64,000 bases of DNA, from positions 2,818 to 66,817 of the forward strand of contig JBDRIT010000251.1 of assembly GCA_043815665.1 (NCBI GenBank), in the 5' to 3' direction. This document shows positions 1-64,000 of this stretch, one piece after another (position 1 is the first letter of the stretch; each line of letters starts with the position of its first letter). The position numbers and the translations under genes were made by a program. Below the pieces are notes generated by a model. The model was not told the DNA's origin and did no database searches. It saw only the letters and a program-made list of their open reading frames with translations. The stretch is from Pseudomonadota bacterium (lineage in GTDB: Bacteria > Myxococcota_A > UBA9042 > CAIXZC01).

Positions 1-1
1 C

Positions 2-3000
2 GTGGACGACGACTGCAACGGCGAGATCGACGACATCGCGCCCGAGCCCTGCGACATTGAGAACGAATGGGGCACCTGCCCGGGCGAGAGCGGCTGCGAA
101 GACGGGGAGTGGGTGTGCCTCGGCGAGGCGCCCCTCCTGGACTTTTGCAACGGCAAGGATGACGACTGCGACGGGGAGACCGACGAAGAGTCCCCGGACA
201 CGGACGGGGACGGGATCAAGGACTGCGTGGACCCGGACGATGACAACGACGGAGTCTTGGACGAACTGGACAACTGCCCCCTGCTCCCCAACCCCTTCCA
301 GGAGGACGAGAGCGACCATGACAACATCGGCGAGGTCTGCGACGCGGACGATGACAACGACACCGCGCCGGACGAAGGACCCGACGATGTAGTGGACTGT
401 GGACCGTTCGATGACACGATATATCCGGGTGCGGACGAATCATGCAACGGCATCGACGACGACTGCGACGGGGAGACCGATGAGGAATTCCCGGACACAG
501 ACGGGGACGAAATCAAGGATTGTCTGGACCCGGACGATGACGGTGACGGCGTCCTGGACCTGGACGATAACTGCCCCCTCGTCGCCAACCCGGGTCAGGA
601 GAACAACGATCTGGTCGATCAGGGCGACGCGTGCGACCCGGACGACGACAACGATCTGATCGGGGACGAGCAGGACAACTGCCCGTTCGTGGAAAACGGA
701 ACCCAGAGCGACCTGGACAGCGACGGCCTCGGGGACGCCTGCGACCCGGACCAGGACGGCGACGGTGTGGCGAACGGGTTGGACAACTGTGCCTCGCTGT
801 GGAACCCGGAGCAGCTCGACACCGATGGGGACGGGGACGGGGACGCGTGTGACACGGACCAGGACGGCGACGGGATCCAGGACGCGGTGGACAACTGCCC
901 GCTGGTTGTGAACCCGAACCAGTTGGACCTGGACGAGGACGGCCTCGGGGACAAATGCGATGACGACATGGACGGGGACGGTGTCGTGAACACAGAGGAC
1001 AACTGCCGCATGGAGCCCAACGGGGCGAACCAGCTGGCCCCGGACGGTAACCAGGCAGACTCGGACGGCGACTGCGAGGACGAGGGACCGCCTCCGTACG
1101 GAACGGATCCAACGTGCGGGAACGCGTGCGATGACGATGACGACAACGACGGGCTGCTCGACATGGTGGACAACTGCCCCTGGATCTCCAATCCGGACCA
1201 GCTCAACTCCGACACGGATGGGAACGGGGACGCGTGCGACGACGACGACGACGAGGACGGTGTTCTCGATCCGGACGACAACTGCCCCCTCGTCCCCAAC
1301 CCAACGCAGAAGGACACCAACGGGAACGGCGTAGGGGACGCGTGCGACTGGGATAACGACGGGGACGGGATCCTCGATGAGGACGACAACTGTCCCACGG
1401 TGGCCAACGGCCCGAACGAGCCCCCGCCGGAGGGGAACCAGGCCGATTTCCCGGACGGGGACGGGCTGGGCAACGCGTGCGACCTGGACGACGACGGGGA
1501 TGGTGTCAAAGACGTGTCAGACAACTGTCCGTGGACCCAGAACCCTTCTCAGGAGGACACCGACCAGGACGGGCTGGGCGACGTGTGCGACCTGGATGAC
1601 GACGACGATGAGATCCTCGACGTCGAGGACAACTGCCCCGTCACGTTCAATACGGACCAGGTGGACACCGACGGGGACGACTGGGGCGACGCGTGCGACC
1701 CGGACGACGACGACGACAACATCCCTGACACCACGGACAACTGCCCCCTCGATGTCAATCCGAACCAGGCGGACGCGCCGGACGGGGACGGCCTGGGCGA
1801 CGTGTGCGACATGGACGACGACGACGACGGCGTCCAGGACGGAGACGACAACTGCCCCAAGGTAGAGAACTTCTGGCAGGCAGACCTGGACGGCGACGGT
1901 CTGGGGGACGCGTGCGACGACGACATTGAGAATGACGGAAAGAAGAACGACTTCGACAACTGTCCCTTCGTGTACAACCCGAACCAGGACAACCTCGACG
2001 GGGATGGCCTGGGCGACGTGTGCGACCCGGACGACGACGGGGACCAGGTATCGGACGATCAGGACAACTGCCCCGTGATCCCGAATACAGACCAGGCCGA
2101 CACGGACGGGGACGGCCTGGGGAATATCTGCGATGCCGATGACGACGACGATGGGATCCCCGACGACGGGAACCAGAACGGGCTCACCACCGACGCACCC
2201 TGCGCGACAGGCCAGACCGTGGGCTGCGACGACAACTGCACCCTCACCCCGAACCCGGACCAGACCGACAGCAACGGGAACGGCAAAGGCGATGCATGCG
2301 AGTGCGACCCGGACAACGACGGCGTCGCGTCCCCGGCGGAGAACTGCGATCCGGAGACGCCTGACAACTGCCCCTTCATCTGGAACCCGGGCCAGATCGA
2401 TACCGATGGCGACGGTGCGGGCAACGCGTGCGATCCTGACGACGACGGGGACGGGGTGCTGGACGACGGCGACTGGAGCGGCGTCGCCGGAGACGCTCCC
2501 TGCGTGACCGGGGAGACCATCGGGTGCGACGACAACTGCGTCCTCGTTCCCAACCCCGACCAGACCGACCAGGACGGCGACGGCCTCGGGGACGCGTGCG
2601 ACGGAGACCTGGATGGCGACGGGATCGCCAACGCGCTGGACAACTGTCCTGCGACCCCGAACTCCGGGCAGGCGAATAACGACGGGGACGGCCTGGGCGA
2701 CGCATGCGATCCCGACGACGACGACGACGGCGTCCCGGATGCGGCAGATAACTGTCCCATTGTTCCCAACCCTGGTCAGGTGGACACCGACGGGGACGAA
2801 GAGGGCGACGCGTGCGACTCTGACTGGGACGGCGACGGCATCGCCAACGGCGTGGACAACTGCCCCCTCGCCTTCAACCCAAACCAGGGCAACCAGGACG
2901 GTGACGCGGCCGGGGACGCGTGCGATCCGGACGACGACAACGACGGCGTCCAGGACGGGGAGGACAACTGTCCCTTCCTGCCGAATCCGGCCCAAACCAA

Positions 3001-5311
3001 TGCCGACGGAGACCCCTGGGGCGACGCTTGCGACGAGGACGACGACGGCGACGGGATCCTCGACCTGGTGGACAACTGCAAGCTCATTCCGAACCCGAGC
3101 CAGTCAGACAACGATGGCGACGGTGCTGGCGACGCGTGCGATCCCGATGACGACAACGACGGCGTCCCGGACACGAACGACAACTGCCCCTTCGAGCCGA
3201 ACTCGTCCCAGGCGGACTTCGACGGAGACGGCTGGGGTAACGCCTGCGACGAGGACGACGATGGCGACGGGATCCCCGACGCCGAGGACAAGTGTCCGCT
3301 GCTCCCCTGCCAGGGGGACATCTCGGTCTGCCAGCTCGACACGGACGGCGACGGGGCCGCGAATCCCTGCGACCCGGACGACGACAACGACGGCGTTGCA
3401 GATGGGCCAGACAACTGTCCCCTGATCTGGAACCCGGAGCAGGGGGACTTCAGCGGCAACGGCGTCGGAGACGCGTGCGACTTCGACTGGGACGGCGACG
3501 GGGATCCGAACTCCACGGATTGCGGGCCCTGGGACCCGGACCGGTACACCGGTGCGGTCGAGATCTGCGACGGCAAGGACAACGACTGCAATGGGATCAT
3601 TGATGATGCGGGCAGCGGGGGCTGCACGACCTGGTACCAGGACGGTGACGGAGATGGCGTGGGCACCGCGTCTCAGAAGTGCCTCTGCACGTCCTCCTAC
3701 CCCTATCTCGCCCAGGAGACCGGGGATTGCAACGACGCGGATCCCGCCGTGGCCCCGGGAAAGACCGAGTACTGCGACGGCAAGGACAACGACTGCGACG
3801 GCCAGGTGGACGAGGACGGAGTCAACGGCTCGCCCTACTACCTGGACGCGGACGGGGACCAGTGGGGCGTAGCGGGGGACTCGGTGACCTCCTGCGAGCC
3901 CGTCGGCGCGTACACGGCCGTCCTCGTGGGAGACTGCGACGACTCGGACCTCTCGGTCTATCCCGGCGCGGTGGAGCAATGCGGCGACGGGAAGGACAAC
4001 GACTGCGACGGTGCGACCGACGAGCCGGGTGCGGCCGGCTGCGTCCCGGTCTACCAGGACTCCGATGGTGACGGCTGGGGCAACCATGCGGTGGTGAACT
4101 GCCGATGCCTGACCGGCATGGGGACCGCACCCGCAGGCTGGGCCCTGAAGCCCGGCGACTGCGCGATCGTCGATCCCGCTGTGAACCCGGACGCGGACGA
4201 GGCCTGCGACGGAAAGGACAACGACTGCGACGGAGCGATCGACGAGCCGGCCGCCGAGACGGACGTCTGTCCCGGGACCTACACGAAGTACTACCGGGAC
4301 ATGGACGGGGACGATGCCCCGGCCCAGGCCTACACCAAGTGCCTCTGCGGACCGGCAGGACAGTTCGACATCCCAGCTTCCGTCGCGGAGGTCGGAGACA
4401 TCTGGGACTGCAACGACAACAATGGCTCGATCAGCCCCTTCGCAGCCGAGAAATGCAACGGGATCGACGACGACTGCGACGACGATGTGGACGAGGCGAA
4501 GGACCCCGTGGGTGGGGGCTGCGCGAACGGCTACCTGATCCACCATGTGGACAACGATGAGGACAACTACGGCTGGGACGGCGTGCACCCGGACTATACC
4601 GCGCAGTTCGGAGTTTCCGTCAAACCCACCCTCTGCCTCTGCGGGCCAAAGGACATCGCGTACGGGATGGGCAGCGCGCATTATGAACCGACCAGCGCCC
4701 TGCCGGACTGCAACGACGAGGACGAGAACATCAACCCCGGTGCCCTGGAGGACTGCTCGACCGGGTCGATCGACGAGAACTGCAACAACATCTATAACGA
4801 GGAGAACGGGGTCGCGTGCCACTGGTACACTGTTGATGGCGACAGCGACCTGTACGGCTGGAACGGCCTCCATCCCCCGCGGGACGAGGCGCTCCTCGAG
4901 CGGTGCTTCTGTGGCCCTTCGGGGTACTACAAGACCCAGACCTCGGACATCATCCCCGGCGACGACGATTGCTATGACGAGAACGCGGATGTGTTCCCTG
5001 GAAACGTAGCGTGGTTCACAGAACCCATCTTCGGAATGGGCGGTTGGGACTACGACTGTGATGGCGGGGTCTCCTACGAGCTTCCCAGGGGGACCGGCAA
5101 CTGCGTCATATATTGTTCGGTGTGGCCATACTGCTGTCCCTGCTGCAAGTGGGAGGGTGGACCCTGGAGCGATGACTGCGGGTTCGGCAATGCGGATTGC
5201 GGCGTGTGGGGCAAATGGCCGACCGGCTGCGCATGTTGTGTGAACTCCTGCGGGCAGTCGGGGCTCTGCGCAGATATGGGTCTCGTAGACAAGCAGCAGA
5301 AGTGTCACTAG
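2..5311 (+). CDS. Giant secreted calcium-binding repeat protein, 5'-truncated by the window edge. It has ~30 thrombospondin type-3 repeats (DNCPxxxNPxQxDxDGDGxGDACD), then MopE-like motifs (DCNDxDPxxxPGAxExCDGKDNDCDG), then a Cys/Trp-rich C-terminal module.
   Basis: Single uninterrupted 1769-codon frame running off the 5' edge. Regular 36-39 aa TSP3 periodicity is visible in the translation, as are the MopE-like motifs. The C-terminal module (CCPCCKWEGGPWSDDCGFGNADCGVWGKWPTGCACC) is paralogous to the C-terminus of 5570..11095. Confidence 0.85.
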   Translation: MDDDCNGEIDDIAPEPCDIENEWGTCPGESGCEDGEWVCLGEAPLLDFCNGKDDDCDGETDEESPDTDGDGIKDCVDPDDDNDGVLDELDNCPLLPNPFQEDESDHDNIGEVCDADDDNDTAPDEGPDDVVDCGPFDDTIYPGADESCNGIDDDCDGETDEEFPDTDGDEIKDCLDPDDDGDGVLDLDDNCPLVANPGQENNDLVDQGDACDPDDDNDLIGDEQDNCPFVENGTQSDLDSDGLGDACDPDQDGDGVANGLDNCASLWNPEQLDTDGDGDGDACDTDQDGDGIQDAVDNCPLVVNPNQLDLDEDGLGDKCDDDMDGDGVVNTEDNCRMEPNGANQLAPDGNQADSDGDCEDEGPPPYGTDPTCGNACDDDDDNDGLLDMVDNCPWISNPDQLNSDTDGNGDACDDDDDEDGVLDPDDNCPLVPNPTQKDTNGNGVGDACDWDNDGDGILDEDDNCPTVANGPNEPPPEGNQADFPDGDGLGNACDLDDDGDGVKDVSDNCPWTQNPSQEDTDQDGLGDVCDLDDDDDEILDVEDNCPVTFNTDQVDTDGDDWGDACDPDDDDDNIPDTTDNCPLDVNPNQADAPDGDGLGDVCDMDDDDDGVQDGDDNCPKVENFWQADLDGDGLGDACDDDIENDGKKNDFDNCPFVYNPNQDNLDGDGLGDVCDPDDDGDQVSDDQDNCPVIPNTDQADTDGDGLGNICDADDDDDGIPDDGNQNGLTTDAPCATGQTVGCDDNCTLTPNPDQTDSNGNGKGDACECDPDNDGVASPAENCDPETPDNCPFIWNPGQIDTDGDGAGNACDPDDDGDGVLDDGDWSGVAGDAPCVTGETIGCDDNCVLVPNPDQTDQDGDGLGDACDGDLDGDGIANALDNCPATPNSGQANNDGDGLGDACDPDDDDDGVPDAADNCPIVPNPGQVDTDGDEEGDACDSDWDGDGIANGVDNCPLAFNPNQGNQDGDAAGDACDPDDDNDGVQDGEDNCPFLPNPAQTNADGDPWGDACDEDDDGDGILDLVDNCKLIPNPSQSDNDGDGAGDACDPDDDNDGVPDTNDNCPFEPNSSQADFDGDGWGNACDEDDDGDGIPDAEDKCPLLPCQGDISVCQLDTDGDGAANPCDPDDDNDGVADGPDNCPLIWNPEQGDFSGNGVGDACDFDWDGDGDPNSTDCGPWDPDRYTGAVEICDGKDNDCNGIIDDAGSGGCTTWYQDGDGDGVGTASQKCLCTSSYPYLAQETGDCNDADPAVAPGKTEYCDGKDNDCDGQVDEDGVNGSPYYLDADGDQWGVAGDSVTSCEPVGAYTAVLVGDCDDSDLSVYPGAVEQCGDGKDNDCDGATDEPGAAGCVPVYQDSDGDGWGNHAVVNCRCLTGMGTAPAGWALKPGDCAIVDPAVNPDADEACDGKDNDCDGAIDEPAAETDVCPGTYTKYYRDMDGDDAPAQAYTKCLCGPAGQFDIPASVAEVGDIWDCNDNNGSISPFAAEKCNGIDDDCDDDVDEAKDPVGGGCANGYLIHHVDNDEDNYGWDGVHPDYTAQFGVSVKPTLCLCGPKDIAYGMGSAHYEPTSALPDCNDEDENINPGALEDCSTGSIDENCNNIYNEENGVACHWYTVDGDSDLYGWNGLHPPRDEALLERCFCGPSGYYKTQTSDIIPGDDDCYDENADVFPGNVAWFTEPIFGMGGWDYDCDGGVSYELPRGTGNCVIYCSVWPYCCPCCKWEGGPWSDDCGFGNADCGVWGKWPTGCACCVNSCGQSGLCADMGLVDKQQKCH
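240..3500 (+). repeat. Intragenic array of thrombospondin type-3 calcium-binding repeats (~108-117 nt units) in the first giant gene.
   Basis: Periodic DNCPxxxNPxQxDxDGDGxGDxCD units in the translation. GAC/GGC-rich DNA periodicity. Confidence 0.8.
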
Positions 5312-5490
5312 GCCCAAAACAAGCGAAGATGCCGTAGCGAGGCGGTCGAGATGGCGATGCTGACAAGGATAGCGAACGAAGGCGATGCCGAGTATCGGCG
5401 AGTTCGAGTGAGCATGGCGAACGGTCTATCCGCTGTTCAGCACTGGCAGATCGGCTGCCACAGCAGGTAGATGCGCTTGTTTTTGGACTA
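5305..5490. other. Imperfect ~17-bp inverted repeat (ctaggcccaaaacaagcg … cgcttgtttttggactag) bracketing ~145 bp of intergenic DNA between the first two giant genes.
   Basis: Direct reading of 5305-5325 against 5470-5490. The interior carries small reiterations (gatgccg, ggcgatgc). Confidence 0.4.
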
Positions 5491-5569
5491 GGGGCGGCCG
5501 CCATCCATTGGTGGCGTGCTGCCTGAGATGAACCGAGCGTGACTGGCTGCCCGCAACTGAGGTGTCGCC

Positions 5570-8500
5570 ATGATGAGATTCGGATACCGGCAAGGAGTTG
5601 CGGCCCTGGTCCTCCTCTGCGTGTTCGCCTCGTGCAGCCCTGACAAGGCCGACCGGGACCCTGGGACGGACGCGGATCGTGGGGATCTGCCGGGAGTCTT
5701 CGAGGTGGTCATCGGTGGCGACGGCGTTCCTGATCATGGGAGTTCGGACACCGGCGTAGTTCCTGGAATGGACACGCCGGGCTGGCCGGACGTTGCACCG
5801 GACTGCCAGGCCGGGGTTGGCGGCTTCGGGTGTCCGTGTGACACGGACGACGAGTGCATCCACGGCTTCTGCTTCGAGACGCCGGAGGGTGAGGTCTGCA
5901 GCCAGACCTGTCTGACCGAGTGCCCGGACGGGTGGACCTGTGAGCTGGTTTGTGCGGGGGAGAGCTGCCAGTACGTCTGTGTGCCGCGGTTCCCCAGGCT
6001 CTGCCGGCCCTGCGCGTCCCATGAGGACTGCCAGGACGTCCTCGGAGGGGGGGACGACCTCTGTGTCTCTGCCGGATCGATGGACGCCGGCTCGTTCTGC
6101 GGTGGGGGATGCGACGGCGATGGGGGCTGCCCGGCCGGGTTCGTCTGCGTCCCGATCGGTGTGGATGCGGCGACTGGACAGTGCATCCTGGAGGCGGGGG
6201 AGTGCGGATGCACGGACTGGTACGCGGAGCAGGAGATCTGGACCCCATGCTCGAAGGAGAACGAGTGGGGAACCTGTGACGGTGTGCGGACCTGCGGCCC
6301 GGAGGGCCTGACCCCCTGTGACGCGCCCGCGCCGGTCGCGGAGGTGTGCAACCTGACGGACGACGACTGCAACGGCGCTGTGGACGACATTGCGGCGCAG
6401 ACCTGTGTGCTCGAGAACGAGTACGGCGGCACCGAGGGGCAGCTCGTCTGCATCGACGGCGAGGCGGTCTGCCTGCCGGACGAGGTCCCGGCCGCAGAGG
6501 TTTGCGACGGCCTGGACAACGACCTGGACGGAGCGACGGACGAGGGCTTCCCGGACACGGACGGCGACGAGGACGCGGACTGCGTGGACGGGGATGACGA
6601 CGACGACGGGATCACTGACGGGGAGGACGTCTGTCCCCTCCTGTCGAATCCTGACCAGGCGGACAACGACCTGGATACCTGGGGCGACGCGTGCGATCCG
6701 GACGACGACAACGACGGCATCGAAGACGGCGAGGACTGCGCACCGTTTCTCCCCTGGATCTACCCAGGCGCGATCGAGGTCTGCGACGGGTGGGACAACG
6801 ACTGCGACGACAAGATCGACGAGGGCTTCTCCGACGCGGACGACGACGGAACCCCGGACTGCCTGGAGACCGACGATGACGACGACGGGGTTCCGGACGA
6901 TGTCGATAATTGCCCGATCGTGGCCAACCCCGGCCAGGAGAACCTGGACGGGGACCAGACCGGGGACGCATGTGATCCGGACGTGGACGGAGACGGCGTG
7001 ATCAACGAAGCGGACCTGTGTCCCACGCTGCCGAATCCGGACCAGGCGGACTTCCCGGACTCCGACGGGATCGGAAACGCATGTGATGACGATGACGACG
7101 GTGATGGCGTGACGGACGACGAGGACAACTGTCCCCTGGAGAGCAACCCCGGCCAGGGGGACATGGACGGGGACGGCCTCGGGGATGCCTGCGAGGCTGA
7201 CATGGACGGGGACGGGATCGCGGACGGCGCGGACAACTGCCCGGAGGTCCCGAACCCGACCCAGGTGGACGCGGATGGGGACTGGATCGGGGACGCGTGC
7301 GACGCGGACGCGGACAACGACGGGATCCCGGACGATGGGGACAACTGTCCCCTGGTGTTCAACCCTGGCCAGCTCAACAACGACACGGACCCCTGGGGGG
7401 ATGCTTGCGACGACGACGACGACGATGACGGCTACCCGGATCCCTTCGACAACTGCCCCCTGACGGACAACCCCCTCCAGACCAATATGGACAACGACGC
7501 CTGGGGCAACGCGTGTGACGATGACGACGACAACGACGGGGTGCCGGACGGGGAAGACAACTGTCCGTGGATCCCGAACCCGAACCAGGCGGACGCGAAC
7601 AACGACGGCACCGGGGACGCCTGCTCGGGAGACATGGACGGCGACGGCGTGCCCGACGGGCAGGACAACTGCTCGGACGTCCCGAACCCTGACCAGGCCG
7701 ATGCGGACGGCGATGTCCTCGGGGATGCGTGCGACAAGGACGACGACGACGATGGCGTCCCCGACACCGAAGACAACTGTCAGCTGGTCCCGAACGGGCC
7801 CGGCATCGCCCCCCCGCAGGGGGACCAGGGCGACACGGACGGGGACGGCCAGGGGGACGCGTGCGACGCGGATGACGACAACGACGGCGTCCTGGACGAG
7901 GTGGACAATTGCCCATTCGACGCCAACCCGGACCAGACCGATCTCGACGATGACCTGCTCGGAAACGCGTGCGACAAAGACGACGACAACGACGGGCTCA
8001 AGGACGGCGTAGACAACTGCCCCTTCGTGCCGAACCCCGGCCAGGAAGACGAGGACGGGGACGGCATCGGCGACGCGTGCGACGGGGACGCGGACGGCGA
8101 CGGGGTGCCGGACGAGTCTGACAACTGCTTGTGGGTCCCGAACCCCACCCAGGACAACAACGACGGTGACGGTGCCGGGGACGCGTGCGATGACGACGAC
8201 GACAACGACGGCGTCATCGCCGACGCGGACAACTGCCCCTTCGGGCCGAATCCCGGCCAGGAGAACTCGGACACGGACGGGATCGGCGACGCGTGCGACG
8301 ACGACCTGGACAACGACGGCGTGCCGGATGCCTCCGACAACTGCCCGTGGGTCGCGAATCCGCTCCAGGCTGACACGGACGGGGACGGCCTGGGGAACAC
8401 CTGCGACGATGACGACGATGGCGACCTGATCCCGGACGTGGTGGACAACTGCGTCCTCACCTTTAACCCATACCAGGAGGACGCGGACGGGGACGGAATC

Positions 8501-11095
8501 GGCGACGCGTGCGAGTGGGACCCGGACGGGGACGGGGTCGGCGTCGGCGACAACTGCCCGCTGCACGCGAACCCATCACAGGCCGACGCAGACGAGGACG
8601 GCGCAGGGGATGCGTGCGACGGGGATGACGACAACGACGGTCTCCCCGACGATTCTGACAATTGCACCACCACACCGAACCCGGACCAGGCCGATCTGGA
8701 CGGTGACGGCCAGGGGGACGCGTGCGACGGCGACGACGACGGTGACGGCGTCCCGGATGGTTCAGACAACTGCCCGGCGGTCGCGAACAGTGTCACACCC
8801 GGCGAGGCCCAGCCCGACACGGACGGCGACGGACAAGGGAACGCGTGCGACACGGACGACGACGGGGACAGCGTCCCTGACGGTGCGGATCACTGCCCCC
8901 TCGTCCACGATCCCCTGAACATCGACACAGACGGGGACGGCCTGGGGGACGCGTGCGACGGCGACGACGACGACGACGGGCTCCAGGACGTGGCGGATAG
9001 CTGCCCCGCTGTATACAACCCGGACCAGGAGGACGCGGACGGGGACGGCATCGGCGACGCGTGCGATGGTGACGACGACGGGGACGGAGTCCCGGATGGT
9101 GCGGACAACTGCCCGTCCGCAGCGAACCTGGGCCAGTTGGACACGGACGGGGACGGTGCGGGCGACGTATGCGATTCTGACGATGACAATGACACGATCC
9201 TCGACCCCATGGACAACTGCCCCCTCGCCGCGAACCCGGACCAGATGGACGCGGACGGTGATGGGGTCGGCGATGCATGTGCCGCAGACGACGACGGCGA
9301 CGGGGTCGCTGACTCAGTGGACAACTGCCCCCTGGTTGCGAACCCGTCCCAATCGAACGTGGATGGAGACGTCGCGGGCGACGCGTGCGACGACGACGAC
9401 GACGGCGACGGCGACCCGGACGGGACCGACTGCGCACCTCTCGATTCCTCGATGCACCACGGCGCGGCAGAGGCCTGCAACGGAGAAGACGACAACTGCG
9501 ACGGCGTCACCGATCCCCAGGACGCGTCCGGCTGCGTGGACTACTACCGGGACTTCGACGACGACGGCTGGGGCGTCGTGGGGGACACCCTCTGCCTCTG
9601 CGGAGTCTTCGACCCGTACACCACGACGAAGTCCGGAGACTGCCACGACGCGAACCCGGCGGTGCACCCGGAGGCGGGAGAGAACTGCGACACGGTCTAC
9701 GACGACGACTGCGACGGCGCCACCAACGAGGACGGCGCGGCGAACTGTAACCTGTACTACCTGGATGCGGACGGGGACGGTTACGGGCACCTGACGGACA
9801 AGATGTGTCTCTGTGCGCCGAGCGGATTCTACTGCGAGCAGAACAACATGGATTGCGACGACGGAAACGGCCTGGTGCACCCGGGGGTGCCGGAGCAATG
9901 TCCGGCCTCCATCGACTATGATTGCGACGGGAACGGCAACGAGGAGAACGCGCTGGGCTGCGGCTGGTATTACTACGACGGAGACGAGGACGGCCACGGC
10001 CATCCGTCGAATCGAAAGTGCTTTTGCGCGCCGGTCCCAGCGATCAAGTACGACACGACCACCAATGACGACTGCAACGACGGAAACGGACAGATCTATC
10101 CCGGGGCGACCGAGAAATGCCCCGCCTCGGTGGACTACGACTGCGACGGGAACGGGAACGAGGAAGGCGCGACCAACTGCAGTTGGTTCTACTTCGACGG
10201 CGATGAAGACGGTCACGGGCACCCCACGAACAAGAAGTGCTTCTGCGCCGCGGTGCCGGCAATCAAGTACGACGTGACCATCAACGACGACTGCAATGAC
10301 GGGAACGGGCAGATCTATCCCGGGGCGACCGAGAAATGTCCTGCCTCCGTGGACTACGACTGCGACGGGAACGGGAACGAGGAAGGTGCGACCGGCTGCA
10401 CCTGGTTCTACTACGACGGCGACGGCGACGACTACGGTCATCCGACCAATAAAAAGTGCTACTGCGCACCCAGCGGGCTCTACAACGAGACAGACAACCT
10501 CGACTGCAACGACACCTGCTCCACCATGCACCCCGGCCTGCCCGAGACCTGCGCCACGCCGTACGACGACAACTGCGACGGCAAAACCGGCATGTTCGAG
10601 CAGGCCATCGGCTGCCAGAACTACTACCAGGACAAGGACGGGGACGGATGGGGCGGGGGTCCCCCCCGTTGCCTGTGCCCGAACTCGCCGGACACGAAGA
10701 AGGCACTGGGCGGGAAGTGGACCGTCACAAAGGGCGGGGACTGCTGCGACATATCGGGAGCGGCTCACGTCTACCCCGGGGCCGGGTTCTCCACGTCCGA
10801 CAACCCGTGTGTGCCCAATGATACCTGGGTGGAGCGTTGGGACCTGAACTGCGATGGAGTTGTCGAGAAGCAGTATTCGAGCATGTGGGGCTGTTCTCAT
10901 GAGGCAGGCTGTTGCTGCTATCTTATCAAATGTGAAGCATGGTCGGGATGGGCTGGGAGCGGAATTCCGGAATGCGGAGTCACCGATACTTGGGGCGAGT
11001 GGTATAACGGATCATGCAGTTATTGGTGGAATTTCGGGTGTATTTCCTCATGCTGGCTGGCAACCCCGACACAGAACCAACAAAGATGCCGGTGA
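5570..11095 (+). CDS. Giant lipoprotein (1841 aa). Order of parts: lipoprotein signal, conserved N-terminal Cys-rich module, ~70 TSP3 repeats, ~9 MopE-like repeats, Cys/Trp-rich C-terminal module.
   Basis: N-terminus MMRFGYRQGVAALVLLCVFASC has a hydrophobic core plus a lipobox-like Cys. The N-terminal module (FGCPCDTDDECIHGFC...PRFPRLCRPC...NEWGTCDG...DDDCNG) recurs in four genes of this window. TSP3 and MopE-like motifs are read directly from the translation. Confidence 0.85.
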   Translation: MMRFGYRQGVAALVLLCVFASCSPDKADRDPGTDADRGDLPGVFEVVIGGDGVPDHGSSDTGVVPGMDTPGWPDVAPDCQAGVGGFGCPCDTDDECIHGFCFETPEGEVCSQTCLTECPDGWTCELVCAGESCQYVCVPRFPRLCRPCASHEDCQDVLGGGDDLCVSAGSMDAGSFCGGGCDGDGGCPAGFVCVPIGVDAATGQCILEAGECGCTDWYAEQEIWTPCSKENEWGTCDGVRTCGPEGLTPCDAPAPVAEVCNLTDDDCNGAVDDIAAQTCVLENEYGGTEGQLVCIDGEAVCLPDEVPAAEVCDGLDNDLDGATDEGFPDTDGDEDADCVDGDDDDDGITDGEDVCPLLSNPDQADNDLDTWGDACDPDDDNDGIEDGEDCAPFLPWIYPGAIEVCDGWDNDCDDKIDEGFSDADDDGTPDCLETDDDDDGVPDDVDNCPIVANPGQENLDGDQTGDACDPDVDGDGVINEADLCPTLPNPDQADFPDSDGIGNACDDDDDGDGVTDDEDNCPLESNPGQGDMDGDGLGDACEADMDGDGIADGADNCPEVPNPTQVDADGDWIGDACDADADNDGIPDDGDNCPLVFNPGQLNNDTDPWGDACDDDDDDDGYPDPFDNCPLTDNPLQTNMDNDAWGNACDDDDDNDGVPDGEDNCPWIPNPNQADANNDGTGDACSGDMDGDGVPDGQDNCSDVPNPDQADADGDVLGDACDKDDDDDGVPDTEDNCQLVPNGPGIAPPQGDQGDTDGDGQGDACDADDDNDGVLDEVDNCPFDANPDQTDLDDDLLGNACDKDDDNDGLKDGVDNCPFVPNPGQEDEDGDGIGDACDGDADGDGVPDESDNCLWVPNPTQDNNDGDGAGDACDDDDDNDGVIADADNCPFGPNPGQENSDTDGIGDACDDDLDNDGVPDASDNCPWVANPLQADTDGDGLGNTCDDDDDGDLIPDVVDNCVLTFNPYQEDADGDGIGDACEWDPDGDGVGVGDNCPLHANPSQADADEDGAGDACDGDDDNDGLPDDSDNCTTTPNPDQADLDGDGQGDACDGDDDGDGVPDGSDNCPAVANSVTPGEAQPDTDGDGQGNACDTDDDGDSVPDGADHCPLVHDPLNIDTDGDGLGDACDGDDDDDGLQDVADSCPAVYNPDQEDADGDGIGDACDGDDDGDGVPDGADNCPSAANLGQLDTDGDGAGDVCDSDDDNDTILDPMDNCPLAANPDQMDADGDGVGDACAADDDGDGVADSVDNCPLVANPSQSNVDGDVAGDACDDDDDGDGDPDGTDCAPLDSSMHHGAAEACNGEDDNCDGVTDPQDASGCVDYYRDFDDDGWGVVGDTLCLCGVFDPYTTTKSGDCHDANPAVHPEAGENCDTVYDDDCDGATNEDGAANCNLYYLDADGDGYGHLTDKMCLCAPSGFYCEQNNMDCDDGNGLVHPGVPEQCPASIDYDCDGNGNEENALGCGWYYYDGDEDGHGHPSNRKCFCAPVPAIKYDTTTNDDCNDGNGQIYPGATEKCPASVDYDCDGNGNEEGATNCSWFYFDGDEDGHGHPTNKKCFCAAVPAIKYDVTINDDCNDGNGQIYPGATEKCPASVDYDCDGNGNEEGATGCTWFYYDGDGDDYGHPTNKKCYCAPSGLYNETDNLDCNDTCSTMHPGLPETCATPYDDNCDGKTGMFEQAIGCQNYYQDKDGDGWGGGPPRCLCPNSPDTKKALGGKWTVTKGGDCCDISGAAHVYPGAGFSTSDNPCVPNDTWVERWDLNCDGVVEKQYSSMWGCSHEAGCCCYLIKCEAWSGWAGSGIPECGVTDTWGEWYNGSCSYWWNFGCISSCWLATPTQNQQRCR
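6560..9410 (+). repeat. Intragenic TSP3 repeat array (~70 units) in gene 5570..11095.
   Basis: Same motif periodicity. Approximate boundaries estimated from the translation. Confidence 0.75.
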
Positions 11096-14000
11096 GTAAT
11101 ATAATACAAAAGACGCAGGGCGGCTCCGTCCAACGGTCGGTCTCCCGCGGGCTCGACCCCAAGTCGGCATCGCCCTGGCCTGGACAGCGACTCTTCGTTG
11201 CTTTGATGCTGCTGTCATGGGTTGGATGCATGAGGCCGATATCACCGGACAATGAGATCACCTCGGATTCAATTGGATTCGACACCATCCTTGAGGCTGG
11301 TATACCGGATTTCGCCATGCTTGATTGCGGGATTCCGGATGCCTATTCGGAGATGGAATTCCCAATCGATGCCCTGTCCGAGCACAACGAGGGACAGGAT
11401 TTCTTTGCAGCCGACGGTTTGCCTCTCGAGTGCCCGGGCGGCTTTCGCTGCCCCTGTGACGTCAATGATGAGTGCGACAGTGGATACTGTGTGGAAACAC
11501 CGGACGGGAAGCGCTGTACCCGGATCTGCATGGAGGGCTGTCCCCCGGCCCACCTCTGCATGACCGTGGAAGAAACCTGCCCGGACTGCGTGCAGATCTG
11601 TGTGCCCGCGTTTCCGGAGCTCTGCCGGCCCTGCTCCAATGACGCGGAGTGCGGGTCCATGATCCAGGACCTGGACAACCGGTGCCTCCCCCTCGGCGGG
11701 CCGGAACAGGGGAGCTTCTGCGGCGGGGACTGCTCCGGTGCAGCGACCTGCCCTGATGGCCACTCCTGCGTCGAGGTGGAGGCGCTGGCGGGGAACCTGG
11801 TGCAGCAATGCGTTCCTGACGATGCCACTTGCGAATGTACCGGAAAGTACATCGAGGAGGGCGCCTCGACCTCCTGCCAGCAGGTGAACGAGCACGGGGC
11901 CTGCCCGGGGCAGAGGGTGTGTGTAGCGGACGGCCTGAGCCCCTGCGACGCGCCCGCTGCCGAGGCCGAGATCTGCGACGCGTTCGACAACGACTGTTCG
12001 GGCGTCGTGGACGACGTCTCGCCGAAGGTGTGCGTCCTCGATAACGTCTACGGCGCCTGCGAAGGACACACCGAGTGCACCGGCGGTCAGGAGATCTGCG
12101 TCGGCAAGGTCCCGACCGGCGAAGCCTGCGATCTTCTGGACAACGACTGCGACGGCGAGACCGACGAGGTCTGCGCGGACCTGGACGGGGACGGCACGCC
12201 GGATCTCCTGGATCCGGATGACGACGGCGACGGGATCCCGGAGGACGGTGGCGGGAGCGGGATCGACGGTGACGCCCCCTGCGACGACGGCCAGACGGCA
12301 GGCTGCGACGACAACTGCCCCGTCACTCCGAACGACGGGCAGGTGGACACGGACGGGGACGGGTTCGGGAACGCGTGTGACGGCGACGACGACAACGACG
12401 GGGATCCGGACGAGAGCGATTGTGCCTCCTTGGTTTCGAGCATCAGCGTGAACGGCTTCGAGGTCTGTAACGGGATCGACGACGACTGTGACGGGAAGGC
12501 GGATGAGGGCTTCGTCGATACGGACGTGGACGGCGTCGCGGACTGTGTGGACGAGGATACGGACGGGGACGACGTCCTCGACGGCATGGACAACTGCGCG
12601 GCGGTGTCGAACAAGGGTCAGGAGGACTTCGACGGGGATGGGGAGGGGGACGCTTGCGACCCGGACGCGGACGGGGACTTCGTGCTTGATACCATTGACA
12701 ACTGCCTGTTCTTTCTCGCCAACGCGCAGACCGACACCGACGACGACGGCCAGGGCGATCCCTGCGATCCGGACGACGACGGGGACGATGTCATGGATGT
12801 CGAGGACAACTGTCCCCTTGAGGAGAACCCCGAACAGGCGGACGAGGACCTGGACGGGTACGGCGATGTCTGCGACTTCGATCTGGATGGCGATAACATC
12901 GTCAACGCGGCAGACAACTGTCCCGGGGATACCAATTGGGATCAGGCGGACTTCGACGAGGACGGCCTCGGGGATCCCTGCGACCCGGACGCGGACGGCG
13001 ACGGCGCGCTGGACGGAACGGACAACTGCCCGATGCTGCCGAACCCGGGCCAGGAGGACTTCGAAGGGGACGGCCTCGGTGACCCCTGCGACTCGGACGA
13101 CGACAATGACCTGATCCCGGACGTGGTGGACAACTGCGTCTACCAGATCAACCCAAAGCAGGTGGACTCGGACTTCGACAACGAGGGGGACGAGTGCGAC
13201 GCCGATGACGACAACGACGGCGTGCTTGACGGGTCGGACAACTGCCCGACGGTCCCGAACCCGGACCAGGCGAATGCGAACGGGACCGGCCCCGGGGATG
13301 CGTGCGAGGGGGACGCAGACGGGGACGGGCTCCCCTTCGAGGATGACAACTGCCCACTGGTCTTCAATCCGGGCCAGGAGGACCTGGACGGGGACTCGTC
13401 GGGAGACGCATGCGACCCGGACGATGACGGGGACGAGGTGGCGGACGTCCTCGACAACTGCCCCCATACGCCCAACGGCTATGGCTGGGGCGGGGACGGG
13501 CAGACCGACACGGACGGGGATGGGGACGGGGATGCGTGCGACGACGACGACGACGACGACGGCGTGTCCGATGAAGAGGACAACTGTCCCGCGGTCAAGA
13601 ACTCCGATCAGGAGGACAATGAAGGAGACGGCCTGGGGGACGCATGCGATCCCGACGACGACGATGACGGCGTCAAGGACAACGCGGACAATTGTCCGGT
13701 GACCGGGAACCCGAACCAGGAGGACGTCGACGGGGACGGCCTCGGAGACGCGTGTGAGGATGATCCGGATGGGGATGGCATCCCGAATGAGATGGACAAC
13801 TGTCCGGAGACCTGGAACCCGGACCAGACCAACACTGATCTCATCTGGGAGAACCAACCGGGGAGTGGTGTGGTGGCCGACGCCCTGGGGGACGCGTGCG
13901 ACCCGGACGATGACAACGACGGCTGGGGCGATTTCCAGGACAACTGCCCTGTGGTCCCGAACCCGGCTCAGCAGAACCAGGACCAGGACGGCCTGGGGGA

Positions 14001-15438
14001 CGCGTGCGACCCGGATGATGACAACGACGGGATCCCGGACGTGTCGGACGTCTGCGTATGGATCCCGGACCCGGAGCAGCAGGATCTCGACGGGGACGGT
14101 CTGGGGGATGCATGTGATCCGGACGACGACGACGACGGCTGGGGCGACCTCCAGGACAACTGCCCGTTCACGTGGAACCCGGAGCAGATTGACCTGGACG
14201 GCGATGGTACTGGCGATGCCTGCGAGTGGGATCCGGACAACGACGGTGTCGGCGGTGACGTGGACAACTGCCCCTTGACTCCGAACTCGGGGCAGAAGGA
14301 CACTGACGGCGACGGTGTTGGTGATGCCTGCCAGGAGGACGACGACGCGGACGGCCTCGCGGACGACGTTGACAACTGCCCCTTGGCCGAAAACCCGGAG
14401 CAGGACGATCTGGATGGCGACGGGCTCGGCGATCTCTGCGACATCGATCGCGACGGGGACGGCCTCTCGAATGATTTCGACAACTGTCCGGATCTCATCA
14501 ACGGGGAGCAGGCAGATACCGATAGCGACGGCTTCGGAAACATGTGTGACGCGGACGACGACGACGACGGGGTCGAGGATGCCGTGGACAATTGCCCTCT
14601 CGTGAAAAACTCCGACCAGGAGAACCTGGACGGCGATGCATTGGGGGATGCCTGCGATCCGGATGACGACGGGGACTCGATCCCGAGTTTGCTGGACAAC
14701 TGCCCCGACACCACGAACCCCGACCAGATGGACCTCGACGGCGATGGAGCAGGGGACCTCTGCGACGACGATGATGATGGAGATGGTTCAGAGGACGTAT
14801 CCGACAATTGCCCGACCACCCCGAACCCCGGGCAGGAGGACCTGGACGACGACGGGGCGGGGAACCACTGCGACGATGACGACGACGGGGACGGGGTCTC
14901 GGATCTCGTGGACAACTGTCCCTGGACGCCAGGCGCCGACCAGTCGGACCTGGACGGCGACGGGCTGGGAGATGCGTGCGACGCGGACGATGACAATGAC
15001 GGGTTCCCGGACGTTGAAGACAACTGCCCGGAGACGGCGAACTGGAGCCAGGGGGACCTGGACGGCGACGGAATGGGCGACGGATGCGATCCGGATGACG
15101 ACGGGGACGGTGACCCGGATGTGACAGACTGCATGCCGCAGGAGCCGACGGTCCATCACGACGCGGCCGAGGTGTGCAATGGGCAGGACGACGACTGCGA
15201 CCAGTTCATTGATGAGGCAGGAGCAGGCGGCTGCACGACTTGGTGGAAAGATATCGACGCGGATGGATATGGAGTTTCGGGTGACACGATGTGCCGCTGT
15301 TCCAAGTTCTTTCCCTACACAGCGACCCAAGACGGGGACTGCGACGACTTCGACCCCTGGATGCATCCGGGTGCACCTGAAGTCTGTGGCAACTTCAAAG
15401 ACGATGATTGTGACCAGTCCGCAGACGAGGGGTGTTGA
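11086..15438 (+). CDS. Giant lipoprotein paralog (~1450 aa): signal with lipobox, N-terminal Cys-rich module, TSP3 repeat array, MopE-like repeats.
   Basis: Start chosen at ATG 11086 (MPVSNIIQKTQ...RLFVALMLLSWVGC). This gives a charged n-region plus a hydrophobic core ending in Cys. It overlaps the stop of the previous gene by 10 nt, which suggests translational coupling. The long ORF technically opens at 11014. Alternative starts are GTG 11092 or ATG 11206. Same conserved N-module (GFRCPCDVNDECDSGYC...AFPELCRPC...). Confidence 0.75.
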   Translation: MPVSNIIQKTQGGSVQRSVSRGLDPKSASPWPGQRLFVALMLLSWVGCMRPISPDNEITSDSIGFDTILEAGIPDFAMLDCGIPDAYSEMEFPIDALSEHNEGQDFFAADGLPLECPGGFRCPCDVNDECDSGYCVETPDGKRCTRICMEGCPPAHLCMTVEETCPDCVQICVPAFPELCRPCSNDAECGSMIQDLDNRCLPLGGPEQGSFCGGDCSGAATCPDGHSCVEVEALAGNLVQQCVPDDATCECTGKYIEEGASTSCQQVNEHGACPGQRVCVADGLSPCDAPAAEAEICDAFDNDCSGVVDDVSPKVCVLDNVYGACEGHTECTGGQEICVGKVPTGEACDLLDNDCDGETDEVCADLDGDGTPDLLDPDDDGDGIPEDGGGSGIDGDAPCDDGQTAGCDDNCPVTPNDGQVDTDGDGFGNACDGDDDNDGDPDESDCASLVSSISVNGFEVCNGIDDDCDGKADEGFVDTDVDGVADCVDEDTDGDDVLDGMDNCAAVSNKGQEDFDGDGEGDACDPDADGDFVLDTIDNCLFFLANAQTDTDDDGQGDPCDPDDDGDDVMDVEDNCPLEENPEQADEDLDGYGDVCDFDLDGDNIVNAADNCPGDTNWDQADFDEDGLGDPCDPDADGDGALDGTDNCPMLPNPGQEDFEGDGLGDPCDSDDDNDLIPDVVDNCVYQINPKQVDSDFDNEGDECDADDDNDGVLDGSDNCPTVPNPDQANANGTGPGDACEGDADGDGLPFEDDNCPLVFNPGQEDLDGDSSGDACDPDDDGDEVADVLDNCPHTPNGYGWGGDGQTDTDGDGDGDACDDDDDDDGVSDEEDNCPAVKNSDQEDNEGDGLGDACDPDDDDDGVKDNADNCPVTGNPNQEDVDGDGLGDACEDDPDGDGIPNEMDNCPETWNPDQTNTDLIWENQPGSGVVADALGDACDPDDDNDGWGDFQDNCPVVPNPAQQNQDQDGLGDACDPDDDNDGIPDVSDVCVWIPDPEQQDLDGDGLGDACDPDDDDDGWGDLQDNCPFTWNPEQIDLDGDGTGDACEWDPDNDGVGGDVDNCPLTPNSGQKDTDGDGVGDACQEDDDADGLADDVDNCPLAENPEQDDLDGDGLGDLCDIDRDGDGLSNDFDNCPDLINGEQADTDSDGFGNMCDADDDDDGVEDAVDNCPLVKNSDQENLDGDALGDACDPDDDGDSIPSLLDNCPDTTNPDQMDLDGDGAGDLCDDDDDGDGSEDVSDNCPTTPNPGQEDLDDDGAGNHCDDDDDGDGVSDLVDNCPWTPGADQSDLDGDGLGDACDADDDNDGFPDVEDNCPETANWSQGDLDGDGMGDGCDPDDDGDGDPDVTDCMPQEPTVHHDAAEVCNGQDDDCDQFIDEAGAGGCTTWWKDIDADGYGVSGDTMCRCSKFFPYTATQDGDCDDFDPWMHPGAPEVCGNFKDDDCDQSADEGC
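12180..15110 (+). repeat. Intragenic TSP3 repeat array in gene 11086..15438.
   Basis: Same motif periodicity. Approximate boundaries. Confidence 0.75.
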
Positions 15439-15459
15439 GGGAGGTAGCCAGGTTCAGGC

Positions 15460-17850
15460 TTACGGTAGAATCCGGCCGACGATGGAGCCGCCGTCGCCGT
15501 CCTGGTTGTCGGAGCGCCAGAGGATGGCGTACTCCGCGCCGGGGAGGGGGACGATCACGGGGCTGCTCTGATCGCCGGCGAAGTAGATGTTGCCCAGGAA
15601 GTCGTGGCCGTCCGTCGTGAAGTTGGCGTTGTAGTGCTGGAACTTCACCGAGGAGGCGGCCTCGTCCTCGCCGATGGTCTTCCAGCCGGCGAGGAGGGTG
15701 TCGTCGCTGAGGTAGGCGAGGGCCGGAATGGACTGCTCGTTCGCGGTGATCACGTTGATCTTGAACTCTCCCGCCACCGGGCCGCCCAGGTTGTCGAACC
15801 GCTGCGCGTAGATCCCGTAGTTGGACCCGTCCTGGTTCAGGGAGCGCCACGCCACGACGAAGTTGCCCTGGCTGTCCGCTGTGACCGCGGGCTGGGACTG
15901 GACGTTGGCCGTGGTCGTGTTGACCTTGAAGGGCTGGCCCTGCTTGGTGCAGGTGGCGCTCAGTCGCTGCGCGTAGATGCCCCAGTTGTCCCCGTCCTCG
16001 TTCTTGGACTCCCATACCACGATGTATCGGGAGGGGCCCGCGGGCAGGGCGGCGACCGCGGGGCTCTGCTGATCACTGGCCGTCAGGGTGTTGACCACGA
16101 ACTCCGCCCCGAGGGGGTTGTCCGCGGCGCTGAAGCAGCGGGCGACCACGTCGTAGGTGGCGCCCGGGGTCTGCTCGAAGGAGGTCCAGACCAGCGCGAA
16201 CGCGCCGTCCGCGCCCTGGGTGCGGTCCACCGCGATGGACGGCTGGTACTGCTCGTAGTCGGTCACCTGGTTCGCCTGGGTCTCGTCCCCGTCGGGGGTG
16301 CCGTCCGCGGCGAAGCGGCGGAAGAAGACCCCCTCCACGTCACCGTCCTGGCCGAAGGACTCCCAGGCCACCACAAAGCCGCCGCCGCTGTCCGAGGCGA
16401 TCACGGGAGCGTTCTGCCAGCCCTCGAGGGTCTCGTTCATGGTGAACTCGCTCCCGATGGGCTCCCCGGCGGTGTCGAAGCGGCGGCCCTTGATGTCGAT
16501 GTCCGTGGCGCTGACCGCGCTCTCCCAGGTCACCACGTAGCCGTCGTCGGCCTGGTTCGTTGCCGCGGGCTCCGACTGGTCGTTCTCGGTCCCGGAGTTC
16601 TGGATGCGCTCCTCGCTGTCGGTCAGGGCCTCCCCGTTCGCGTCGTACTTGCGGGCATAGACGTGGGCGTCGCTGCCGCGCCACCCGAGGACGGCCTCCT
16701 CGCTCTCGAGGACCTTGACCTTCACGTCGGTCTGGTTTCCGCTGGTGTTGACGTTGACCAGCTTCTCGTTGCCGATGGGCACCGCGTTCTTGGTGAAGAA
16801 CTGGGCGAAGATGCCCCGTCCCGAGGGATCCGCGCCTTCCCAGGCGACCACGAAGGAGCCCGCCAGGTCATACGCGCCCACGTCGGGGAGGGTCTCATTG
16901 CCGGAGTCGGAGGTGTTCACCGCTACCTCCACCGGAGAGACGGGGTTCCCGTCCTTCTTGAAGATCCGGGCCACGATGTCCTGGTCGCCGCCCGCGCTGG
17001 TCTCCCAGGCCACCACGAACCGTCCGTTGATGTAGGTGTCCACCGTGGGCCAGGTCTGGTTGCCTGCGGCGTTGGAGATGGTGATCTGGCTGCCGTCGGG
17101 GTCTCCGGTGGGGGTGTAGAGCTGGCCGAAGAGATCCGCGCCGTTGGACCAGATGATGATGATGCTGTCGTCGTTGTGCGCAGCCACGTCGAAGCCCTGC
17201 CAGTTGGAGCCCAGGGTCCCCCAGTCCTTGATCTTCGTCCCCGCGGCGTTGTAGATGTGGCCCATGATCGCCGCGCCCACCTGCCAGAGGATGACCGTGT
17301 TCCCGCCCGGTGTGGCCGCGACCGCGACGCGGCCGAAGGGGTTGGTGTAGGTGTACTGTGCCTGGGACGAGCATTGATAGGACCAGGAGGCGCTGTCGTT
17401 GTCCTCGTAGACGGTGACCTGCTTGGTCATCGAATCCAGGGTGTTGAACCAGCGCAGGTAGATCCGCTCCTCCCGGAGCTTCGAGCCCGAGTACTTGGTG
17501 AAGCTGTGGTGGTTGGAACTCGAGTAGGGATAGCAGTTCCCGCTCTGGCAGGCGCTGCTGCTGTTGTGGCAGGTCGCGCTGGTCTGGCTGAACGCGATCT
17601 TCCGGTGGACGAAACCGGCCACGTACGCTCCGGCGGTGAGCCCGTCCGCGTCCACCTCGAGATCGTCGATCCCGCCATCGTAGGACGTGTACTCGGTCCA
17701 CTCCTTGGACCAGGTGTCGGTGTAGCTGCGGGCGTAGTACCGGTCCTGGCTGCTGTCGTTCCAGAGGAGTGCGTAGCGTCCGTCGCCGTGGTCCGCGATG
17801 GCCGGCTTGAAGTTGTCCGCGGTGGTGTGGAAGGTCGAGACCTTGAATTC
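15460..17850 (-). repeat. About 13 tandem ~55-aa repeats of unknown type forming the C-terminal 800 aa of gene 15460..21493. Consensus roughly QxxPxVAxxxxGxFVVAWxSxxQDGxxxGIFAQRFxxxGxPxGxEFxVNTxT.
   Basis: Repeated segments such as QSQPAVTADSQGNFVVAWRSLNQDGSNYGIYAQRFDNLGGPVAGEFKINVIT, QQSPAVAALPAGPSRYIVVWESKNEDGDNWGIYAQRL and GRFVVAWETSAGGDQDIVARIF are read directly from the translation. Confidence 0.7.
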
Positions 17851-20800
17851 GCCGCAGACGTTGTCCGTTCCGGTGCAGACGCCGTTCTGGCAGGTGTCGC
17901 CCATGGTGCAGGAGTCCCCGTCGTTGCAGGTCGTCCCGTTGACCTTGGGCTGGGGGATGCAGGCGTCCGCGTCGTCGTTGCAGAGGCCGTTGTTGCATGC
18001 GTCGACGACGCCGGTGCAGGGGTTCGCCCCCCCGCCGGTGCACCAGCCGCCGCCGTCGCAGGTGTCGTTCACGGAGCAGAACTGCCCGTCCTCGCAGGTG
18101 GTGCCCGCGGGCTTGAACTCGGAGTCGCAGGAGAACCCGTCGGGGTTGGACGCGCCCTCGGGGACGCAGATCCCGATGATGCACGCGGAGGAGAGCCACG
18201 AGCAGTCCGCCGGCTCCCCCGGCTCGCAGGACCCGTCGGTGCACTGGTCGCCGAAGGTGCAGCCGTTGTCGTCCGCGTTGCAGGGGGTGCCGTTGGCCAC
18301 GGGGTCCCCCTCGCACTGGTCGGTGGCCTCGTTGCAGACCCCCTCGATGCAGCCGCCGGAGACCTCCTGGCAGTCGATGGGGGCACCCCCGACGCAGGTG
18401 CCGCTGCTGTTGCAGGTGTCCCCGCCGGTGCAGAACTGGCCGTCCTGGCACGGGGTCCCCGCCTGGAGGGGCACCAGATCGCACTTGTAGGACTGGACGC
18501 CGGTGGAGGTGCAGACCGCGGAGTTGCAGTCATTGCCCTGGCCCGCGCAGTTGACCGGGATCCCGGCCACGCAGGCCCCGCCGACGCACTGATCACCTGT
18601 GGTGCAGCCGTTGTTGTCCGCGTTGCACGCGAAGCCGTTGTTCGCTGGCGTGGAGGAGCACTGGCCCGTCTGCAGGTTGCAGATGTCCTGGGTGCACTGG
18701 TTCCCGTCGTCGCAGTCCTCGTTGGAGAGGCAGCAGTTGGGGTTGCCCGAGCCCTCGCAGGTGCCGTCGACGCACGTGTCGTTCACGGTGCACTCGTTCC
18801 CGTCGTTGCAGGTGATCCCGTTGAGCGCGGTGTTGGCGCACTGGCCACCTGTGCAGGCGTCCGCGGTGCAGGGGTTGTCGTCGTCGCAGTCCGGCGCAGG
18901 GCCCGCCTGACAGGCCCCCGCGACGCAGGTGTCCCCGATGGTGCAGGGGTCGTCGTCGGTGCAGGGGCCGCCGACCGGGCTCCAGAGGCAGCCGGTGGCG
19001 GGAGCGCAGGTGTCCGAGGTGCAGGGGTTGCCATCGTTGCAGCTCTTCGGGCTTCCGGAGCAGGCCCCCGCTGTGCACGCGTCACCGTCCGTACAGGCGT
19101 TGCCGTCGTCGCAGGGGTTGGAGTTCAGCACGAACTTGCACCCGCTCAGCGGGTCGCAGGAGTCCGTGGTGCAGGGGTTGTAGTCGGTGCAGGTGAGCTG
19201 CCCCGTGCCTGCGCAGGAGCCCCCCTGACAGACGTCGCCGGTGGTGCAGGCATTGCCGTCGTTGCAGGGGGCCTGGTTGTAGGTGTACTTGCAGCCGTCA
19301 TTTTCATTGCAGAAGTCATTGGTGCAGGCGTTGAGGTCGTCGCACTCCAGGGTGCCCGTGCCCGCGCAGACACCGCTTGCGCAGTGGTCGCCGGTGGTGC
19401 AGGCGTTGCCGTCGTTGCAGGGGTTCTCGTTGTTGGTGAACTGACAGCCGACCGCGGGATCGCAGGAGTCGCTGGTGCAGGGGTTGTTGTCGTTGCAGGG
19501 CAAGGCCTGGCCGCCGACGCAGGCGCCGCCGTTGCAGGAGTCGCCGATGGTGCAGGCGTTGCCGTCGTCGCAGGGGTTGGCGTTGTAGTTGTGCTGGCAC
19601 TCGAGGGCGGGGTTGCAGACGTCGTCGGTGCAGGGGTTGCCGTCGGTGCAGTCCTTGCCCTGGCCGACGCATGCGCCGTCGACGCAGACGTCGTTCACCG
19701 TGCAGAGGTCCTCGTCGTCGCAGATCTCGCCCCCGTTCTTGGGCGCGACGCCGCAGGCTCCGGTGTCGGGGGTTGCAGGTGGCCTGCGCGCAGGTGGGGT
19801 CCGCATCCGGGGGCAGGTCGCAGTCGATGACCGACGCGGGATCCACCATGCACTTGTAGGGCAGGGAGATCTTGGAGCAGTAGAGGCTCCCGTTGCAGAC
19901 ATTGCCGTCGTCCAGGAGGAGGCAGTCCGTGTCCGCGTTGCAGTCACACGCGATGGCCTCGCCGCCGCAGACGCCGTTCCCACCGCAGATGTCGTTGATC
20001 GTGCAGGGGTTCCCGTCGTCGCAGGCCCCGGCGCCGTACGTGAAGGTGCAGCCCACCAGGGGATCACAGGAGTTGATGGTGCAGGGGTTCGCATCCTCGC
20101 AGTCGATGAACTCCCCGGTACACGCCCCGAACGCGCAGTGGTCGTTGGTCGTGCAGGGGTTGGCGTCGCTGCAGGGGGCGGCGTTGAAGACGTTCTGGCA
20201 GCCGAGGGCCGGATCGCAGACGTCATCGGTGCAGTAGTTGCCGTCGTCGCAGGAGCCCTCGTCCGTGGGGCCGTCGCAGTCGTTGTCCTTGCCGTCGCAG
20301 ATCTCCGCCGCGCCGGGGTGGATCGCTGCATCCAGGGGGGCGCAGTCCGCTGCATCGCCCACGCCGTCGTTGTCGTCATCGGGGTCGCACGCGTTGCCCT
20401 GGCCGTCCAGATCGGTGTCCAGGGTGTCCGGGTTGGCCATGAGGGGGCAGTTGTCCATGGCGTCGGGGATCCCGTCACCATCGTCGTCGTCGTCGATGCA
20501 GTCCCGCTGCCCGTCGTCGTCGGTGTCCGTGTAGCCCTCGTCGGTGAACCCGTTGCAGTTGTTGTCCTTGCCGTCGCAGATCTCGGGCTCCGGCGAGGCC
20601 CCCTGGCAGATCTCATCGCCGAGGGAGCAGGCCTTGGTGCCGGGGCAGGTCCCATACTCGCTGGTGACCAGGCACTCCGCTGCGGTGATGTCGTCGATCG
20701 CGCCGTTGCAGTCATCGTCCAGGCTGTTGCAGGTCTCTGTGGCCGGGCTCGGCGCGTCGCAGGCGGTGAGGCCCGTGGGGCCGCAGTAGCGCTCTCCGGC

Positions 20801-21493
20801 GCAGGTGCCGGCGTCGTTGGACTCCGCGCACTCCGTGGTGAGCTGCAGGAACTTGGAGAGCGCGGTGCACTGGCAGGCGCCCTCGGTCAGCCGGCACTGC
20901 TTGACGCTGGTGCCGTCCGGGGCCTCCGCGGTGACGCAGCCGTAGCCCGCGGGGCAGGTGTCGTCGCTGCAGTCGGCGCCGCAGAAGCTCCCGGCGTCTC
21001 CATAATCCAGGCAGAGGTCTACGCTCCCGCCCAGGATCGGCTGACACTCCGCGTGGTCCACGCAGGGCTGGCAGACCTTGTCGAACCGCGGCAGGCAGAG
21101 GTAGGTCACGTCCGGGGGCGTGGTGCTGACCGGCGCGCAGACGAAGTCGGCCGGGCACTCCTCCACGCAGGTCATGGTGCAGATCTTCTTCTCGCCGGTG
21201 AGGATGCAGTACCCGGAGTCACAGTCCTCCGGGTCGTCGCAGGGCCACCCGAATGCGCCGGGCTGGGGACCGCTGTCCCCGGCTCCGTCCGCGTACTGGT
21301 CCGGCTGGGCGTCGCCGGCGGGAGCGTCCGGCTCGCCGGCGTCATTGCCGATGATCGTGTCGCCGGTCGTGTCCTCCGGAGTCTCCGGGGTGTCCGTGGA
21401 GACCTTGCCCGCGCCGGTGCCGCACGCGGCCACGAGCAGGGCCGCCGCGGCCAGGGCGATGACGAGGGCGATGCGATTGAGATTCCGCAGCAT
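15460..21493 (-). CDS. Giant lipoprotein paralog (~2010 aa if read through) interrupted by a 1-nt frameshift near 19768..19772. Order of parts: lipoprotein signal, conserved N-module, a few TSP3 repeats, MopE-like motif, ~40 CxxCxxDxC-type Cys-rich repeats, then ~13 tandem ~55-aa repeats of unknown function.
   Basis: Two overlapping minus-strand ORFs (19316..21493 and 15460..20715) each contain sensible protein on one side and R/T/P-rich nonsense on the other. The sense portions join exactly at the G5 homopolymer (plus strand 19768-19772; C5 on the coding strand). Removing one base gives ...DPTCAQATCNPDTGACGVAPKNGGEICDDEDLC..., which is in register with the repeat motif. N-terminus MLRNLNRIALVIALAAAALLVAACG is a lipoprotein signal. 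Confidence 0.75.
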
Positions 21494-21530
21494 GGAGTCC
21501 TCCCGACAGGTGTCCGGTTTCTCGAGGCTG

Positions 21531-21570
21531 GTTGATTATAGAGAGATGGAACCTCTGGTTCCAGCGAAAC
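21531..21570 (-). promoter_or_regulatory. Candidate promoter/operator upstream of the frameshifted giant gene: perfect TATAAT (minus strand) and a 6-3-6 palindrome GGAACCtctGGTTCC immediately upstream.
   Basis: Minus-strand reading …cTGGAACcagagGTTCCatctctcTATAATcaacc… About 45 nt before the ATG, with GGGAGGA as SD. The -35 match is weak. Confidence 0.3.
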
Positions 21571-21616
21571 CCGGGCTCGTGCTCGGGCTCGGACATTCTG
21601 GGGTGTACCGGAGCCC

Positions 21617-23521
21617 TCAATCGAGGAGCATCTCGAGCTTCTGCAGAGTCCTGGCGAAGAGCTCGTAGGTCTCCTCCATGGTCTCCGGGTCGGTGATGTC
21701 GACGCCGGCCTCCTTGAGGAGCGTGACGGGGTAGTCCTTGCCGCCGGCTTTGAGGAACTCGATGAACCGGTCCCGGGTCTCTTCGTCGCCGGCGAGGATC
21801 TTGTTGGAGAAGGCGAAGGCAGCCATGAGGCCCGTGGCGTACTTGTAGACGTAGAAGTTGTAGTAGAAGTGCGGGATATAGGCCCACTCGTACTGGTCGT
21901 GCTCGTCGAAGGTGAAGTCGGGGCCGAAGTAGCGCTTGACCAGGTCCGCGTAGAGCTCGGAGAACCGGGTCGCGGTGAGCGCGCCGCCCTTCTCGGCCTC
22001 CGCGTGGATCAGCATCTCGTACTCGGCGAACATCACCTGGCGGATCACCGTCAGGCGGATGTTCTCGAGCTGCTTCACCAGCAGGGCCATGGTCTTCTCC
22101 TTCTCCTTGCTGCCCTTGATCAGGTGATCCATGAGCATGGCCTCCTGGAAGGTGGAGGGGATCTCCGCCAGGAGGATCGGCGCGTCGGACTTCGGGTAGG
22201 GCTGGGTCTTCTGGCTGTACCAGAAGTGCATCGCGTGGCCGAACTCGTGGGCCGTGGTGAAGACATCGTCCAGCTCGTCCATGTAGTTGAGGAACACGTA
22301 GGGGTGCAGGCCCCAGTGGCCGGTGCAGTAGGCCCCGGATTTCTTTCCCTCGTTGGGGTAGACGTCGCTCCAGCGGGCCGCGGGGTCGAGGCCCTTGGCC
22401 AGGATCCCGGCGTACTCCTCGCCCATGGGCTGCATCGCCGCGAGGCAGAGCTTCACGCCCTCGTCGTAGGCGTGGGACTCCTTCACGTCCGGGAAGAGGG
22501 GCGTGTACATGTCCGCGTAGTGGATCTCCTCGAGGCCGAGGAGCTTCTTCTTGACCTTCACGTACCGGTGGAGGGTCCGCGGCAGGTTCTTGTGGGTCAC
22601 CTCGAGGAGGGTGTCGTAGAGCTCCTTTGTCACCGCGTCGGAGTCCAGGGACGCCTCCAGCGCGGAGGCGTACCCGAGGGCCTGGGCGATGTAGACGTCG
22701 GCCTTGACCTTCGCCGCCAGGGAGGCCGCGTAGGACTTGGAGAAGGCCTCGAGGCTGCCGAAGAAGGCCTCCACTGCGGCCATCCGGACCTTGCGGTCGG
22801 TGTGGCTCCGGTACTTGGGGAAGTTCGCGAAGCCCAGCTGGACCTCCTCGCCCTTCTCGTCCTTGATCTTCGGGAAGGGCGTCTCGGCCTGGAGGCTGTT
22901 GAGGATCGTGTAGGGCGTCCCGGCCAGGGCCCGGGTCAGGGCCAGCACCGCCTCGCCGGATTTGTCCAGGACGTGGGCCTTGCGGCGGGCGAGGTCGTCG
23001 ATGTAGTGGTCGTAGTCGGCGAGGGAGGCGTCCCCCTTCAAGGCAGCGAGCGCGGCCCCGTCCAGGGACAGGAGCTCGGGCTCGAGGAAGGACAGCGCCG
23101 AGGAGACCTTGGCGCCGATGTACTCCGACTTCTCGTAGAGCTCCTGGGCTTTGGGGTCCCGGCGGTCCGTGGACCAGAGCTGGAACGCATACTGACTCAG
23201 GCGATCCGCCCGCAGGGTGAGGCTCGTCGCGAGCTCCAGGCACTCCTTGACCTTTGCGGGGCCCTCGCCGAGGGTGCCACGGCAGGCCTCCAGGCCCGGC
23301 ACGTCCTTCTCCAGAGCGGCGAACGCGGTCATCCACTCGGCGTTCCCCGCGAAGAGGGGGCTCAGGTCCCATGTGGTCATCGACGGCACCTCCGTGCGTT
23401 CCGCAGCGGCCTTGGGGGTGTAGGGCTTCGGGGCGTCGTCCTCAGTCGCCACCGCGGAGCTGGACGCGACGGTGACGGCGAGGACCGTGGCCACGAGGGC
23501 TACTCGTATGGTTCGGCTCAT
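21617..23521 (-). CDS. pepF: Oligoendopeptidase F (M3 family metallopeptidase), secreted form with a signal peptide.
   Basis: HEFGH zinc motif and overall M3B/PepF-like sequence (…TAHEFGHAMHFWYSQKTQ…). The start is set at ATG 23521 (MSRTIRVALVATVLAVTVASSSAVA, a signal peptide). The upstream extension of the 1250-codon ORF is out-of-frame nonsense across the neighbouring gene. Confidence 0.9.
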   Translation of the reverse strand: MSRTIRVALVATVLAVTVASSSAVATEDDAPKPYTPKAAAERTEVPSMTTWDLSPLFAGNAEWMTAFAALEKDVPGLEACRGTLGEGPAKVKECLELATSLTLRADRLSQYAFQLWSTDRRDPKAQELYEKSEYIGAKVSSALSFLEPELLSLDGAALAALKGDASLADYDHYIDDLARRKAHVLDKSGEAVLALTRALAGTPYTILNSLQAETPFPKIKDEKGEEVQLGFANFPKYRSHTDRKVRMAAVEAFFGSLEAFSKSYAASLAAKVKADVYIAQALGYASALEASLDSDAVTKELYDTLLEVTHKNLPRTLHRYVKVKKKLLGLEEIHYADMYTPLFPDVKESHAYDEGVKLCLAAMQPMGEEYAGILAKGLDPAARWSDVYPNEGKKSGAYCTGHWGLHPYVFLNYMDELDDVFTTAHEFGHAMHFWYSQKTQPYPKSDAPILLAEIPSTFQEAMLMDHLIKGSKEKEKTMALLVKQLENIRLTVIRQVMFAEYEMLIHAEAEKGGALTATRFSELYADLVKRYFGPDFTFDEHDQYEWAYIPHFYYNFYVYKYATGLMAAFAFSNKILAGDEETRDRFIEFLKAGGKDYPVTLLKEAGVDITDPETMEETYELFARTLQKLEMLLD

Positions 23522-23550
23522 TTCATGCCTCCATGGGGTCGAGGGGGTGT

Positions 23551-24870
23551 CTACAGGTACTGCTTGATCTCCCAGTCCGTCACGTGCTGACGGAAGGAGG
23601 CCCACTCCTCCTTCTTGATGCCGACGTACTTGGCCACCAGCTCCTGGCCGAGGACCTCGCGCAGGAAGGACGACTCCTCCACCGCCAGGATCGCGGAATC
23701 CATGTCGTCGGGGAGGCAGCGATAGCCCTTGGCCTCGCGCTCCACGGGGGTGAGGAGGTCCGTGTTCTCCTTGAACTCCGGCGGGGCGACCAGGCCCCGC
23801 TCGATGCCGTCGAGCCCCGACGCGAGCTGGAGCCCCACCAGCAGGTAGGGGTTGGCCATGGGGTCCGCCGCCCGGTACTCGAAGCGGCAGCGATGGGGCT
23901 GGTCCGGGGCGAACGCGGGGACCCGGATCAGCGCCAGGCGGTTCTGGATTCCCCAGGTCAGGAACGCGGGGGCCTCGTGGCCCGGTACGAGGCGCTTGTA
24001 GGAGTTCACGGTCTGGTTCGTGAAGAGGGTGATCTCCTGCGCGTGATCCAGGAGCCCGGCGATGTACTGCATCCCGGTCTCCGAGATGAGGTTCCGCGTG
24101 GTGCGGCCGTAGTCGTAGAACGCGTTCTCGTCGCCCCTCCACAGGATCTGGTGGACGTGGAGGCCCGAGCCGATGAGGTCGCTCATGGGCTTGGGCATGA
24201 AGGACGCGTGCATGCCGTGCTTCTGGGCGACGGTATCCACGAGGACCTTGGACAGGAGGAGGTTGTCGCATTGCCGGAGGGCGTCCTCCAGGCGGAACTC
24301 GATCTCGTGCTGGCCGGGGCCGTTCTCGTGGTGGAAGACCCGGATCCCCATGCCCACGTCCTCGAGGAGCTCCGCGGTCTCCTGGAGGGCCCGGGTGCTC
24401 GGGTCGGCCCTTGGGGCCTCGAAGTAGCCGCCTTGATCGGTGGGATTCGGGGCCGTGCGATCCTTGAAGTAGTAGTACTCCAGCTCCGTGAGGATGTCGA
24501 AGCGGGTGAAGCCCATCCCGCGGGACGTCTCGACGGTGCGGCGCAGGAAGGACCGGGAGTCCAGCGCCTGGCCGGAGCCGTCGGGCCGATGCACGTCGCA
24601 GAACAGGATCGCCGCGGCTGGGATCCCGGCGCCCCCCTGGACGATCCGGAAGCTGTCCAGGTCGGGCATCGCAGCGAGGTCGGAGCGATCCACCCGGGAC
24701 ATGCCTGCGACGGAGGAGCCGTCCAGGGGCGCGCCGTTGTCCAGGACGCGGTCCAGGCCGGACGCGGGGACGTGGGTCACCCGCGGCCGCCCGAAGAGGT
24801 CGATGAGCCAGAACTGGATTGTCCGCAGCCCGTGATCCTTGATGGCTTTGGCGATGTCCTTGCGATCCAT
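23551..24870 (-). CDS. Glutamine synthetase family protein (type I-like gamma-glutamyl:amine ligase, 439 aa).
   Basis: N-terminal GS beta-grasp region (MDRKDIAKAIKDHGLRTIQFWLIDLFGRPR) and a GS catalytic domain are recognisable by eye. The size fits GlnA / GlnT / PuuA-like enzymes; the exact substrate cannot be assigned from sequence. Confidence 0.8.
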   Translation of the reverse strand: MDRKDIAKAIKDHGLRTIQFWLIDLFGRPRVTHVPASGLDRVLDNGAPLDGSSVAGMSRVDRSDLAAMPDLDSFRIVQGGAGIPAAAILFCDVHRPDGSGQALDSRSFLRRTVETSRGMGFTRFDILTELEYYYFKDRTAPNPTDQGGYFEAPRADPSTRALQETAELLEDVGMGIRVFHHENGPGQHEIEFRLEDALRQCDNLLLSKVLVDTVAQKHGMHASFMPKPMSDLIGSGLHVHQILWRGDENAFYDYGRTTRNLISETGMQYIAGLLDHAQEITLFTNQTVNSYKRLVPGHEAPAFLTWGIQNRLALIRVPAFAPDQPHRCRFEYRAADPMANPYLLVGLQLASGLDGIERGLVAPPEFKENTDLLTPVEREAKGYRCLPDDMDSAILAVEESSFLREVLGQELVAKYVGIKKEEWASFRQHVTDWEIKQYL

Positions 24871-25061
24871 GGTGCCTCCCGCCCCGCCCCGCCCGAGCCG
24901 GGTGGTGTCGGCCAGAGTGGATCGGGGGGGGGCGTGATGTCAAGCACGCGCGGGGGCGGACCGAGCGCAAACTCAGGGTGATGACGTGGGGCGAGCGCGA
25001 TGTGCACGGATGTCTCCGGCTCTGGTACAATCCCTGGGACTTGTCCTCGCAGAGGTGCCAC

Positions 25062-28046
25062 GTGAGAGATCTTGCTATACTCCTTCTCATCCTCTCCTTC
25101 GCTGCCTGCAACGATGCCGCCACCGACGGCGGCGACGCCTCCGGCGGGCTTGACCTTCCGAACGTCGAGGACACGGGCGGGGTGGACTTCACCTTCGTCG
25201 ATCTCACCTCCGACGGCGTCACGCCGGACCTGCCCCCTCCGGACGGGACCATCGACGACATCGTGTCGGTCTGCGAGCCCGGGGAGGGCTGCTTCCTCGA
25301 CCCCTGCGTCGAGAACGGGGAGTGCCAGTCCGGGTGGTGCGTGGACCACATGGGGGACGGGGTCTGCACGACCGCGTGCGCCGAGGAATGTCCCGCCGGC
25401 TGGTCCTGTCAGCAGGTCGCCGGCACGGATCCGGACGTGGTCTTCATCTGCGTGTCCCATATCGCCAACCTCTGCCGTCCCTGCGCGGACGCGGGGGACT
25501 GTCTGGCCACTGGTGGCGTGGAGGACGTCTGCGTCGACTACGCGGCCGAGGGCAGCTTCTGCGGGGCGCCCTGCGATCCCGACGACGTCAAGTCCACCTG
25601 CCCCTGGGGCTTCTCCTGCCAGGAGGCCCTCACCGTGGACGGCATCCCCACGACCCAGTGCGTGGCGGACGCGGGGATCTGCCCCTGCACGGCCAAGGCC
25701 GTCACCCTGGCCCTGTGGACCCCCTGCGCGGTGGAGAACGAGTGGGGCCAATGCGGAGGAAAGCGGGTCTGCACCGGGGAGGGCCTCACCCCCTGCGACG
25801 CGACGGACCCCGCTGCGGAGCTCTGCAACGCCCTCGATGACGACTGCGACGGGGAGGTGGACGAACCCAACGTGATCGACGGCGGGTACCAGGACCTCTG
25901 CGACGACGGCAACGGGTGCACCGAGGATGGCTGCGACGGCGCCGCTGGATGCACCCACGCGGCCCTCACCGGGGGGGAGTGCGTGGACGGCGACGTGTGC
26001 ACCGTCGGGGATCACTGCGAGGCGGGGATCTGCCTGGGCTCGCCGGTGGCCTGCGACGACGGCAACCCCTGCACCGATGACCAGTGCGACGGGCTCGGAG
26101 GCTGTGTCTTCCTGGCCAACGACGTGGCCTGCAACGACGGCGATTCCTGTACCGTCGCCGACCAGTGCGACGAGGCGGTCTGCGCCGGCGTCCCGGTGAG
26201 CTGCGATTGCCAGGCTGATGCGGACTGCGCCGGGCTCGAGGACGGAGATCTCTGCAACGGCACCCTGGTCTGCGACACCGGGGCGCTCCCCTTCCAGTGC
26301 GAGGTGGCTCCCGACACCGTGGTGACCTGCCCCGCTCCGCCCCCGGGGCCGGGGCAGACCTGCCTGGCGGCGGCCTGCGACCCGGAGGACGGGACCTGCG
26401 GGCTGGTCCCCGCCAGCGAGGGGTTCCTCTGTGACGACGGGGATCCCTGCACCGTGGGTGAGGCTTGCGTCGAGGGGGCCTGCGCCGACGGGGTGGCGCC
26501 CAACTGCAATGACGGCAACCCCTGCACCGACGACGGGTGCGCGGCCCCCGGGGGGTGCGTCCACGTCCCCAACGACCTGCCGTGCAGTGACGGCGACGTC
26601 TGCACCCTCGATGATCACTGCTCAGATGGACTGTGCGTCGGCGGGTCCATGTTGGGTTGCGACGACGGCGATCCGTGCACCGTGGACCTCTGCGATGTCG
26701 CGGTGGGGTGCCAGCACGAGCCCTCGGATGGCGACCTGTGCAACGACGGCAACGCCTGCACAATCGGGGATCACTGCGTCGCGGGAGCCTGCGTCTTCGG
26801 CCTCGTGGCGGTGTGCGACGACGGGAACCTCTGCACCACCGACAGCTGCAGTCCCCAGACGGGGTGCGTCTACACCTTGAACACCGCTCCCTGTGACGAC
26901 GGTGACCTCTGTACCGTCGGGGATCACTGTCATCTCGGCGGATGCATCGCGAGCGGTGCGCTGAGCTGTGATGACGGCAACGTCTGCACCGACGACGCCT
27001 GCCTCGCCGCGACGGGCTGTGCCTTCTCACCCAACGCTGCGGCCTGTGACGACGGCGATCCCTGCACCCAGGGGGACCACTGCGCCGGCGGCTGGTGCCT
27101 GTCCACCACCAAGGACTGCGACGACGACAACCCCTGCACCGACGACGCCTGCGGCTCCGCCGGATGCACCAACACCCCCAACGCGGACCCCTGCCCCGGC
27201 GGCCTCTGCGCGGGGGGCGTCTGTGTCTGCCAGCCGGCCTGCGCCGGGAAGGACTGCGGGGACGACGGCTGCGGCGGGTCCTGCGGCGTCTGCACGGGGC
27301 AGGATCTCTGCCTGGCGGGCCACTGCCAGTGCCAGCCGGCCTGCGACGGCAAGAACTGCGGAGGCGACGGCTGCGGCGGGTCCTGCGGCGTCTGCACGGG
27401 TCAGGACCTCTGCGTGGTGGGTCTCTGCCAGTGCCAGCCGGATTGCCTCGGGCTCGACTGCGGGGAGGACGGCTGCGGTGGCCTCTGCGGTACCTGCCAG
27501 GGCGGCGACACGTGCGTGGCCGGAGCCTGCGTCGGGGCCATCGGGAAGCGGGTCTTCGTGACGAGCACCCTGACCTCAGCGGGCCTGGGCGGGGTCTCAG
27601 GTGCGGACTCCTATTGCCAGTCACGGGCTGGCGCCGCGGGGCTCGGCGGCTCCTGGCGGGCCTGGGTGAGCCTCTCCGGAAGCCCGGTCACGAGCCGGTT
27701 CAACCACGCGTCCGTGCCCTACAAGCTCCTGGACGGCGCAGTGATCGCGAGCAACTGGGCCGACCTCACCGACGGGACCCTCCAGCACGCCATCGACCGG
27801 GACGAGAACGGCGGCGCCGTGGGCTCGGGATACATCTGGACCGCGACCAAGCCCAACGGATCCTACAACTCCGACAGCTGGGGCGGCTGCGGTGGCACCC
27901 TGTGCGGCGGCTGGACCATCGGCGGGACCTGCAACTCCGGGAGCGGCGGCTTCGGCGGTGACTCCGGTAAGGTCGACGCCCAGTGGACCGACACGGTGTG
28001 CGGCTGCTGCAACAACCAGTGGCGTCTCTACTGCTTCGAACAATAG
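25062..28046 (+). CDS. Cys-rich lipoprotein paralog (~995 aa). Order of parts: lipoprotein signal, conserved N-module, ~25 CxxCxxDxC-type repeats, three CxPxCxGKxCGxDGCGGxCGxC modules, C-terminal endostatin-like / DUF1554-like domain.
   Basis: GTG 25062 gives VRDLAILLLILSFAAC (lipobox), preceded by AGAGG. The long ORF's ATG at 24978 would add 28 non-signal residues. The C-terminus reads KRVFVTS...GADSYCQSRAGAAGLGGSWRAWVS...PYKLLDGAVIASNWADL...YCFEQ. This matches the endostatin (collagen XVIII NC1) signature [24 protein letters not shown]...IVNLKDELLFPSWEAL. Confidence 0.8.
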   Translation: MRDLAILLLILSFAACNDAATDGGDASGGLDLPNVEDTGGVDFTFVDLTSDGVTPDLPPPDGTIDDIVSVCEPGEGCFLDPCVENGECQSGWCVDHMGDGVCTTACAEECPAGWSCQQVAGTDPDVVFICVSHIANLCRPCADAGDCLATGGVEDVCVDYAAEGSFCGAPCDPDDVKSTCPWGFSCQEALTVDGIPTTQCVADAGICPCTAKAVTLALWTPCAVENEWGQCGGKRVCTGEGLTPCDATDPAAELCNALDDDCDGEVDEPNVIDGGYQDLCDDGNGCTEDGCDGAAGCTHAALTGGECVDGDVCTVGDHCEAGICLGSPVACDDGNPCTDDQCDGLGGCVFLANDVACNDGDSCTVADQCDEAVCAGVPVSCDCQADADCAGLEDGDLCNGTLVCDTGALPFQCEVAPDTVVTCPAPPPGPGQTCLAAACDPEDGTCGLVPASEGFLCDDGDPCTVGEACVEGACADGVAPNCNDGNPCTDDGCAAPGGCVHVPNDLPCSDGDVCTLDDHCSDGLCVGGSMLGCDDGDPCTVDLCDVAVGCQHEPSDGDLCNDGNACTIGDHCVAGACVFGLVAVCDDGNLCTTDSCSPQTGCVYTLNTAPCDDGDLCTVGDHCHLGGCIASGALSCDDGNVCTDDACLAATGCAFSPNAAACDDGDPCTQGDHCAGGWCLSTTKDCDDDNPCTDDACGSAGCTNTPNADPCPGGLCAGGVCVCQPACAGKDCGDDGCGGSCGVCTGQDLCLAGHCQCQPACDGKNCGGDGCGGSCGVCTGQDLCVVGLCQCQPDCLGLDCGEDGCGGLCGTCQGGDTCVAGACVGAIGKRVFVTSTLTSAGLGGVSGADSYCQSRAGAAGLGGSWRAWVSLSGSPVTSRFNHASVPYKLLDGAVIASNWADLTDGTLQHAIDRDENGGAVGSGYIWTATKPNGSYNSDSWGGCGGTLCGGWTIGGTCNSGSGGFGGDSGKVDAQWTDTVCGCCNNQWRLYCFEQ

Positions 28047-28140
28047 GCCCCGACCCCGACCCTGACCTTGACAACGCACCCACGCTGGACAAGGATCGCC
28101 GGGAGCGTTTTTCTAACGCCTCGCCGCACGGGAGCAGGGG

Positions 28141-29520
28141 ATGCCTACGGTCCGAGAGCTCAACGGAAAACGGGTCCACTTCCTCGGCATCGGGGGCATC
28201 GGGGTCAGCGCGCTCGCGCGGCTCCTCATGGCTCGTGGGGTCGCTGTGTCCGGGTCCGACGTTCGCCCCTCGAGCATCACCGAGGCCCTGACAGAAGAAG
28301 GCGCCCGGGTCTTCATCGGCCACCGCGTGGAGAACCTCGACGGCGCGGACATGGTGGTGCACTCCACCGCGATCCCTGCGGACAACCGGGAGCTGGCCGG
28401 CGCGCGGGCCCTGGGCCTGCCGGTCCTGCACCGCAGCGAGCTCCTCGGCGCGCTGGTGGGTGCGTTCACCAGCATCGGCGTCACGGGCACCAACGGCAAG
28501 GGCACCGTCTCGTCCATGATCACCTGGATCCTGGAGACAGCGGGCTGGGAGCCCTCCTTCTATATCGGCGCGCATTGCGAGAACCTGGGCACCAACGCCC
28601 GGCACGCGGGGGACCGATGGTTCGTTGCGGAGCTGGACGAGAGCGACGGGTCCCTGGTCAACACCGCGCCCATGTACGCGGTCCTCAACAACCTGGAGAT
28701 GGACCACCTCAACTACTACCGGGACTTCGACCATGTCGTAGAGGTCCTGGGGACCTTCTTCGCACAGCTCCCCGAGGGGGCGATGGGCTTCTTCAACGCG
28801 GACTGCGAGGGCGCCCGCATGGTGGCCCGGAACGCTTCACTGCGGCGGATCCTCTTCGGCGAGGCGGCGGACGCGGACGTGCGCCTGATGGACGCGGACG
28901 TCGGCCCCGAGGGCTCCGTGTTCTCCGTCGCGCTGGCCGACGGGCCCGTGGAGCGCTTCACCCTGTCCATCCCCGGACGCTACAACGTCGAGAACGCCGT
29001 CGGTGCGGTCGCCGTGACCCAGGCCCTGGGCGTCCCCATCGAGGCGATCCGGGAGGGCCTCTCCAGCTACCGGGGCATGGCCAACCGGTACACCGTCCTC
29101 CGGGCCGGCGCGCACCAGGTGATCAAGGACTACATCTCCCACCCGACGGGGATCCGCAAGGTGCTGGACACCGCGCGGCTCTCCGCGCAGGGGCGGGTCC
29201 GGGCGGTGTTCAAGCCGTACCGGTACACGATGATCAACTACCACGCGGAGAACTACCGTGATGCGTTCACCGCCGCGGACGAGGTGATCCTCACGGAGAT
29301 GTGGGAGGCCAACGAGGAGCCGATCCCCGGTGTCTCCACCCCCTGGCTCGCAGAGGTCCTGCGCGCCGGAGGTCAGGCGGTGGAGTACGTGCCGGAGATG
29401 GAGGGCATCGTCCCCTACCTGGAGCGCAGCCTCGGCCCCGCGGAGACCGTGATCTTCTTCGGGGGCGACGACCTCTTCGCGCTCGCCGACGACTTCGCCG
29501 GGAGAATCACCGAACGATGA
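28141..29520 (+). CDS. murC: UDP-N-acetylmuramate--L-alanine ligase (Mur ligase family; an Mpl-type paralog is not excluded).
   Basis: N-terminal Rossmann motif HFLGIGGIGVSALA, P-loop GVTGTNGKGT, and overall MurC architecture (459 aa). Confidence 0.85.
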   Translation: MPTVRELNGKRVHFLGIGGIGVSALARLLMARGVAVSGSDVRPSSITEALTEEGARVFIGHRVENLDGADMVVHSTAIPADNRELAGARALGLPVLHRSELLGALVGAFTSIGVTGTNGKGTVSSMITWILETAGWEPSFYIGAHCENLGTNARHAGDRWFVAELDESDGSLVNTAPMYAVLNNLEMDHLNYYRDFDHVVEVLGTFFAQLPEGAMGFFNADCEGARMVARNASLRRILFGEAADADVRLMDADVGPEGSVFSVALADGPVERFTLSIPGRYNVENAVGAVAVTQALGVPIEAIREGLSSYRGMANRYTVLRAGAHQVIKDYISHPTGIRKVLDTARLSAQGRVRAVFKPYRYTMINYHAENYRDAFTAADEVILTEMWEANEEPIPGVSTPWLAEVLRAGGQAVEYVPEMEGIVPYLERSLGPAETVIFFGGDDLFALADDFAGRITER

Positions 29521-30866
29521 ACCGACACGAACTGAAGGGCGCCCGGATCTCGGTCCTGGGCATCGCCCGTAGCGGCCTCGCCGCGGCCAATTGGCTCGCT
29601 GCGGCGGGTGCGGATGTGCTGGCCTCGGATCTGCGCCCCTCGGAGAAGTGGCCCGAAGGCCTCGACCCCCGGGTCGCCGTGGCGGACGGCCGCAACGAGG
29701 TCCGCGAGGGGGATCTCGTCATCATCAGCCCGGGGATCCGCCCCGGGAGCCCGACCTTCGACCTGGCCCACGCCCGGGGGCGGGAGGTCTGGAGCGACAT
29801 CGAGCTCTTCGGCCGCTTCTGCCCCGCCCCGGTGGTTGTGATCACCGGCACCGACGGCAAGAGCACGACGACGGCGATGATCGAGGCGGTCTTCAGGGCC
29901 TGCGGTCGTCCCCCCGTGGTCGGCGGCAACATCGGAATCGGCGCGATGGGGATCCTGGACGCCGTCGACCCGGACGGGGTCGCGATCCTGGAGGTGAGCT
30001 GCTTCCAGCTCGTCCACACCCTGACCCTCCGTCCCCGGGTTGCGGTCCTCACCAACATCGCCGAAGACCACGTGGACTACCACGGCAGCTTCGACGCCTA
30101 CGTGGCCGCGAAGCGCAGGGTGCTCCAGTCCATGGGGGACGGCGACGCGGTGGTGCTCAACCGGGAGGATCCGATCCTGTCGACCTGGGACCTGCCTGCG
30201 GGGATCCGCCGGATGACCTTCGGCTTCGCCCGCCCCGGGACCACCCGGGACGCCGCCTGGGTCGAGGACGGGAGCATCTTCTGCGACCTCGGGGACGGCC
30301 CCGAGGCCTTGATGCGCACGAGAGACCTCCGGGTGGTGGGGGGACACAACGTCCTCAACGCGATGGCCGCGACCCTCACCGGCGCGGCCATGGGAGTCGA
30401 ACGCCGCCGGGCGACGGAGGCCCTCGCGAGCTTCCCCGGTCTCGAGCACCGCATGGAGTTCGTGGACGAGGTGAACTCCGTGCGGTGGTTCAACGACACC
30501 AAGGCCACGAACCCCCACGCGGCCGGTGCGGTCCTCGAGGCCCTGGACGGCCCCGTGGTCCTTATTGCGGGGGGCTCCGAGAAGGACAGCGACTTCGCGG
30601 AGCTCGGCCGCCTCATCGCGGCGCGTACTCGCGCGGTGGTGCTCAACGGGGAGACCCGGCACCGCATGGCCGCGGCGATCCCGCCGGGTCACCCCGTGGT
30701 GGTGGTGGGGGGGTTGGAGGAGGCGGTCCGCAGGGCCGCGGACCTCGCGGAGGCCGGAGACATGGTCGTCCTCGCCCCCGCATGCGCCAGCTTCGATCAG
30801 TTCAGCGATTTCGAGCACCGCGGGCGCGAGTTCAAGCGGATGGTCCGTGCGCTCCGGGGCGGTTGA
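29517..30866 (+). CDS. murD: UDP-N-acetylmuramoylalanine--D-glutamate ligase.
   Basis: MNRHELKGARISVLGIARSGLAAANWL... plus ITGTDGKSTTT P-loop and a MurD-like C-terminus. The start overlaps the murC stop in an ATGA arrangement. The first 72 codons of the reported ORF are upstream read-through. Confidence 0.85.
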   Translation: MNRHELKGARISVLGIARSGLAAANWLAAAGADVLASDLRPSEKWPEGLDPRVAVADGRNEVREGDLVIISPGIRPGSPTFDLAHARGREVWSDIELFGRFCPAPVVVITGTDGKSTTTAMIEAVFRACGRPPVVGGNIGIGAMGILDAVDPDGVAILEVSCFQLVHTLTLRPRVAVLTNIAEDHVDYHGSFDAYVAAKRRVLQSMGDGDAVVLNREDPILSTWDLPAGIRRMTFGFARPGTTRDAAWVEDGSIFCDLGDGPEALMRTRDLRVVGGHNVLNAMAATLTGAAMGVERRRATEALASFPGLEHRMEFVDEVNSVRWFNDTKATNPHAAGAVLEALDGPVVLIAGGSEKDSDFAELGRLIAARTRAVVLNGETRHRMAAAIPPGHPVVVVGGLEEAVRRAADLAEAGDMVVLAPACASFDQFSDFEHRGREFKRMVRALRGG

Positions 30867-30878
30867 GGAGGAATCGAG

Positions 30879-31913
30879 ATGCTCGAGCGAATCCAGGAGC
30901 TCGCGGGGCAGGCCCGTGAGGACATCGCAGCGATCGAGACCGAGGATGCCCTGAAGGAGACCCAGGTGCGGCTCCTCGGCAAGAAGGGCGAGGTCACCGC
31001 GCTCCTCAAGGGCATGGGCGCCGTCTCCGCTGAGGAGCGCCCTGTGGTCGGGGCGCGGGTGAACGAGCTGAAGCAGGAGCTCTCCGCGCTGCTGGAGGCC
31101 CGCCGGGCCGAGGTCCAGGCCCTGGCCATCCGACGGCGGATGGAGGCGACGCCCTTCGATCCGACCCTCCCGGGGATCCCGCACGGCACCGGTGCGATCC
31201 ATCCCCTGAGCTTCATCCAGGAGGAGCTCGAGGACATCTTCCTCTCCATGGGCTTCATCATCCCCGACTACCACGAGGCCGAGTCGGAGTTCTTCAACTT
31301 CGAGGCCCTGAACATCCCCGAGGACCACCCGGCCCGGGACATGCAGGACACCTTCTGGCTGGACATGCCCGGGCGGAACCTCCTGCGCACCCACACCTCC
31401 CCGGGGCAGATCCGTGCCATGCGGGAGTATGCGCCCCCCTTCAAGGCGATCTTCCCGGGCAAGGTCTATCGCTACGAGGCCGTGGACGCCAGCCACGAGC
31501 ACACCTTCCACCAGGTGGAGGGGCTCCTCATCGATCGCGACGTCTCCGTAGCGAACCTGATCCACTCCATGAAGGTCCTCCTCTCGGAGATCTTCGGGCG
31601 GGAGATGGTGATCCGGCTCCGCCCGGGCTACTTCCCCTTCGTCGAGCCCGGCTTCGAGCTGGACTTCCGGTGTACCGTCTGCGGCGGGGACGGCTGCCCG
31701 GTGTGCAAGCAGAGCGGCTGGGTGGAGCTGCTCCCCTGCGGTCTCGTGCACCCCAACGTGATCCGCTTCGGCGGCCTGGACCCCGAGGAGTGGTCCGGCT
31801 GGGCCTTCGGTCTGGGCCTCTCCCGTCTGGTGATGATGAAGTACGGCATCGACGACATCCGCCTCCTCATGGGTGGAGATGCCCGCTTCGTCGAGCAGTT
31901 CGGAAAGGTCTAG
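30879..31913 (+). CDS. pheS: Phenylalanine--tRNA ligase alpha subunit.
   Basis: Class II aaRS motifs and PheS-specific regions (…HPARDMQDTFW…, …FPFVEPGFE…GWVE…GCG…). The size of 344 aa is canonical. Confidence 0.95.
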   Translation: MLERIQELAGQAREDIAAIETEDALKETQVRLLGKKGEVTALLKGMGAVSAEERPVVGARVNELKQELSALLEARRAEVQALAIRRRMEATPFDPTLPGIPHGTGAIHPLSFIQEELEDIFLSMGFIIPDYHEAESEFFNFEALNIPEDHPARDMQDTFWLDMPGRNLLRTHTSPGQIRAMREYAPPFKAIFPGKVYRYEAVDASHEHTFHQVEGLLIDRDVSVANLIHSMKVLLSEIFGREMVIRLRPGYFPFVEPGFELDFRCTVCGGDGCPVCKQSGWVELLPCGLVHPNVIRFGGLDPEEWSGWAFGLGLSRLVMMKYGIDDIRLLMGGDARFVEQFGKV

Positions 31914-31922
31914 GGGGAGGGT

Positions 31923-34322
31923 ATGAAGATTTCCTGGCATTGGCTCGGTCGTCACGTCGATCTCTCCGGTCTGGATCCCAGGGAGCTCGCCAACCGGTTC
32001 ACCCTGTCCGTCGCGGAGCTCGAGGGCATCGAGGAGGTCGGCGCCGGCATGGAGTCGGTGATCGCCGGCAGGATCGCTGCGGTGCGGCCCCATCCCGAGG
32101 CGGACAAGCTGAGGCTGGTGGACGTGGACCTGGGTGATCGCAGCGTGACCCTCGTCTCCGGCGCACCCAACTGTGTTCCGGGCATGGTGACTGCCGTCGC
32201 GCTCCCCGGCGCCCGGCTCCCGGGCGGGGAGGTGAAGACCACGGAGATCCGGGGCGTGGAGAGCCGCGGGATGACCTGCTCCGAGGCGGATCTCGGCCTC
32301 TCCGACGACAACACGGGCATCCTGGCGCTTCCGGCGGACACCCCCCCCGGGACACCCTTGTCGGACCTGGCTCCTGTTCACGACTGGGTCATCGAGATCG
32401 ACAACAAGTCCCTCACCCACCGGCCCGACTGCTGGAGCCACCGGGGCATCGCGCGGGAGATCGCCTCCCTCACGGGGCGTCCGCTGAAGGCCCTGGAGCT
32501 CGACCTGGAGTTCACCCGTGACGAGCCCGTGCAGATCCGCGTGGAGGACCAGGACCTCTGCCCGCGGTTCACCGCGGTCTGCTACGCTGGCATCACCGTC
32601 GCGGCGAGTCCCCTCTGGCTGAAGACCCTGCTCCACCGGGTGGAGGTCCGAGGGATCAGCAACGTCGTGGACCTCACCAACTTCGTCATGCTCGACGTGG
32701 GGAACCCCGTCCACGCATACGACGCCCGGTTCATCCGGGACGGGGAGATCGTCGTGCGCCGGGGGGAGGACGGTGAGGTGCTCACCACCCTCGACGACCA
32801 GGAGCGCCGGGTCGAGTCGTCGGACGTGATCATTGCGGACGGGGCACGGGGCGTGGGTCTGGGCGGCATCATGGGCGGCCTGAACTCAGAGATCGTCGCC
32901 GATACCACCGAGGTGGTCCTCGAGTCCGCGTCCTTCCAGGCCTCCGCGATCCGGAGGACCTCGTCCCGCCTGGCCCTACGCACCGAGGCCTCAGCGCGCT
33001 TCGAGAAGGCCCTGGATCCTGCCTTCGCCGAGCACTCCTCCCGCCTCTTCGGGCGGATGCTGCTGGACCTGGATCCCGGTGCGCGGGTGACCTCTGCGTT
33101 CATCGACGTGGCTGCGCCCCTGCCGGCCCCGACGGTGATCCGGACCTCGTGCTCCTTCATCCGCCGGAAGCTCGGGGACGACGTCCCCGATGATCGGATC
33201 GTCGGGATCCTCGAGGGCCTCGAGTTCCAGGTGGCGGCCGACGGCGATGCCCTGCGGGTCACGGTGCCGACCTTCCGCGCCACCAAGGACATCGGCATCC
33301 CTGAGGATCTCGTCGAGGAGGTCGGGCGGATGGTCGGCTATGACAACATCACGCCCACGCCGCCCCTGGCTCCGGTGCAGCCTCCGCCCCGTCCCCAGAG
33401 CCGGCTGGTGGAGCGGCGCCTCCGTCACTTCATGGTGACCGGCGGCGGCGTCGAGGTGATGCAGTACTCCTTCGACTCCGCGCCCTGGGCGGAGACCATC
33501 GGGTACTCCCTCGAGGGTGCGGTCCGCCTGGCCAATCCCATCAGCGCGGACATGCCGGTGATGCGGCGGTCCCTGATCCCCAACCTCCTCTCCGCGCTGC
33601 GGAAGAACCAGACCCACCGGGACGAGGTCCTGCTCTTCGAGCTCGGACGGGTCTTCCACCACCCCGAGAGCGAGGGGGCCGTCCCGGACCAGGAGCGGCA
33701 TCTCGGCGCGGTGTTCTCGACCACCGACGCGGATCGCCCCGAACTGGCCTTCCGCCGGGTCAAGTGGGTCATGGAGCAGCTCCTGGCGATCAACGAGCGC
33801 GGGGACTACCGCCTGGAGATCGCGACGGAGAGCCCGGACGTCCCGTGGATCACCGAGGGGCGCCTCCTCGCGATCCGTGATCGGGTCGCCGGCGACGTGG
33901 TGGGTTGGATGGGGCAGGTGAACCCCGTGCTCTGCGCGAAGGCCCGGCTGCGCGGCGGCGTGGGCTTCTTCGAGATCGACCTGGAGCCCATGATCGCGAG
34001 TCCCCGCAAGGAGCTGACCTACCGCCCCCTGCCGCGGTTCCCCAGGATCACCAATGACCTGAGCTTCATCGTCGCCCAAGGCGTGAACCATCAGACCGTG
34101 GTGGACGGGATCCTGGCAGTGGGCGGCGAGTTCCTGGTGGACACGGAGCTCGTCGCTGTGTTTAGGGGCGCGCCGATCCCCGAGGGGCACAAGAGCCTCT
34201 CCTATCGCCTGACCTTCGGCTCGGATGTGCGCACCCTCCGGGACGAGGAGGTCAGGCCCGCGGTGGACGCAGTGACCGCGCGGGTCGGCCGGGACACCGG
34301 CGGCTACCTTCGCGAGGCGTGA
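31923..34322 (+). CDS. pheT: Phenylalanine--tRNA ligase beta subunit.
   Basis: 799-aa protein directly downstream of pheS. N-terminal tRNA-binding domain (MKISWHWLGRHVDLSG…), B3/B4, B5 and C-terminal FDX-ACB regions are recognisable. Confidence 0.95.
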   Translation: MKISWHWLGRHVDLSGLDPRELANRFTLSVAELEGIEEVGAGMESVIAGRIAAVRPHPEADKLRLVDVDLGDRSVTLVSGAPNCVPGMVTAVALPGARLPGGEVKTTEIRGVESRGMTCSEADLGLSDDNTGILALPADTPPGTPLSDLAPVHDWVIEIDNKSLTHRPDCWSHRGIAREIASLTGRPLKALELDLEFTRDEPVQIRVEDQDLCPRFTAVCYAGITVAASPLWLKTLLHRVEVRGISNVVDLTNFVMLDVGNPVHAYDARFIRDGEIVVRRGEDGEVLTTLDDQERRVESSDVIIADGARGVGLGGIMGGLNSEIVADTTEVVLESASFQASAIRRTSSRLALRTEASARFEKALDPAFAEHSSRLFGRMLLDLDPGARVTSAFIDVAAPLPAPTVIRTSCSFIRRKLGDDVPDDRIVGILEGLEFQVAADGDALRVTVPTFRATKDIGIPEDLVEEVGRMVGYDNITPTPPLAPVQPPPRPQSRLVERRLRHFMVTGGGVEVMQYSFDSAPWAETIGYSLEGAVRLANPISADMPVMRRSLIPNLLSALRKNQTHRDEVLLFELGRVFHHPESEGAVPDQERHLGAVFSTTDADRPELAFRRVKWVMEQLLAINERGDYRLEIATESPDVPWITEGRLLAIRDRVAGDVVGWMGQVNPVLCAKARLRGGVGFFEIDLEPMIASPRKELTYRPLPRFPRITNDLSFIVAQGVNHQTVVDGILAVGGEFLVDTELVAVFRGAPIPEGHKSLSYRLTFGSDVRTLRDEEVRPAVDAVTARVGRDTGGYLREA

Positions 34323-34331
34323 GGAGCGGAC

Positions 34332-35447
34332 ATGGCGCGTGTCCTCATGGTCTCCAAGCCCCTCCAGCCACCCTGGGACGACAGCGCGAAGAACCTCGCG
34401 AGGGACCTGGTCCGCTTCTCGGAGCGCCACGAGTACCGCGTCATGGGGCTGCGCGGCGCCGACGCGCCCAGCCCCCGGGCGGTGGTGGAGCCCGTGTACA
34501 AGGGCACTGGGACCTACACCCCGAGCCTCGGGCAGAACCTCCGGGTCCTGAGGCGCCTGTTCCGGCCCGACGATTGTGACATCTATCACTTCTTCTTCGC
34601 GCCCAACCCCGCCACCTCCCGGGCCGCCCGCCTGGTTCGAGGGCTGAAGAAGCGCAAGCGTCTGGTCCACACCATCTGCAGCGCGCCGGCGACCTACGAG
34701 GACATCCAGCGGCACATGTTCGCCCACCGCGTCGTGGCGCTGAGCGAGAACACCCGCCAGGCCCTCCTGGAGAACGGCGTGCCTGACGTGATCCGGATCC
34801 CGCCGGCCATCGACGGCTCCACGAAGGTCGGTCCCGAGGAGAAGCGCGCCGTCCGGGAGGAGCTGGGCCTGCCGCCGGACCTGCCCCTGGTGCTCTACGC
34901 CGGGGACTACCAGTTCTCCAGCGCAGCGGACACCTGCGCCCGCGCGCTCCCGGAGCTCCTCGCGGGATCCGACGCGCACTTCGTCTTCGCATGCCGGAAG
35001 AAGCAGGAGCTGTCCCGCCTCGAGGAGAAGAGGATCCAGACCTGGGTCCAGGAGCACGGCCTCGCGGATCGGGTCCACTTCTTCAACGAGCTGGAGCGGA
35101 TCCACCATCTGGTCGCTGCGGCCGCGGTGCAGGTGCTCCCGGCGGAGTCCCTGTACGCCAAGATGGACATCCCCCTGGTCCTCCTGGAGTCCCTGCGGGA
35201 GGAGGTGCCCGTGGTCATCGCGGACATCCTGCCCCTGGCGGAGCTGCTGGAGCGTCCCGTGGGCCTGGCGATCCCGCCTGAGGCACCGAGGCAGCTCGCC
35301 GAGGCCGTCCTCGAGCTGTTGGGTTCTCCGGACCGGCGCCGGGACATGGGGCGGGAGGGCCGGGCCCTGGTGCGCCGGGTCTATGACGCACCCGTGGTGG
35401 CCGCGGCCTACGAGCGGCTCTACGACGAGCTTCTGATGGAGGGTTAG
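34332..35447 (+). CDS. Glycosyltransferase family 4 (GT-B, group 1).
   Basis: C-terminal GT1/GT4 motif region (…VLLESLREEVPVVIADILPLAELL…). It lies 9 nt after pheT. The size of 371 aa fits. Confidence 0.8.
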   Translation: MARVLMVSKPLQPPWDDSAKNLARDLVRFSERHEYRVMGLRGADAPSPRAVVEPVYKGTGTYTPSLGQNLRVLRRLFRPDDCDIYHFFFAPNPATSRAARLVRGLKKRKRLVHTICSAPATYEDIQRHMFAHRVVALSENTRQALLENGVPDVIRIPPAIDGSTKVGPEEKRAVREELGLPPDLPLVLYAGDYQFSSAADTCARALPELLAGSDAHFVFACRKKQELSRLEEKRIQTWVQEHGLADRVHFFNELERIHHLVAAAAVQVLPAESLYAKMDIPLVLLESLREEVPVVIADILPLAELLERPVGLAIPPEAPRQLAEAVLELLGSPDRRRDMGREGRALVRRVYDAPVVAAAYERLYDELLMEG

Positions 35448-35449
35448 GG

Positions 35450-36166
35450 GTGGGAAGGAAGGACGCGGAGAGCTACTACGACGAGTTCGCCTCCTGGTAC
35501 GAGCGGGAGCGGGGACGCGGGTACCACGCGTTCCTGGATCGCATGGAGATCGAGACGGCGGCGCCGCACATCCGGGATCGAGAGATCCTGGAAGCGGGCT
35601 GCGGCACGGGCCTCGTCCTGGAGGGCCTGGCCCGCCTGGCGAGGCGCGCCGTCGGCGTGGACGTCTCGGGGGGGATGCTCGAGAAGGCCCGCGATCGTGG
35701 CCTCGAGGTGGTGAAAGGGTCGGTCACGGACCTGCCCTTCGAGGACGACAGCTTCGACGCCGTGGTGTCGTTCAAGGTCCTGGCCCACGTCCCGGATCTC
35801 CGCCGGGCCCTGGCGGAGTGCGCCCGGGTGACCCGCCCCGGCGGGACCCTGGTCCTCGAGTTCTACAACCGCAACTCGATCCGCTACCTCGTGAAGCAGC
35901 TCAAGCCCGCCCACAAGGTGGCGGAGTCCACCTTCGACACCCAGGTCCACACCGCATACCACAGCTGGGAGGACATCCTGAACCTCCTCCCGGCCAACGT
36001 CTCCCCCATCGGGAGGGCCGGCATCCGCGTCGTGGCCCCCACCTACCATTTCTACAGACTCCCCGGCCTCGGCCGCGTCACCGAGCGCCTCGAAGAGCTG
36101 GCCTCGGCCTCCTCCCTCCGTCGGTACGGCGGCTTCATGATCGGCATCTTCCGCGTCAACGAATAG
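35450..36166 (+). CDS. Class I SAM-dependent methyltransferase (Methyltransf_11-like).
   Basis: Motif I ILEAGCGTGLVLEGL. Motif post-I and motif II (…DAVVSF…) are present. It starts 2 nt after the glycosyltransferase stop. Confidence 0.85.
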   Translation: MGRKDAESYYDEFASWYERERGRGYHAFLDRMEIETAAPHIRDREILEAGCGTGLVLEGLARLARRAVGVDVSGGMLEKARDRGLEVVKGSVTDLPFEDDSFDAVVSFKVLAHVPDLRRALAECARVTRPGGTLVLEFYNRNSIRYLVKQLKPAHKVAESTFDTQVHTAYHSWEDILNLLPANVSPIGRAGIRVVAPTYHFYRLPGLGRVTERLEELASASSLRRYGGFMIGIFRVNE

Positions 36167-36986
36167 TCCGGGCCGCCGACTCCACCCTCAGATCCATGTG
36201 GAATCGTGCGCCGAGGTCGGGCCGGCTCTCGAAGCAGAGGTGTCCCCCGTGCTCCCTGATGATTCCCCGACTGATCGCGAGGCCCAGCCCGGTTCCCTGG
36301 TCCGCGGGTTTCGTCGTGAAGAACGGCTCGAACAGCCGATGGGAGAGCTCCCGCTGGATCCCGATCCCGTTGTCCTCCACCGTGAGGCGGATCCACGGCT
36401 CTCCTGCCCGCTTCAAGGAGCTCGCCGTGACTCGAATCACCTTCTCCGGTGAGGCGCCGGGGAACCGGGCGTTCGACGCATCCCGGGCGTTGGTCAGCAG
36501 GTTCATCAGGACCTGCTGGATCTGCAGGCTGCGGCATTGGATCTGCGGCAACTCCTCCGGGACCCGGATGATGACCTCGATCCGATCCTTCTGGAGGGTC
36601 GATCCCAGGAGCCCGAGGGTCCTGTCGACGAGGTCCTTGATGTTCACAGGGCGGGCGGTCTCGGTGCCATGACGGGAGAAGCTCAGCAGCTCTCGAATGA
36701 TGGCCGCCATGCGCTGGCTCTCGGCGGCGATGATGGCTGCGAACCCCTGCGCCTTCTCGGTGGCGTTGTCGTCGTCCATGATGAGGTGCGCGAGGCTCAT
36801 CACGATGCCGAGGGGGCTGTTGAGCTCGTGGGCCACGCCGCTGGCCAGAATGCCGATGGACTCGAGACGTTGCGCGTGGGCCTTCTGCGTCTCGATCTTG
36901 GGGGTGAGGACGCGCAGCTCCTTGCGGGCGTGCACGAGCTCACCGTCGCAGGGCGCTGCTGTCGTCGGCGTGAACGTGCTCTCCAT
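36156..36986 (-). CDS. Sensor-less histidine kinase (HisKA + HATPase_c only, 276 aa).
   Basis: H-box SGVAHELNSPL. N, G1 (DNGIGI) and G2 (GTGLGLAISR) boxes are present. Only ~35 coiled-coil residues precede the DHp domain. No TM segment and no adjacent response regulator. Confidence 0.85.
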   Translation of the reverse strand: MESTFTPTTAAPCDGELVHARKELRVLTPKIETQKAHAQRLESIGILASGVAHELNSPLGIVMSLAHLIMDDDNATEKAQGFAAIIAAESQRMAAIIRELLSFSRHGTETARPVNIKDLVDRTLGLLGSTLQKDRIEVIIRVPEELPQIQCRSLQIQQVLMNLLTNARDASNARFPGASPEKVIRVTASSLKRAGEPWIRLTVEDNGIGIQRELSHRLFEPFFTTKPADQGTGLGLAISRGIIREHGGHLCFESRPDLGARFHMDLRVESAARTIR

Positions 36987-37096
36987 GCGGTCCCTCAGCG
37001 ATGTGGTCGCACAGCGTCGTGTGCGAGCAGGCGGTTCAGATCATTGATGCAGCAGGACGCCGTTTTGGGCGCGGGGGGGCGAAGAAAGTTTGAAAA

Positions 37097-37858
37097 TCAG
37101 TCCCAGTGGACCTGGAAGCAGCCGGTCTCGTCGCTGCCTACACAGTTGGTGCCGTCCGTGTCGCAGAGGCTCACCCGCAGGATGTAGTAGTACCAGGCGT
37201 CCGTGGCGGAGCCCGGGTGGAGCAGGAGCAGATCCGGCAGGTGGCAGCCCACGGGATCCGTCATGACGCCCTCGCAGTCGGACCGGCCGTCCCCGATGGC
37301 CTCCTGCCAGGATCGACGGTTCACCTCGGTGGTGCAGGTGGCCGTCGTGTCGCCGCCCTTGTAGGTGCGGCTGCCCGTGCAGCTCGCCCCCGAGTCCTGG
37401 TAGATCCAGATCTGGAACTTGGCCTGACCGCCGTCGGAGGTCGAGCTGTCGAAGACCGTCGCGCCGGGCCAGAAGAGCACGAGATCGTCGTCGCCGGCGA
37501 TTGCCCCCGCGTACGCGCCCCAGCCGCAGTAGCCCGAGTCGAAGTTCGCGTCCAGCGACCTGGTGCGGCTCTCGCCGTAGGTGCCGGTGCCCACCCCCAG
37601 GGGCAGGCGGTACGCGTCCGCGCAGGAATCATAGGACGCCCAGCACGCATGATCCCGACACATCTCCACCGTGTCGCCCACGCCCAGGAGCAGCAGCTCG
37701 CCCCCCAGGGGCACCTCGGCGCCTGCCTCGTAGACGTCGGTCACGATGCAGTCCTCGGAATCACATTCGCCCTTCGGCGCGGCCGCGGCGGCCGCGCTCC
37801 CGGCAAAGATCAGGAAAACCCCGGACACTCTTGCGACCCATTCCCTACTGAAAGTCAT
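37097..37858 (-). CDS. Secreted hypothetical protein (signal peptide; 12 Cys), last gene of the ECF-sigma operon.
   Basis: MTFSREWVARVSGVFLIFAGSAAAAAAP is a signal peptide. Long ORF in the typical high-GC codon pattern. No recognisable domain. Confidence 0.6.
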   Translation of the reverse strand: MTFSREWVARVSGVFLIFAGSAAAAAAPKGECDSEDCIVTDVYEAGAEVPLGGELLLLGVGDTVEMCRDHACWASYDSCADAYRLPLGVGTGTYGESRTRSLDANFDSGYCGWGAYAGAIAGDDDLVLFWPGATVFDSSTSDGGQAKFQIWIYQDSGASCTGSRTYKGGDTTATCTTEVNRRSWQEAIGDGRSDCEGVMTDPVGCHLPDLLLLHPGSATDAWYYYILRVSLCDTDGTNCVGSDETGCFQVHWD

Positions 37859-37876
37859 CTCTCTCCTCCTTGCGGT

Positions 37877-39322
37877 TTACTGCGGGCAAATGGTCCCGCA
37901 GAGTTGGCACTCCATGACGCAGAGATCGTCCCACCGCTCCAGGCAGCAGTGGGGGTCGGTGGCGCAGACGCATTCCTGGCACGGGCAGTTCCAGCAGTTC
38001 GGGGTGCCGGTCACTTGGCAGCCGTCGCAGGGGGTCACGGCGGGGTGGCAGGTCATCAGTTCATCGCATGTGTCGGAAACGGCGTCGCAGAGGAACACGC
38101 AGAACGGCGACCAGGCCTCCAGGCAGCACGCGGGCTCCGCCGCGCAGACCGCCTCCTCGCACGCACAGCCAGCGCAGCCCGGGGCCTCCCAGCTCACCGC
38201 GCAGGGGTCCGTGGTGGACGGGGCGCAGGTCCCCTCGGGGGTGCAGGCCTCCCCTGCGGGGCAGGTCCCGCAGGTCCCGCCGCAGCCGTCGGGTCCGCAG
38301 GTGGTGACCTGCTCCGGGCCCGGCGAGGCGGTGCAGGCCGGGAAGCAGATCTCCTGGGGCCTGCAGAGGCCCCGCCAGGGATCGGGCAGGAGCGCGCCGT
38401 CGCAGGTCCAGCCCTCGGGGCAGTGGCCCGCGTTGGTGCAGGTGAGGGTGCAGATTCCCCCGTCGTCCTGGGGCAGGCAAACGCCCCCCAGGCAGTCCCC
38501 GTCAGCGCCGCAGGGGAGCCCCGCGTCCGCTGCGCCGGGCAGGCAGGTGGCCCCCGCGTGGCAGCGCTCCCCGGGTCCGCAGGCGCCGCAGGGGCGGTCG
38601 TACTGGTCGGGGCCGCACTCGGGGCGAACACCGTAGGATTGCTCCCCGGCGCCGTAGCTGTTCCCATGGCAGGAAGAATCGGGCTCACAGCCGCTGGCGC
38701 AGTCCGTCGAAAGGATGACACAATTTAAACTCCAGCTCTCCTGGCAACAGGCGGGCCAGAGGGCACAGACACAGGCCTCCACCCCCTCCGGACAACCGGG
38801 GCAGCCCGGCGCGCCGACGGGCGACGGCATGCAGAAGTGGCCCTCCGGGTACCGGCAGAGCCCGTCGGGGGTGCAGGCCGCGTCGGTGGGGCAGGCCCCG
38901 CAGGTGCCGCCGCAGCCGTCGTCGCCGCACATGCGCGTCTTGCAGGCGGGCACGCAGACCGTGACGCAGGCGCCGTCCTCACAGGCCTCCCCCGCGCCGC
39001 AGACGCCGCAGAGGGCCCCGCAGCCGCTCTCGCCGCACTCCCGCTCGCCGCAGAGGGCCTCCTGATCGCAGGCCTCGCACTGCCCTGCGTCGTCGTCGCA
39101 GAGGCTGTAGGCCCCGCAGCTCCCGCAGGAGAGCCCGCACTCCGGGTCCGGGCCGCACTCCCTCCCGGCGCAGTCGGGGACGCAGCCCGGTGCTCCGACG
39201 CAGAGGGCCTGGGGTTGGAAGTCGCACCGGCTGAGGGGGACCTCGGTGCAGGCCGCGATCAGCCCGAAGAGCGCGACGAGGGTCGTCGCAAGGAGCCCGG
39301 ACATCCTTCGGTGAACTCTCAT
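37877..39322 (-). CDS. Cys-rich lipoprotein (481 aa, ~17% Cys) made of CxxCGxDGCGGxCGxC-type modules.
   Basis: MRVHRRMSGLLATTLVALFGLIAAC is a lipoprotein signal. Repeated motifs ECGESGCGALCGVCG and CGDDGCGGTCGACP. The start overlaps the stop of the upstream gene (39324) by a few nt. Confidence 0.75.
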   Translation of the reverse strand: MRVHRRMSGLLATTLVALFGLIAACTEVPLSRCDFQPQALCVGAPGCVPDCAGRECGPDPECGLSCGSCGAYSLCDDDAGQCEACDQEALCGERECGESGCGALCGVCGAGEACEDGACVTVCVPACKTRMCGDDGCGGTCGACPTDAACTPDGLCRYPEGHFCMPSPVGAPGCPGCPEGVEACVCALWPACCQESWSLNCVILSTDCASGCEPDSSCHGNSYGAGEQSYGVRPECGPDQYDRPCGACGPGERCHAGATCLPGAADAGLPCGADGDCLGGVCLPQDDGGICTLTCTNAGHCPEGWTCDGALLPDPWRGLCRPQEICFPACTASPGPEQVTTCGPDGCGGTCGTCPAGEACTPEGTCAPSTTDPCAVSWEAPGCAGCACEEAVCAAEPACCLEAWSPFCVFLCDAVSDTCDELMTCHPAVTPCDGCQVTGTPNCWNCPCQECVCATDPHCCLERWDDLCVMECQLCGTICPQ

Positions 39323-39323
39323 C

Positions 39324-41057
39324 TCAGAACCTCCATAGGATCGCAGCGTCCCCGAAGCCGCCGGCCTCGACGTCTTCGCTCCCGTCCAGGGTGATCACCT
39401 GCGCCGATGCGCCGCCGGAGAACTCCAGGGAGAGGCCCCCCCAGGGCAGGAGCACCGACAGGCCGGCGCGCAGGGCGCCCCGCCAGGAGAGAGGATCTCC
39501 CTTCACGGACGCCCCGGCCTGCCGGACGAGCCACTGGTGGCCCAGCTCCAGCTCGGCGAAGGGTTCCAGGTAGCGGCCGAAGCCCCTCGGCCACCGCACA
39601 CCGGCGAGCGCACCGACGAAGTAGCCGTCCAGGTGGAACCGCTCCAGGTCCACGCGGTGGGAGGAGCGGGAGTAGGCGAAGGAGAGCCCCATCCAGGCCC
39701 AGCGTCCCAGGGTTCGGGCCAGGCCGAGGCGCGCCCCGTGGGACACCCCGTCGAGGCCCAGTGGCACCGAGCCGACGCGGTACCCTGCGGCCAGGCTCCA
39801 GTTCCGGACCGTCGCGGACCGGGCGAGGACCGCCGCTGCGGGGCGCTGCCGCCCCTCCAGGTAGCCGAGCTGGTAGCCCTGACTCATGGGCACGAGGAAG
39901 AGGCCCCGCCGGAGCTGTTCTCCCTCTGCGGAGCGCTCCGCGATCCGGTTGTCGACGAACTCGAGGGTGGAGACCCGGGCGGTCTCTCCGGAAGGCACCA
40001 GCGCGTCGGCGCCCTGCCGGACCACGTGGTAGCTCCGGCCGCCGGGCAGGCGCAGGCGAACGGGCGCATCGGAGGCCGGGTGAGCGTCCGCGACGCGCAC
40101 TGCGCGGTCGTCCTTGATCCAAATCCGCCCCGGGACGTCGACCTCGAGCCAGGTCGCGTCGCTCCCGACCGAGAGATCCAGGAGGACCCGCTCGTCGTCC
40201 CCGGAGGGTCCCTCGATGAAGTGGTCCGGTCGGGAGTGCGGAGACTCGACGCCGCTCACCGCGGCGGACACGAACGCGACCACCTCTCCGTAGGTGATGC
40301 GCGCGTCCCGGTCCAGATCCGCGCCCCCAGCGAGGGCGCTGCGCACCAGGTAGGAGAAGACGCCGCTGCCCAGGAGGCTGAACTCGAAGGCGCGCACCCC
40401 CTCCGAGGAGGCCAGCAGGAAGCCCGTGTTCGGGAAGCGTCGCGCCGCCCCCTCCTGCTGCAGGGCCTCGGCGAGGGCCTCGGTCACCGGCACCGGGACG
40501 GTGTCGGGACGCCACTTCCCCTCACCTCGGGGGCGGACCAGGTCCCAGGCGTTGCAGGTGTCCACGATCAGGTGGACCGTCACGCCCTGGAGGCGCTCCA
40601 GCATCTTCAGGAGGTCGTCCCGTGTCAGGCGCCCGTCGGGGAGGACGAAGTAGCCGTCCCCCATTGCGTCCACCCCGCCGTGGCCGACGAGGATCAGGAA
40701 CATCTCCTGCGGCGCGTCGGAGCCCTGGATCTCCTCGACCATCTCGTTGAAGCCGCGGAGGATGTCGCTGCGCTGGGGGGCGAGGACCTGCTTCGCCAGC
40801 CCGGGCCAGGTTTCACGGGTCTCGTTGTCGAGGATCGCATGGACATGGGTCCGGGTCGCACGGAACCCGAGGAGCTCCATGTAAGCGAGCGCGTCGTCGT
40901 CCGTGTAGCGCAGGGTGGGGAACTCCTCGTCGCCGACGCCGGGGGAGGAGATGATGAAGAGGTTCACCTCTGACGGCCCCGGCCGGGCGTCTGACGCGGT
41001 CGCCGGAGCGGCGACCACGATGATGACCATCGTGATGGCCAGGGTCATCCATCTCAT
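39324..41057 (-). CDS. Secreted caspase-like (clan CD cysteine peptidase) domain protein with a C-terminal putative outer-membrane beta-barrel.
   Basis: Signal peptide MRWMTLAITMVIIVVAAPATASD. His-Gly and Cys motifs of clan CD (FLILVGHGG … HLIVDTCNAW). The C-terminal ~250 aa have alternating hydrophobic pattern, G/R/Y-rich loops and a terminal ...ILWRF aromatic residue typical of beta-barrel OMPs. Confidence 0.65.
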   Translation of the reverse strand: MRWMTLAITMVIIVVAAPATASDARPGPSEVNLFIISSPGVGDEEFPTLRYTDDDALAYMELLGFRATRTHVHAILDNETRETWPGLAKQVLAPQRSDILRGFNEMVEEIQGSDAPQEMFLILVGHGGVDAMGDGYFVLPDGRLTRDDLLKMLERLQGVTVHLIVDTCNAWDLVRPRGEGKWRPDTVPVPVTEALAEALQQEGAARRFPNTGFLLASSEGVRAFEFSLLGSGVFSYLVRSALAGGADLDRDARITYGEVVAFVSAAVSGVESPHSRPDHFIEGPSGDDERVLLDLSVGSDATWLEVDVPGRIWIKDDRAVRVADAHPASDAPVRLRLPGGRSYHVVRQGADALVPSGETARVSTLEFVDNRIAERSAEGEQLRRGLFLVPMSQGYQLGYLEGRQRPAAAVLARSATVRNWSLAAGYRVGSVPLGLDGVSHGARLGLARTLGRWAWMGLSFAYSRSSHRVDLERFHLDGYFVGALAGVRWPRGFGRYLEPFAELELGHQWLVRQAGASVKGDPLSWRGALRAGLSVLLPWGGLSLEFSGGASAQVITLDGSEDVEAGGFGDAAILWRF

Positions 41058-41920
41058 GGCACGACCTCCCGAACGACGAGGATCCAGGACCCGGACTCGC
41101 AGTCTCGTCGCGTGTCCAGGAGGTCGTCGATGCCCTCCTGTCCACCCGCGGCTGCGTCAGCCCAGTCCGTCCAGGGGATCGGATCGTCGCAGGCGGCCCA
41201 CACCACCTGGTAGGGGCCGGTTGGGTAGTTTATGGAGAGATCCAGGGTCGGCCAGGCCTCCGTCGGGCGGTCAGCAGGCGCGACCCAGCCGGGATCCACG
41301 TGGACCGGGTTGGGCACGATCCAGACGGGCTCGTCCCCGCCGTAGGGCAACGCCACGGCGTGGAGCCAGGCGCCGACGTCCGTGCGCAGCACGTAGGTGA
41401 GGAGCAGGTACTGGTCTGCACCGCAGACGGCGAGACCTTGCGACGCGATCGCCCCCTCGACGACGTGGCTCTCGGAATCCATGCAGTAGGGGCGCAGGTA
41501 GGCTGCGCCGTCCCCGCGGGCGGTCCAGATCCCGGGCTGCTCCACGCCGGGGCGATCCGGCTCCATGCCGGTGGGCAGGAGCACGGCCAGGAGCACCGCC
41601 GCTGCCGCCAGGGCCCAGCGGGCTGCGCGCCGGGCGAACCGTGCGGGCGGATCCCCGGCTCCTGCGAGCGCGGGAGAATAGAAGCGAGTCAGGGATTCGA
41701 AGCTGGAGGCGATCCGAGCCTCCATGGGGCCCAGCACGGCGAACGCATCGGCTCTCTGCGCCAGGGCGAGATCCACCCCGGCGAGGCGATCGTAGCGTCG
41801 GCGTGCCGTCTCGTCCCGCCGCAGGGCAGCGCCGAGGCCCTCCAGGTCCTGGGGAGCCAGGGACAGGAAGGCCGCCTCGAGGCGCTGTTCACAGGTCCCT
41901 TGCTGTTCCATCCGGGGCAC
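41054..41920 (-). CDS. Anti-sigma-factor-like membrane protein: cytoplasmic N-domain, one TM helix, periplasmic C-domain.
   Basis: It sits immediately downstream of the ECF sigma gene with a 3-nt gap. Single hydrophobic helix WALAAAAVLLAVLLP in the middle. The start overlaps the downstream gene by 4 nt. Confidence 0.6.
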   Translation of the reverse strand: MPRMEQQGTCEQRLEAAFLSLAPQDLEGLGAALRRDETARRRYDRLAGVDLALAQRADAFAVLGPMEARIASSFESLTRFYSPALAGAGDPPARFARRAARWALAAAAVLLAVLLPTGMEPDRPGVEQPGIWTARGDGAAYLRPYCMDSESHVVEGAIASQGLAVCGADQYLLLTYVLRTDVGAWLHAVALPYGGDEPVWIVPNPVHVDPGWVAPADRPTEAWPTLDLSINYPTGPYQVVWAACDDPIPWTDWADAAAGGQEGIDDLLDTRRDCESGSWILVVREVVP

Positions 41921-41923
41921 CTC

Positions 41924-42475
41924 TCAATCCTCCACGTCGGTCCCGCCCTCTCGCCGGGTCAGCTGCGCGAGGCGAGACCTCGCTCGTTGCACTGCGCGCT
42001 TGACCCAGTTCCGGTCCACGCCCAGGTGCCGCGCGGTGCTCTCCTGGGTTCGGCGATCGAGCAGGGTCATCAGCACCGCGCTGCGTTCCCGTTCACTCAA
42101 CGATTCGAGCACCTTCTCCACGAGCTCCGCCGCCTCCAGCTGCATCTCCGGCCCCTGCGTGGCGGCCTCCGGTGCGTCGCCGGAGTGCATTCGCGCCGTC
42201 TGCCGCAGGCTCGTCCGGGTCACGTTCCTCGCGATCGCCACGAGATACGTGAAGTACTTGACGGACCCGCTGTAGGCGTCGCGCTGCCGTGGGCTGAACG
42301 CCAGGCAGAACGTCTCCGAGAGCACGTCCATCAGATCAAATCGGCTCAACCGATACCGTGCGACCAGGAACCGCACCAGGTCGTCACGGTAGGTCGAGAA
42401 GACGAGCTCGAGCACCTCCTTGTCCCCTGATCTGAATCGAGACAGCAGATCAGGTCGTTCCCGGAACAGGGACAT
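41924..42475 (-). CDS. ECF-type RNA polymerase sigma-70 family factor.
   Basis: Region 2 (…VLSETFCLAFSPRQRD…YLVAIARNVTRT) and region 4 HTH (…ERERSAVLMTLLDRRTQESTARHLGVDRNWVKRAVQRARSRL). 183 aa. Confidence 0.9.
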   Translation of the reverse strand: MSLFRERPDLLSRFRSGDKEVLELVFSTYRDDLVRFLVARYRLSRFDLMDVLSETFCLAFSPRQRDAYSGSVKYFTYLVAIARNVTRTSLRQTARMHSGDAPEAATQGPEMQLEAAELVEKVLESLSERERSAVLMTLLDRRTQESTARHLGVDRNWVKRAVQRARSRLAQLTRREGGTDVED

Positions 42476-42704
42476 GCTCGCCTTCCATCCTCATGTTGTT
42501 GATGCACGGGGCGACGGTTTTGGTCACGGGATCTGCAGATCCCTTGTTTTTTTTTGATGGTACGGCGGGGCAGGGGACCCCACAAAAATCGAAGATCATT
42601 CCAATCACTTGCGATCAGGCAGGGATCTTGTTCCATCGCCATGGATCTCTGCTACCCTCTCGTGACAGGGCGTGAGGGGACTCGCCATCAGCCGGGGGCG
42701 CAAC

Positions 42705-43043
42705 ATGAAGACCTGTCCGTACTGCGCAGAGGAGATCCAGGACGGCGCCATCAAGTGCCGATACTGCGGGGAGTTCCTCGACGGATCCCGCAGACCGCAG
42801 GGCCCGCAGGGGAAGTGGTATTTCTCCAACACGGTGGTGGTCCTCGCCCTCCTGAGCGTCGGGCCCTTCGCGCTCCCCCTGATCTGGCTGAATCCCCGTT
42901 ACGGCATGGCGGGTCGGATCGTGGTGACCATCGCCGTCCTGGTGCTCTCCTACTTTGTCTGGATGTTCTTCCAGGATCTTCTGGCGGACCTTGGGGAAAT
43001 TGGGGACCAGGTGGAGCTGCTGCAGGAGCTGGGCGGGGGATGA
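42705..43043 (+). CDS. Small zinc-ribbon membrane protein (CPYC…CRYC ribbon followed by two TM helices).
   Basis: [27 protein letters not shown], then hydrophobic stretches [19 protein letters not shown] and [21 protein letters not shown] at 42705 is preceded by a G-rich SD-like stretch. Divergent from the ECF sigma gene. Confidence 0.55.
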
Positions 43044-43061
43044 GGCGTCCGGGCGCCCCCG

Positions 43062-43736
43062 TCAGGGATTCGTCGCGACCCAGATCGTGTGGCGGCGTCC
43101 CTTGGACTTTCCGGAGTCGCGGAGGCGGACCTCCCGGGCCTTGAAGCCGGCCTTCCAGAGACGATCGGTGAAGCCGCGGAGGGGGGCGACGGACCAGATG
43201 GTCAGCACCCCGCCGGGACGCAGGGCCTTGCGGGTCACGGCGAGGCCTTCGGGATCGTAGAGCCAGCGGTTCCCCGGGAGGATGATGCCGTCCGGGCCGT
43301 TGTCCACGTCGTTCATGATCGCGTCGTACCTGTTTGGCGAGGTCCGGAGGACGGCGGCGATGTCCTCCACACGGACCGTCGTTCGCGGGTCGTCCAGCGG
43401 GCGCCCGGCCAGATGTGCGAGGGGGCCGCGGTTCCATTCGACGACGCCGGGGACCAGCTCGACGATCTCCACCCGCGCATCGGGCCCCAGCCGGGCCAGG
43501 GTCGCCCCCAGGGTGAACCCCATGCCCAGGCCGCCCACCAGCACCACGGGACGGGGCCGGCGGGCGATGGGGTCGCAGGCGAGCTCGGCCAGAGACTCCT
43601 CGGAGCCATGGACCCGGCTGGTCATGAGCTCCAGGCCGTCCACCCGGATCGAGAAGTCCTCTCCGCGACGGTGCAGCTGCAGCTCGGTCTTGCTGCCGGG
43701 AACCGCAGCTCGGCCCAGGCTCTCCCAAGGGATCAT
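43062..43736 (-). CDS. Spermidine/spermine synthase family (PABS-like) class I methyltransferase-fold protein.
   Basis: MIPWESLG…ELQLHRRGEDFSIRVDGLELMTS…VLVGGLGMGFTL…IVELVPGVVEW… follows the polyamine aminopropyltransferase pattern. The start at ATG 43736 has a GGAGG SD 4 nt upstream. The longer ORF to 43874 adds Pro/Gly-rich junk. Confidence 0.7.
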   Translation of the reverse strand: MIPWESLGRAAVPGSKTELQLHRRGEDFSIRVDGLELMTSRVHGSEESLAELACDPIARRPRPVVLVGGLGMGFTLGATLARLGPDARVEIVELVPGVVEWNRGPLAHLAGRPLDDPRTTVRVEDIAAVLRTSPNRYDAIMNDVDNGPDGIILPGNRWLYDPEGLAVTRKALRPGGVLTIWSVAPLRGFTDRLWKAGFKAREVRLRDSGKSKGRRHTIWVATNP

Positions 43737-43870
43737 TCGTCCTCCATGCGTCCGAGAGGTCGCAGACGGGACCGATACCACGCCCCCGGCGTTCCCGTCC
43801 AGCCAAGAGTTCCGGCTTGCGCAGCGTGGAGCATGTGGGCCTGGAGGGCCTCCCGCAGGGGAGGGAGAGA

Positions 43871-44515
43871 TCATTGTTCGAGGATGGACAGGAGGGCCTG
43901 GATGTCCGTGGGCTCCTTGGCGTCGTAGAGGAGGAGCGCCTGGAGGGTCCCGTCAGGCGCGATGACGACATCGCCGCGGTGAAGATAGTGGCCGCCGTCG
44001 TCCTCGAGGCCGAACATCTCTCCGACCAGGCCGCCCTCATCGCTGAGGAGGAGGAGGCTCAGGAGGCCGAGGTCATCGGCCCAGTGAGCCAGCACGAGGG
44101 GGTCCTCCATGGAGACACCGAAGGGGAACGCGCCGAGGGCGCGGATCTCGCCGTAGCGTGCCTCGAGCTTCTCGACCTGCTGTTGGCTCAGTCCCTGGGC
44201 TGCGGTGGGGAAGAAGCTCAGGACCATGGTCTTCCCGATGGAATCGGACAGCGAGATCTCGGCGCCGCTGTGGGCCGGGAGGCTGAAGTCGGGGACCGTG
44301 TCCCCGGGCACGAGGGGGTAGGTGACGGTTGTGTCCTCCCCGGGGATCAGGGGGGTGTCCTCGCCGGGGGCGGCATCGGCGGGCGGCTCTGCGGAGTCCA
44401 AGGTCCCCCACCCCCAATCCGGGATCACGCCCGAGACATCGGCGTTGCCCCCTTCCTTTCCCCCTGCACAGGCGGCGAACAGCACCAGCAAGAGCCCAGA
44501 GACGGTGACGCGCAT
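43871..44515 (-). CDS. Thioredoxin-fold (AhpC/TSA-like redoxin) lipoprotein that lacks any Cys in the mature domain.
   Basis: MRVTVSGLLLVLFAACAGG is a lipoprotein signal. DFSLPAHSGAEISLSDSIGKTMVLSFFP resembles the peroxiredoxin N-terminal strand, but the FTxVCP cysteine is replaced (SFFPTAAQG). The start at 44515 is supported by the signal peptide. Confidence 0.65.
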   Translation of the reverse strand: MRVTVSGLLLVLFAACAGGKEGGNADVSGVIPDWGWGTLDSAEPPADAAPGEDTPLIPGEDTTVTYPLVPGDTVPDFSLPAHSGAEISLSDSIGKTMVLSFFPTAAQGLSQQQVEKLEARYGEIRALGAFPFGVSMEDPLVLAHWADDLGLLSLLLLSDEGGLVGEMFGLEDDGGHYLHRGDVVIAPDGTLQALLLYDAKEPTDIQALLSILEQ

Positions 44516-44639
44516 CCGATCCTCCCCGACCAGCGACTCCAGGCTGATCCTATGTGATGGGTCGCGGCATTTCAATGTCTGTTGAATCCTTGCACCATCA
44601 TCGGTCGGCTGTGTATAGTGGCGCACGAGGCAAAGGACG

Positions 44640-46037
44640 ATGATGGATACAACAGTCGTCAAGGTGGGCCGCCCGGTGGCCAAAGGCTCCGGGCGGGATC
44701 TGAACTTCGTCTGCGTGTTCAGCGGGTTGAACGTCGTGGACGCCCGGCCCGTCCTGGTCCGGGACGAGATCACGATGGGTCGGACGATCCTCCCGAACCT
44801 CGGCCTCACCACGCCGGATTCCACCATGAGTCGCCATCACTTCAGACTCCAGCGCAGCGGCGCCGGGGTCGTCATCGAAGATCTCGGGTCGAGCAACGGG
44901 ACCTTCGTGAACCGGCAGGAGATTCACGGCACGTCAAATCTCCACCCCGGGGACGTGATCCGCGCGGGGGAGACCTTGTTCCTCCTCCTGGAGACCCCCC
45001 CGTCTCCTCCTGAAACCCCCCGGGACGACGATTTCGTCACGTGCAACGCCGGCCTGCAGCGCATCCTCGGACAGATCGCACGCGTCGCCGGGTCGGACAT
45101 CAGCGTTCTCCTCCTGGGAGAGACCGGCACGGGGAAGGATGTCCTGGCGCAGCACCTGCATCGCCTGAGCGCGCGGAATGGGCGCTTCGTCCCGGTGAAC
45201 TGTTCGGCGATCCCAGCCACCCTCCTGGAGGCCTCCCTGTTCGGCCATGAGCGAGGGGCCTTCACTGGCGCGGATCGGGCGTCCATCGGGATGTTCCGGA
45301 CCGCCGATCGGGGGACCCTGTTCCTGGACGAGATCGGAGAGATGGAGCCCGGACTTCAGGCCAAGCTCCTCCGAAGCCTCGAGACGCGATCGGTCATCCC
45401 GGTCGGTGCGGCGCGGGAGATCCGGGTCAACGTGCGGATCGTCGCCGCAACGAGCCGGAGTCGTCTGGAGCTGGAGTCCGGTCGCATCCGGGAGGACCTG
45501 CTGGGGCGCCTGGAAGACCTGGTGGTCCAGCTGTCCCCCCTCCGAGAGCGCCGGGAGGACATTCTCTTCTTCGCCGCCAGGGAGATGGGGATCGAGCCGG
45601 GCCAGGCCTTCGGGACCGCGGACGTGGCGGAGGCCCTGCTGCTCTACCCGTGGCCACGGAACGTACGGGAGCTGGTCCGCTCCGTACGCGCCGCGCTCCT
45701 CTTGCACGACGGGTCACCGCCGTTGCGCTGGGAAGACCTGAAGGAGGGGATCCGTCATTTCGGCGGGCTGGCGACGCCGATGCCCGGGGGACGCGCCGGC
45801 GAGTTGCATGCTCCGGTTGACTCGAAGCACCCCTTTGCAACTCCTTTTCGCCGCGATGGAATGGACGAGCTGCGAACAACCACGAAACCCACGGCGCAGC
45901 AGCCGGCCCCATCCCGAGAGACCCTCGAGGCCTTGATTGCCAAATGTGGTGGCAACGTCTCGGCCCTGGCCCGTCAGCTGGGCAAGGATCGGAAGCAGAT
46001 CTACCGCTGGCTCGAGCGCTACGGCCTGAAGGCCTGA
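44640..46037 (+). CDS. Sigma-54-dependent transcriptional activator with N-terminal FHA domain (FHA - AAA+ sigma-54 interaction domain - Fis-type HTH).
   Basis: FHA signature ([10 protein letters not shown]…SRHHFRL…[12 protein letters not shown]). Walker [15 protein letters not shown] motif, ESELFGHE-like [13 protein letters not shown], and a C-terminal HTH (…[23 protein letters not shown]). Confidence 0.9.
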
Positions 46038-46397
46038 TCAACCCTGCAAGAGCGTGGTTTTTACCTTCCAGAGGACCGGCATCAACTTGGCGAGGACCCA
46101 GCCGAGGGCGCGCAGGGCCGGTCCGTCCAGGGGCAGGGAGCGCCCACGGCGGATCGCGTGCACCGCGACGCCGCGCACATCGGAGACCGGGACGGGCGGA
46201 TCTTCCGACGTGCAGCCGTCACCCCGGGTCGTCACGAACCCCTCGCTGACCCGGAGCACGCGGTGCAGGGCGACGTCATCTCCCCGGGGGACCAGGACGA
46301 TCTCGCCGACCCGCGGCAGGCGCCGGGGCAGGGGACGGATCATCACCGGGGTGCCGTCCGGGAGGAAGGGGCGCATGCTCCCACCGCGAGCGATCAT
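46038..46397 (-). CDS. Sec11/SipW-type (S26B, Ser-His) signal-peptidase-like protein, 119 aa. Last gene of the peptide-modification cassette.
   Basis: Box B GGSMRPFLPDG contains the catalytic Ser. Box D GEIVLV…DDVALHRVLRV has His where bacterial type-I signal peptidases have Lys, the same pattern as Sec11 (…PIVHRVLR). ATG 46397 follows immediately after the radical SAM stop. The first 86 codons of the 205-codon ORF are read-through. Confidence 0.65.
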   Translation of the reverse strand: MIARGGSMRPFLPDGTPVMIRPLPRRLPRVGEIVLVPRGDDVALHRVLRVSEGFVTTRGDGCTSEDPPVPVSDVRGVAVHAIRRGRSLPLDGPALRALGWVLAKLMPVLWKVKTTLLQG

Positions 46398-47422
46398 CGG
46401 TCGCCTTCCCCGGAGTCGGGGTCCAGGCGTCGCCAGAGGGCCGTGCGCTGGCAGATTGATGGCGCCGGCCTGGCGGGATCTCCGGTCTCCCGCAGGGACC
46501 GGGCCGGGCACGCGTAGCACCAGGGCCGGTCCGCGCACTCCATGCAGCCCGTGGACGTGCCCCAGGTGAGACTCCGGAGGGGTCGGAGCGACGGAGGGTC
46601 CCGCCACAGGTCGGCGAGGCGCTCGTCCCGCACGTTTCCGAGGGTCTCGGGCCACTCGAGGCAGGGGCGTACGTTGCCGTCGGGGCCGACGTAGAGGGAG
46701 AGCCGCCCGGCGAGGCAGACGGGCTCGTCGGCCCGCACCTCCCTGCGGGGTGGGCGGTCACCGAAGGCAGTCTCCCATTGCTCCTGCCTGGAGGACTCGC
46801 CGACCCAGAGCCCATCGAGGGGGTAGCCCTCGAAGCAGCCGATGTCCTTGAGTTCGTTGATCGCTACGGTGCGGATCCCCTGGGCGAGGAGCCCGCTGCG
46901 GACCGTCGAGAAGTCCTCCTCGAAACCCTGGAGCAGGGTCACCACGGCCTCCACCCGGACCCCCAGCGCCTGCAGACGCAGGATCGTGGCGAGGCTGCGG
47001 TCGAAGGAGCCGGGGAGGCGGGTCACCTCATCGTGGACCAACCGACGGTGGCTGTAGAGGCTCACATGGACCGTGCGCACCCCGAGCTTCGCCAGGGTGT
47101 CGCAGTCCTCGGGCCGGCACAGGGTCCCCGAGGTCTTCACCAGCACCATGAATCCCCGACGCCGGGCCTCCCCGACGATGTCGAGGAAGTCCGGACGGGT
47201 GAAGACCTCCCCGCCGCTGAACAGGAGACTCATCACCCCCATGTCGGCGAGCTGTTCGAGGACATCGACGAGGTCGGCGAGGGACAGCTCCTTGGGCGCG
47301 TCGCCGCCGAGGTAGCAGTGTCGGCACCGCAGGGGGCAGCGCCAGGTCGGGTCGATGTGTGCATGGAACAGACGCCCGTGACGAAGATATCGCTGGTAGA
47401 GCCAGGCTACGTGGTCGGACAC
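46394..47422 (-). CDS. Radical SAM / SPASM-domain peptide-modifying maturase.
   Basis: CxxxCxxC cluster WRCPLRCRHCY near the N-terminus. C-terminal auxiliary-cluster Cys pattern (…VCLAGR…GNVRPCLEW…GCMECADRPWCYACPA). 342 aa. Confidence 0.9.
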   Translation of the reverse strand: MSDHVAWLYQRYLRHGRLFHAHIDPTWRCPLRCRHCYLGGDAPKELSLADLVDVLEQLADMGVMSLLFSGGEVFTRPDFLDIVGEARRRGFMVLVKTSGTLCRPEDCDTLAKLGVRTVHVSLYSHRRLVHDEVTRLPGSFDRSLATILRLQALGVRVEAVVTLLQGFEEDFSTVRSGLLAQGIRTVAINELKDIGCFEGYPLDGLWVGESSRQEQWETAFGDRPPRREVRADEPVCLAGRLSLYVGPDGNVRPCLEWPETLGNVRDERLADLWRDPPSLRPLRSLTWGTSTGCMECADRPWCYACPARSLRETGDPARPAPSICQRTALWRRLDPDSGEGDR

Positions 47423-48222
47423 GTCAACCTCCGGAAGAGCGCCCGATCCAGATCCTTGAGGGAGACGTCCATCATCCGACAGGGGACCTCGGCGACGATC
47501 TTTATGAGGCGGTCCATCAGCAGGGCAGAGAGGGTGGGGGAGCCGGGGAAGAGGACGGCGTTGCGGATCGCCAGGCGGAGGGCTTCGGCGACGGGCAGGG
47601 CGGGTCCCAGGGTGGTCCTCCCGCCTCGACGGAGGAACAGGAGGCCACCCAGGGGGAGGGTCCCCGTCCCCGTAGCGTTGACCCCCCCGGCGCGCCAGAG
47701 GCCGTCGTCACCGGGCACCAGCGTGGTGAGGTCGTCCGTGATCTTCCTGTCGGGGTCGAGCCGGTTGACGACGGTGCTCTTTCCTGTCGCGTGGGGCGCA
47801 GGGAAGGTCCAGGCGCGGCCGCTCTGCGCCGATGTGGACGCGTGGAGGACCACGCCGAGACCCTCCTCCAGCAGGGCGGCGACCCCGGTCGCAGCCAGGG
47901 TCAGGGTCAGCTGGTCCATCATCTCGCCCGGCCGCAGCGAGGGATCCAGTGTCAGTCCACATCCTCCGGAGTCGATGTACGCGACGGCACCTCGCGCCTG
48001 GAACGACAATCGCCCCCGCTCCTCTACGAATCTCGGTTCGCTCGACGCGGGCTCCGAGGGACCGATCACCACGTCGAGGATGCGATGGACGCGGCGCGGC
48101 CACGGGTCGTATCGAAGCGTCTTGGGAGGCGCCGCCGCCCGGACGAGCTTGTCCAGCCGGATGGGATCCAATGCGGGATCGAAGTGGGCTTCGAAGCTGA
48201 CCGGGCCGAAGGCGAGGTTCAT
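47407..48222 (-). CDS. HPr kinase C-terminal-domain-related P-loop protein (HprK-related kinase of RiPP-type cassettes).
   Basis: GVVLHASTSAQSGRAWTFPAPHATGKSTVVNRL matches the HprK C-domain core (…LHAS…G…GxSGxGKST). The start is set at ATG 48222 (MNLAFGPVSFEAHF…). The upstream 53 codons of the long ORF overlap the precursor ORF in another frame. Confidence 0.65.
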   Translation of the reverse strand: MNLAFGPVSFEAHFDPALDPIRLDKLVRAAAPPKTLRYDPWPRRVHRILDVVIGPSEPASSEPRFVEERGRLSFQARGAVAYIDSGGCGLTLDPSLRPGEMMDQLTLTLAATGVAALLEEGLGVVLHASTSAQSGRAWTFPAPHATGKSTVVNRLDPDRKITDDLTTLVPGDDGLWRAGGVNATGTGTLPLGGLLFLRRGGRTTLGPALPVAEALRLAIRNAVLFPGSPTLSALLMDRLIKIVAEVPCRMMDVSLKDLDRALFRRLTCPTT

Positions 48223-48265
48223 CTGCGGAGGTGGCGGTTTGGGGCTGGCGGGATGGGTCCCCGGA

Positions 48266-48415
48266 TCAGCCAGTGGGGGTCTGCCAGCCGCAGCCCCCGC
48301 CGCTGAGCGCCTGGAACAAGCATCCCGACTGGAGGACGTTCTTCTCGAAGCCCTCGCGGACCTCGACCACCGGCTGCACATAGGCCTTCTTCATCTGCTT
48401 GGCGTCATTCATCAT
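48266..48415 (-). CDS. Putative RiPP precursor peptide (49 aa): MMNDAKQMKKAYVQPVVEVREGFEKNVLQSGCLFQALSGGGCGWQTPTG.
   Basis: A perfect AGGAGG lies 8 nt upstream of ATGATG (minus strand). The peptide has a charged leader-like N-half and a Gly/Cys/Ser/Thr-containing C-half. It sits directly upstream of the kinase-like, rSAM/SPASM and peptidase genes on the same strand, with a 43-nt spacer to the next gene. Confidence 0.55.
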   Translation of the reverse strand: MMNDAKQMKKAYVQPVVEVREGFEKNVLQSGCLFQALSGGGCGWQTPTG

Positions 48416-48471
48416 GGAGTGACCTCCTACGTGGGGACAGTGTATCGAACCATCCCCGGGTGTCAATCGAC

Positions 48472-51400
48472 TCAGCGGACCAGCACCAGGTAACCTGCCC
48501 CGTTGGTCCCGACCATCATGTCCGGGTGTCCGTCGCCGGTGAAGTCACTGAGCGGGGCGATACGGAGGCCGCCGAAGTCCAGGTTGCCGGGCTCGAAGGG
48601 ATCCTCGATGGTCAGATCCAGCTCCTGGAAGCTGCCCATACCGTGGATCCCCGGGAGGTTGTGCCGGACATAGACGGAGCCGAAGAAGGAGAACCCGTTG
48701 AAGTCGCCGTACACCAGGTCTCCCGAGCACTCGGGCTGGATCGGTGAGTCGTCGAAGTTTCCGAGGAGCCCGATGGACTGGAAGTTGCCCTGGATGATGG
48801 TCCCCGCAGAGCCGACCCAGGCGCTCCCCGCAGCCGTGACCGCGCCGATCGTCAAGGTGGTCCCGATGGCTCCGCCGATCGCGTCCCCGCGGAAGAGATA
48901 GATCGACAGGCCGTTGGAGAGGGCCGCCTGCAAGTGGGCGCCGATCACCTCGGGGATCCCGTCACAGTCCAGGTCCTCGCCGAGGATCTGTCCGAAGAAC
49001 CAGTCCGCCGCCGCCAGGCTGCCCTGGGGGCGCAGCCGCACCGCTGCGGCGTCCTCGCTCCCGCTCCCGTCCAGGGTCGACGAGAGAGAGATCGCAGCGG
49101 TGCTGACCATCGCCCGTCCCCGGACGACGAAGGCTGCGGATGGCCCCGTGTACTGGCTGATGACGATGTCGTCGTACTGGGTCCCCTCGCCGTCCCCGTC
49201 CGGGAGGACGTTGCCGACCCCGCTGGCGCTGATGCCGAACCAGTCGTTGGCGGTGCCGCCGACCTGGCTGATCTTGAGGATCAGGGAGGCCGCCTGGTCC
49301 CCGGCGTCCTCGAGGTCGATCTCCAGGGGCGCGACGCCCCAGTTGGCGTTGCCGGGCACGACGTAGACCGTGTTCTTCTGGGGCGCGGCGACGACGATGT
49401 CGTCGATGGGGATCTGACCGTTCAGATCGCCATTGAAGTTGCCGGCGCCGGCGATGGGGACGAAGTTGACCCAGAGGAGCCCGGTCGTCCCGAAGACCAG
49501 GGAGACCTCCGGCGAGGTGCTGAGCACCCCGGAGGCCTTTCCGAGGTAGATGCGCACCCGCGTCCTGTCGGTGCCGTCGGCGTCCTTGTAGGAGACCACG
49601 GCGACGTCGTCGTAGCCGTCGCCGTTCACGTCCCCCACACCCGCCAGATCCAGGCCGACCTGGCTCTGGACGCCGTCGAAGAGACATTGCGTGAGCGCAT
49701 CCTGCGAGAGATCGATGGACGCGGGCGGATCCTCCCGCCCCTGCATGAGGCAGAAGCCGTTCTCGCCGTAAGCGCCGAGGAGCAGGTCTTCGAGGTCGTC
49801 GCCGTTGATGTCACCGGCGCGCACCGGGGTTGCGTCCATGTTGCCGTCGGTGTAGGAGCCGCGGAGCACCTCGGTGTATTGGAGGCGCACGGCGTTGGTG
49901 GATTTGGAGTTCGCCGTGCTGAACGGGGAGACGTTGCCCACATCGTCGTAGGCCAGCACTCCGAAGTAGAACATCGACGAGGGATCGACGCCCGTGACGA
50001 ATCGGCACGGGTCCGCTGGCGCACGGTTGTCGGGACCGGCGACGACAAAGGCTTCGAGCGCCCCGGGGGTCGCCGGCGCCGGTGGCTCAGCGTTCTGGGT
50101 CAGACCCGAGAGGTCGCAGGCCTGGTCGAAGTTCACGGGGGTGATGGGCGCGGTGGAGAAACGGACCTCGTAGGAGGCCGCAGCACCTCCGGCGTTGCCG
50201 TCGTCGCCGACGGCTGACCACTTGAGGGTCACCGCGGGTCGCCGCGGGTTGACGTCCGCCGCGGGGTTGATGGTCTGGAGGACCACGCCGGCTGGCGGGG
50301 TCACGTCCACGTTGAGGGTCAGGGTCGTCGCTCCGTTGTTCCCGGCCGCATCGGTGGCGGTCGCGGTGAGGGTCCGCTGAGCGGCCTCCCCCAGGGTGAC
50401 GTCGGAGGGCCAGGAGTAGGCGAAGGGCGCTCCGGTCATGGACGTCTCGCCGAGGGTTGTCGGCGGGCCACCCGTGTCGGTGGTCAGAGTCACCTCGCCG
50501 CCAGTGAGGTTGTCGCCGGTGACGTTCACCGCGACGGTGAGCTGGCAGCCACCCGCACCGGGGTTCTTGTCGTTGGCCTGGTTGAGGATGCTCGTGGAGG
50601 GCGTCGGTGCAGTGAAGGCAACCACGGGGAGCGTGAGGTCCACGCTGTAGGACCAGTCACCCGTGGTGTCCCCGGTCTCTGCACCGCCGACGAGGAGTCG
50701 GGCCTCGAAGGCGACGCTGTCCCCGTCATCCAGGGTCAGCGGGAACGCCACGGAGCTGCCTGCGGTGACTGCGAGGGTGGCCTCCACCTGACCGTCCTTG
50801 TACAGCCGCACCTGATCCACCGCACCACAGCCCGTGGTGAAGGTCGCCGTGAGGTCGGTCGCGATGGTCGCACAGCTCTGGCCGGGCGGGTCGCAGTCGG
50901 CCGTGTTGTACCAGCCGGAGGCGGGCGCGTCGATGAAGCTCACCTGGCACGCGGTGAAGGTGAGGGTCAGGTTCGCCGAGAGGACGGAGGTGTTTCCGAC
51001 CCCGTCGACGATCACGACCTGCACCTGTCTGTACTCGATCTCCGCGTCGACCGTCCCGACGGTGATGAGCTCGCTGACGGTGACGAGGGACTCGTCGGGC
51101 AGGGTCCCCGTCTTGGCGGGGACGCCACCGGCGCACCCGGTGAAGGATGCGTCCGGGCATTTGGCCAGCTTGATCGTCCAGCCCGCTGCGCCGGACGCCT
51201 CGAACTCCGTCAGGAACTGGAAGCCCGGGATCGTCAGCGACGCGTCGTCGCCATCGGTGAAGCCGACCGCTGGTGCAGGCTGGTTGAGGGTCGCCGATGG
51301 CGGGCTGCGGTCCACGAAGATGTACTCGGGTGACGTGACGGCAAGCGCCTCGTTGTTCGCGTCGTCCCGGACCCAGCCGCGGAGCTGGTAGGCCCCGTCC

Positions 51401-54400
51401 TGGGCGAGGATGCCGCTGAAGGTGACCTGCCCCTGTGCGTTCGGTGCCCCGGAAGAGAGCTCGACCCAGGTGCCCCCCACGTTCCGCTCCAGGTGGACGT
51501 CGTTCCCGTCCGTGCCGCTGGCCACGAGGTGTGTGTCCGGCGAGGAGCCCTGGATCAGGGGCGAGCTGGCCGGCGCTGTGAACGAGAGCACCGGCACCGC
51601 CGTGTCGACGAAGACCTCGATCCCGTATGGCGTGCTCACGTTGCCGACCTGGTCGATGGCCAGGATCTGGAGGGTGTTCAGCCCTTCGAAGAGTGCCAGC
51701 GCCAGATCCACCTGGGAGCCGGCCATGCTCACCTCCTCGATGAGGATCCCGTTGTCCCAGACCTTCATGGTGCCGGTCTCTGCGCTGGTGAGGGTGACCT
51801 CTGCGATGTACGTCGACGGCGCGGCGTCGACCTCCGCCTGGTTGAGGGTCCCGAGGGGCGGCAGGGTGTCGGATGGGAAGGCCACACCCGAGATCACCGG
51901 GGCGACGATGTCCAGCCAGTAGTGGCGGTCCTGCTTCGTGTAGTTCGGCGTGTTGGTGGAGAGGACCCAGGTCCCCGTGTTGGAGAGGGCCTCGGCGATC
52001 ATTCGATGGTACCCGGACGGGAGCGCCGCGACTTCGGCCGCCGTGAGCTGCACGAACACGCTGCCGCCGCCGTGGTTCACGGACTTGACCACCCGGAACT
52101 TCACCGGGCCGTCAGTGGTCTCACAGAGAGCTGCACCCTGGGCGGCGAGGGTCGGGTGCGCGGAGCAGATCCGCAGGGGCGCCGTCTCCGACGAGAAGAG
52201 TTCCGCCGGCTGGGACTTGGCGTCGACTTTATGGGCGCCGTTCTTCCAGGGGAACATGCACTTCTTCGACCCGTCGACCGGCTTGCAGATGCCCGTGGCG
52301 GAGCAGTCGCCGTTGTCCACGCAGAGATCGAAGGAGACGTAGTCGGAGCCCTCGAGCCTCACCTGAGTGGTCGTGAGGAAGAACTGGACTGCGAAGATCA
52401 AGCTGTCCGTGTTGCCCGCAGCGTCGGAGACCGACACCACGATCTGGTGCACACCCTCCCCGAAAGTCATCTGCGGGAACACGACCTCTCCGGTCTGCCC
52501 GTCGGGGATCCCCTCGCCAAGGATCACCGAGGTCGCCTCGGGAGCGCCGATCTCCGGCGTGATCAGCAGGTCCACAGACTGGCCCGCCTCGAGGCCCTGA
52601 ACCCCCACGATGAGGGTGTACTGGTAGCCCTCGGCAGCGGGGTCCTCATCGAGGCTGGCCGGCATCAACTCAAAGTCCGGCTGCATGAATCCGGTGATCA
52701 CCGGTGCCGTGCGGTCGACGATGACGGTCACGGCGGTCGAGTCTGCAGACTGTCCGGCGAGGTCCTCCACCGAAGCGCCGAGGGTGCACGTGGCGCCGTC
52801 CGCGAGCGCTACGCCTGGCCAGGACACCGCATCTCCAGCGACGGCTCCGGGGATCGTCGTCGGGGCGCCACAGTCCACCGTCAGCGACGCCGCGCTGCCG
52901 TTCTCTGCGTTGGTGGTCACCGCGGTGACCACCAGGCTGCAACCGGGGAGGCCGGCCGCACAGAGGTTCGAGGCCAGGTTGAGGATCGCACCATCCTCGG
53001 GCGCGGTCAGGGCGATGGTCGGGGTGCCGTCCTTGAGGAGCACCGAGCGGGTGCCGGAGTACCCGACCTCCGCGTGGGAGGGATGGATCGCAGAAGCCTG
53101 GATCTTCACGGGGACGCCAGGGGTGAGGCCGTCGAGGGAGAACTGGTAGAGGCCGCCCGGGCCCGCCGTCTGATTCCCGAACTCCGCACCGTCCACGAAG
53201 AGGGTGACCGTCGCGTCCTCGAGGGGGATCGCACCGTCGGAGGAGGTCACGGACAGGGTGACCGGGACCGGCTGGCTCGAGACCACGATGTTCTTGGTGG
53301 GGCTGGTGAAGACGACCTTGGGTGCGTCCACGGCGAAGGAGAAGGTTGTCTGGGCCGGCACCGTGACGTGCCCCGCGGCGTCCGTCACCGTGAGGTCGAT
53401 CGTGTTGGTGCCGGGGGTGATGGTGAGGCCGTCGAAGTTCACTTCACCCGTGTCGGCGTCCGGGAAGAGACAGAGCGCCGCCTCGCCGTTGAAGGAGAGG
53501 CAGACCTCAACGAGATCCGGGTGGGCCTCGCCGGTGACCATGGCGTTGACGGCCACCTGGTTGCCGAGCTGATCCGCGTCGGTGTCCGGACAACTCGTCG
53601 GATCACAGATCGCGCCGTCCTGGGGCGTCAGGACGAAGATCTGTGGCCACAAGGCGTCGAGCTCCAGGGACACCTCGGTGAGGCTGCCCGGGTTCGCCGA
53701 GGCGGCGTTGCCGAAGCCGTCCATCGCGGCCGCAGTGAGGGTGTAGATCCCTTCGTCGAGCAGGGAGAGGTCCTCCATGACGCTGAACCCGAGCAGGGTC
53801 GCCTGGACCTCCGTGGTCCACGCCTCGGCGCCGCCCTGGGTGAGGGACAGGGTCACGATCTGGCCTTTCAGGAAGAGAGTCGCCCCCACGACCGAGAAGG
53901 CCTCCGCCGGGACGATCTCGCCGTCTTCTGGGTTGGTGAGGATCAGGAGGGGCGCGGGGAGGCCCACCGTGAGGGAGATCTCGGGAGACACCACCGGCGG
54001 GGCGTTGTTGTCCCTGGCGCGGCAGATGACCTGGCTCCCCACCAGCGCGGTGTTGATCTGGACATCCATGGTGTACTGCCCGTCCGGGGCCGCCGCGGAC
54101 ACGGTGAACATCCCCCCGTCGCGCCAGAGGGACCCGGACTGGTTCTTCCGGTACTGGACCTGGAGGACCGTCCCTGCGTCGGCGAGGGGCGCGTACACCA
54201 GGAAGGAGGTGTCCATGACGGACAGGGTCCCCGGCACGGTGTCAGCCGCCGCCAGGAGGGTGGCGCCGGACAGGGGTGAGAGGATCATCACGTTGGCCGG
54301 GGCCAGGAGCGAAACGACGTTGACGGACGCGGTCGCCAGGGCTCCGCAGCACGCGTCGGATGCGGCGACGGCGATCTCGTGCAGACCATCCGAGGCCAGG

Positions 54401-55548
54401 GTGATGGTGTCGACGGTGAAGACGCCGCCAGGCGCGGAGGTCACTGCGACCTCCACCCCGTCGATGGTGACCGTGATCTCGTCATCCGGGCCGAGGCCGG
54501 TGGCCAGGCCGTCAAGGACGAGCTGGATGCCGTTCTCCGGAACACCGTCCAGATCGTCGCCCAGGTTGACCGTGGTCGGGGACGGGGACGTGATCTCCAG
54601 GGTCGGGGGCACCGTGTCCAGGGTGTAGTCGAGCGCCGTGGACTCCGTCCGGGACTCGTCGGCGCTGTCGGCGACGTAGGCCGTGACGTTGGTCGCCTGG
54701 CAGTCGAGGTCGTCCACGCTGGCGGCGACGGTGATCTGGAGCTCCGCTTCACCGCCGACCAGGTTCACCTGCTCCGAGGCGCCCGTGTCCGTCTCCAGCC
54801 ATGCCGTGTCGCAGTCGGTTCCGCCGTTGGTGACCGTGAAGGTCGCCTGGAACCCGTCCATGTCCGGATCCCCGTCGACTGACAGACAGCTCTGGTTGCT
54901 CGGGGCCAGGGTTACGCCGCAGCTCCCCGTGTCCACGCAGACGGTCTTCGTGACGGTGATCAGATCCTCGGCAGAGATCACCATCTCGTGGCAATCGGGG
55001 TCCGTCGCGTTGGTGAGATGGACCATCGAGAAGCTGAAGATGTCGCCGGGGAGGTCCTGGGTGGCCACGGTGTTGCCGTCGATGTCCAGGGAGATCGTCG
55101 TCCCTGCCGGGACGTTCAGGGTCGTCACCTGGATGTCGACTTCGAGGGCCGGGGTCAGCGGGTAGAGGTCGTCCGAGGTTTCTTCGTTCTTGACGAGGTC
55201 CACCTGGTCGACGTCGGTCCCGACGCAGCCCGCGACGGGGGTCATGAGGCAGAAGGACAGCTCCGCCGGTGGGGGAGGCGGGACGTCCACGTCTGGCTCC
55301 ACCTCGTCGGGGACATCGGGGACGTCGGGGACGTCAGGGACGTCGGGGACATCGGAGACGTCCGGGACGTCCCCGGTGAACTCGTCCAGGACGTCCGTGA
55401 GGTCGAAGTCCACGACATCAGCGTCCCCCTCGAGATCAACCGAACTGTCCGGGACGTCCGTGATCGGGAGGGGCGGTGAGCTGTCCGGGCAGCCGATGAC
55501 GAGGGTCAGCATCATCGCCAGAACCGCTGCGATCGTGACTCGATTCAT
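48472..55548 (-). CDS. Giant surface lipoprotein (2358 aa). Order of parts: lipoprotein signal, (DVP)n acidic linker, many Ig-like/beta-sandwich segments, C-terminal FG-GAP/VCBS-type beta-propeller repeats.
   Basis: MNRVTIAAVLAMMLTLVIGC is a lipoprotein signal with GGAGG 8 nt upstream. FG-GAP-like motifs GDINGDDLEDLLLGAY, GDVNGDGYDDVAVVSY and FTGDGHPDMMVG lie near the C-terminus. Continuous 7-kb ORF. Confidence 0.8.
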   Translation of the reverse strand: MNRVTIAAVLAMMLTLVIGCPDSSPPLPITDVPDSSVDLEGDADVVDFDLTDVLDEFTGDVPDVSDVPDVPDVPDVPDVPDEVEPDVDVPPPPPAELSFCLMTPVAGCVGTDVDQVDLVKNEETSDDLYPLTPALEVDIQVTTLNVPAGTTISLDIDGNTVATQDLPGDIFSFSMVHLTNATDPDCHEMVISAEDLITVTKTVCVDTGSCGVTLAPSNQSCLSVDGDPDMDGFQATFTVTNGGTDCDTAWLETDTGASEQVNLVGGEAELQITVAASVDDLDCQATNVTAYVADSADESRTESTALDYTLDTVPPTLEITSPSPTTVNLGDDLDGVPENGIQLVLDGLATGLGPDDEITVTIDGVEVAVTSAPGGVFTVDTITLASDGLHEIAVAASDACCGALATASVNVVSLLAPANVMILSPLSGATLLAAADTVPGTLSVMDTSFLVYAPLADAGTVLQVQYRKNQSGSLWRDGGMFTVSAAAPDGQYTMDVQINTALVGSQVICRARDNNAPPVVSPEISLTVGLPAPLLILTNPEDGEIVPAEAFSVVGATLFLKGQIVTLSLTQGGAEAWTTEVQATLLGFSVMEDLSLLDEGIYTLTAAAMDGFGNAASANPGSLTEVSLELDALWPQIFVLTPQDGAICDPTSCPDTDADQLGNQVAVNAMVTGEAHPDLVEVCLSFNGEAALCLFPDADTGEVNFDGLTITPGTNTIDLTVTDAAGHVTVPAQTTFSFAVDAPKVVFTSPTKNIVVSSQPVPVTLSVTSSDGAIPLEDATVTLFVDGAEFGNQTAGPGGLYQFSLDGLTPGVPVKIQASAIHPSHAEVGYSGTRSVLLKDGTPTIALTAPEDGAILNLASNLCAAGLPGCSLVVTAVTTNAENGSAASLTVDCGAPTTIPGAVAGDAVSWPGVALADGATCTLGASVEDLAGQSADSTAVTVIVDRTAPVITGFMQPDFELMPASLDEDPAAEGYQYTLIVGVQGLEAGQSVDLLITPEIGAPEATSVILGEGIPDGQTGEVVFPQMTFGEGVHQIVVSVSDAAGNTDSLIFAVQFFLTTTQVRLEGSDYVSFDLCVDNGDCSATGICKPVDGSKKCMFPWKNGAHKVDAKSQPAELFSSETAPLRICSAHPTLAAQGAALCETTDGPVKFRVVKSVNHGGGSVFVQLTAAEVAALPSGYHRMIAEALSNTGTWVLSTNTPNYTKQDRHYWLDIVAPVISGVAFPSDTLPPLGTLNQAEVDAAPSTYIAEVTLTSAETGTMKVWDNGILIEEVSMAGSQVDLALALFEGLNTLQILAIDQVGNVSTPYGIEVFVDTAVPVLSFTAPASSPLIQGSSPDTHLVASGTDGNDVHLERNVGGTWVELSSGAPNAQGQVTFSGILAQDGAYQLRGWVRDDANNEALAVTSPEYIFVDRSPPSATLNQPAPAVGFTDGDDASLTIPGFQFLTEFEASGAAGWTIKLAKCPDASFTGCAGGVPAKTGTLPDESLVTVSELITVGTVDAEIEYRQVQVVIVDGVGNTSVLSANLTLTFTACQVSFIDAPASGWYNTADCDPPGQSCATIATDLTATFTTGCGAVDQVRLYKDGQVEATLAVTAGSSVAFPLTLDDGDSVAFEARLLVGGAETGDTTGDWSYSVDLTLPVVAFTAPTPSTSILNQANDKNPGAGGCQLTVAVNVTGDNLTGGEVTLTTDTGGPPTTLGETSMTGAPFAYSWPSDVTLGEAAQRTLTATATDAAGNNGATTLTLNVDVTPPAGVVLQTINPAADVNPRRPAVTLKWSAVGDDGNAGGAAASYEVRFSTAPITPVNFDQACDLSGLTQNAEPPAPATPGALEAFVVAGPDNRAPADPCRFVTGVDPSSMFYFGVLAYDDVGNVSPFSTANSKSTNAVRLQYTEVLRGSYTDGNMDATPVRAGDINGDDLEDLLLGAYGENGFCLMQGREDPPASIDLSQDALTQCLFDGVQSQVGLDLAGVGDVNGDGYDDVAVVSYKDADGTDRTRVRIYLGKASGVLSTSPEVSLVFGTTGLLWVNFVPIAGAGNFNGDLNGQIPIDDIVVAAPQKNTVYVVPGNANWGVAPLEIDLEDAGDQAASLILKISQVGGTANDWFGISASGVGNVLPDGDGEGTQYDDIVISQYTGPSAAFVVRGRAMVSTAAISLSSTLDGSGSEDAAAVRLRPQGSLAAADWFFGQILGEDLDCDGIPEVIGAHLQAALSNGLSIYLFRGDAIGGAIGTTLTIGAVTAAGSAWVGSAGTIIQGNFQSIGLLGNFDDSPIQPECSGDLVYGDFNGFSFFGSVYVRHNLPGIHGMGSFQELDLTIEDPFEPGNLDFGGLRIAPLSDFTGDGHPDMMVGTNGAGYLVLVR
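55300..55380 (-). repeat. Short tandem 9-bp repeat (GGACGTCGG / GGACATCGG on the plus strand) encoding a (DVP)n / DVSDVPDVPDVPDVPDVPDE acidic linker.
   Basis: Direct reading: gacatcggg gacgtcggg gacgtcagg gacgtcggg gacatcgga gacgtccgg gacgtcc. Confidence 0.8.
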
Positions 55549-55647
55549 GGTGGTACCTCCGAATGGGCGGGCTTTCCCGGGTGGTAGAGACCTCGACCGC
55601 CTTTGCGCCCTGTCAGGTCGGGTTGTCTGCATCACAAGTCTAAGCGT

Positions 55648-55926
55648 TCATTTGACATTCGCCAAGAGGACTCCGCGCGCAGTCAGAGTTCCCAGGAAAT
55701 GATCGACATCCGAAGCGGCGCGTTCATGGGACACCTCGTAGCCCTCGTCGAGCCTGACCACGAGGTCGCGCGCCGTCTCGGCGCCGGCCTCCACGGCCTC
55801 CCAGAGAAAGACCGCCGTCTCGTTCCCAAGGACGATGAGGTCCCCCTCGGGCGCCAGGATGAAGATCTCTTCACCGACGCGTCGGACGCCGACGTTTTCG
55901 GCCTTATGGAATGTGGTCAATGGCAT
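55648..55926 (-). CDS. PqqD-family protein (RiPP recognition element / peptide chaperone), 92 aa.
   Basis: …VGEEIFILAPEGDLIVLGNETAVFLWEAVEAGAETARDLVVRLDEGYEVSHERAASDVDHFLGTLTARGVLL… matches the PqqD pattern (x-then-LN-ETAxxIWxLxDGxxTxxEIxxxLxEEYxV…DVxxFLxxLxxxGLL). Confidence 0.7.
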   Translation of the reverse strand: MPLTTFHKAENVGVRRVGEEIFILAPEGDLIVLGNETAVFLWEAVEAGAETARDLVVRLDEGYEVSHERAASDVDHFLGTLTARGVLLANVK

Positions 55927-55950
55927 CCGGCTCCTCCTGCTCCCCGGGCG

Positions 55951-58900
55951 TCAGTCGAGGTTCACGGACAGATCGTACAGGGTACCGACGGAGCTGTTGT
56001 AGCCCGTCACCCGGATCAGGTAGGTGGACAGGGTGGTCGACGAGTAGCTGAACTCCTCGTCGTCGGAGCTCGACGACGAGCTTGCCACGTAGCCGACGCA
56101 GTTGCCCTGCTTGTAGAGGTAGATGTCCAGGTCCCCGTCCGCGTGGGCGAACTCGATCTTCGTCGTGAGCGTCTGGCCGGCACCGAGCAGCACCGCGTAC
56201 CAGTCCTCGTCACCCCCGAGGCAGATCGCCAGGTCTTTCTTGACGCCCGTGCCGATGGAGACTGCGGTGGTGCAGGTGTTGTTGGGCTCCATCCCTTCGT
56301 CGGTCTTGCAACCGCACTGGAAGTCGGTGCAGTCCTCGTAGACCGCACAGCTCCCGCAGAGCCCGACGCAGCCGTCGGCGCCGCAGACCTTTCCCTCGCA
56401 GGCGGGCTGACAGACGCACAGCCCCTGGACGCAGAGGTCCTGCAGGCCGGCGCATACGCCACAGTCGGCGCCGCAGCCGTCGTCGCCACAGACCTTTCCC
56501 TCGCAGGCGGGCTGGCACACACACAGCCCGTCGACGCAGAGGTCCTGTGGGCCGCCGCATTGTCCGCAGACTCCGTCGCAGCCGTCGGCGCCGCACTCCA
56601 GCCCGTCACAGGCCGGCTGGCAGATGCACTGGCCCTCCACGCAGGCGTCCTGGGGTCCGGTGCATTCTCCGCAGGACCCGCCGCAGCCGTCACCGCCGCA
56701 GGAGATCCCCTCGCAGGCGGGCTGACAGAGACAGGCACCGTCCACGCAGAGATCCTGTGGCCCGAAGCACTCACCGCAGGTGCCGCCGCACCCGTCGTCG
56801 CCGCACTCCGTGCCGGCGCAGGTGCCGATACAGACGCACTGGTCGTCGATGCAGAGGTCCTGGGGGTTCTCACAGTTGCCGCAGGAGAGTCCGCAGCCGT
56901 CGTCACCGCAGGCCTTTTCCTCGCACTGGGGCAGGCAGCAATCCAGGGTCAGGAAGTAGGATCCGAAGTCCTCCTCGGTGAGGCCCTCCACCACCACGTA
57001 GTAGGGTATGCCGGGCAGGGCCTTGAAGGTCACGGCGACGGGCCCGCCAGGGACGCCGGAGTCCCCGAAGCCCACGCACGCCCACTCCGACGCGCAGAAC
57101 TCCTCGAGGGCCGCGAGGCCGCCGTGGAAGACGTGCCCGGAGAGGATCGCCGTGACCACGGTCACCTGGGTCACGGAGACGGCGTACTTGTCGTCCGGAC
57201 CTTCCCACGGCGTCCCGGTGCACCGGTCGTAGCTCTCGAGGGTGCTGGGCTTGTCCGTGGAGTTGCCGCTGATCCCGTCGTAGCACCCCAGCTCCCAGAG
57301 GGTCTCACAGGGGGGCGGGACCTGGACGCACTGGTAGAAGCCGCAGATCTGTCCCGGCGCGCAGTCGCTGTCGTCCACGCAGTCGGGCTCCACAATGAGG
57401 ACCTGGAGGGAGTAGGCGCTCTCTCCACCGGCCTGGGTGGACACCCGGAGCCGATACACGCCTGGGGAGAGGGCCGTCCACGAGAGCGCCATCGTCCCCT
57501 CGCTGCCCACGGCCGAGACGAGGGGATCCCCGCATGAAGGGGGGACCAGGACAAGGGCGAGGCCGGTCTCATCGTCGGCCTGGGTGAGGGTGACCGAGAC
57601 GAGCTGGCCCTCGGTCAACGCGATGGAATACCAGTCCTCGTCCGTGTCGGGGCAGAGCAGGAGTCCCGCATGGTTCCCGAGGCCGATCGGGGAGGCGTCG
57701 AGGCAGGTCTCGTTTGGCTCCCCGCCGGGGTCCTCGGCGCACACCTCGCAGAGCCCCTCGGTGCAGAGCTCGCCGTCGGCGCACGTCCCGCAGATTCCAC
57801 CACAGCCATCATCTCCGCAGGCGGGCCCCTCGGCGCATTGGAGGACGCAGCACCCGATCTCGAGGCTGAACTGGCCGGCCCCGTCCACGGCGGCGCCGTC
57901 CACGACGATGTGGTAGTCGGTGCCCGCGGTCGCGTCGAAGGTCAGCACCTCGTCCACCTCGATGGCCGGTTGATCGACCAGCCCGGCGCAGGCCTGCTCC
58001 GGGGAGCACCAGGTGTCCAGGACCGCGAGCGCTGCGTCGTAGGTCTGGTCGCCCAGGGTCAGGGTGACCCGGGTATCCTTGGGGAGGGTCAGCTTGTAGG
58101 TCTTCTCGGGGCCCTCGTAGAGCACGTCCGTGCAGCTGTCGTAGGCCGTCCAGGCCGTGGACGTGCCCAGGGTACTCCCCATGAGCTGCACCCCGCAGCC
58201 GATGGATGCGGCGAGGGGGCAGGCCGGCTTGAGCACACACTCGCTCTCCTGGCACCAGTAGCCCCCGGCGCAGCCGCCGTGATCCTGGCAGGAGACCGCG
58301 CAGATCCCTCCGGCCTCCTCGCAGCCGTAGGGGTGGCAGGCGAGGAAGGCCCCCGCATCGCAGACGCCGATCCCGTCGCAGACCGCCGCCTCGGTGGCGA
58401 TGCCGTTCTCACAGGTCGGCACGCCGCAGATGACCTCAGCGCCCCACCACGCGCAGGCACCGACCCCGTCACAGACCCCGGTGAGGCCGCAGGTCTCGGG
58501 GGCCTCCTCCTCGCAGTCGTCCTGCGGATCGAGGCCGGCCGCGATGGGACGGCAGCCGCCGGCACCGTCGCAGGTCTGGCACCCGCCGCAATCGCTCTCC
58601 GGGTCGACTCCGTCCACCTGGGGGATGCATCCTCCGTCGCCGTCACAGGTTTCGCAGACGCCGCACCAGGCCTGGGGATCCTCCCCCGCCGGGAGCGGCG
58701 CGCAGGCGCCCTCACCGTTGCAGAGTGAGCAGACGCCGCAGTCTCCGGCGGAGTCCGTCCCCTCGGCCACGGACGTGCACGTTCCGACGAACTCCACGAG
58801 GACACAGGACTCGCAGACGCCGTCACAGGCCGTATCGCAGCAGACGCCGTCCACGCAGAGGCCCGAGAGGCACTGGCCGCTGTCTCCGCAGATCTGGCCA

Positions 58901-60303
58901 TCCTCCAGGCACGCATCGAGGCAGGGCGCGCCGCAGCCGTCGTCCTCCTGGCAGGCCTTGCCGTCGCAGTCCGGCGGGCAGACGCCGTCGTCGCACAGGC
59001 CCAACCAGCTGGACAGGCCGAAGGTCTTCGAGCACTGGCTCCATTCGTACTTGCAGAACCCGTCGACGGTGGTGAAGCAGGGGGCGCCGTTGTCTGGATC
59101 GACGCAGAAGCCCGCCGACCAGCCCCCGTCAGGCGCAGGCTGACCCTCGGGGGTCACCTGCAGGGTCCGGCAGACGGTCCCCGAGTCGCACTCCTCGTCG
59201 GTGGAGCAGGGGGTCGAGCAATAGGGGTTGACCTTGTCCGGCCACTGATGGAAGAGGCAGAGGGGGCCGAAGCAATCCGAGGCGTCGTCGCAGTCCTCGC
59301 CCACGCCGCCGCCGAAGGGGTTGTCGGAGTCGAGGCAGGCCCGCGCCGGGGCGTCGGTCCCGGGGGGGAAGAGATAGCCGCAGTACTCCTTGCCCACGAC
59401 ACAGTCCAGGTCGGTCAGGCAGGCGTCGCCGGAGCCCGCCGTTGGCACGCAGAGCCCCGCGTAGCCGCCGATCTGGCCCGGCAGGACGGGGTCCGGGATC
59501 CCCCAGAGGGTGCAGACCGTGTTGCCGGGGCACTGGTCCCCTGACTCGCACCAGGCGCTGCACATGCCCGGTCCCGTGGGGCCGGCCCCGGCGAGGGGGA
59601 GACAGAACAGAGAGGCGCACTGGTGGCCGGAGTTGATCCCCTGGCAGGATTTTCCGGCGATCTTGCGGTCCAGGATCGGGAGACACAGGCCGGTGGTGTC
59701 GCCCCCCTCAGCGAAGGCTCCCGCGCACACCGTCGCCTGGAGGCCCTGGGCAGTGCAGTCCGCGTCGAGGGAGCACTTCACCGCCGCACCGGCCACGGCC
59801 CCGGGGACGCAGACGTCCAGGTCCAGGGGGCACGCGAAGACCTGCCCCCAGGCGGAGGCAGCGGAAGGGTTGGCGCATGCGCCGGCGATCTCCTGGTCCC
59901 CGGTCCGGCAGAGGACCGTACAGAAGCCGAGGAGGCAGCCCGCGTTGGTGTCACAGTCCGCGTCGGTGGTGCAGGGCTTCCCGACGTCCGTCTCCGGGAG
60001 CTCCACCGCGTCTGGCGGGAGGTCCGGCTGGACGTCGGCGAGATCCGAAGGCAGCTCGAGTTGGACATCCGCGATGTCCGGGGGCAGGTCCGGGGCGACA
60101 TCGGGCGGGACCGTGTCTCCCGCGTCCATGGTGTCCGGCGGGCCATCGACGTCGACGCCATCGGGCGCGCCGCCGTCACCGATCGTGTCTGCGTCCCCCG
60201 GGAGGCCCGTGTCCGCTCCACCGCCATCGCCGCCCGTACAGCCGCCGAGGAGGGCGATGAGCCCGCCCAGAACCAGGAGCCGGACCAACAAACCTTGCCG
60301 CAT
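55951..60303 (-). CDS. Giant Cys-rich lipoprotein (1450 aa) with two pre-peptidase C-terminal (PPC)-like domains and six tandem CxPxCxGKxCGxDGCGGxCGxC modules.
   Basis: MRQGLLVRLLVLGGLIALLGGC is a lipoprotein signal, followed by a proline/acidic linker. PPC-like motifs (…DEDWYSIALTEGQLVSVTL… and …DEDWYAVLLGAGQTLTTKIEFAHADGDLDIYLY…). About 9% Cys. Confidence 0.8.
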   Translation of the reverse strand: MRQGLLVRLLVLGGLIALLGGCTGGDGGGADTGLPGDADTIGDGGAPDGVDVDGPPDTMDAGDTVPPDVAPDLPPDIADVQLELPSDLADVQPDLPPDAVELPETDVGKPCTTDADCDTNAGCLLGFCTVLCRTGDQEIAGACANPSAASAWGQVFACPLDLDVCVPGAVAGAAVKCSLDADCTAQGLQATVCAGAFAEGGDTTGLCLPILDRKIAGKSCQGINSGHQCASLFCLPLAGAGPTGPGMCSAWCESGDQCPGNTVCTLWGIPDPVLPGQIGGYAGLCVPTAGSGDACLTDLDCVVGKEYCGYLFPPGTDAPARACLDSDNPFGGGVGEDCDDASDCFGPLCLFHQWPDKVNPYCSTPCSTDEECDSGTVCRTLQVTPEGQPAPDGGWSAGFCVDPDNGAPCFTTVDGFCKYEWSQCSKTFGLSSWLGLCDDGVCPPDCDGKACQEDDGCGAPCLDACLEDGQICGDSGQCLSGLCVDGVCCDTACDGVCESCVLVEFVGTCTSVAEGTDSAGDCGVCSLCNGEGACAPLPAGEDPQAWCGVCETCDGDGGCIPQVDGVDPESDCGGCQTCDGAGGCRPIAAGLDPQDDCEEEAPETCGLTGVCDGVGACAWWGAEVICGVPTCENGIATEAAVCDGIGVCDAGAFLACHPYGCEEAGGICAVSCQDHGGCAGGYWCQESECVLKPACPLAASIGCGVQLMGSTLGTSTAWTAYDSCTDVLYEGPEKTYKLTLPKDTRVTLTLGDQTYDAALAVLDTWCSPEQACAGLVDQPAIEVDEVLTFDATAGTDYHIVVDGAAVDGAGQFSLEIGCCVLQCAEGPACGDDGCGGICGTCADGELCTEGLCEVCAEDPGGEPNETCLDASPIGLGNHAGLLLCPDTDEDWYSIALTEGQLVSVTLTQADDETGLALVLVPPSCGDPLVSAVGSEGTMALSWTALSPGVYRLRVSTQAGGESAYSLQVLIVEPDCVDDSDCAPGQICGFYQCVQVPPPCETLWELGCYDGISGNSTDKPSTLESYDRCTGTPWEGPDDKYAVSVTQVTVVTAILSGHVFHGGLAALEEFCASEWACVGFGDSGVPGGPVAVTFKALPGIPYYVVVEGLTEEDFGSYFLTLDCCLPQCEEKACGDDGCGLSCGNCENPQDLCIDDQCVCIGTCAGTECGDDGCGGTCGECFGPQDLCVDGACLCQPACEGISCGGDGCGGSCGECTGPQDACVEGQCICQPACDGLECGADGCDGVCGQCGGPQDLCVDGLCVCQPACEGKVCGDDGCGADCGVCAGLQDLCVQGLCVCQPACEGKVCGADGCVGLCGSCAVYEDCTDFQCGCKTDEGMEPNNTCTTAVSIGTGVKKDLAICLGGDEDWYAVLLGAGQTLTTKIEFAHADGDLDIYLYKQGNCVGYVASSSSSSDDEEFSYSSTTLSTYLIRVTGYNSSVGTLYDLSVNLD

Positions 60304-60419
60304 TCTTCCTCCTCGACGGGTCGAACCGTTCAGGACACGATTGGTTCAGAGATGAACCGAGCTCCAGGCATTATATCGCGCGCGTGGAGTGAATCAATTC
60401 CCGAGGGGATTCGGGGGCC

Positions 60420-61274
60420 CTAGAAGACGACCGAGGCGTATCCGACGAAGTCCTGGGGCTCTCCCTCGGGTATGACGTCCCAGCTGGTCGTGTGGGAGAG
60501 GAGCTCGCCATACTCGGACCCGTTCAGCCGGGCGGCGGTCACCGCGGCGGCAGCGGAGCCGGGGCAGCAGGCGCTCTGACTCGACAGCCCCTCGTCGATG
60601 CAGCCGAGGGGGTTGAGCTCAAGGAGGTTGCCGATGAACCGGCTGTCGTTCTCGTCCTTCGCCCAGCGGAGCGCCGCATGGCCCGTGCCGTTCATGACCT
60701 TTCCGTACCGTGGGCCGTAGTGCGTGAGGTCCGTGGAGCCGACGAAGATCGCGTTCCGCTCGCGGTAGCGCAGGATCTCGGCGAGCTGATCCACCACGTC
60801 CAGGATCACGTCCCGTGGCGGCATGAGCAGGACCACGAGCCTCGCATCCGGCATGAGCTGCTGGATGATCGGGAGGTGGACCTCGATGGTGTTGTCCGGG
60901 GTCCAGAGGATCTCGCTCAGCTCCTTGAAGCGGAAGGCCGAGGCGAGGCTGCGGACGATCTCCTGGTCCAGCTCCAGGATCCCGAGGGGGGTCTCGAAGC
61001 CCTCCCCGATCAGGATCATGGGCCGCTGGTGTGACTGGAGGTGGCCGCCGAAGAGGATCACCGTGTCGGGCTGACTCGATGCGAGGGTTCTCCAGACCTC
61101 ATAGGCGACCGCGCCGCTGTAGATCCAACCGGCGTGGGGAACCACACCCGCAGTGGGTCGCTTCCGCAACTTCTGCGTCGCGGTGGCGTGCACCTCGAAC
61201 TCTGCGAGCTGCGCTTCGATCTTCGATTTGGTTCCAGGGTACCAGGTGCCTGCGAAGGGGGAGTTCCGGAGCAT
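60420..61274 (-). CDS. MEMO1-family protein (AmmeMemoRadiSam system protein B).
   Basis: N-terminal FAGTWYPG signature. His-rich metal-site motifs (…VVPHAGWIYSG…, …LTHYG…). 284 aa. Confidence 0.85.
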   Translation of the reverse strand: MLRNSPFAGTWYPGTKSKIEAQLAEFEVHATATQKLRKRPTAGVVPHAGWIYSGAVAYEVWRTLASSQPDTVILFGGHLQSHQRPMILIGEGFETPLGILELDQEIVRSLASAFRFKELSEILWTPDNTIEVHLPIIQQLMPDARLVVLLMPPRDVILDVVDQLAEILRYRERNAIFVGSTDLTHYGPRYGKVMNGTGHAALRWAKDENDSRFIGNLLELNPLGCIDEGLSSQSACCPGSAAAAVTAARLNGSEYGELLSHTTSWDVIPEGEPQDFVGYASVVF

Positions 61275-61341
61275 CGATTCCTCCCGGCGGGGCCAGTCCG
61301 CCTGCTCTGCGGCAGGAAGTATATTCGCAAGGTGTGAAAAA

Positions 61342-63351
61342 TCAATCGGAAAGTGACTTCAACAAGCTCCCCAGTGCGTCCACAAACTCCTCCTCGCCGA
61401 GCTTCTCCTGGGCCTTGCTGGTGGATCGCTCCAGGAGGCCCGGGGGCAGCTCCTCGAGGAAGCGTGACGGGATGCAGTGGATCGTATCCCGCAGGCGCTT
61501 TCGTGTCCCGTAGTGGCTCAGGGCGAGGTGGCTCCTGGCCCGCGTGATCCCGACGTAGAGGAGCCGTCGCTCCTCCTCCAGGTCGACGTCCCGGTCCATG
61601 GAGCGGGCATGGGGGAGGAGGCCCTCCACGAGGCCGGCGATGTAGACGTGGGGGAACTCCAGGCCCTTGGCTGAATGGAGGGTGATGAGACTGGCGAGGC
61701 CGCCGAGATCCTTGCCGTCCCCCCCCTTCTCCTTCTCCCGGGCCTCCAGCGCGACGATCTCGAGGAAGCCTCCGAGGCTCGTCACCTTGCCCTGCTCCAC
61801 CGCCCGCTGCAGCATGCGCAGGAGGCTCTCCACCGCCTGCCATCCGGCGGGCTTCTCCCGGGAGAGGTGGTCCCGGTAGCCGCTCTCCGCAAGGAGAATC
61901 GAGGCATGGGCATGGAGGGTCTCGGGGTTTGCATCCGCCAGGCCTTCCACGGCGGCACCGACCACGCGACGGAACCGGCTGAGCTCCCGGGCGCTCCGGG
62001 CCGGCACCCCTTCCGGCGTCTCGAGGAGGGCTTCCAGGGCCTCCCAGAGGGAGCCCTCCTTCACGGCCTTCAGCTCCGTGAGGCGCTCCAGGGTGCGGGT
62101 CCCCACCCCCCGGGCCGGGGTGTTGACGATCCGAAGGAACGAGGTGTCGTCGAAGGGGTTTACCGCGAGCTTCCAGTAGGCCAGCGCGTCGCGCACTTCC
62201 CGACGACGGAAGAAATCGAAGGACCCGACGACCCGATAGGGGATGTCATAGAGGGTGAAGTACTCCTCGAAGAGCCGCGCCTGGCCCCGGGTGCGGTACA
62301 GCACCGCGATGTCCTTGGGGGCGGCGCCCTCCCCGATGCGTCGGAGAACATCTCCCGCGATGTGCTCGGCCTCCTTCTCCTGGCTGGGGACGTGGACCAG
62401 GTCGACTTTGAGGCGGCCGACGCGATCCGTCCACAGCTCCTTGTCGTGTCGCTTGAGGTTGTGCCGGATCAGGCCGTTTGCGAGATCCAGGATCTCCCGG
62501 GTGGAGCGGTAGTTCCGGGTGAGCTTGATCACCGTGGTGCCCGGGAAGCGGTCCCCGAACTCCAGGATGTTCTCCACCCGGGCACCGCGCCAGCGGTAGA
62601 TCGACTGGTCGTCGTCCCCCACGACGCAGAGGTTGCCCCAGCGCGACGCCAGCTGGGCGAGGAGGTCGACCTGGAGCACGTTGGTGTCCTGGTATTCGTC
62701 CACCATGATGTACCGGAACCGCTCCGCCCAGCGTGACCGGACCTCTGGGACCTCTTTGAGCAGCCGCAGGGGGAGGAGGAGCAGATCGTCGAAGTCCCAG
62801 GAGCGCTGCATCTTGAGCCGCGCCTGGTAGTCCCGGAACACCCGCAGCAGGAGCTTCCCCCGGACCGGGCCTGCGTCCCGGGCGACCTCCATGCTCGGGC
62901 GGCCGCCGCCCTTGACGTCCTGGAGGAACGCATGGAACGCATCCCGCAGGTCCGCCTCGACGTGGCCCGTGTGCTCCTGCATGACCTGCCGGATCACCTG
63001 GGCACGATCCTCTTCGTCCAGGATCGTGGATCGCGGGGAGAACCCGAGCGCGTTCGCGTCCCGGCGCAGGAGCCCGAGGCCGAAGGAGTGGAACGTGGAG
63101 ATCCACAGCTCGTCCATCCCGGCGCCGCCGAGGAGGCGCTTGACCCGCTCCCTCATCTCCGCCGCCGCCTTGTTCGTGAAGGTCACGGCGAGGATCTCGC
63201 CGGGCAGGGCTCCCTGCTCCAGGAGGTGCGCGATCCGGTGCGTGATGACCCGGGTCTTGCCGCTCCCCGCTCCAGCGAGCACGAGCACCGGGCCGCGGGT
63301 GGTGGTCACCGCGTGGCGCTGTTCGTCGTTGAGGTCGGTGAGCGGCTTCAT
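61342..63351 (-). CDS. ATP-dependent DNA helicase, UvrD/PcrA/Rep family.
   Basis: Motif I LVLAGAGSGKTRV, motif Ia, motif II (…MVDEYQDTN…), and motifs III-VI (…VGDDDQSIYRWRGA…, …NYRST…, …TLHSAKGLEF…VGITRAR). 669 aa. Confidence 0.9.
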   Translation of the reverse strand: MKPLTDLNDEQRHAVTTTRGPVLVLAGAGSGKTRVITHRIAHLLEQGALPGEILAVTFTNKAAAEMRERVKRLLGGAGMDELWISTFHSFGLGLLRRDANALGFSPRSTILDEEDRAQVIRQVMQEHTGHVEADLRDAFHAFLQDVKGGGRPSMEVARDAGPVRGKLLLRVFRDYQARLKMQRSWDFDDLLLLPLRLLKEVPEVRSRWAERFRYIMVDEYQDTNVLQVDLLAQLASRWGNLCVVGDDDQSIYRWRGARVENILEFGDRFPGTTVIKLTRNYRSTREILDLANGLIRHNLKRHDKELWTDRVGRLKVDLVHVPSQEKEAEHIAGDVLRRIGEGAAPKDIAVLYRTRGQARLFEEYFTLYDIPYRVVGSFDFFRRREVRDALAYWKLAVNPFDDTSFLRIVNTPARGVGTRTLERLTELKAVKEGSLWEALEALLETPEGVPARSARELSRFRRVVGAAVEGLADANPETLHAHASILLAESGYRDHLSREKPAGWQAVESLLRMLQRAVEQGKVTSLGGFLEIVALEAREKEKGGDGKDLGGLASLITLHSAKGLEFPHVYIAGLVEGLLPHARSMDRDVDLEEERRLLYVGITRARSHLALSHYGTRKRLRDTIHCIPSRFLEELPPGLLERSTSKAQEKLGEEEFVDALGSLLKSLSD

Positions 63352-63375
63352 TGGATCGAGGGCCGTGTCGCGGGA

Positions 63376-64000
63376 TCAGTGGGGGCAGGACGCGGGGCCG
63401 CCGAAGTCGTACGGGAACTGCCGCTCCTCGACGACGATCCCCTCGACCTCCGACTGCTGGCCCCAGCCACGACAGAACCATCCGTCCAGGAAGTCCACGA
63501 GATCGACCCCGACTTCGCCGCGGTCGGTGAACTGGTCCGAGGGCAGGTAGTTGAAGATCGCGTCGAAGACCGCAAGGCGGTTCGAGACCACCTCGGCGTC
63601 CTCGCCGGCGGGGTCCAGGAGGTCCCACAGGGTCGCAGAGACCAGCCAGTCCGAGACCTTCCCGCCCATGTTGCCGTTGCCCGTGCCGTAGGCGAAGGGG
63701 GAGCCCAGGGCCTCGAGGCCCGACACGCTGTACACGCCGAAGGGCAGGCTGTTGACGAACCACTGCGTGCCCAGCACCGCGGAGGCGTAGAAGGTGGAGA
63801 CGCCCTCGGTCCACGCGAGGTTCGGATCCGTCCGGGCGCCGAAGGCCTTCTCGCCGGTGCCGTCGTCGTTGCTCACGCGGTTCAGGACGAGCTTGAAGAA
63901 CTCCTTCAGGATCACCATGTCGTCGTACTCGTCCCGATCGGTGTCCTTCCCCTGGATGTTGAGCCCGCCCAGCTCCTGGCAGATCCCGCCGTTGTAGAGG
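63376..64000 (-). CDS. Hypothetical protein, C-terminal part only (the gene continues beyond the window edge).
   Basis: The minus-strand frame stays open from 64000 down to the stop at 63376. The annotated ATG 63918 is internal. No recognisable domain. Confidence 0.5.
   Translation of the reverse strand, partial: LYNGGICQELGGLNIQGKDTDRDEYDDMVILKEFFKLVLNRVSNDDGTGEKAFGARTDPNLAWTEGVSTFYASAVLGTQWFVNSLPFGVYSVSGLEALGSPFAYGTGNGNMGGKVSDWLVSATLWDLLDPAGEDAEVVSNRLAVFDAIFNYLPSDQFTDRGEVGVDLVDFLDGWFCRGWGQQSEVEGIVVEERQFPYDFGGPASCPH

What the first reader, a model, noticed from the sequence alone, without database searches (positions are those of the whole stretch)
48266..48415. Candidate precursor peptide MMNDAKQMKKAYVQPVVEVREGFEKNVLQSGCLFQALSGGGCGWQTPTG
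A small ORF not explained by any long gene. A canonical Shine-Dalgarno (AGGAGG, 8-nt spacing) is rare in this window and argues for real translation. A TTGACA hexamer lies ~45 nt upstream, but its -10 partner is weak. The peptide has no hydrophobic signal core. The leader is rich in K/E/V. The core has two Cys flanking SGGG, plus Trp and Thr near the C-terminus, the residue types usually targeted by rSAM crosslinking enzymes. The Gly-rich stretch could be the leader-cleavage region for the cognate peptidase.
Basis: seen in the sequence. Interest (0 to 1): 0.7.

Follow-up and report, generated by a model that had tools for sequence, protein, structure and literature searches.

The report
New radical-SAM peptide precursor gene
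The 49-codon ORF is a real, conserved gene that almost certainly encodes the precursor of a ribosomally made, enzyme-modified peptide from uncultured myxobacteria; no curated family covers it and its chemistry is unknown.

Summary
The ORF exists as described, on the minus strand (48415 to 48266). It has a strong Shine-Dalgarno site and the only sigma-70-like promoter in 2.9 kb. It is a real gene. Nineteen distinct 48-50 aa homologues were found. In all 10 close loci examined, and in the 3 contexts of one distant homologue, it lies just upstream of the same genes. The leader shows dN/dS of 0.13, with third-codon positions varying in 21 of 24 codons. The -35, -10 and SD elements are kept in all 10 loci.

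The context is a RiPP cassette: precursor, then a ScmC/HPr-kinase-like P-loop protein (true start 48222, not 48381), a radical SAM/SPASM enzyme and an S24/S26-type serine peptidase. A PqqD-family gene (55648-55926) lies 7 kb upstream, across a 2387-aa surface lipoprotein gene. This block persists where the flanks differ.

The peptide has a near-invariant leader (KKxYxxPxxEVxEGFExNVLxSG). The core has two invariant Cys, 9-10 residues apart around a variable loop, and usually ends in GWxTP(S/T)G.

The "SGGG" stretch is variable loop, not a cleavage site.

The cassette resembles the SynChlorMet cassette but falls far below its curated cut-offs. The crosslink chemistry is not determined.

The parts
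48266..48415 (-). Precursor peptide gene (49 aa plus stop). Leader is roughly codons 1-31 (48415-48323). Core is codons 32-49 (48322-48269), with invariant Cys32 (48322-48320) and Cys42 (48292-48290).
   Evidence: Annotated in the NCBI MAG as ABIK09_21160. 19 distinct homologues found. dN/dS is 0.13 in leader codons 9-32.
48439..48466 (-). Sigma-70-type promoter: TTGACA (48466-48461), 16-nt spacer, TACACT (48444-48439).
   Evidence: 10 of 12 matches, the only site in 2.9 kb, 0.2 expected; both hexamers conserved in 10 loci. Function is inferred.
48423..48428 (-). Shine-Dalgarno AGGAGG, 7 nt before the ATG.
47407..48222 (-). ScmC-like / HPr-kinase-like P-loop protein (271 aa), with invariant FPAPHxTGKST and DDL motifs.
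46394..47422 (-). Radical SAM/SPASM enzyme (342 aa). It has C29xxxC33xxC36 plus 8 further conserved Cys. Its start overlaps the ScmC-like gene by 16 nt.
   Evidence: Radical_SAM 80.7 bits, SPASM 36 bits; no curated NCBIfam cut-off reached; best PDB match is SkfB, E 1e-13; conserved Cys.
46038..46397 (-). Short S24/S26-type serine peptidase (119 aa) with GGSMRP, ALHRV and TRGD..D motifs. Its ATG overlaps the rSAM stop codon (ATGA). Putative leader peptidase.
   Evidence: Peptidase_S24 at 17.3 bits here; the L008 orthologue scores 29.7, above the 23.3 threshold. TIGR02228 archaeal-type signal peptidase I, E 4.8e-4; invariant motifs.
55648..55926 (-). PqqD-family protein (92 aa), the putative leader-binding (RRE) partner. 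It has its own AGGAGG at 55938-55933.
   Evidence: PF05402 at 45.8 bits, threshold 23.4; weak ScmD hit (TIGR04248); conserved at the same position in L014 and L015.
48472..55635 (-). Giant Big_13/FG-GAP surface lipoprotein (up to 2387 aa; true start uncertain) lying between the PqqD and precursor genes. It is part of the conserved block. Its functional link is unproven.
   Evidence: always directly upstream of the peptide, including the distant L011 clade.
44640..46037 (+). Convergent FHA-domain sigma-54 enhancer-binding protein. It is kept next to the cassette in most loci. A regulatory link is not shown.
   Evidence: No sigma-54 promoter consensus was found near the cassette.

Best explanation
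Window 48415-48266 (minus strand) encodes the precursor (A-peptide) of a previously uncurated family of radical-SAM-modified RiPPs. The family occurs in a narrow clade of uncultured Myxococcota-like bacteria.

Shown: the gene is real and under purifying selection. It has its own conserved promoter and a strong SD. It is always followed by three tightly coupled genes: a ScmC/HprK-like P-loop protein, a radical SAM/SPASM enzyme and an S24/S26-type peptidase. A PqqD-family gene belongs to the same conserved block.

Inferred mechanism:
(1) The conserved leader (KKxYxxPxxEVxEGFExNVLxSG) is bound by the PqqD-family protein and presented to the rSAM/SPASM enzyme.
(2) That enzyme, with a full complement of auxiliary-cluster cysteines, installs one or two intramolecular crosslinks in the 18-19-residue core. 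The most likely products are thioether (sactionine or ranthionine type) bonds from the two invariant Cys (Cys32, Cys42).
(3) The ScmC-like protein uses ATP for a tailoring or scaffolding step. Ser/Thr phosphorylation is possible, by analogy with HprK homologues in lasso clusters.
(4) The SipW/Sec11-like Ser-His peptidase removes the leader at or next to the invariant Ser30-Gly31-Cys32 junction.

The loop between the Cys is free to vary, as expected for a RiPP core.
For: Reality of the gene:
- The exact peptide is annotated in a MAG.
- A profile search gave 14 peptide clusters of 48-50 aa and no unrelated hits.
- A full HMMER scan of 1.84 billion representatives added one distant 49-aa relative, P0029, at E 1.4e-4.
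- In the leader, dN/dS is 0.13 and third codon positions vary in 21 of 24 codons, against 7 of 24 for positions 1 and 2.
- Promoter and SD are conserved in 10 loci.

Context:
- All 9 homologous loci carry the small ORF directly upstream of the ScmC-like and rSAM/SPASM genes; the 8 that extend far enough also carry the peptidase gene.
- The distant peptide P0029 sits in the same arrangement, although its ScmC-like protein is only 29% identical and its rSAM 38% identical.

Families:
- Radical_SAM plus SPASM, with CxxxCxxC and 8 further conserved Cys.
- PqqD at 45.8 bits.
- S24/S26 motifs.
- P-loop and DD motifs with a PEPCK/HprK-like fold.

Peptide anatomy: invariant leader, two invariant Cys and a variable loop with dN 0.39, against 0.08 in the leader.

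Block integrity: the block from PqqD to the peptidase is retained in L015, where both flanks differ.

Precedent: HprK homologues phosphorylate precursor peptides in lasso clusters (PMC8498205).

Hint for thioether chemistry: the best solved-structure match of the rSAM enzyme is SkfB, which I recall as a thioether-forming enzyme. An StsB sactipeptide-maturase model also aligns along the full length.
Against: - No modification, cleavage or product has been observed. The crosslink type is a guess, because the rSAM enzyme is far below every curated family cut-off (best 110 bits against 500).
- No exporter or immunity gene is visible in the block.
- The PqqD gene is 7 kb away, across a giant gene. 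Its pairing with this peptide rests on synteny within one clade (L014, L015) and could not be checked in the distant clade.
- Most homologous loci come from closely related genomes, so part of the synteny may be inherited rather than selected.
- Trp44 and Thr46 are missing in P0026, so they cannot be universal crosslink partners.
Confidence: 0.8

Rival explanations
1. The crosslinked peptide is not a free secreted natural product. It is a small modified subunit or ligand made for the giant Big/FG-GAP surface lipoprotein encoded directly upstream. The closest analogy is QhpC, the rSAM-crosslinked gamma subunit of quinohemoprotein amine dehydrogenase.
For: The giant gene lies between the PqqD and precursor genes, and it directly precedes the precursor in every locus. 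This includes the distant L011 clade, where the FG-GAP region is 39% identical. In L015 the PqqD gene overlaps the giant gene start by 4 nt, and the block is kept while the flanks change. No exporter or immunity gene is present. The QhpC/QhpD analogy comes from my own knowledge.
Against: The precursor has its own conserved promoter. The loop between the Cys is variable, which is unusual for a structural subunit or cofactor. The peptide has no signal peptide and the cluster has no dedicated exporter, while the giant protein is a lipoprotein with a signal sequence. Adjacency in related genomes may simply be inherited.
Confidence: 0.12
2. It is a precursor of a peptide-derived redox cofactor (PQQ or mycofactocin type) that stays inside the cell.
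For: The PqqD plus rSAM/SPASM plus small peptide architecture matches those systems, and PqqE is among the better rSAM hits. No exporter is present. A peroxiredoxin gene is nearby in most loci.
Against: Cofactor precursors have invariant reactive cores, whereas here the core loop is the most variable part. There is no match to PqqA, MftA or any other curated peptide family. No partner oxidoreductases are present. The AhpC gene is absent from L015, so it is not part of the block.
Confidence: 0.05
3. It is a small unmodified protein or an upstream regulatory ORF (translational coupling or attenuation) for the enzyme genes, not an enzyme substrate.
For: It is short, it lies 5' of the operon, and it has a strong SD.
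Against: The amino-acid sequence, rather than mere translation, is conserved. There are 18 invariant residues including two Cys, dN/dS is 0.13, and the motif is retained in a relative whose partner enzymes are only 29-38% identical. A 43-nt gap separates it from the next gene. The small hairpin in that gap is no more stable than shuffled sequence.
Confidence: 0.03

Closest known systems
SynChlorMet (SCM) cassette: ScmC, ScmD (PqqD-like) and ScmE/ScmF (two rSAM/SPASM enzymes); NCBIfam TIGR04248-04251, Pfam PF27840
   Same: It has the same set of component types: an HprK-like 'ScmC' protein, a PqqD-family protein and a PqqE-like rSAM/SPASM enzyme. Weak but specific hits go to TIGR04249 (ScmC), TIGR04248 (ScmD) and TIGR04250/04251. 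Precomputed PF27840 hits are found on the homologues.
   Different: All scores are far below the equivalog cut-offs: 16-26 against 125, 18.7 against 100, and 84 or 60 against 400. There is one rSAM enzyme rather than two. An S24/S26-type peptidase is added. The PqqD gene is separated from the rest by a 7-kb surface-protein gene. A clear precursor peptide is present; as I recall the TIGRFAMs description, no precursor was identified for the SCM cassette (not checked here).
Sactipeptides and ranthipeptides (e.g. subtilosin/AlbA, SKF/SkfB, SCIFF/CteB, StsB)
   Same: These also pair a small precursor carrying Cys residues in the core with an rSAM/SPASM maturase that has auxiliary clusters. The best solved-structure match is SkfB, and CteB is also hit. 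StsB and AlbA models align.
   Different: No curated sacti/ranthi maturase or precursor model is reached. The maturase has no fused N-terminal RRE; the CxxxCxxC motif starts at residue 29. Only two Cys are present. The accessory HprK-like protein and the S26-type peptidase are not typical of these classes. The thioether itself is untested.
HPr-kinase homologues of lasso-peptide clusters (paeninodin-type kinases)
   Same: An HprK/PEPCK-fold P-loop protein is encoded together with a PqqD-family protein and a precursor peptide. Those kinases phosphorylate a Ser of the linear precursor (PMC8498205).
   Different: There is no lasso cyclase or B-protease here. The C-terminal residue is Gly, Ala or Asn, not Ser. 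One family member (P0026) has no Ser or Thr in its tail.
PQQ (PqqA/D/E) and mycofactocin systems
   Same: Both combine a PqqD chaperone, an rSAM/SPASM enzyme and a short peptide. The leader, with a basic stretch followed by P-x-h-x-V-x-x-G-F-E, recalls PqqA's KP...G(F/L)EV. That resemblance is from my own recollection only.
   Different: There is no match to the PqqA or MftA models. The core is Cys-based and variable. No PqqB/C or MftD/E/F equivalents are present.

Membership tests
rSAM/SPASM-dependent RiPP precursor (generic class) | Short ORF, co-oriented with and adjacent to an rSAM/SPASM gene, conserved across loci | tested here: met
   Seen in all 10 close loci and in the 3 contexts of the distant peptide P0029.
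rSAM/SPASM-dependent RiPP precursor (generic class) | Conserved leader with a more variable core; purifying selection on the protein sequence | tested here: met
   Leader codons 9-32 have dN/dS 0.13 (dN 0.08). Loop codons 33-41 have dN 0.39. 18 columns are invariant.
rSAM/SPASM-dependent RiPP precursor (generic class) | Leader-recognition element (PqqD/RRE) in the cluster | tested here: met
   PF05402 at 45.8 bits, window 55648-55926. Conserved in L014 and L015. It lies 7 kb away, and binding is not shown.
rSAM/SPASM-dependent RiPP precursor (generic class) | Peptide is actually modified and cleaved | not testable with these tools
   Needs heterologous expression and mass spectrometry.
SynChlorMet cassette (TIGR04248-04251) | ScmC equivalog (at least 125 bits to TIGR04249) | tested here: not met
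   16.4 bits in the window and 26.3 bits in L011. Only weak or faint PF27840 hits on close homologues; an unmarked (stronger) hit in the L011 clade.
SynChlorMet cassette (TIGR04248-04251) | ScmD equivalog (at least 100 bits to TIGR04248) | tested here: not met
   18.7 bits.
SynChlorMet cassette (TIGR04248-04251) | Two rSAM/SPASM proteins, ScmE and ScmF (at least 400 bits each) | tested here: not met
   A single rSAM gene, scoring 84.2 and 60.6 bits.
Sactipeptide / ranthipeptide | Cys donors in the core and a maturase with a full SPASM cysteine set | tested here: met
   Cys32 and Cys42 are invariant. The enzyme has CxxxCxxC plus C196, C236, C254, C293, C296, C302, C305 and C324, all conserved.
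Sactipeptide / ranthipeptide | Match to a curated maturase or precursor family (AlbA, SkfB, StsB, SCIFF and others) | tested here: not met
   All are far below their cut-offs. No peptide family is hit.
Sactipeptide / ranthipeptide | S-to-C-alpha, -beta or -gamma thioether bonds in the product | not testable with these tools
   Needs MS/MS or NMR of the product.
HPr kinase-like peptide kinases | P-loop (GxxGxGKS/T-like) and DD motifs; HprK/PEPCK fold | tested here: inconclusive
Type I signal peptidase, ER/archaeal (SipW/Sec11) type, S26B | Conserved boxes: GSMxP (Ser), HR(V/I) (His) and (T)xGDxN..D | tested here: inconclusive
   GxSMxP, ALHRV and TRGD(G/A/N)C..D are invariant or nearly so in 9 orthologues. 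HMM scores are marginal: TIGR02228 gives 20 bits against a 51.85 cut-off, and Pfam S24 gives 17-30 bits against 23.3. There is no N-terminal membrane anchor. The box definitions come from my own knowledge.
PqqA / MftA cofactor precursors | Match to the curated precursor models | tested here: not met
   No NCBIfam or Pfam hit for any of the 14 peptides, even at E up to 10.

The most novel reading that the evidence does not exclude
This may be a new RiPP class with two unusual properties. First, the chemistry, set by a divergent rSAM/SPASM enzyme plus an ATP-using ScmC/HprK-like protein, may be a crosslink or tailoring not yet described. Second, the product may be functionally tied to the giant Big/FG-GAP surface lipoprotein that is embedded between the PqqD and precursor genes in every locus. 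It could be a crosslinked ligand, a small subunit or a maturation factor for a cell-surface beta-propeller, by analogy with QhpC in quinohemoprotein amine dehydrogenase. It would also supply the first recognisable precursor for ScmC-type (SynChlorMet-like) cassettes.
Probability: 0.15. Interest if true: 0.8.

Novelty: new variant of a known kind. Interest (0 to 1): 0.58.

Why it matters
The finding defines a previously uncurated precursor family (18 invariant residues, a Cys-x9-10-Cys core) for a divergent ScmC/PqqD/rSAM-SPASM cassette. ScmC-type cassettes have been catalogued from genomes, but as far as I recall without an identified substrate. A clear precursor with a known promoter and a compact gene set makes the system directly testable by co-expression in E. 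coli and mass spectrometry. The enzyme reaches no curated family cut-off, so the product could carry a new crosslink. The conserved embedding of a 2,300-aa surface protein inside a RiPP block is unusual and unexplained.

Tried and rejected
- Extended kinase ORF starting at 48381: rejected.
- 'SGGG' as the leader-cleavage region: rejected, because it is not conserved.
- Small hairpin just after the precursor stop codon as an attenuator or stabiliser. It recurs at the same position in several loci, but its folding energies are no better than shuffles (z from -1.3 to +1.4). RNAalifold found no consensus structure. Not supported.
- Sigma-54 promoter that would link the cassette to the adjacent FHA/sigma-54 activator: no TGGCAC-N5-TTGCA-like site near the cassette, and the window has fewer matches than chance.
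- Additional precursor copies in the window: none by motif search or tblastn.
- Wider distribution. The GTDB species-representative scan found one genome, an uncultured Myxococcales MAG. The metagenome scan found only 2 loci. The family is rare.
- P0028 (692 aa, repetitive) from the representative search is a spurious low-complexity hit.
- Curated peptide families: no hits.
- Literature. Nothing in the held library covers SynChlorMet/ScmC or an HprK-like plus rSAM/SPASM RiPP. Haft and Basu 2011 (PMC3133131) is not held.
- Sequence search of the ScmC-like protein against the PDB: no meaningful hit.

Full report
**1. The observation**

The ORF is real and lies at the stated coordinates, on the minus strand. 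The ATG is at 48415, followed by 49 codons and a TGA at 48268-48266, and it encodes exactly MMNDAKQMKKAYVQPVVEVREGFEKNVLQSGCLFQALSGGGCGWQTPTG.

AGGAGG lies at 48428-48423, 7 nt before the ATG. The bare hexamer is common in this GC-rich window: 114 copies against 52 expected. AGGAGG-N7-ATG, however, occurs only twice, against 0.44 expected.

TTGACA (48466-48461) is followed after 16 nt by TACACT (48444-48439). This matches 10 of 12 consensus positions. It is the only promoter-like site on either strand in 45900-48800, where shuffles give 0.2.

**2. Is it a gene?**

Yes. The exact peptide is already a called protein in an NCBI MAG (ABIK09_21160).

I looked up nine contigs that encode homologues of the neighbouring 271-aa protein (52-87% identity). 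All carry a 48-50-aa ORF in the same place (alignment). A profile search of 5.8 billion proteins returned 14 peptide clusters, all 48-50 aa, and nothing else.

A codon-level comparison of the 10 loci gives dN/dS of 0.13 for leader codons 9-32. Third codon positions vary in 21 of 24 codons, against 7 of 24 for each of positions 1 and 2. That is the signature of selection on the encoded protein.

The -35, -10 and SD elements are conserved in all 10 loci, while the spacers between them drift.

All 11 homologues of the downstream protein begin at the conserved MxLAFGPV N-terminus, which corresponds to ATG 48222. In L001 the frame is closed upstream of it. The in-frame extension to 48381 in this window is accidental.

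**3. Surroundings**

On the minus strand, the precursor is followed by three genes.

- **Radical SAM/SPASM enzyme (46394-47422, 342 aa).** Radical_SAM scores 80.7 bits and SPASM 36 bits. It has C29xxxC33xxC36 and eight further conserved Cys. No curated NCBIfam cut-off is approached. The best solved relatives are SkfB and PqqE.
- **Peptidase (46038-46397, 119 aa).** Its ATG overlaps the rSAM stop codon. It has invariant GxSMxP, ALHRV and TRGD..D motifs. Matches to Peptidase_S24 and archaeal-type signal peptidase I are marginal. By my own knowledge, these motifs correspond to the Ser/His/Asp boxes of SipW/Sec11-type peptidases.

The three enzyme genes overlap one another, by 16 nt and by 4 nt.

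While inspecting the region upstream of the giant gene I found a 92-aa PqqD-family gene at 55648-55926 (PF05402, 45.8 bits against a 23.4 threshold). It has its own AGGAGG. It is separated from the precursor by the 2387-aa Big_13/FG-GAP lipoprotein gene (48472-55635).

The PqqD gene occupies the same position in L014 and L015 (60% identity). In L015 both flanks differ from the window. The 1450-aa PPC-domain gene is absent on one side, and the AhpC, ECF-sigma and neighbouring genes are absent on the other. The block from PqqD through giant protein, precursor, ScmC-like, rSAM and peptidase to the convergent FHA/sigma-54 activator is still intact. There the PqqD gene overlaps the giant gene start by 4 nt.

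**4. A distant relative**

A word-index-free HMMER scan of 1.84 billion representative proteins with the peptide profile found only one further true relative. This is P0029, MNDLQNRKPYESPVVVVDSGFEKEVLSSGPCLPIPDALGECTGYSTPSA, at E 1.4e-4.

Its three contexts again read giant protein, then peptide, then ScmC (an unmarked, stronger PF27840 hit), then rSAM. Its ScmC-like protein is only 29% identical to the window's, and its rSAM enzyme is 38% identical. Its FG-GAP region is 39% identical.

The peptide-enzyme association therefore survives substantial divergence. This is the strongest comparative argument that the peptide is the substrate.

**5. Anatomy of the peptide**

- **Leader.** M-x-N/S-x4-5, then KK-x-Y-x-x-P-x-h-E-V-(R/H)-E-G-F-E-(K/R)-N-V-L-(Q/A)-S-G. 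Eighteen columns are invariant.
- **Core.** Cys32, then a 9-10-residue variable loop (dN 0.39, against 0.08 in the leader), then Cys42. The tail is usually G-W-x-T-P-(S/T/V)-(G/A).
- **Exceptions.** Two members of one subclade have tails CPVVGEN and CPWVGDTG. The distant member has C-T-G-Y-S-T-P-S-A.

Only the two Cys and the SG that precedes Cys32 are universal.

**6. Most likely mechanism (inferred)**

- PqqD binds the leader and presents the peptide to the rSAM/SPASM enzyme.
- The rSAM/SPASM enzyme makes one or two intramolecular crosslinks. I favour thioethers from the two invariant Cys, for three reasons: invariant donors, a full SPASM cysteine set, and SkfB, StsB, AlbA and CteB among the nearest relatives. 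My confidence in that specific chemistry is only about 0.4.
- The ScmC-like P-loop protein adds an ATP-dependent step. HprK homologues phosphorylate linear lasso precursors (PMC8498205). Here, however, no Ser or Thr outside the invariant Ser30 is universal.
- The Ser-His peptidase removes the leader near Ser30-Gly31-Cys32.

None of these steps has been observed.

**7. Comparison with known systems**

The component set (ScmC-like, PqqD-like, PqqE-like rSAM/SPASM) is that of the SynChlorMet cassette. Every equivalog cut-off is missed by a wide margin, there is one rSAM enzyme instead of two, and a peptidase is added. It works like an SCM-type cassette but is not a member of the curated families.

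It is not a curated sactipeptide, ranthipeptide, PQQ, mycofactocin or lasso system. No paper in the held library describes such a cluster.

**8. Distribution**

The family is rare. One GTDB species representative carries it, an uncultured Myxococcales MAG. The JGI metagenome scan found 2 loci. The ScmC-like protein has 13 protein clusters.

**9. Verdict**

This is a new variant of a known kind: an rSAM/SPASM RiPP whose precursor family is uncurated and whose accessory set is unusual. Interest is moderate to good for RiPP specialists. The unexplained embedding of a giant surface lipoprotein inside the conserved block is the feature most likely to lead somewhere unexpected.

Noticed in passing
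window 55648-55926 (-): A PqqD-family (RRE) gene with its own AGGAGG lies 7 kb upstream of the precursor, directly before the giant lipoprotein gene. It is conserved in L014 and L015, and in L015 it overlaps the giant gene start by 4 nt.
   Followed up: yes
window 48472-55635 (-); L011 1-1119: A giant Big_13/FG-GAP surface lipoprotein (lipobox LVIGC near the N-terminus) always lies directly upstream of the precursor, even in the distant clade (39% identity). It is embedded between the PqqD gene and the rest of the RiPP cassette. The functional link is unexplained.
   Followed up: partly
window 60420-61274 (-); L015 1578-2432: A Memo-family protein (PF01875, 129.5 bits). In L015 it abuts the PqqD gene directly (stop and start share position 2432). 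In the window, a 1450-aa Cys-rich PPC-domain protein (55951-60303) is inserted between them. Whether Memo belongs to the cassette is unknown.
   Followed up: partly
window 44640-46037 (+): An FHA-domain sigma-54 enhancer-binding protein converges on the peptidase gene. It is kept next to the cassette in L002-L004, L006, L007, L014 and L015; only a remnant is left in L008. No sigma-54 promoter consensus was found near the cassette.
   Followed up: partly
window 48236-48268 (-) and the equivalent positions in L001-L009: A short GC hairpin (for example GGGAC-CCN-GTCCC) recurs just after the precursor stop codon, with some apparently compensatory changes. It is no more stable than shuffled sequence, and RNAalifold finds no consensus structure.
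   Followed up: yes
window 37877-39322 (-) and 55951-60303 (-): Two very Cys-rich secreted proteins carry repeated CGxDGCGGxCGxC-like motifs. One is 481 aa with no Pfam hit. The other is 1450 aa with C-terminal PPC domains.
   Followed up: no
window 41924-42475 (-), 41054-41920 (-), 39324-41057 (-): An ECF-type sigma factor (Sigma70_r4_2) is followed by a 288-aa and a 577-aa protein with no Pfam hits. This trio is syntenic in L003, L006, L007 and L014 but absent from L015, so it is not part of the cassette.
   Followed up: partly
whole window: The AGGAGG hexamer is about twice as frequent as in dinucleotide-preserving shuffles (114 against 52, both strands). The bare hexamer is therefore not evidence of a ribosome-binding site in this genome.
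   Followed up: partly

What the first reader, a model, noticed from the sequence alone, without database searches (positions are those of the whole stretch)
55648..55926. PqqD-like RRE protein separated from its presumptive rSAM partner by a 7-kb lipoprotein gene
The 92-aa protein has the characteristic PqqD/RRE pattern (…LNETAxFLWEAV…GAETARDLVVRLDEGYEV…DVDHFLGTLTARGVLL). Stand-alone PqqD proteins normally sit immediately beside the rSAM enzyme. Here a 2358-aa FG-GAP lipoprotein gene (48472..55548) intervenes on the same strand. Two readings are possible: the lipoprotein gene belongs to the cassette (for example as a surface-displayed partner), or it was inserted into it.
Basis: inference. 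Interest (0 to 1): 0.55.

Follow-up and report, generated by a model that had tools for sequence, protein, structure and literature searches.

The report
Peptide-modifying cassette enclosing giant lipoprotein gene
The small PqqD-like protein is the leader-binding helper of a radical-SAM peptide-modification cassette, and a 2358-residue surface lipoprotein gene has sat inside that cassette across distantly related bacteria, so the giant protein probably works with the modified peptide.

Summary
55648..55926(-) encodes a PqqD/RRE protein, and 48472..55548(-) encodes a 2358-aa Ig-like/FG-GAP lipoprotein. A radical SAM/SPASM gene lies downstream at 46394..47422(-).

- a 49-aa candidate precursor peptide (48266..48415), with its own conserved promoter-like site and a YxxPxV leader motif;
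- an HPr-kinase-like "ScmC" P-loop protein (47407..48222);
- a small S24/S26-type peptidase (46038..46397).

In distant relatives (rSAM 34-37% identical) with unrelated flanking genes, the giant gene again sits just upstream of the peptide, ScmC, rSAM and peptidase genes. There it is a full-length ortholog, 31-39% identical over about 2350 aa. PqqD lies upstream of it in one such locus (L022) and is absent from another (L019).

Two other relatives carry a compact cassette with PqqD directly beside ScmC and the rSAM gene, and no giant gene. So PqqD belongs to this rSAM module. The giant gene was recruited into the cassette long ago and has been co-inherited since.

The chemistry and the giant protein's role are inferred, not shown. 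No curated family reaches its cut-off, and no paper describing the cassette was found. I rate it a new variant of the uncharacterised ScmC/PqqD/rSAM ("SynChlorMet"-like) type of cassette.

The parts
55648..55926 (-). PqqD-family RiPP recognition element (RRE), 92 aa, stand-alone
   Evidence: Pfam PF05402 E=7.6e-12, above its cut-off. AF2 pLDDT 88.3. Best Foldseek matches are lasso B1 RREs bound to leader peptides. Homologous along its length to the PqqD of L022 and of the compact cassette L103.
48472..55548 (-). Giant lipoprotein, 2358 aa: signal peptide and lipobox (LVIGC), arrays of Ig-like domains (Big_13, Big_3_3), C-terminal FG-GAP repeats
   Evidence: Full-length collinear orthologs sit in the same cassette position in L001/L011/L014 (69-71% identity), L019 (39% over 2342 aa) and L022 (31% over 2403 aa), with a partial one in L020. 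389 columns are invariant across six sequences, including 26 Cys.
48439..48466 (-). Sigma-70-type promoter-like site TTGACA-16-TACACT, followed by AGGAGG, in the 56-nt gap between the giant gene's stop and the peptide gene's start
   Evidence: 10 of 12 consensus matches; 3 such sites found in 15.6 kb against 0.6 expected. Five of six -35 bases, the whole -10 hexamer and most of the Shine-Dalgarno are invariant in 7 loci whose proteins have diverged by 30-40%.
48266..48415 (-). Candidate precursor peptide, 49 aa: MMNDAKQMKKAYVQPVVEVREGFEKNVLQSGCLFQALSGGGCGWQTPTG. Conserved leader, variable two-Cys core.
   Evidence: Orthologous small ORFs occupy the same position in every related locus and occur in the compact cassettes. 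M1, a basic pair, YxxP and two Cys are universal. Differences by codon position are 67/90/142, an excess at third positions. NCBI annotates it as a hypothetical protein.
47407..48222 (-). ScmC-like P-loop protein, 271 aa, related to HPr-kinase-like peptide kinases
   Evidence: Weak NCBIfam ScmC hit. Orthologs carry a precomputed Pfam PF27840 ScmC hit. Distant family members hit HprK_rel_A/B, ScmC and PEPCK. H127, K148, D163 and D164 are invariant within the window clade; across all cassette types His, Lys and the first Asp are conserved and the second position is Asp or Glu.
46394..47422 (-). Radical SAM/SPASM enzyme, 342 aa, without an N-terminal RRE
   Evidence: Pfam Radical_SAM residues 26-166 and SPASM 236-296. 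CxxxCxxC at 29/33/36 plus seven C-terminal Cys; all are conserved in 7 of 7 cassette rSAMs except Cys324 (6 of 7). Best solved relatives are SkfB (1e-13) and PqqE. It overlaps the ScmC gene by 16 nt.
46038..46397 (-). Small S24/S26-type serine peptidase, 119 aa, no transmembrane segment; candidate leader peptidase
   Evidence: GGSMRPF motif and a conserved HR[VIL] motif. Weak hits to Peptidase_S24 and archaeal-type signal peptidase I; the L020 ortholog is above the Pfam cut-off. It overlaps the rSAM stop by 4 nt. A distant homolog, P0254, is an S24 + ScmC-like fusion.

Best explanation
The PqqD protein is the trans-acting leader-binding subunit (RRE) of a five-part peptide-maturation module. 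The other four parts lie 7 kb downstream: a 49-aa precursor, an HPr-kinase-like ScmC protein, a radical SAM/SPASM enzyme and a small S24/S26-type peptidase.

Proposed mechanism (inferred, none of it shown):
- PqqD binds the conserved [KR][KR]xYxxPx[VIL] leader and presents the peptide to the rSAM enzyme, which lacks an RRE of its own.
- The rSAM enzyme installs one or more intramolecular cross-links involving the two invariant core cysteines, most likely Cys-derived thioethers.
- ScmC performs an ATP-dependent step, most likely phosphorylation of the peptide.
- The S24-like peptidase removes the leader.

Shown by comparison: in one deep subfamily of these cassettes, a gene for a roughly 2350-aa Ig-like/FG-GAP lipoprotein lies immediately upstream of the precursor gene and is inherited with the module. 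PqqD precedes the giant gene in the window clade and in L022.

Inferred from that: the giant protein is a functional partner of the peptide, for example its extracytoplasmic binding partner or carrier.
For: Conservation where flanks differ:
- The giant-peptide-ScmC-rSAM-S24 order recurs in L022, L019 and L020. These were reached through rSAM homologs only 34-37% identical, and their flanking genes differ completely. L022 also has PqqD upstream of the giant gene.
- The giant proteins are collinear orthologs of nearly constant length, 2343-2358 aa.
- Gene junctions are tight: PqqD and the giant gene overlap by 4 nt in L001, and the giant stop lies 12 nt from the peptide ATG in L020.

PqqD belongs to the rSAM module:
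- Compact cassettes L103 (ScmC-PqqD-rSAM-peptide-S24-ABC transporter) and L104 (rSAM-peptide-PqqD-ScmC) place PqqD next to its partners.
- Their peptides share the same leader and two-Cys core design.
- P0051 is a PqqD+rSAM/SPASM fusion.
- The PqqD model matches lasso B1 RREs solved with their leader peptides. Lasso leaders carry a conserved YxxPxL motif (PMC10368454), and this peptide family has YxxPx[VIL].

The kinase reading of ScmC:
- Conserved His-Lys-Asp-Asp/Glu residues match the catalytic motif reported for lasso-peptide kinases (PMC9266682).
- A B1 RRE accelerates such a kinase (PMC10368454).

Other support:
- The rSAM has a complete SPASM cysteine set, and its best solved relative is the thioether-forming SkfB.
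- The peptide gene shows a coding substitution pattern and has a conserved promoter-like site of its own.
Against: - No experiment supports any step, and the chemistry is extrapolated from distant relatives. Every NCBIfam rSAM hit is far below its cut-off.
- L019 carries the giant gene and the module but has no PqqD anywhere in 18.8 kb, so PqqD upstream of the giant gene is not universal.
- Compact cassettes work without a giant gene. Giant-type cassettes carry no exporter, so it is unclear how a cytoplasmically matured peptide would reach a lipoprotein outside the cytoplasm.
- The peptide gene has its own promoter-like site, so it need not be co-expressed with the giant gene.
- A crude NJ tree of the rSAMs does not place all giant-bearing cassettes together.
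- Only four deep lineages were seen, and strict co-occurrence could not be tested because the metagenome scan was uninformative.
- The ScmC-like structure model was too poor to confirm a kinase fold.
Confidence: 0.6

Rival explanations
1. The giant lipoprotein gene is a passenger. It landed between PqqD and the rest of a RiPP cassette in an ancestor and persists through linkage, with no functional tie to the peptide.
For: Compact cassettes lack it. The peptide gene has its own promoter-like site right after the giant gene's stop. This genome is full of giant surface-protein genes. Another large lipoprotein gene (55951..60303) is clearly a variable insertion next to PqqD: it is present in L004, L011 and L014 and absent in L001. 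No exporter or other mechanistic link is encoded.
Against: A 7-kb neutral insert would not be expected to survive as an intact, collinear, constant-length ortholog (31-39% identity, 26 invariant Cys) in lineages whose rSAMs have diverged to 34-37% identity and whose flanking genes have all been replaced. Its junctions are operon-like: a 4-nt overlap with PqqD in L001 and a 12-nt gap to the peptide gene in L020.
Confidence: 0.22
2. The giant lipoprotein itself is the substrate. PqqD and the rSAM/SPASM enzyme would modify it before export, as anaerobic sulfatase-maturing enzymes modify whole proteins, and the small ORF would be accessory or regulatory.
For: SPASM enzymes include protein-modifying members (established knowledge). 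PqqD lies directly upstream of the giant gene and overlaps it in L001. The giant protein has many invariant Cys.
Against: The small peptide, with the same leader and two-Cys design, persists in compact cassettes that have no giant gene. The peptide has the leader/core conservation pattern of a RiPP precursor. No YxxPx[LIV] motif is conserved anywhere in the giant orthologs. L019 has the giant gene without PqqD.
Confidence: 0.07
3. The PqqD protein serves some other partner, such as the upstream Memo-like gene or an unlinked rSAM enzyme, and its nearness to this rSAM gene is coincidental.
For: In L001 the Memo gene's stop touches the PqqD start. Seven kb separate PqqD from the rSAM gene. L019 runs the module without a local PqqD.
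Against: Memo is not next to PqqD in L022, where a TsaD gene lies upstream. PqqD is adjacent to ScmC and the rSAM gene in L103 and L104, and fused to the rSAM in P0051. The window PqqD aligns along its length with the PqqDs of L103 and L022. No other rSAM/SPASM gene lies in the window or near PqqD in relatives.
Confidence: 0.05

Closest known systems
SynChlorMet-type cassette (NCBIfam TIGR04248 ScmD, TIGR04249 ScmC, TIGR04250/04251 ScmE/ScmF; Pfam PF27840 ScmC)
   Same: The same trio of a PqqD-family protein, an ScmC-type P-loop protein and a PqqE-like rSAM/SPASM enzyme. All three window proteins give their weak hits to these models. Orthologs carry the precomputed PF27840 hit.
   Different: All scores are far below the curated cut-offs: 18.7 vs 100, 16 vs 125, 84 vs 400. 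There is one rSAM gene rather than two. This cassette adds an S24-like peptidase, an identifiable precursor family and, uniquely, an embedded 2350-aa lipoprotein gene. The SynChlorMet cassette is itself uncharacterised, and no paper in the library mentions it.
Lasso-peptide systems with a split B1 RRE and an HPr-kinase-like tailoring kinase (paeninodin PadeK/ThcoK; Bradymonas BsfB1/BsfK)
   Same: The closest solved folds to this PqqD are the B1 RREs TbiB1 and TfuB1. The leader carries YxxPx[VIL], like the lasso YxxPxL motif. The kinase-type His-Lys-Asp-Asp residues are conserved. A B1 RRE is known to assist the kinase.
   Different: No lasso cyclase (asparagine-synthetase-like C) and no B2 cysteine protease appear in any cassette locus. 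An rSAM/SPASM enzyme and an S24-type peptidase take their place. The core has two Cys and no Gly1...Asp/Glu ring design.
Quinohemoprotein amine dehydrogenase operon (qhpABCDEFG)
   Same: In both, a leader-bearing small polypeptide would be cross-linked at Cys by an rSAM/SPASM enzyme and trimmed by a dedicated serine protease, and its genes sit among the genes of the large extracytoplasmic proteins it would serve. The qhp steps are documented in PMC7876137; the steps here are inferred. This is the best precedent for a peptide module embedded next to its structural partner.
   Different: This is an analogy only. No qhp homology was found, and there is no ABC exporter, haem subunit or flavoprotein. 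The partner here is one giant lipoprotein with no recognised catalytic domain. The core is hypervariable apart from two Cys.
Sactipeptide/ranthipeptide maturases and PqqE/PqqD
   Same: An rSAM/SPASM enzyme with a full auxiliary-cluster Cys set, a Cys-containing core and a stand-alone PqqD, as with PqqE/PqqD. SkfB and PqqE are the best solved sequence relatives.
   Different: Similarity is low (E=1e-13, partial). Most sactisynthases carry a fused RRE. None is known to be paired with ScmC, an S24 peptidase or a giant lipoprotein.

Membership tests
PqqD / RiPP recognition element (PF05402) | Match to the family model above its curated cut-off | tested here: met
   45.8 bits vs 23.4, E=7.6e-12, model positions 1-67 of 67
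PqqD / RiPP recognition element (PF05402) | Winged-helix fold: an N-terminal beta-sheet followed by three helices | tested here: met
   AF2 pLDDT 88.3, with strands at 4-8, 13-17, 20-24 and 30-33 and helices at 36-46, 52-63 and 67-83. Foldseek top hits are TbiB1, TfuB1 and PqqD, TM 0.70-0.83.
PqqD / RiPP recognition element (PF05402) | Binds the leader of the cognate precursor peptide | not testable with these tools
   Indirect only: a conserved YxxPx[VIL] leader motif and adjacency or fusion with the module in relatives
Radical SAM / SPASM peptide maturases | CxxxCxxC radical SAM cluster motif plus the C-terminal seven-Cys SPASM motif | tested here: met
   Cys 29/33/36 and Cys 236, 254, 293, 296, 302, 305, 324, conserved across 7 cassette rSAMs (Cys324 in 6 of 7). 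Pfam Radical_SAM and SPASM are above their cut-offs.
Radical SAM / SPASM peptide maturases | Membership of a curated equivalog (PqqE, MftC, ScmE/F, GeoRSP, sactisynthases and others) | tested here: not met
   The best NCBIfam scores are 110 bits vs a cut-off of 500 (NirJ2) and 109 vs 400 (GeoRSP). None reaches its cut-off.
SynChlorMet cassette | ScmC, ScmD and ScmE/ScmF equivalog scores, with two rSAM/SPASM genes | tested here: not met
   18.7/100 (ScmD), 16/125 (ScmC), 84/400 (ScmE), 61/400 (ScmF). The window holds only one rSAM/SPASM gene.
HPr-kinase-like peptide kinases | Conserved His-Lys-Asp-Asp catalytic residues with a P-loop | tested here: met
   H127, G147-K148-S149 and D163-D164 are invariant in 11 orthologs. 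The LH, GK[ST]T and [SG]D[DE] motifs are conserved in all cassette types. The motif is as reported in PMC9266682.
HPr-kinase-like peptide kinases | Family model score (TIGR04352/TIGR04355) or an HPrK/PEPCK-type fold | tested here: inconclusive
   The window protein hits only ScmC, weakly. Distant family members hit HprK_rel_A/B and PEPCK well below their cut-offs. The AF2 model has pLDDT <50 over the P-loop half. Foldseek and the PDB profile search found nothing.
S24/S26 serine peptidases (LexA / signal-peptidase fold) | Nucleophile Ser in a G-x-S-M-x-P motif and a downstream general base | tested here: met
   GGSMRPF, with SM conserved (CM in L103), and an invariant HR[VIL] motif in 7 cassette peptidases. 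A His base is the ER/archaeal signal-peptidase arrangement (my own knowledge).
S24/S26 serine peptidases (LexA / signal-peptidase fold) | Family model above its cut-off | tested here: inconclusive
   The window protein scores 17.3 vs 23.3 (Pfam) and 20.6 vs 51.85 (TIGR02228). The L020 ortholog scores 29.4 vs 23.3, above the cut-off.
Lasso peptide biosynthetic cluster | Lasso cyclase (C) and B2 protease next to the B1 RRE and precursor | tested here: not met
   No such genes in the cassette in the window or in L001, L019, L020, L022, L103 or L104
Bacterial lipoprotein (the giant protein) | Signal peptide ending in a lipobox Cys | tested here: met
   LVIGC at residues 16-20. The equivalent Cys is invariant in six orthologs: LVTGC, LVAGC, LSAC, LSSC. 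This was read from the sequence; no dedicated predictor was run.

The most novel reading that the evidence does not exclude
The rSAM-modified peptide is not a free natural product. It would be a dedicated partner of the 2350-aa surface lipoprotein, as a tightly bound subunit, ligand or peptide-derived prosthetic group. That would parallel the rSAM-cross-linked gamma subunit of quinohemoprotein amine dehydrogenase and would define a new class of giant cell-surface proteins that need their own RiPP.
Probability: 0.3. Interest if true: 0.8.

Novelty: new variant of a known kind. Interest (0 to 1): 0.6.

Why it matters
RiPP-type cassettes are normally read as compact factories for exported peptides. 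Here the factory appears to be split around a conserved 7-kb gene for a surface protein, and the split has been kept across deep divergence. If the link is functional, it points to peptide modification in the service of a giant envelope protein, for which the quinohemoprotein amine dehydrogenase operon is the main precedent.

The result also gives the catalogued but uncharacterised ScmC/PqqD/rSAM cassette type a concrete candidate precursor family: a [KR][KR]xYxxPx[VIL] leader with a two-Cys core. That makes the cassette directly testable by heterologous expression.

For genome mining, it shows that an RRE can lie 7 kb from its enzyme, so rules that require adjacency would miss or truncate such clusters.

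Tried and rejected
- The GTDB genome scan with the ScmC alignment found a single locus, from an uncultured Myxococcales bacterium, so it gave no breadth.
None carried cassette genes or matched the full giant protein. The strict co-occurrence test therefore failed for technical reasons.
- tblastn of the ScmC-like protein against plasmids found no match.
- A sigma-54 promoter consensus, sought because of the neighbouring FHA/sigma-54 activator, gave no site in the cassette and fewer hits than chance overall.
- A search for a conserved YxxPx[LIV] motif in the giant orthologs found none. This argues against the giant protein being an RRE client.
- No PqqD was found in L019 by a profile search of its six-frame translation.
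- Literature searches for SynChlorMet/ScmC, SPASM+FG-GAP+PqqD, and HPr kinase+radical SAM+RRE found no description of this cassette. The Haft 2011 paper could not be fetched.
- The NJ tree of cassette rSAMs was too long-branched to say whether the giant gene was recruited once.
- The Memo/AmmeMemoRadiSam link was considered and rejected, because Memo is not adjacent to PqqD outside the window clade.

Full report
**Observation.**
- It matches Pfam PqqD (PF05402) over the whole model at E=7.6e-12, well above the curated cut-off.
- An AlphaFold2 model built from 14 orthologs is confident (mean pLDDT 88.3).
- Its best matches among solved structures are the lasso-peptide B1 recognition proteins TbiB1 (5v1v, TM 0.83/0.87) and TfuB1 (6jx3), both solved with their leader peptides, followed by a PqqD NMR structure.
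- The gene between it and the rSAM gene is real. It encodes 2358 aa from the ATG at 55548, with a signal peptide and lipobox (LVIGC), Ig-like Big_13/Big_3_3 domains and C-terminal FG-GAP repeats.
- The rSAM/SPASM gene is 46394..47422.
- The window holds no second PqqD, rSAM/SPASM, ScmC-like or S24-like gene.

**What else is there.**
- A 49-aa ORF lies at 48266..48415: MMNDAKQMKKAYVQPVVEVREGFEKNVLQSGCLFQALSGGGCGWQTPTG. It is preceded by AGGAGG and by a TTGACA-16-TACACT promoter-like site inside the 56-nt gap after the giant gene's stop.
- A 271-aa P-loop protein lies at 47407..48222. Its only family hit is a weak one to SynChlorMet cassette protein ScmC, and its orthologs carry Pfam PF27840 ScmC.
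- A 119-aa S24/S26-type peptidase lies at 46038..46397. Its start overlaps the rSAM stop by 4 nt.
- The rSAM enzyme has the CxxxCxxC motif at 29/33/36 and a seven-Cys SPASM set. Its radical SAM domain begins at residue 26, so it has no built-in recognition domain.

**The small ORF is a gene with a precursor-like design.**
- Orthologous ORFs of 48-50 aa occupy the same position in every close relative.
- Pairwise differences fall mostly at third codon positions (67/90/142 for positions 1/2/3). The bias is stronger in the N-terminal 32 codons (41/39/82) than in the C-terminal 17 (26/51/60). This pattern fits a conserved leader and a variable core.
- Most of the -35 hexamer (five of six bases), the whole -10 hexamer and most of the ribosome-binding site are invariant in seven loci, although the flanking proteins differ by 30-40%.

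**Synteny in close relatives.** Loci found through PqqD and ScmC-like homologs (52-100% identity) all show PqqD, the giant gene, the peptide, ScmC, rSAM and S24 in that order. This alone is weak evidence, because the whole neighbourhood (UvrD, Memo, sigma-54 activator, AhpC, ECF sigma) is syntenic in these organisms. One detail is informative. The 1450-aa Cys-rich PPC lipoprotein gene upstream of PqqD is missing in L001, so that gene is a variable insertion. The 2358-aa gene is never missing.

**Synteny in distant relatives, the decisive evidence.** rSAM homologs only 34-37% identical led to loci whose flanking genes are unrelated to those of the window.
- L022 reads TsaD | PqqD, 2353-aa protein, small ORF, ScmC, rSAM, 137-aa S24-like | TPR, LysM.
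- L019 reads BamA | 2343-aa protein, 49-aa ORF, ScmC, rSAM, 115-aa S24-like | FAD oxidase.
- L020 reads a large gene cut by the contig end, 53-aa ORF, ScmC, rSAM, S24 peptidase | epimerase.
- The giant proteins are collinear orthologs from end to end: 39% identity over 2342 aa for L019 and 31% over 2403 aa for L022. All have a lipobox, and 389 columns are invariant across six sequences, including 26 cysteines.
- In L001 the PqqD stop overlaps the giant gene's start. In L020 only 12 nt separate the giant stop from the peptide ATG.
- A neutral 7-kb insertion would not be expected to stay intact, constant in length and fixed in position while every flanking gene was replaced.

**Compact relatives.** Two further rSAM homologs (34% identity) lie in cassettes without a giant gene.
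- L103 has ScmC, PqqD, rSAM, a 47-aa ORF, a 123-aa S24-like protein and an ABC transporter.
- L104 has rSAM, a 60-aa ORF, PqqD and ScmC, followed by a 1206-aa C25 peptidase, with an S24-like gene nearby.
- Their small ORFs share the design of the window peptide: a basic pair, YxxPx[LV], then a Gly-rich stretch leading to the first Cys (LG.C in these two), and a second Cys 8-12 residues later.
- The window PqqD aligns along its length with the PqqDs of L103 and L022.
- Among the rSAM homologs, P0051 carries an N-terminal PqqD domain fused to rSAM/SPASM. Among distant ScmC-like proteins, P0254 is an S24-peptidase/ScmC fusion.
- Together these show that peptide, PqqD, ScmC, rSAM and S24 form one functional module. 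In the window's subfamily the giant gene was placed between PqqD and the peptide.

**Mechanism: what is inferred.**
- The YxxPx[VIL] motif resembles the YxxPxL motif conserved in lasso-peptide leaders (PMC10368454). The closest solved folds to this PqqD are the lasso B1 proteins solved with such leaders. I therefore infer that PqqD binds the leader and delivers the peptide to the RRE-less rSAM enzyme.
- The only universally conserved core residues are two Cys. The best solved relatives of the rSAM are the thioether-forming SkfB and PqqE. I therefore infer a Cys-based cross-link.
- ScmC-like proteins keep the His, Lys and Asp-Asp/Glu residues (H127, K148, D163, D164). This is the catalytic motif reported for lasso-peptide kinases (PMC9266682). 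A B1 RRE accelerates such a kinase in Bradymonas (PMC10368454). I infer an ATP-dependent step, probably phosphorylation.
- The S24-like protein keeps a Ser (Cys in L103) in G-x-S-M and an HR[VIL] motif, and has no transmembrane segment. I infer cytoplasmic removal of the leader.

**The giant protein's role.** This is the weakest step. The protein is an array of Ig-like domains ending in FG-GAP repeats, with no recognised catalytic domain, and it should be lipid-anchored outside the cytoplasm. The nearest precedent for a cross-linked small polypeptide encoded among the genes of its large extracytoplasmic partners is the qhp operon. There QhpD (rSAM) cross-links QhpC, QhpE removes its leader, and an ABC exporter delivers it (PMC7876137). 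The giant-type cassettes here encode no exporter. Compact L103 has one, but no giant gene.

**Points against and open questions.**
- L019 has no PqqD in 18.8 kb.
- The rSAM tree does not resolve whether giant-bearing cassettes form one clade.
- Co-occurrence of the giant family with the module could not be surveyed broadly.
- The ScmC-like fold could not be modelled.
- No sigma-54 promoter was found despite the adjacent FHA/sigma-54 activator.

**Comparison with known systems.**
- No curated NCBIfam model reaches its cut-off for any of the six proteins, and the peptide has no hit at all.
- The trio PqqD/ScmC/rSAM corresponds to the catalogued but uncharacterised SynChlorMet cassette type. Membership fails on scores and on having one rSAM gene rather than two.
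- It works partly like a lasso system (RRE, leader motif, kinase) but has neither the cyclase nor the B2 protease.
- No paper describing it was found.
- NCBI labels the peptide and the ScmC-like protein as hypothetical.

**Verdict.** The pairing of PqqD with the distant rSAM gene is well supported. The giant gene is an old, stably co-inherited member of the cassette rather than a recent insertion. The chemistry and the giant protein's role remain hypotheses. I rate it a new variant of a known kind, with interest 0.6.

Noticed in passing
window 2..15438 (+): Three tandem giant ORFs (1769, 1841 and 1474 aa; the first begins at window base 2, so its true start is uncertain) are packed with 22-24 thrombospondin type-3 repeats each. 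Two also carry MopE-like metal-binding motifs. They coincide with a strong AT-skew block in the composition profile.
   Followed up: partly
window 55951..60303 (-): A 1450-aa Cys-rich lipoprotein with PPC domains lies between Memo and PqqD. It is present in L004, L011 and L014 but absent in L001, where the Memo stop touches the PqqD start. This is a variable insertion, in contrast to the conserved 2358-aa gene.
   Followed up: partly
window 44640..46037 (+): An FHA-domain sigma-54 activator converges on the cassette; its stop abuts the S24-like gene's stop at 46038. It is conserved in the window clade only. No sigma-54 -24/-12 consensus occurs in the cassette.
   Followed up: partly
window 60420..61274 (-): A Memo-like gene scores as AmmeMemoRadiSam system protein B (196 bits vs a cut-off of 26). 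No AMMECR1 or dedicated rSAM partner was recognised among the neighbouring genes scanned.
   Followed up: no
P0254 and P0051 (proteins from database searches): Two domain fusions occur among distant homologs. P0254 is an S24/SipW-like peptidase joined to an ScmC-like protein, and P0051 is PqqD joined to rSAM/SPASM. They independently link the cassette's components.
   Followed up: yes
L104 12819..16439 and L103 7958..14263: The compact ScmC/PqqD/rSAM cassettes also sit next to very large secreted proteins: a 1206-aa C25 peptidase directly after ScmC in L104, and two Ig-like proteins of more than 1350 aa about 3 kb downstream in L103. These are unrelated in sequence to the window's giant protein. 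This may be a wider tendency, or it may be chance.
   Followed up: partly
window 15460..20715 (-), 37877..39322 (-), 39324..42475 (-): There are more Cys-rich secreted proteins: a 1751-aa protein with Dicty_CTDC repeats and a 481-aa Cys-rich lipoprotein with no Pfam hit. A conserved set of ECF sigma factor, a 288-aa protein and a 577-aa protein with no family hits is syntenic in L011 and L014.
   Followed up: no
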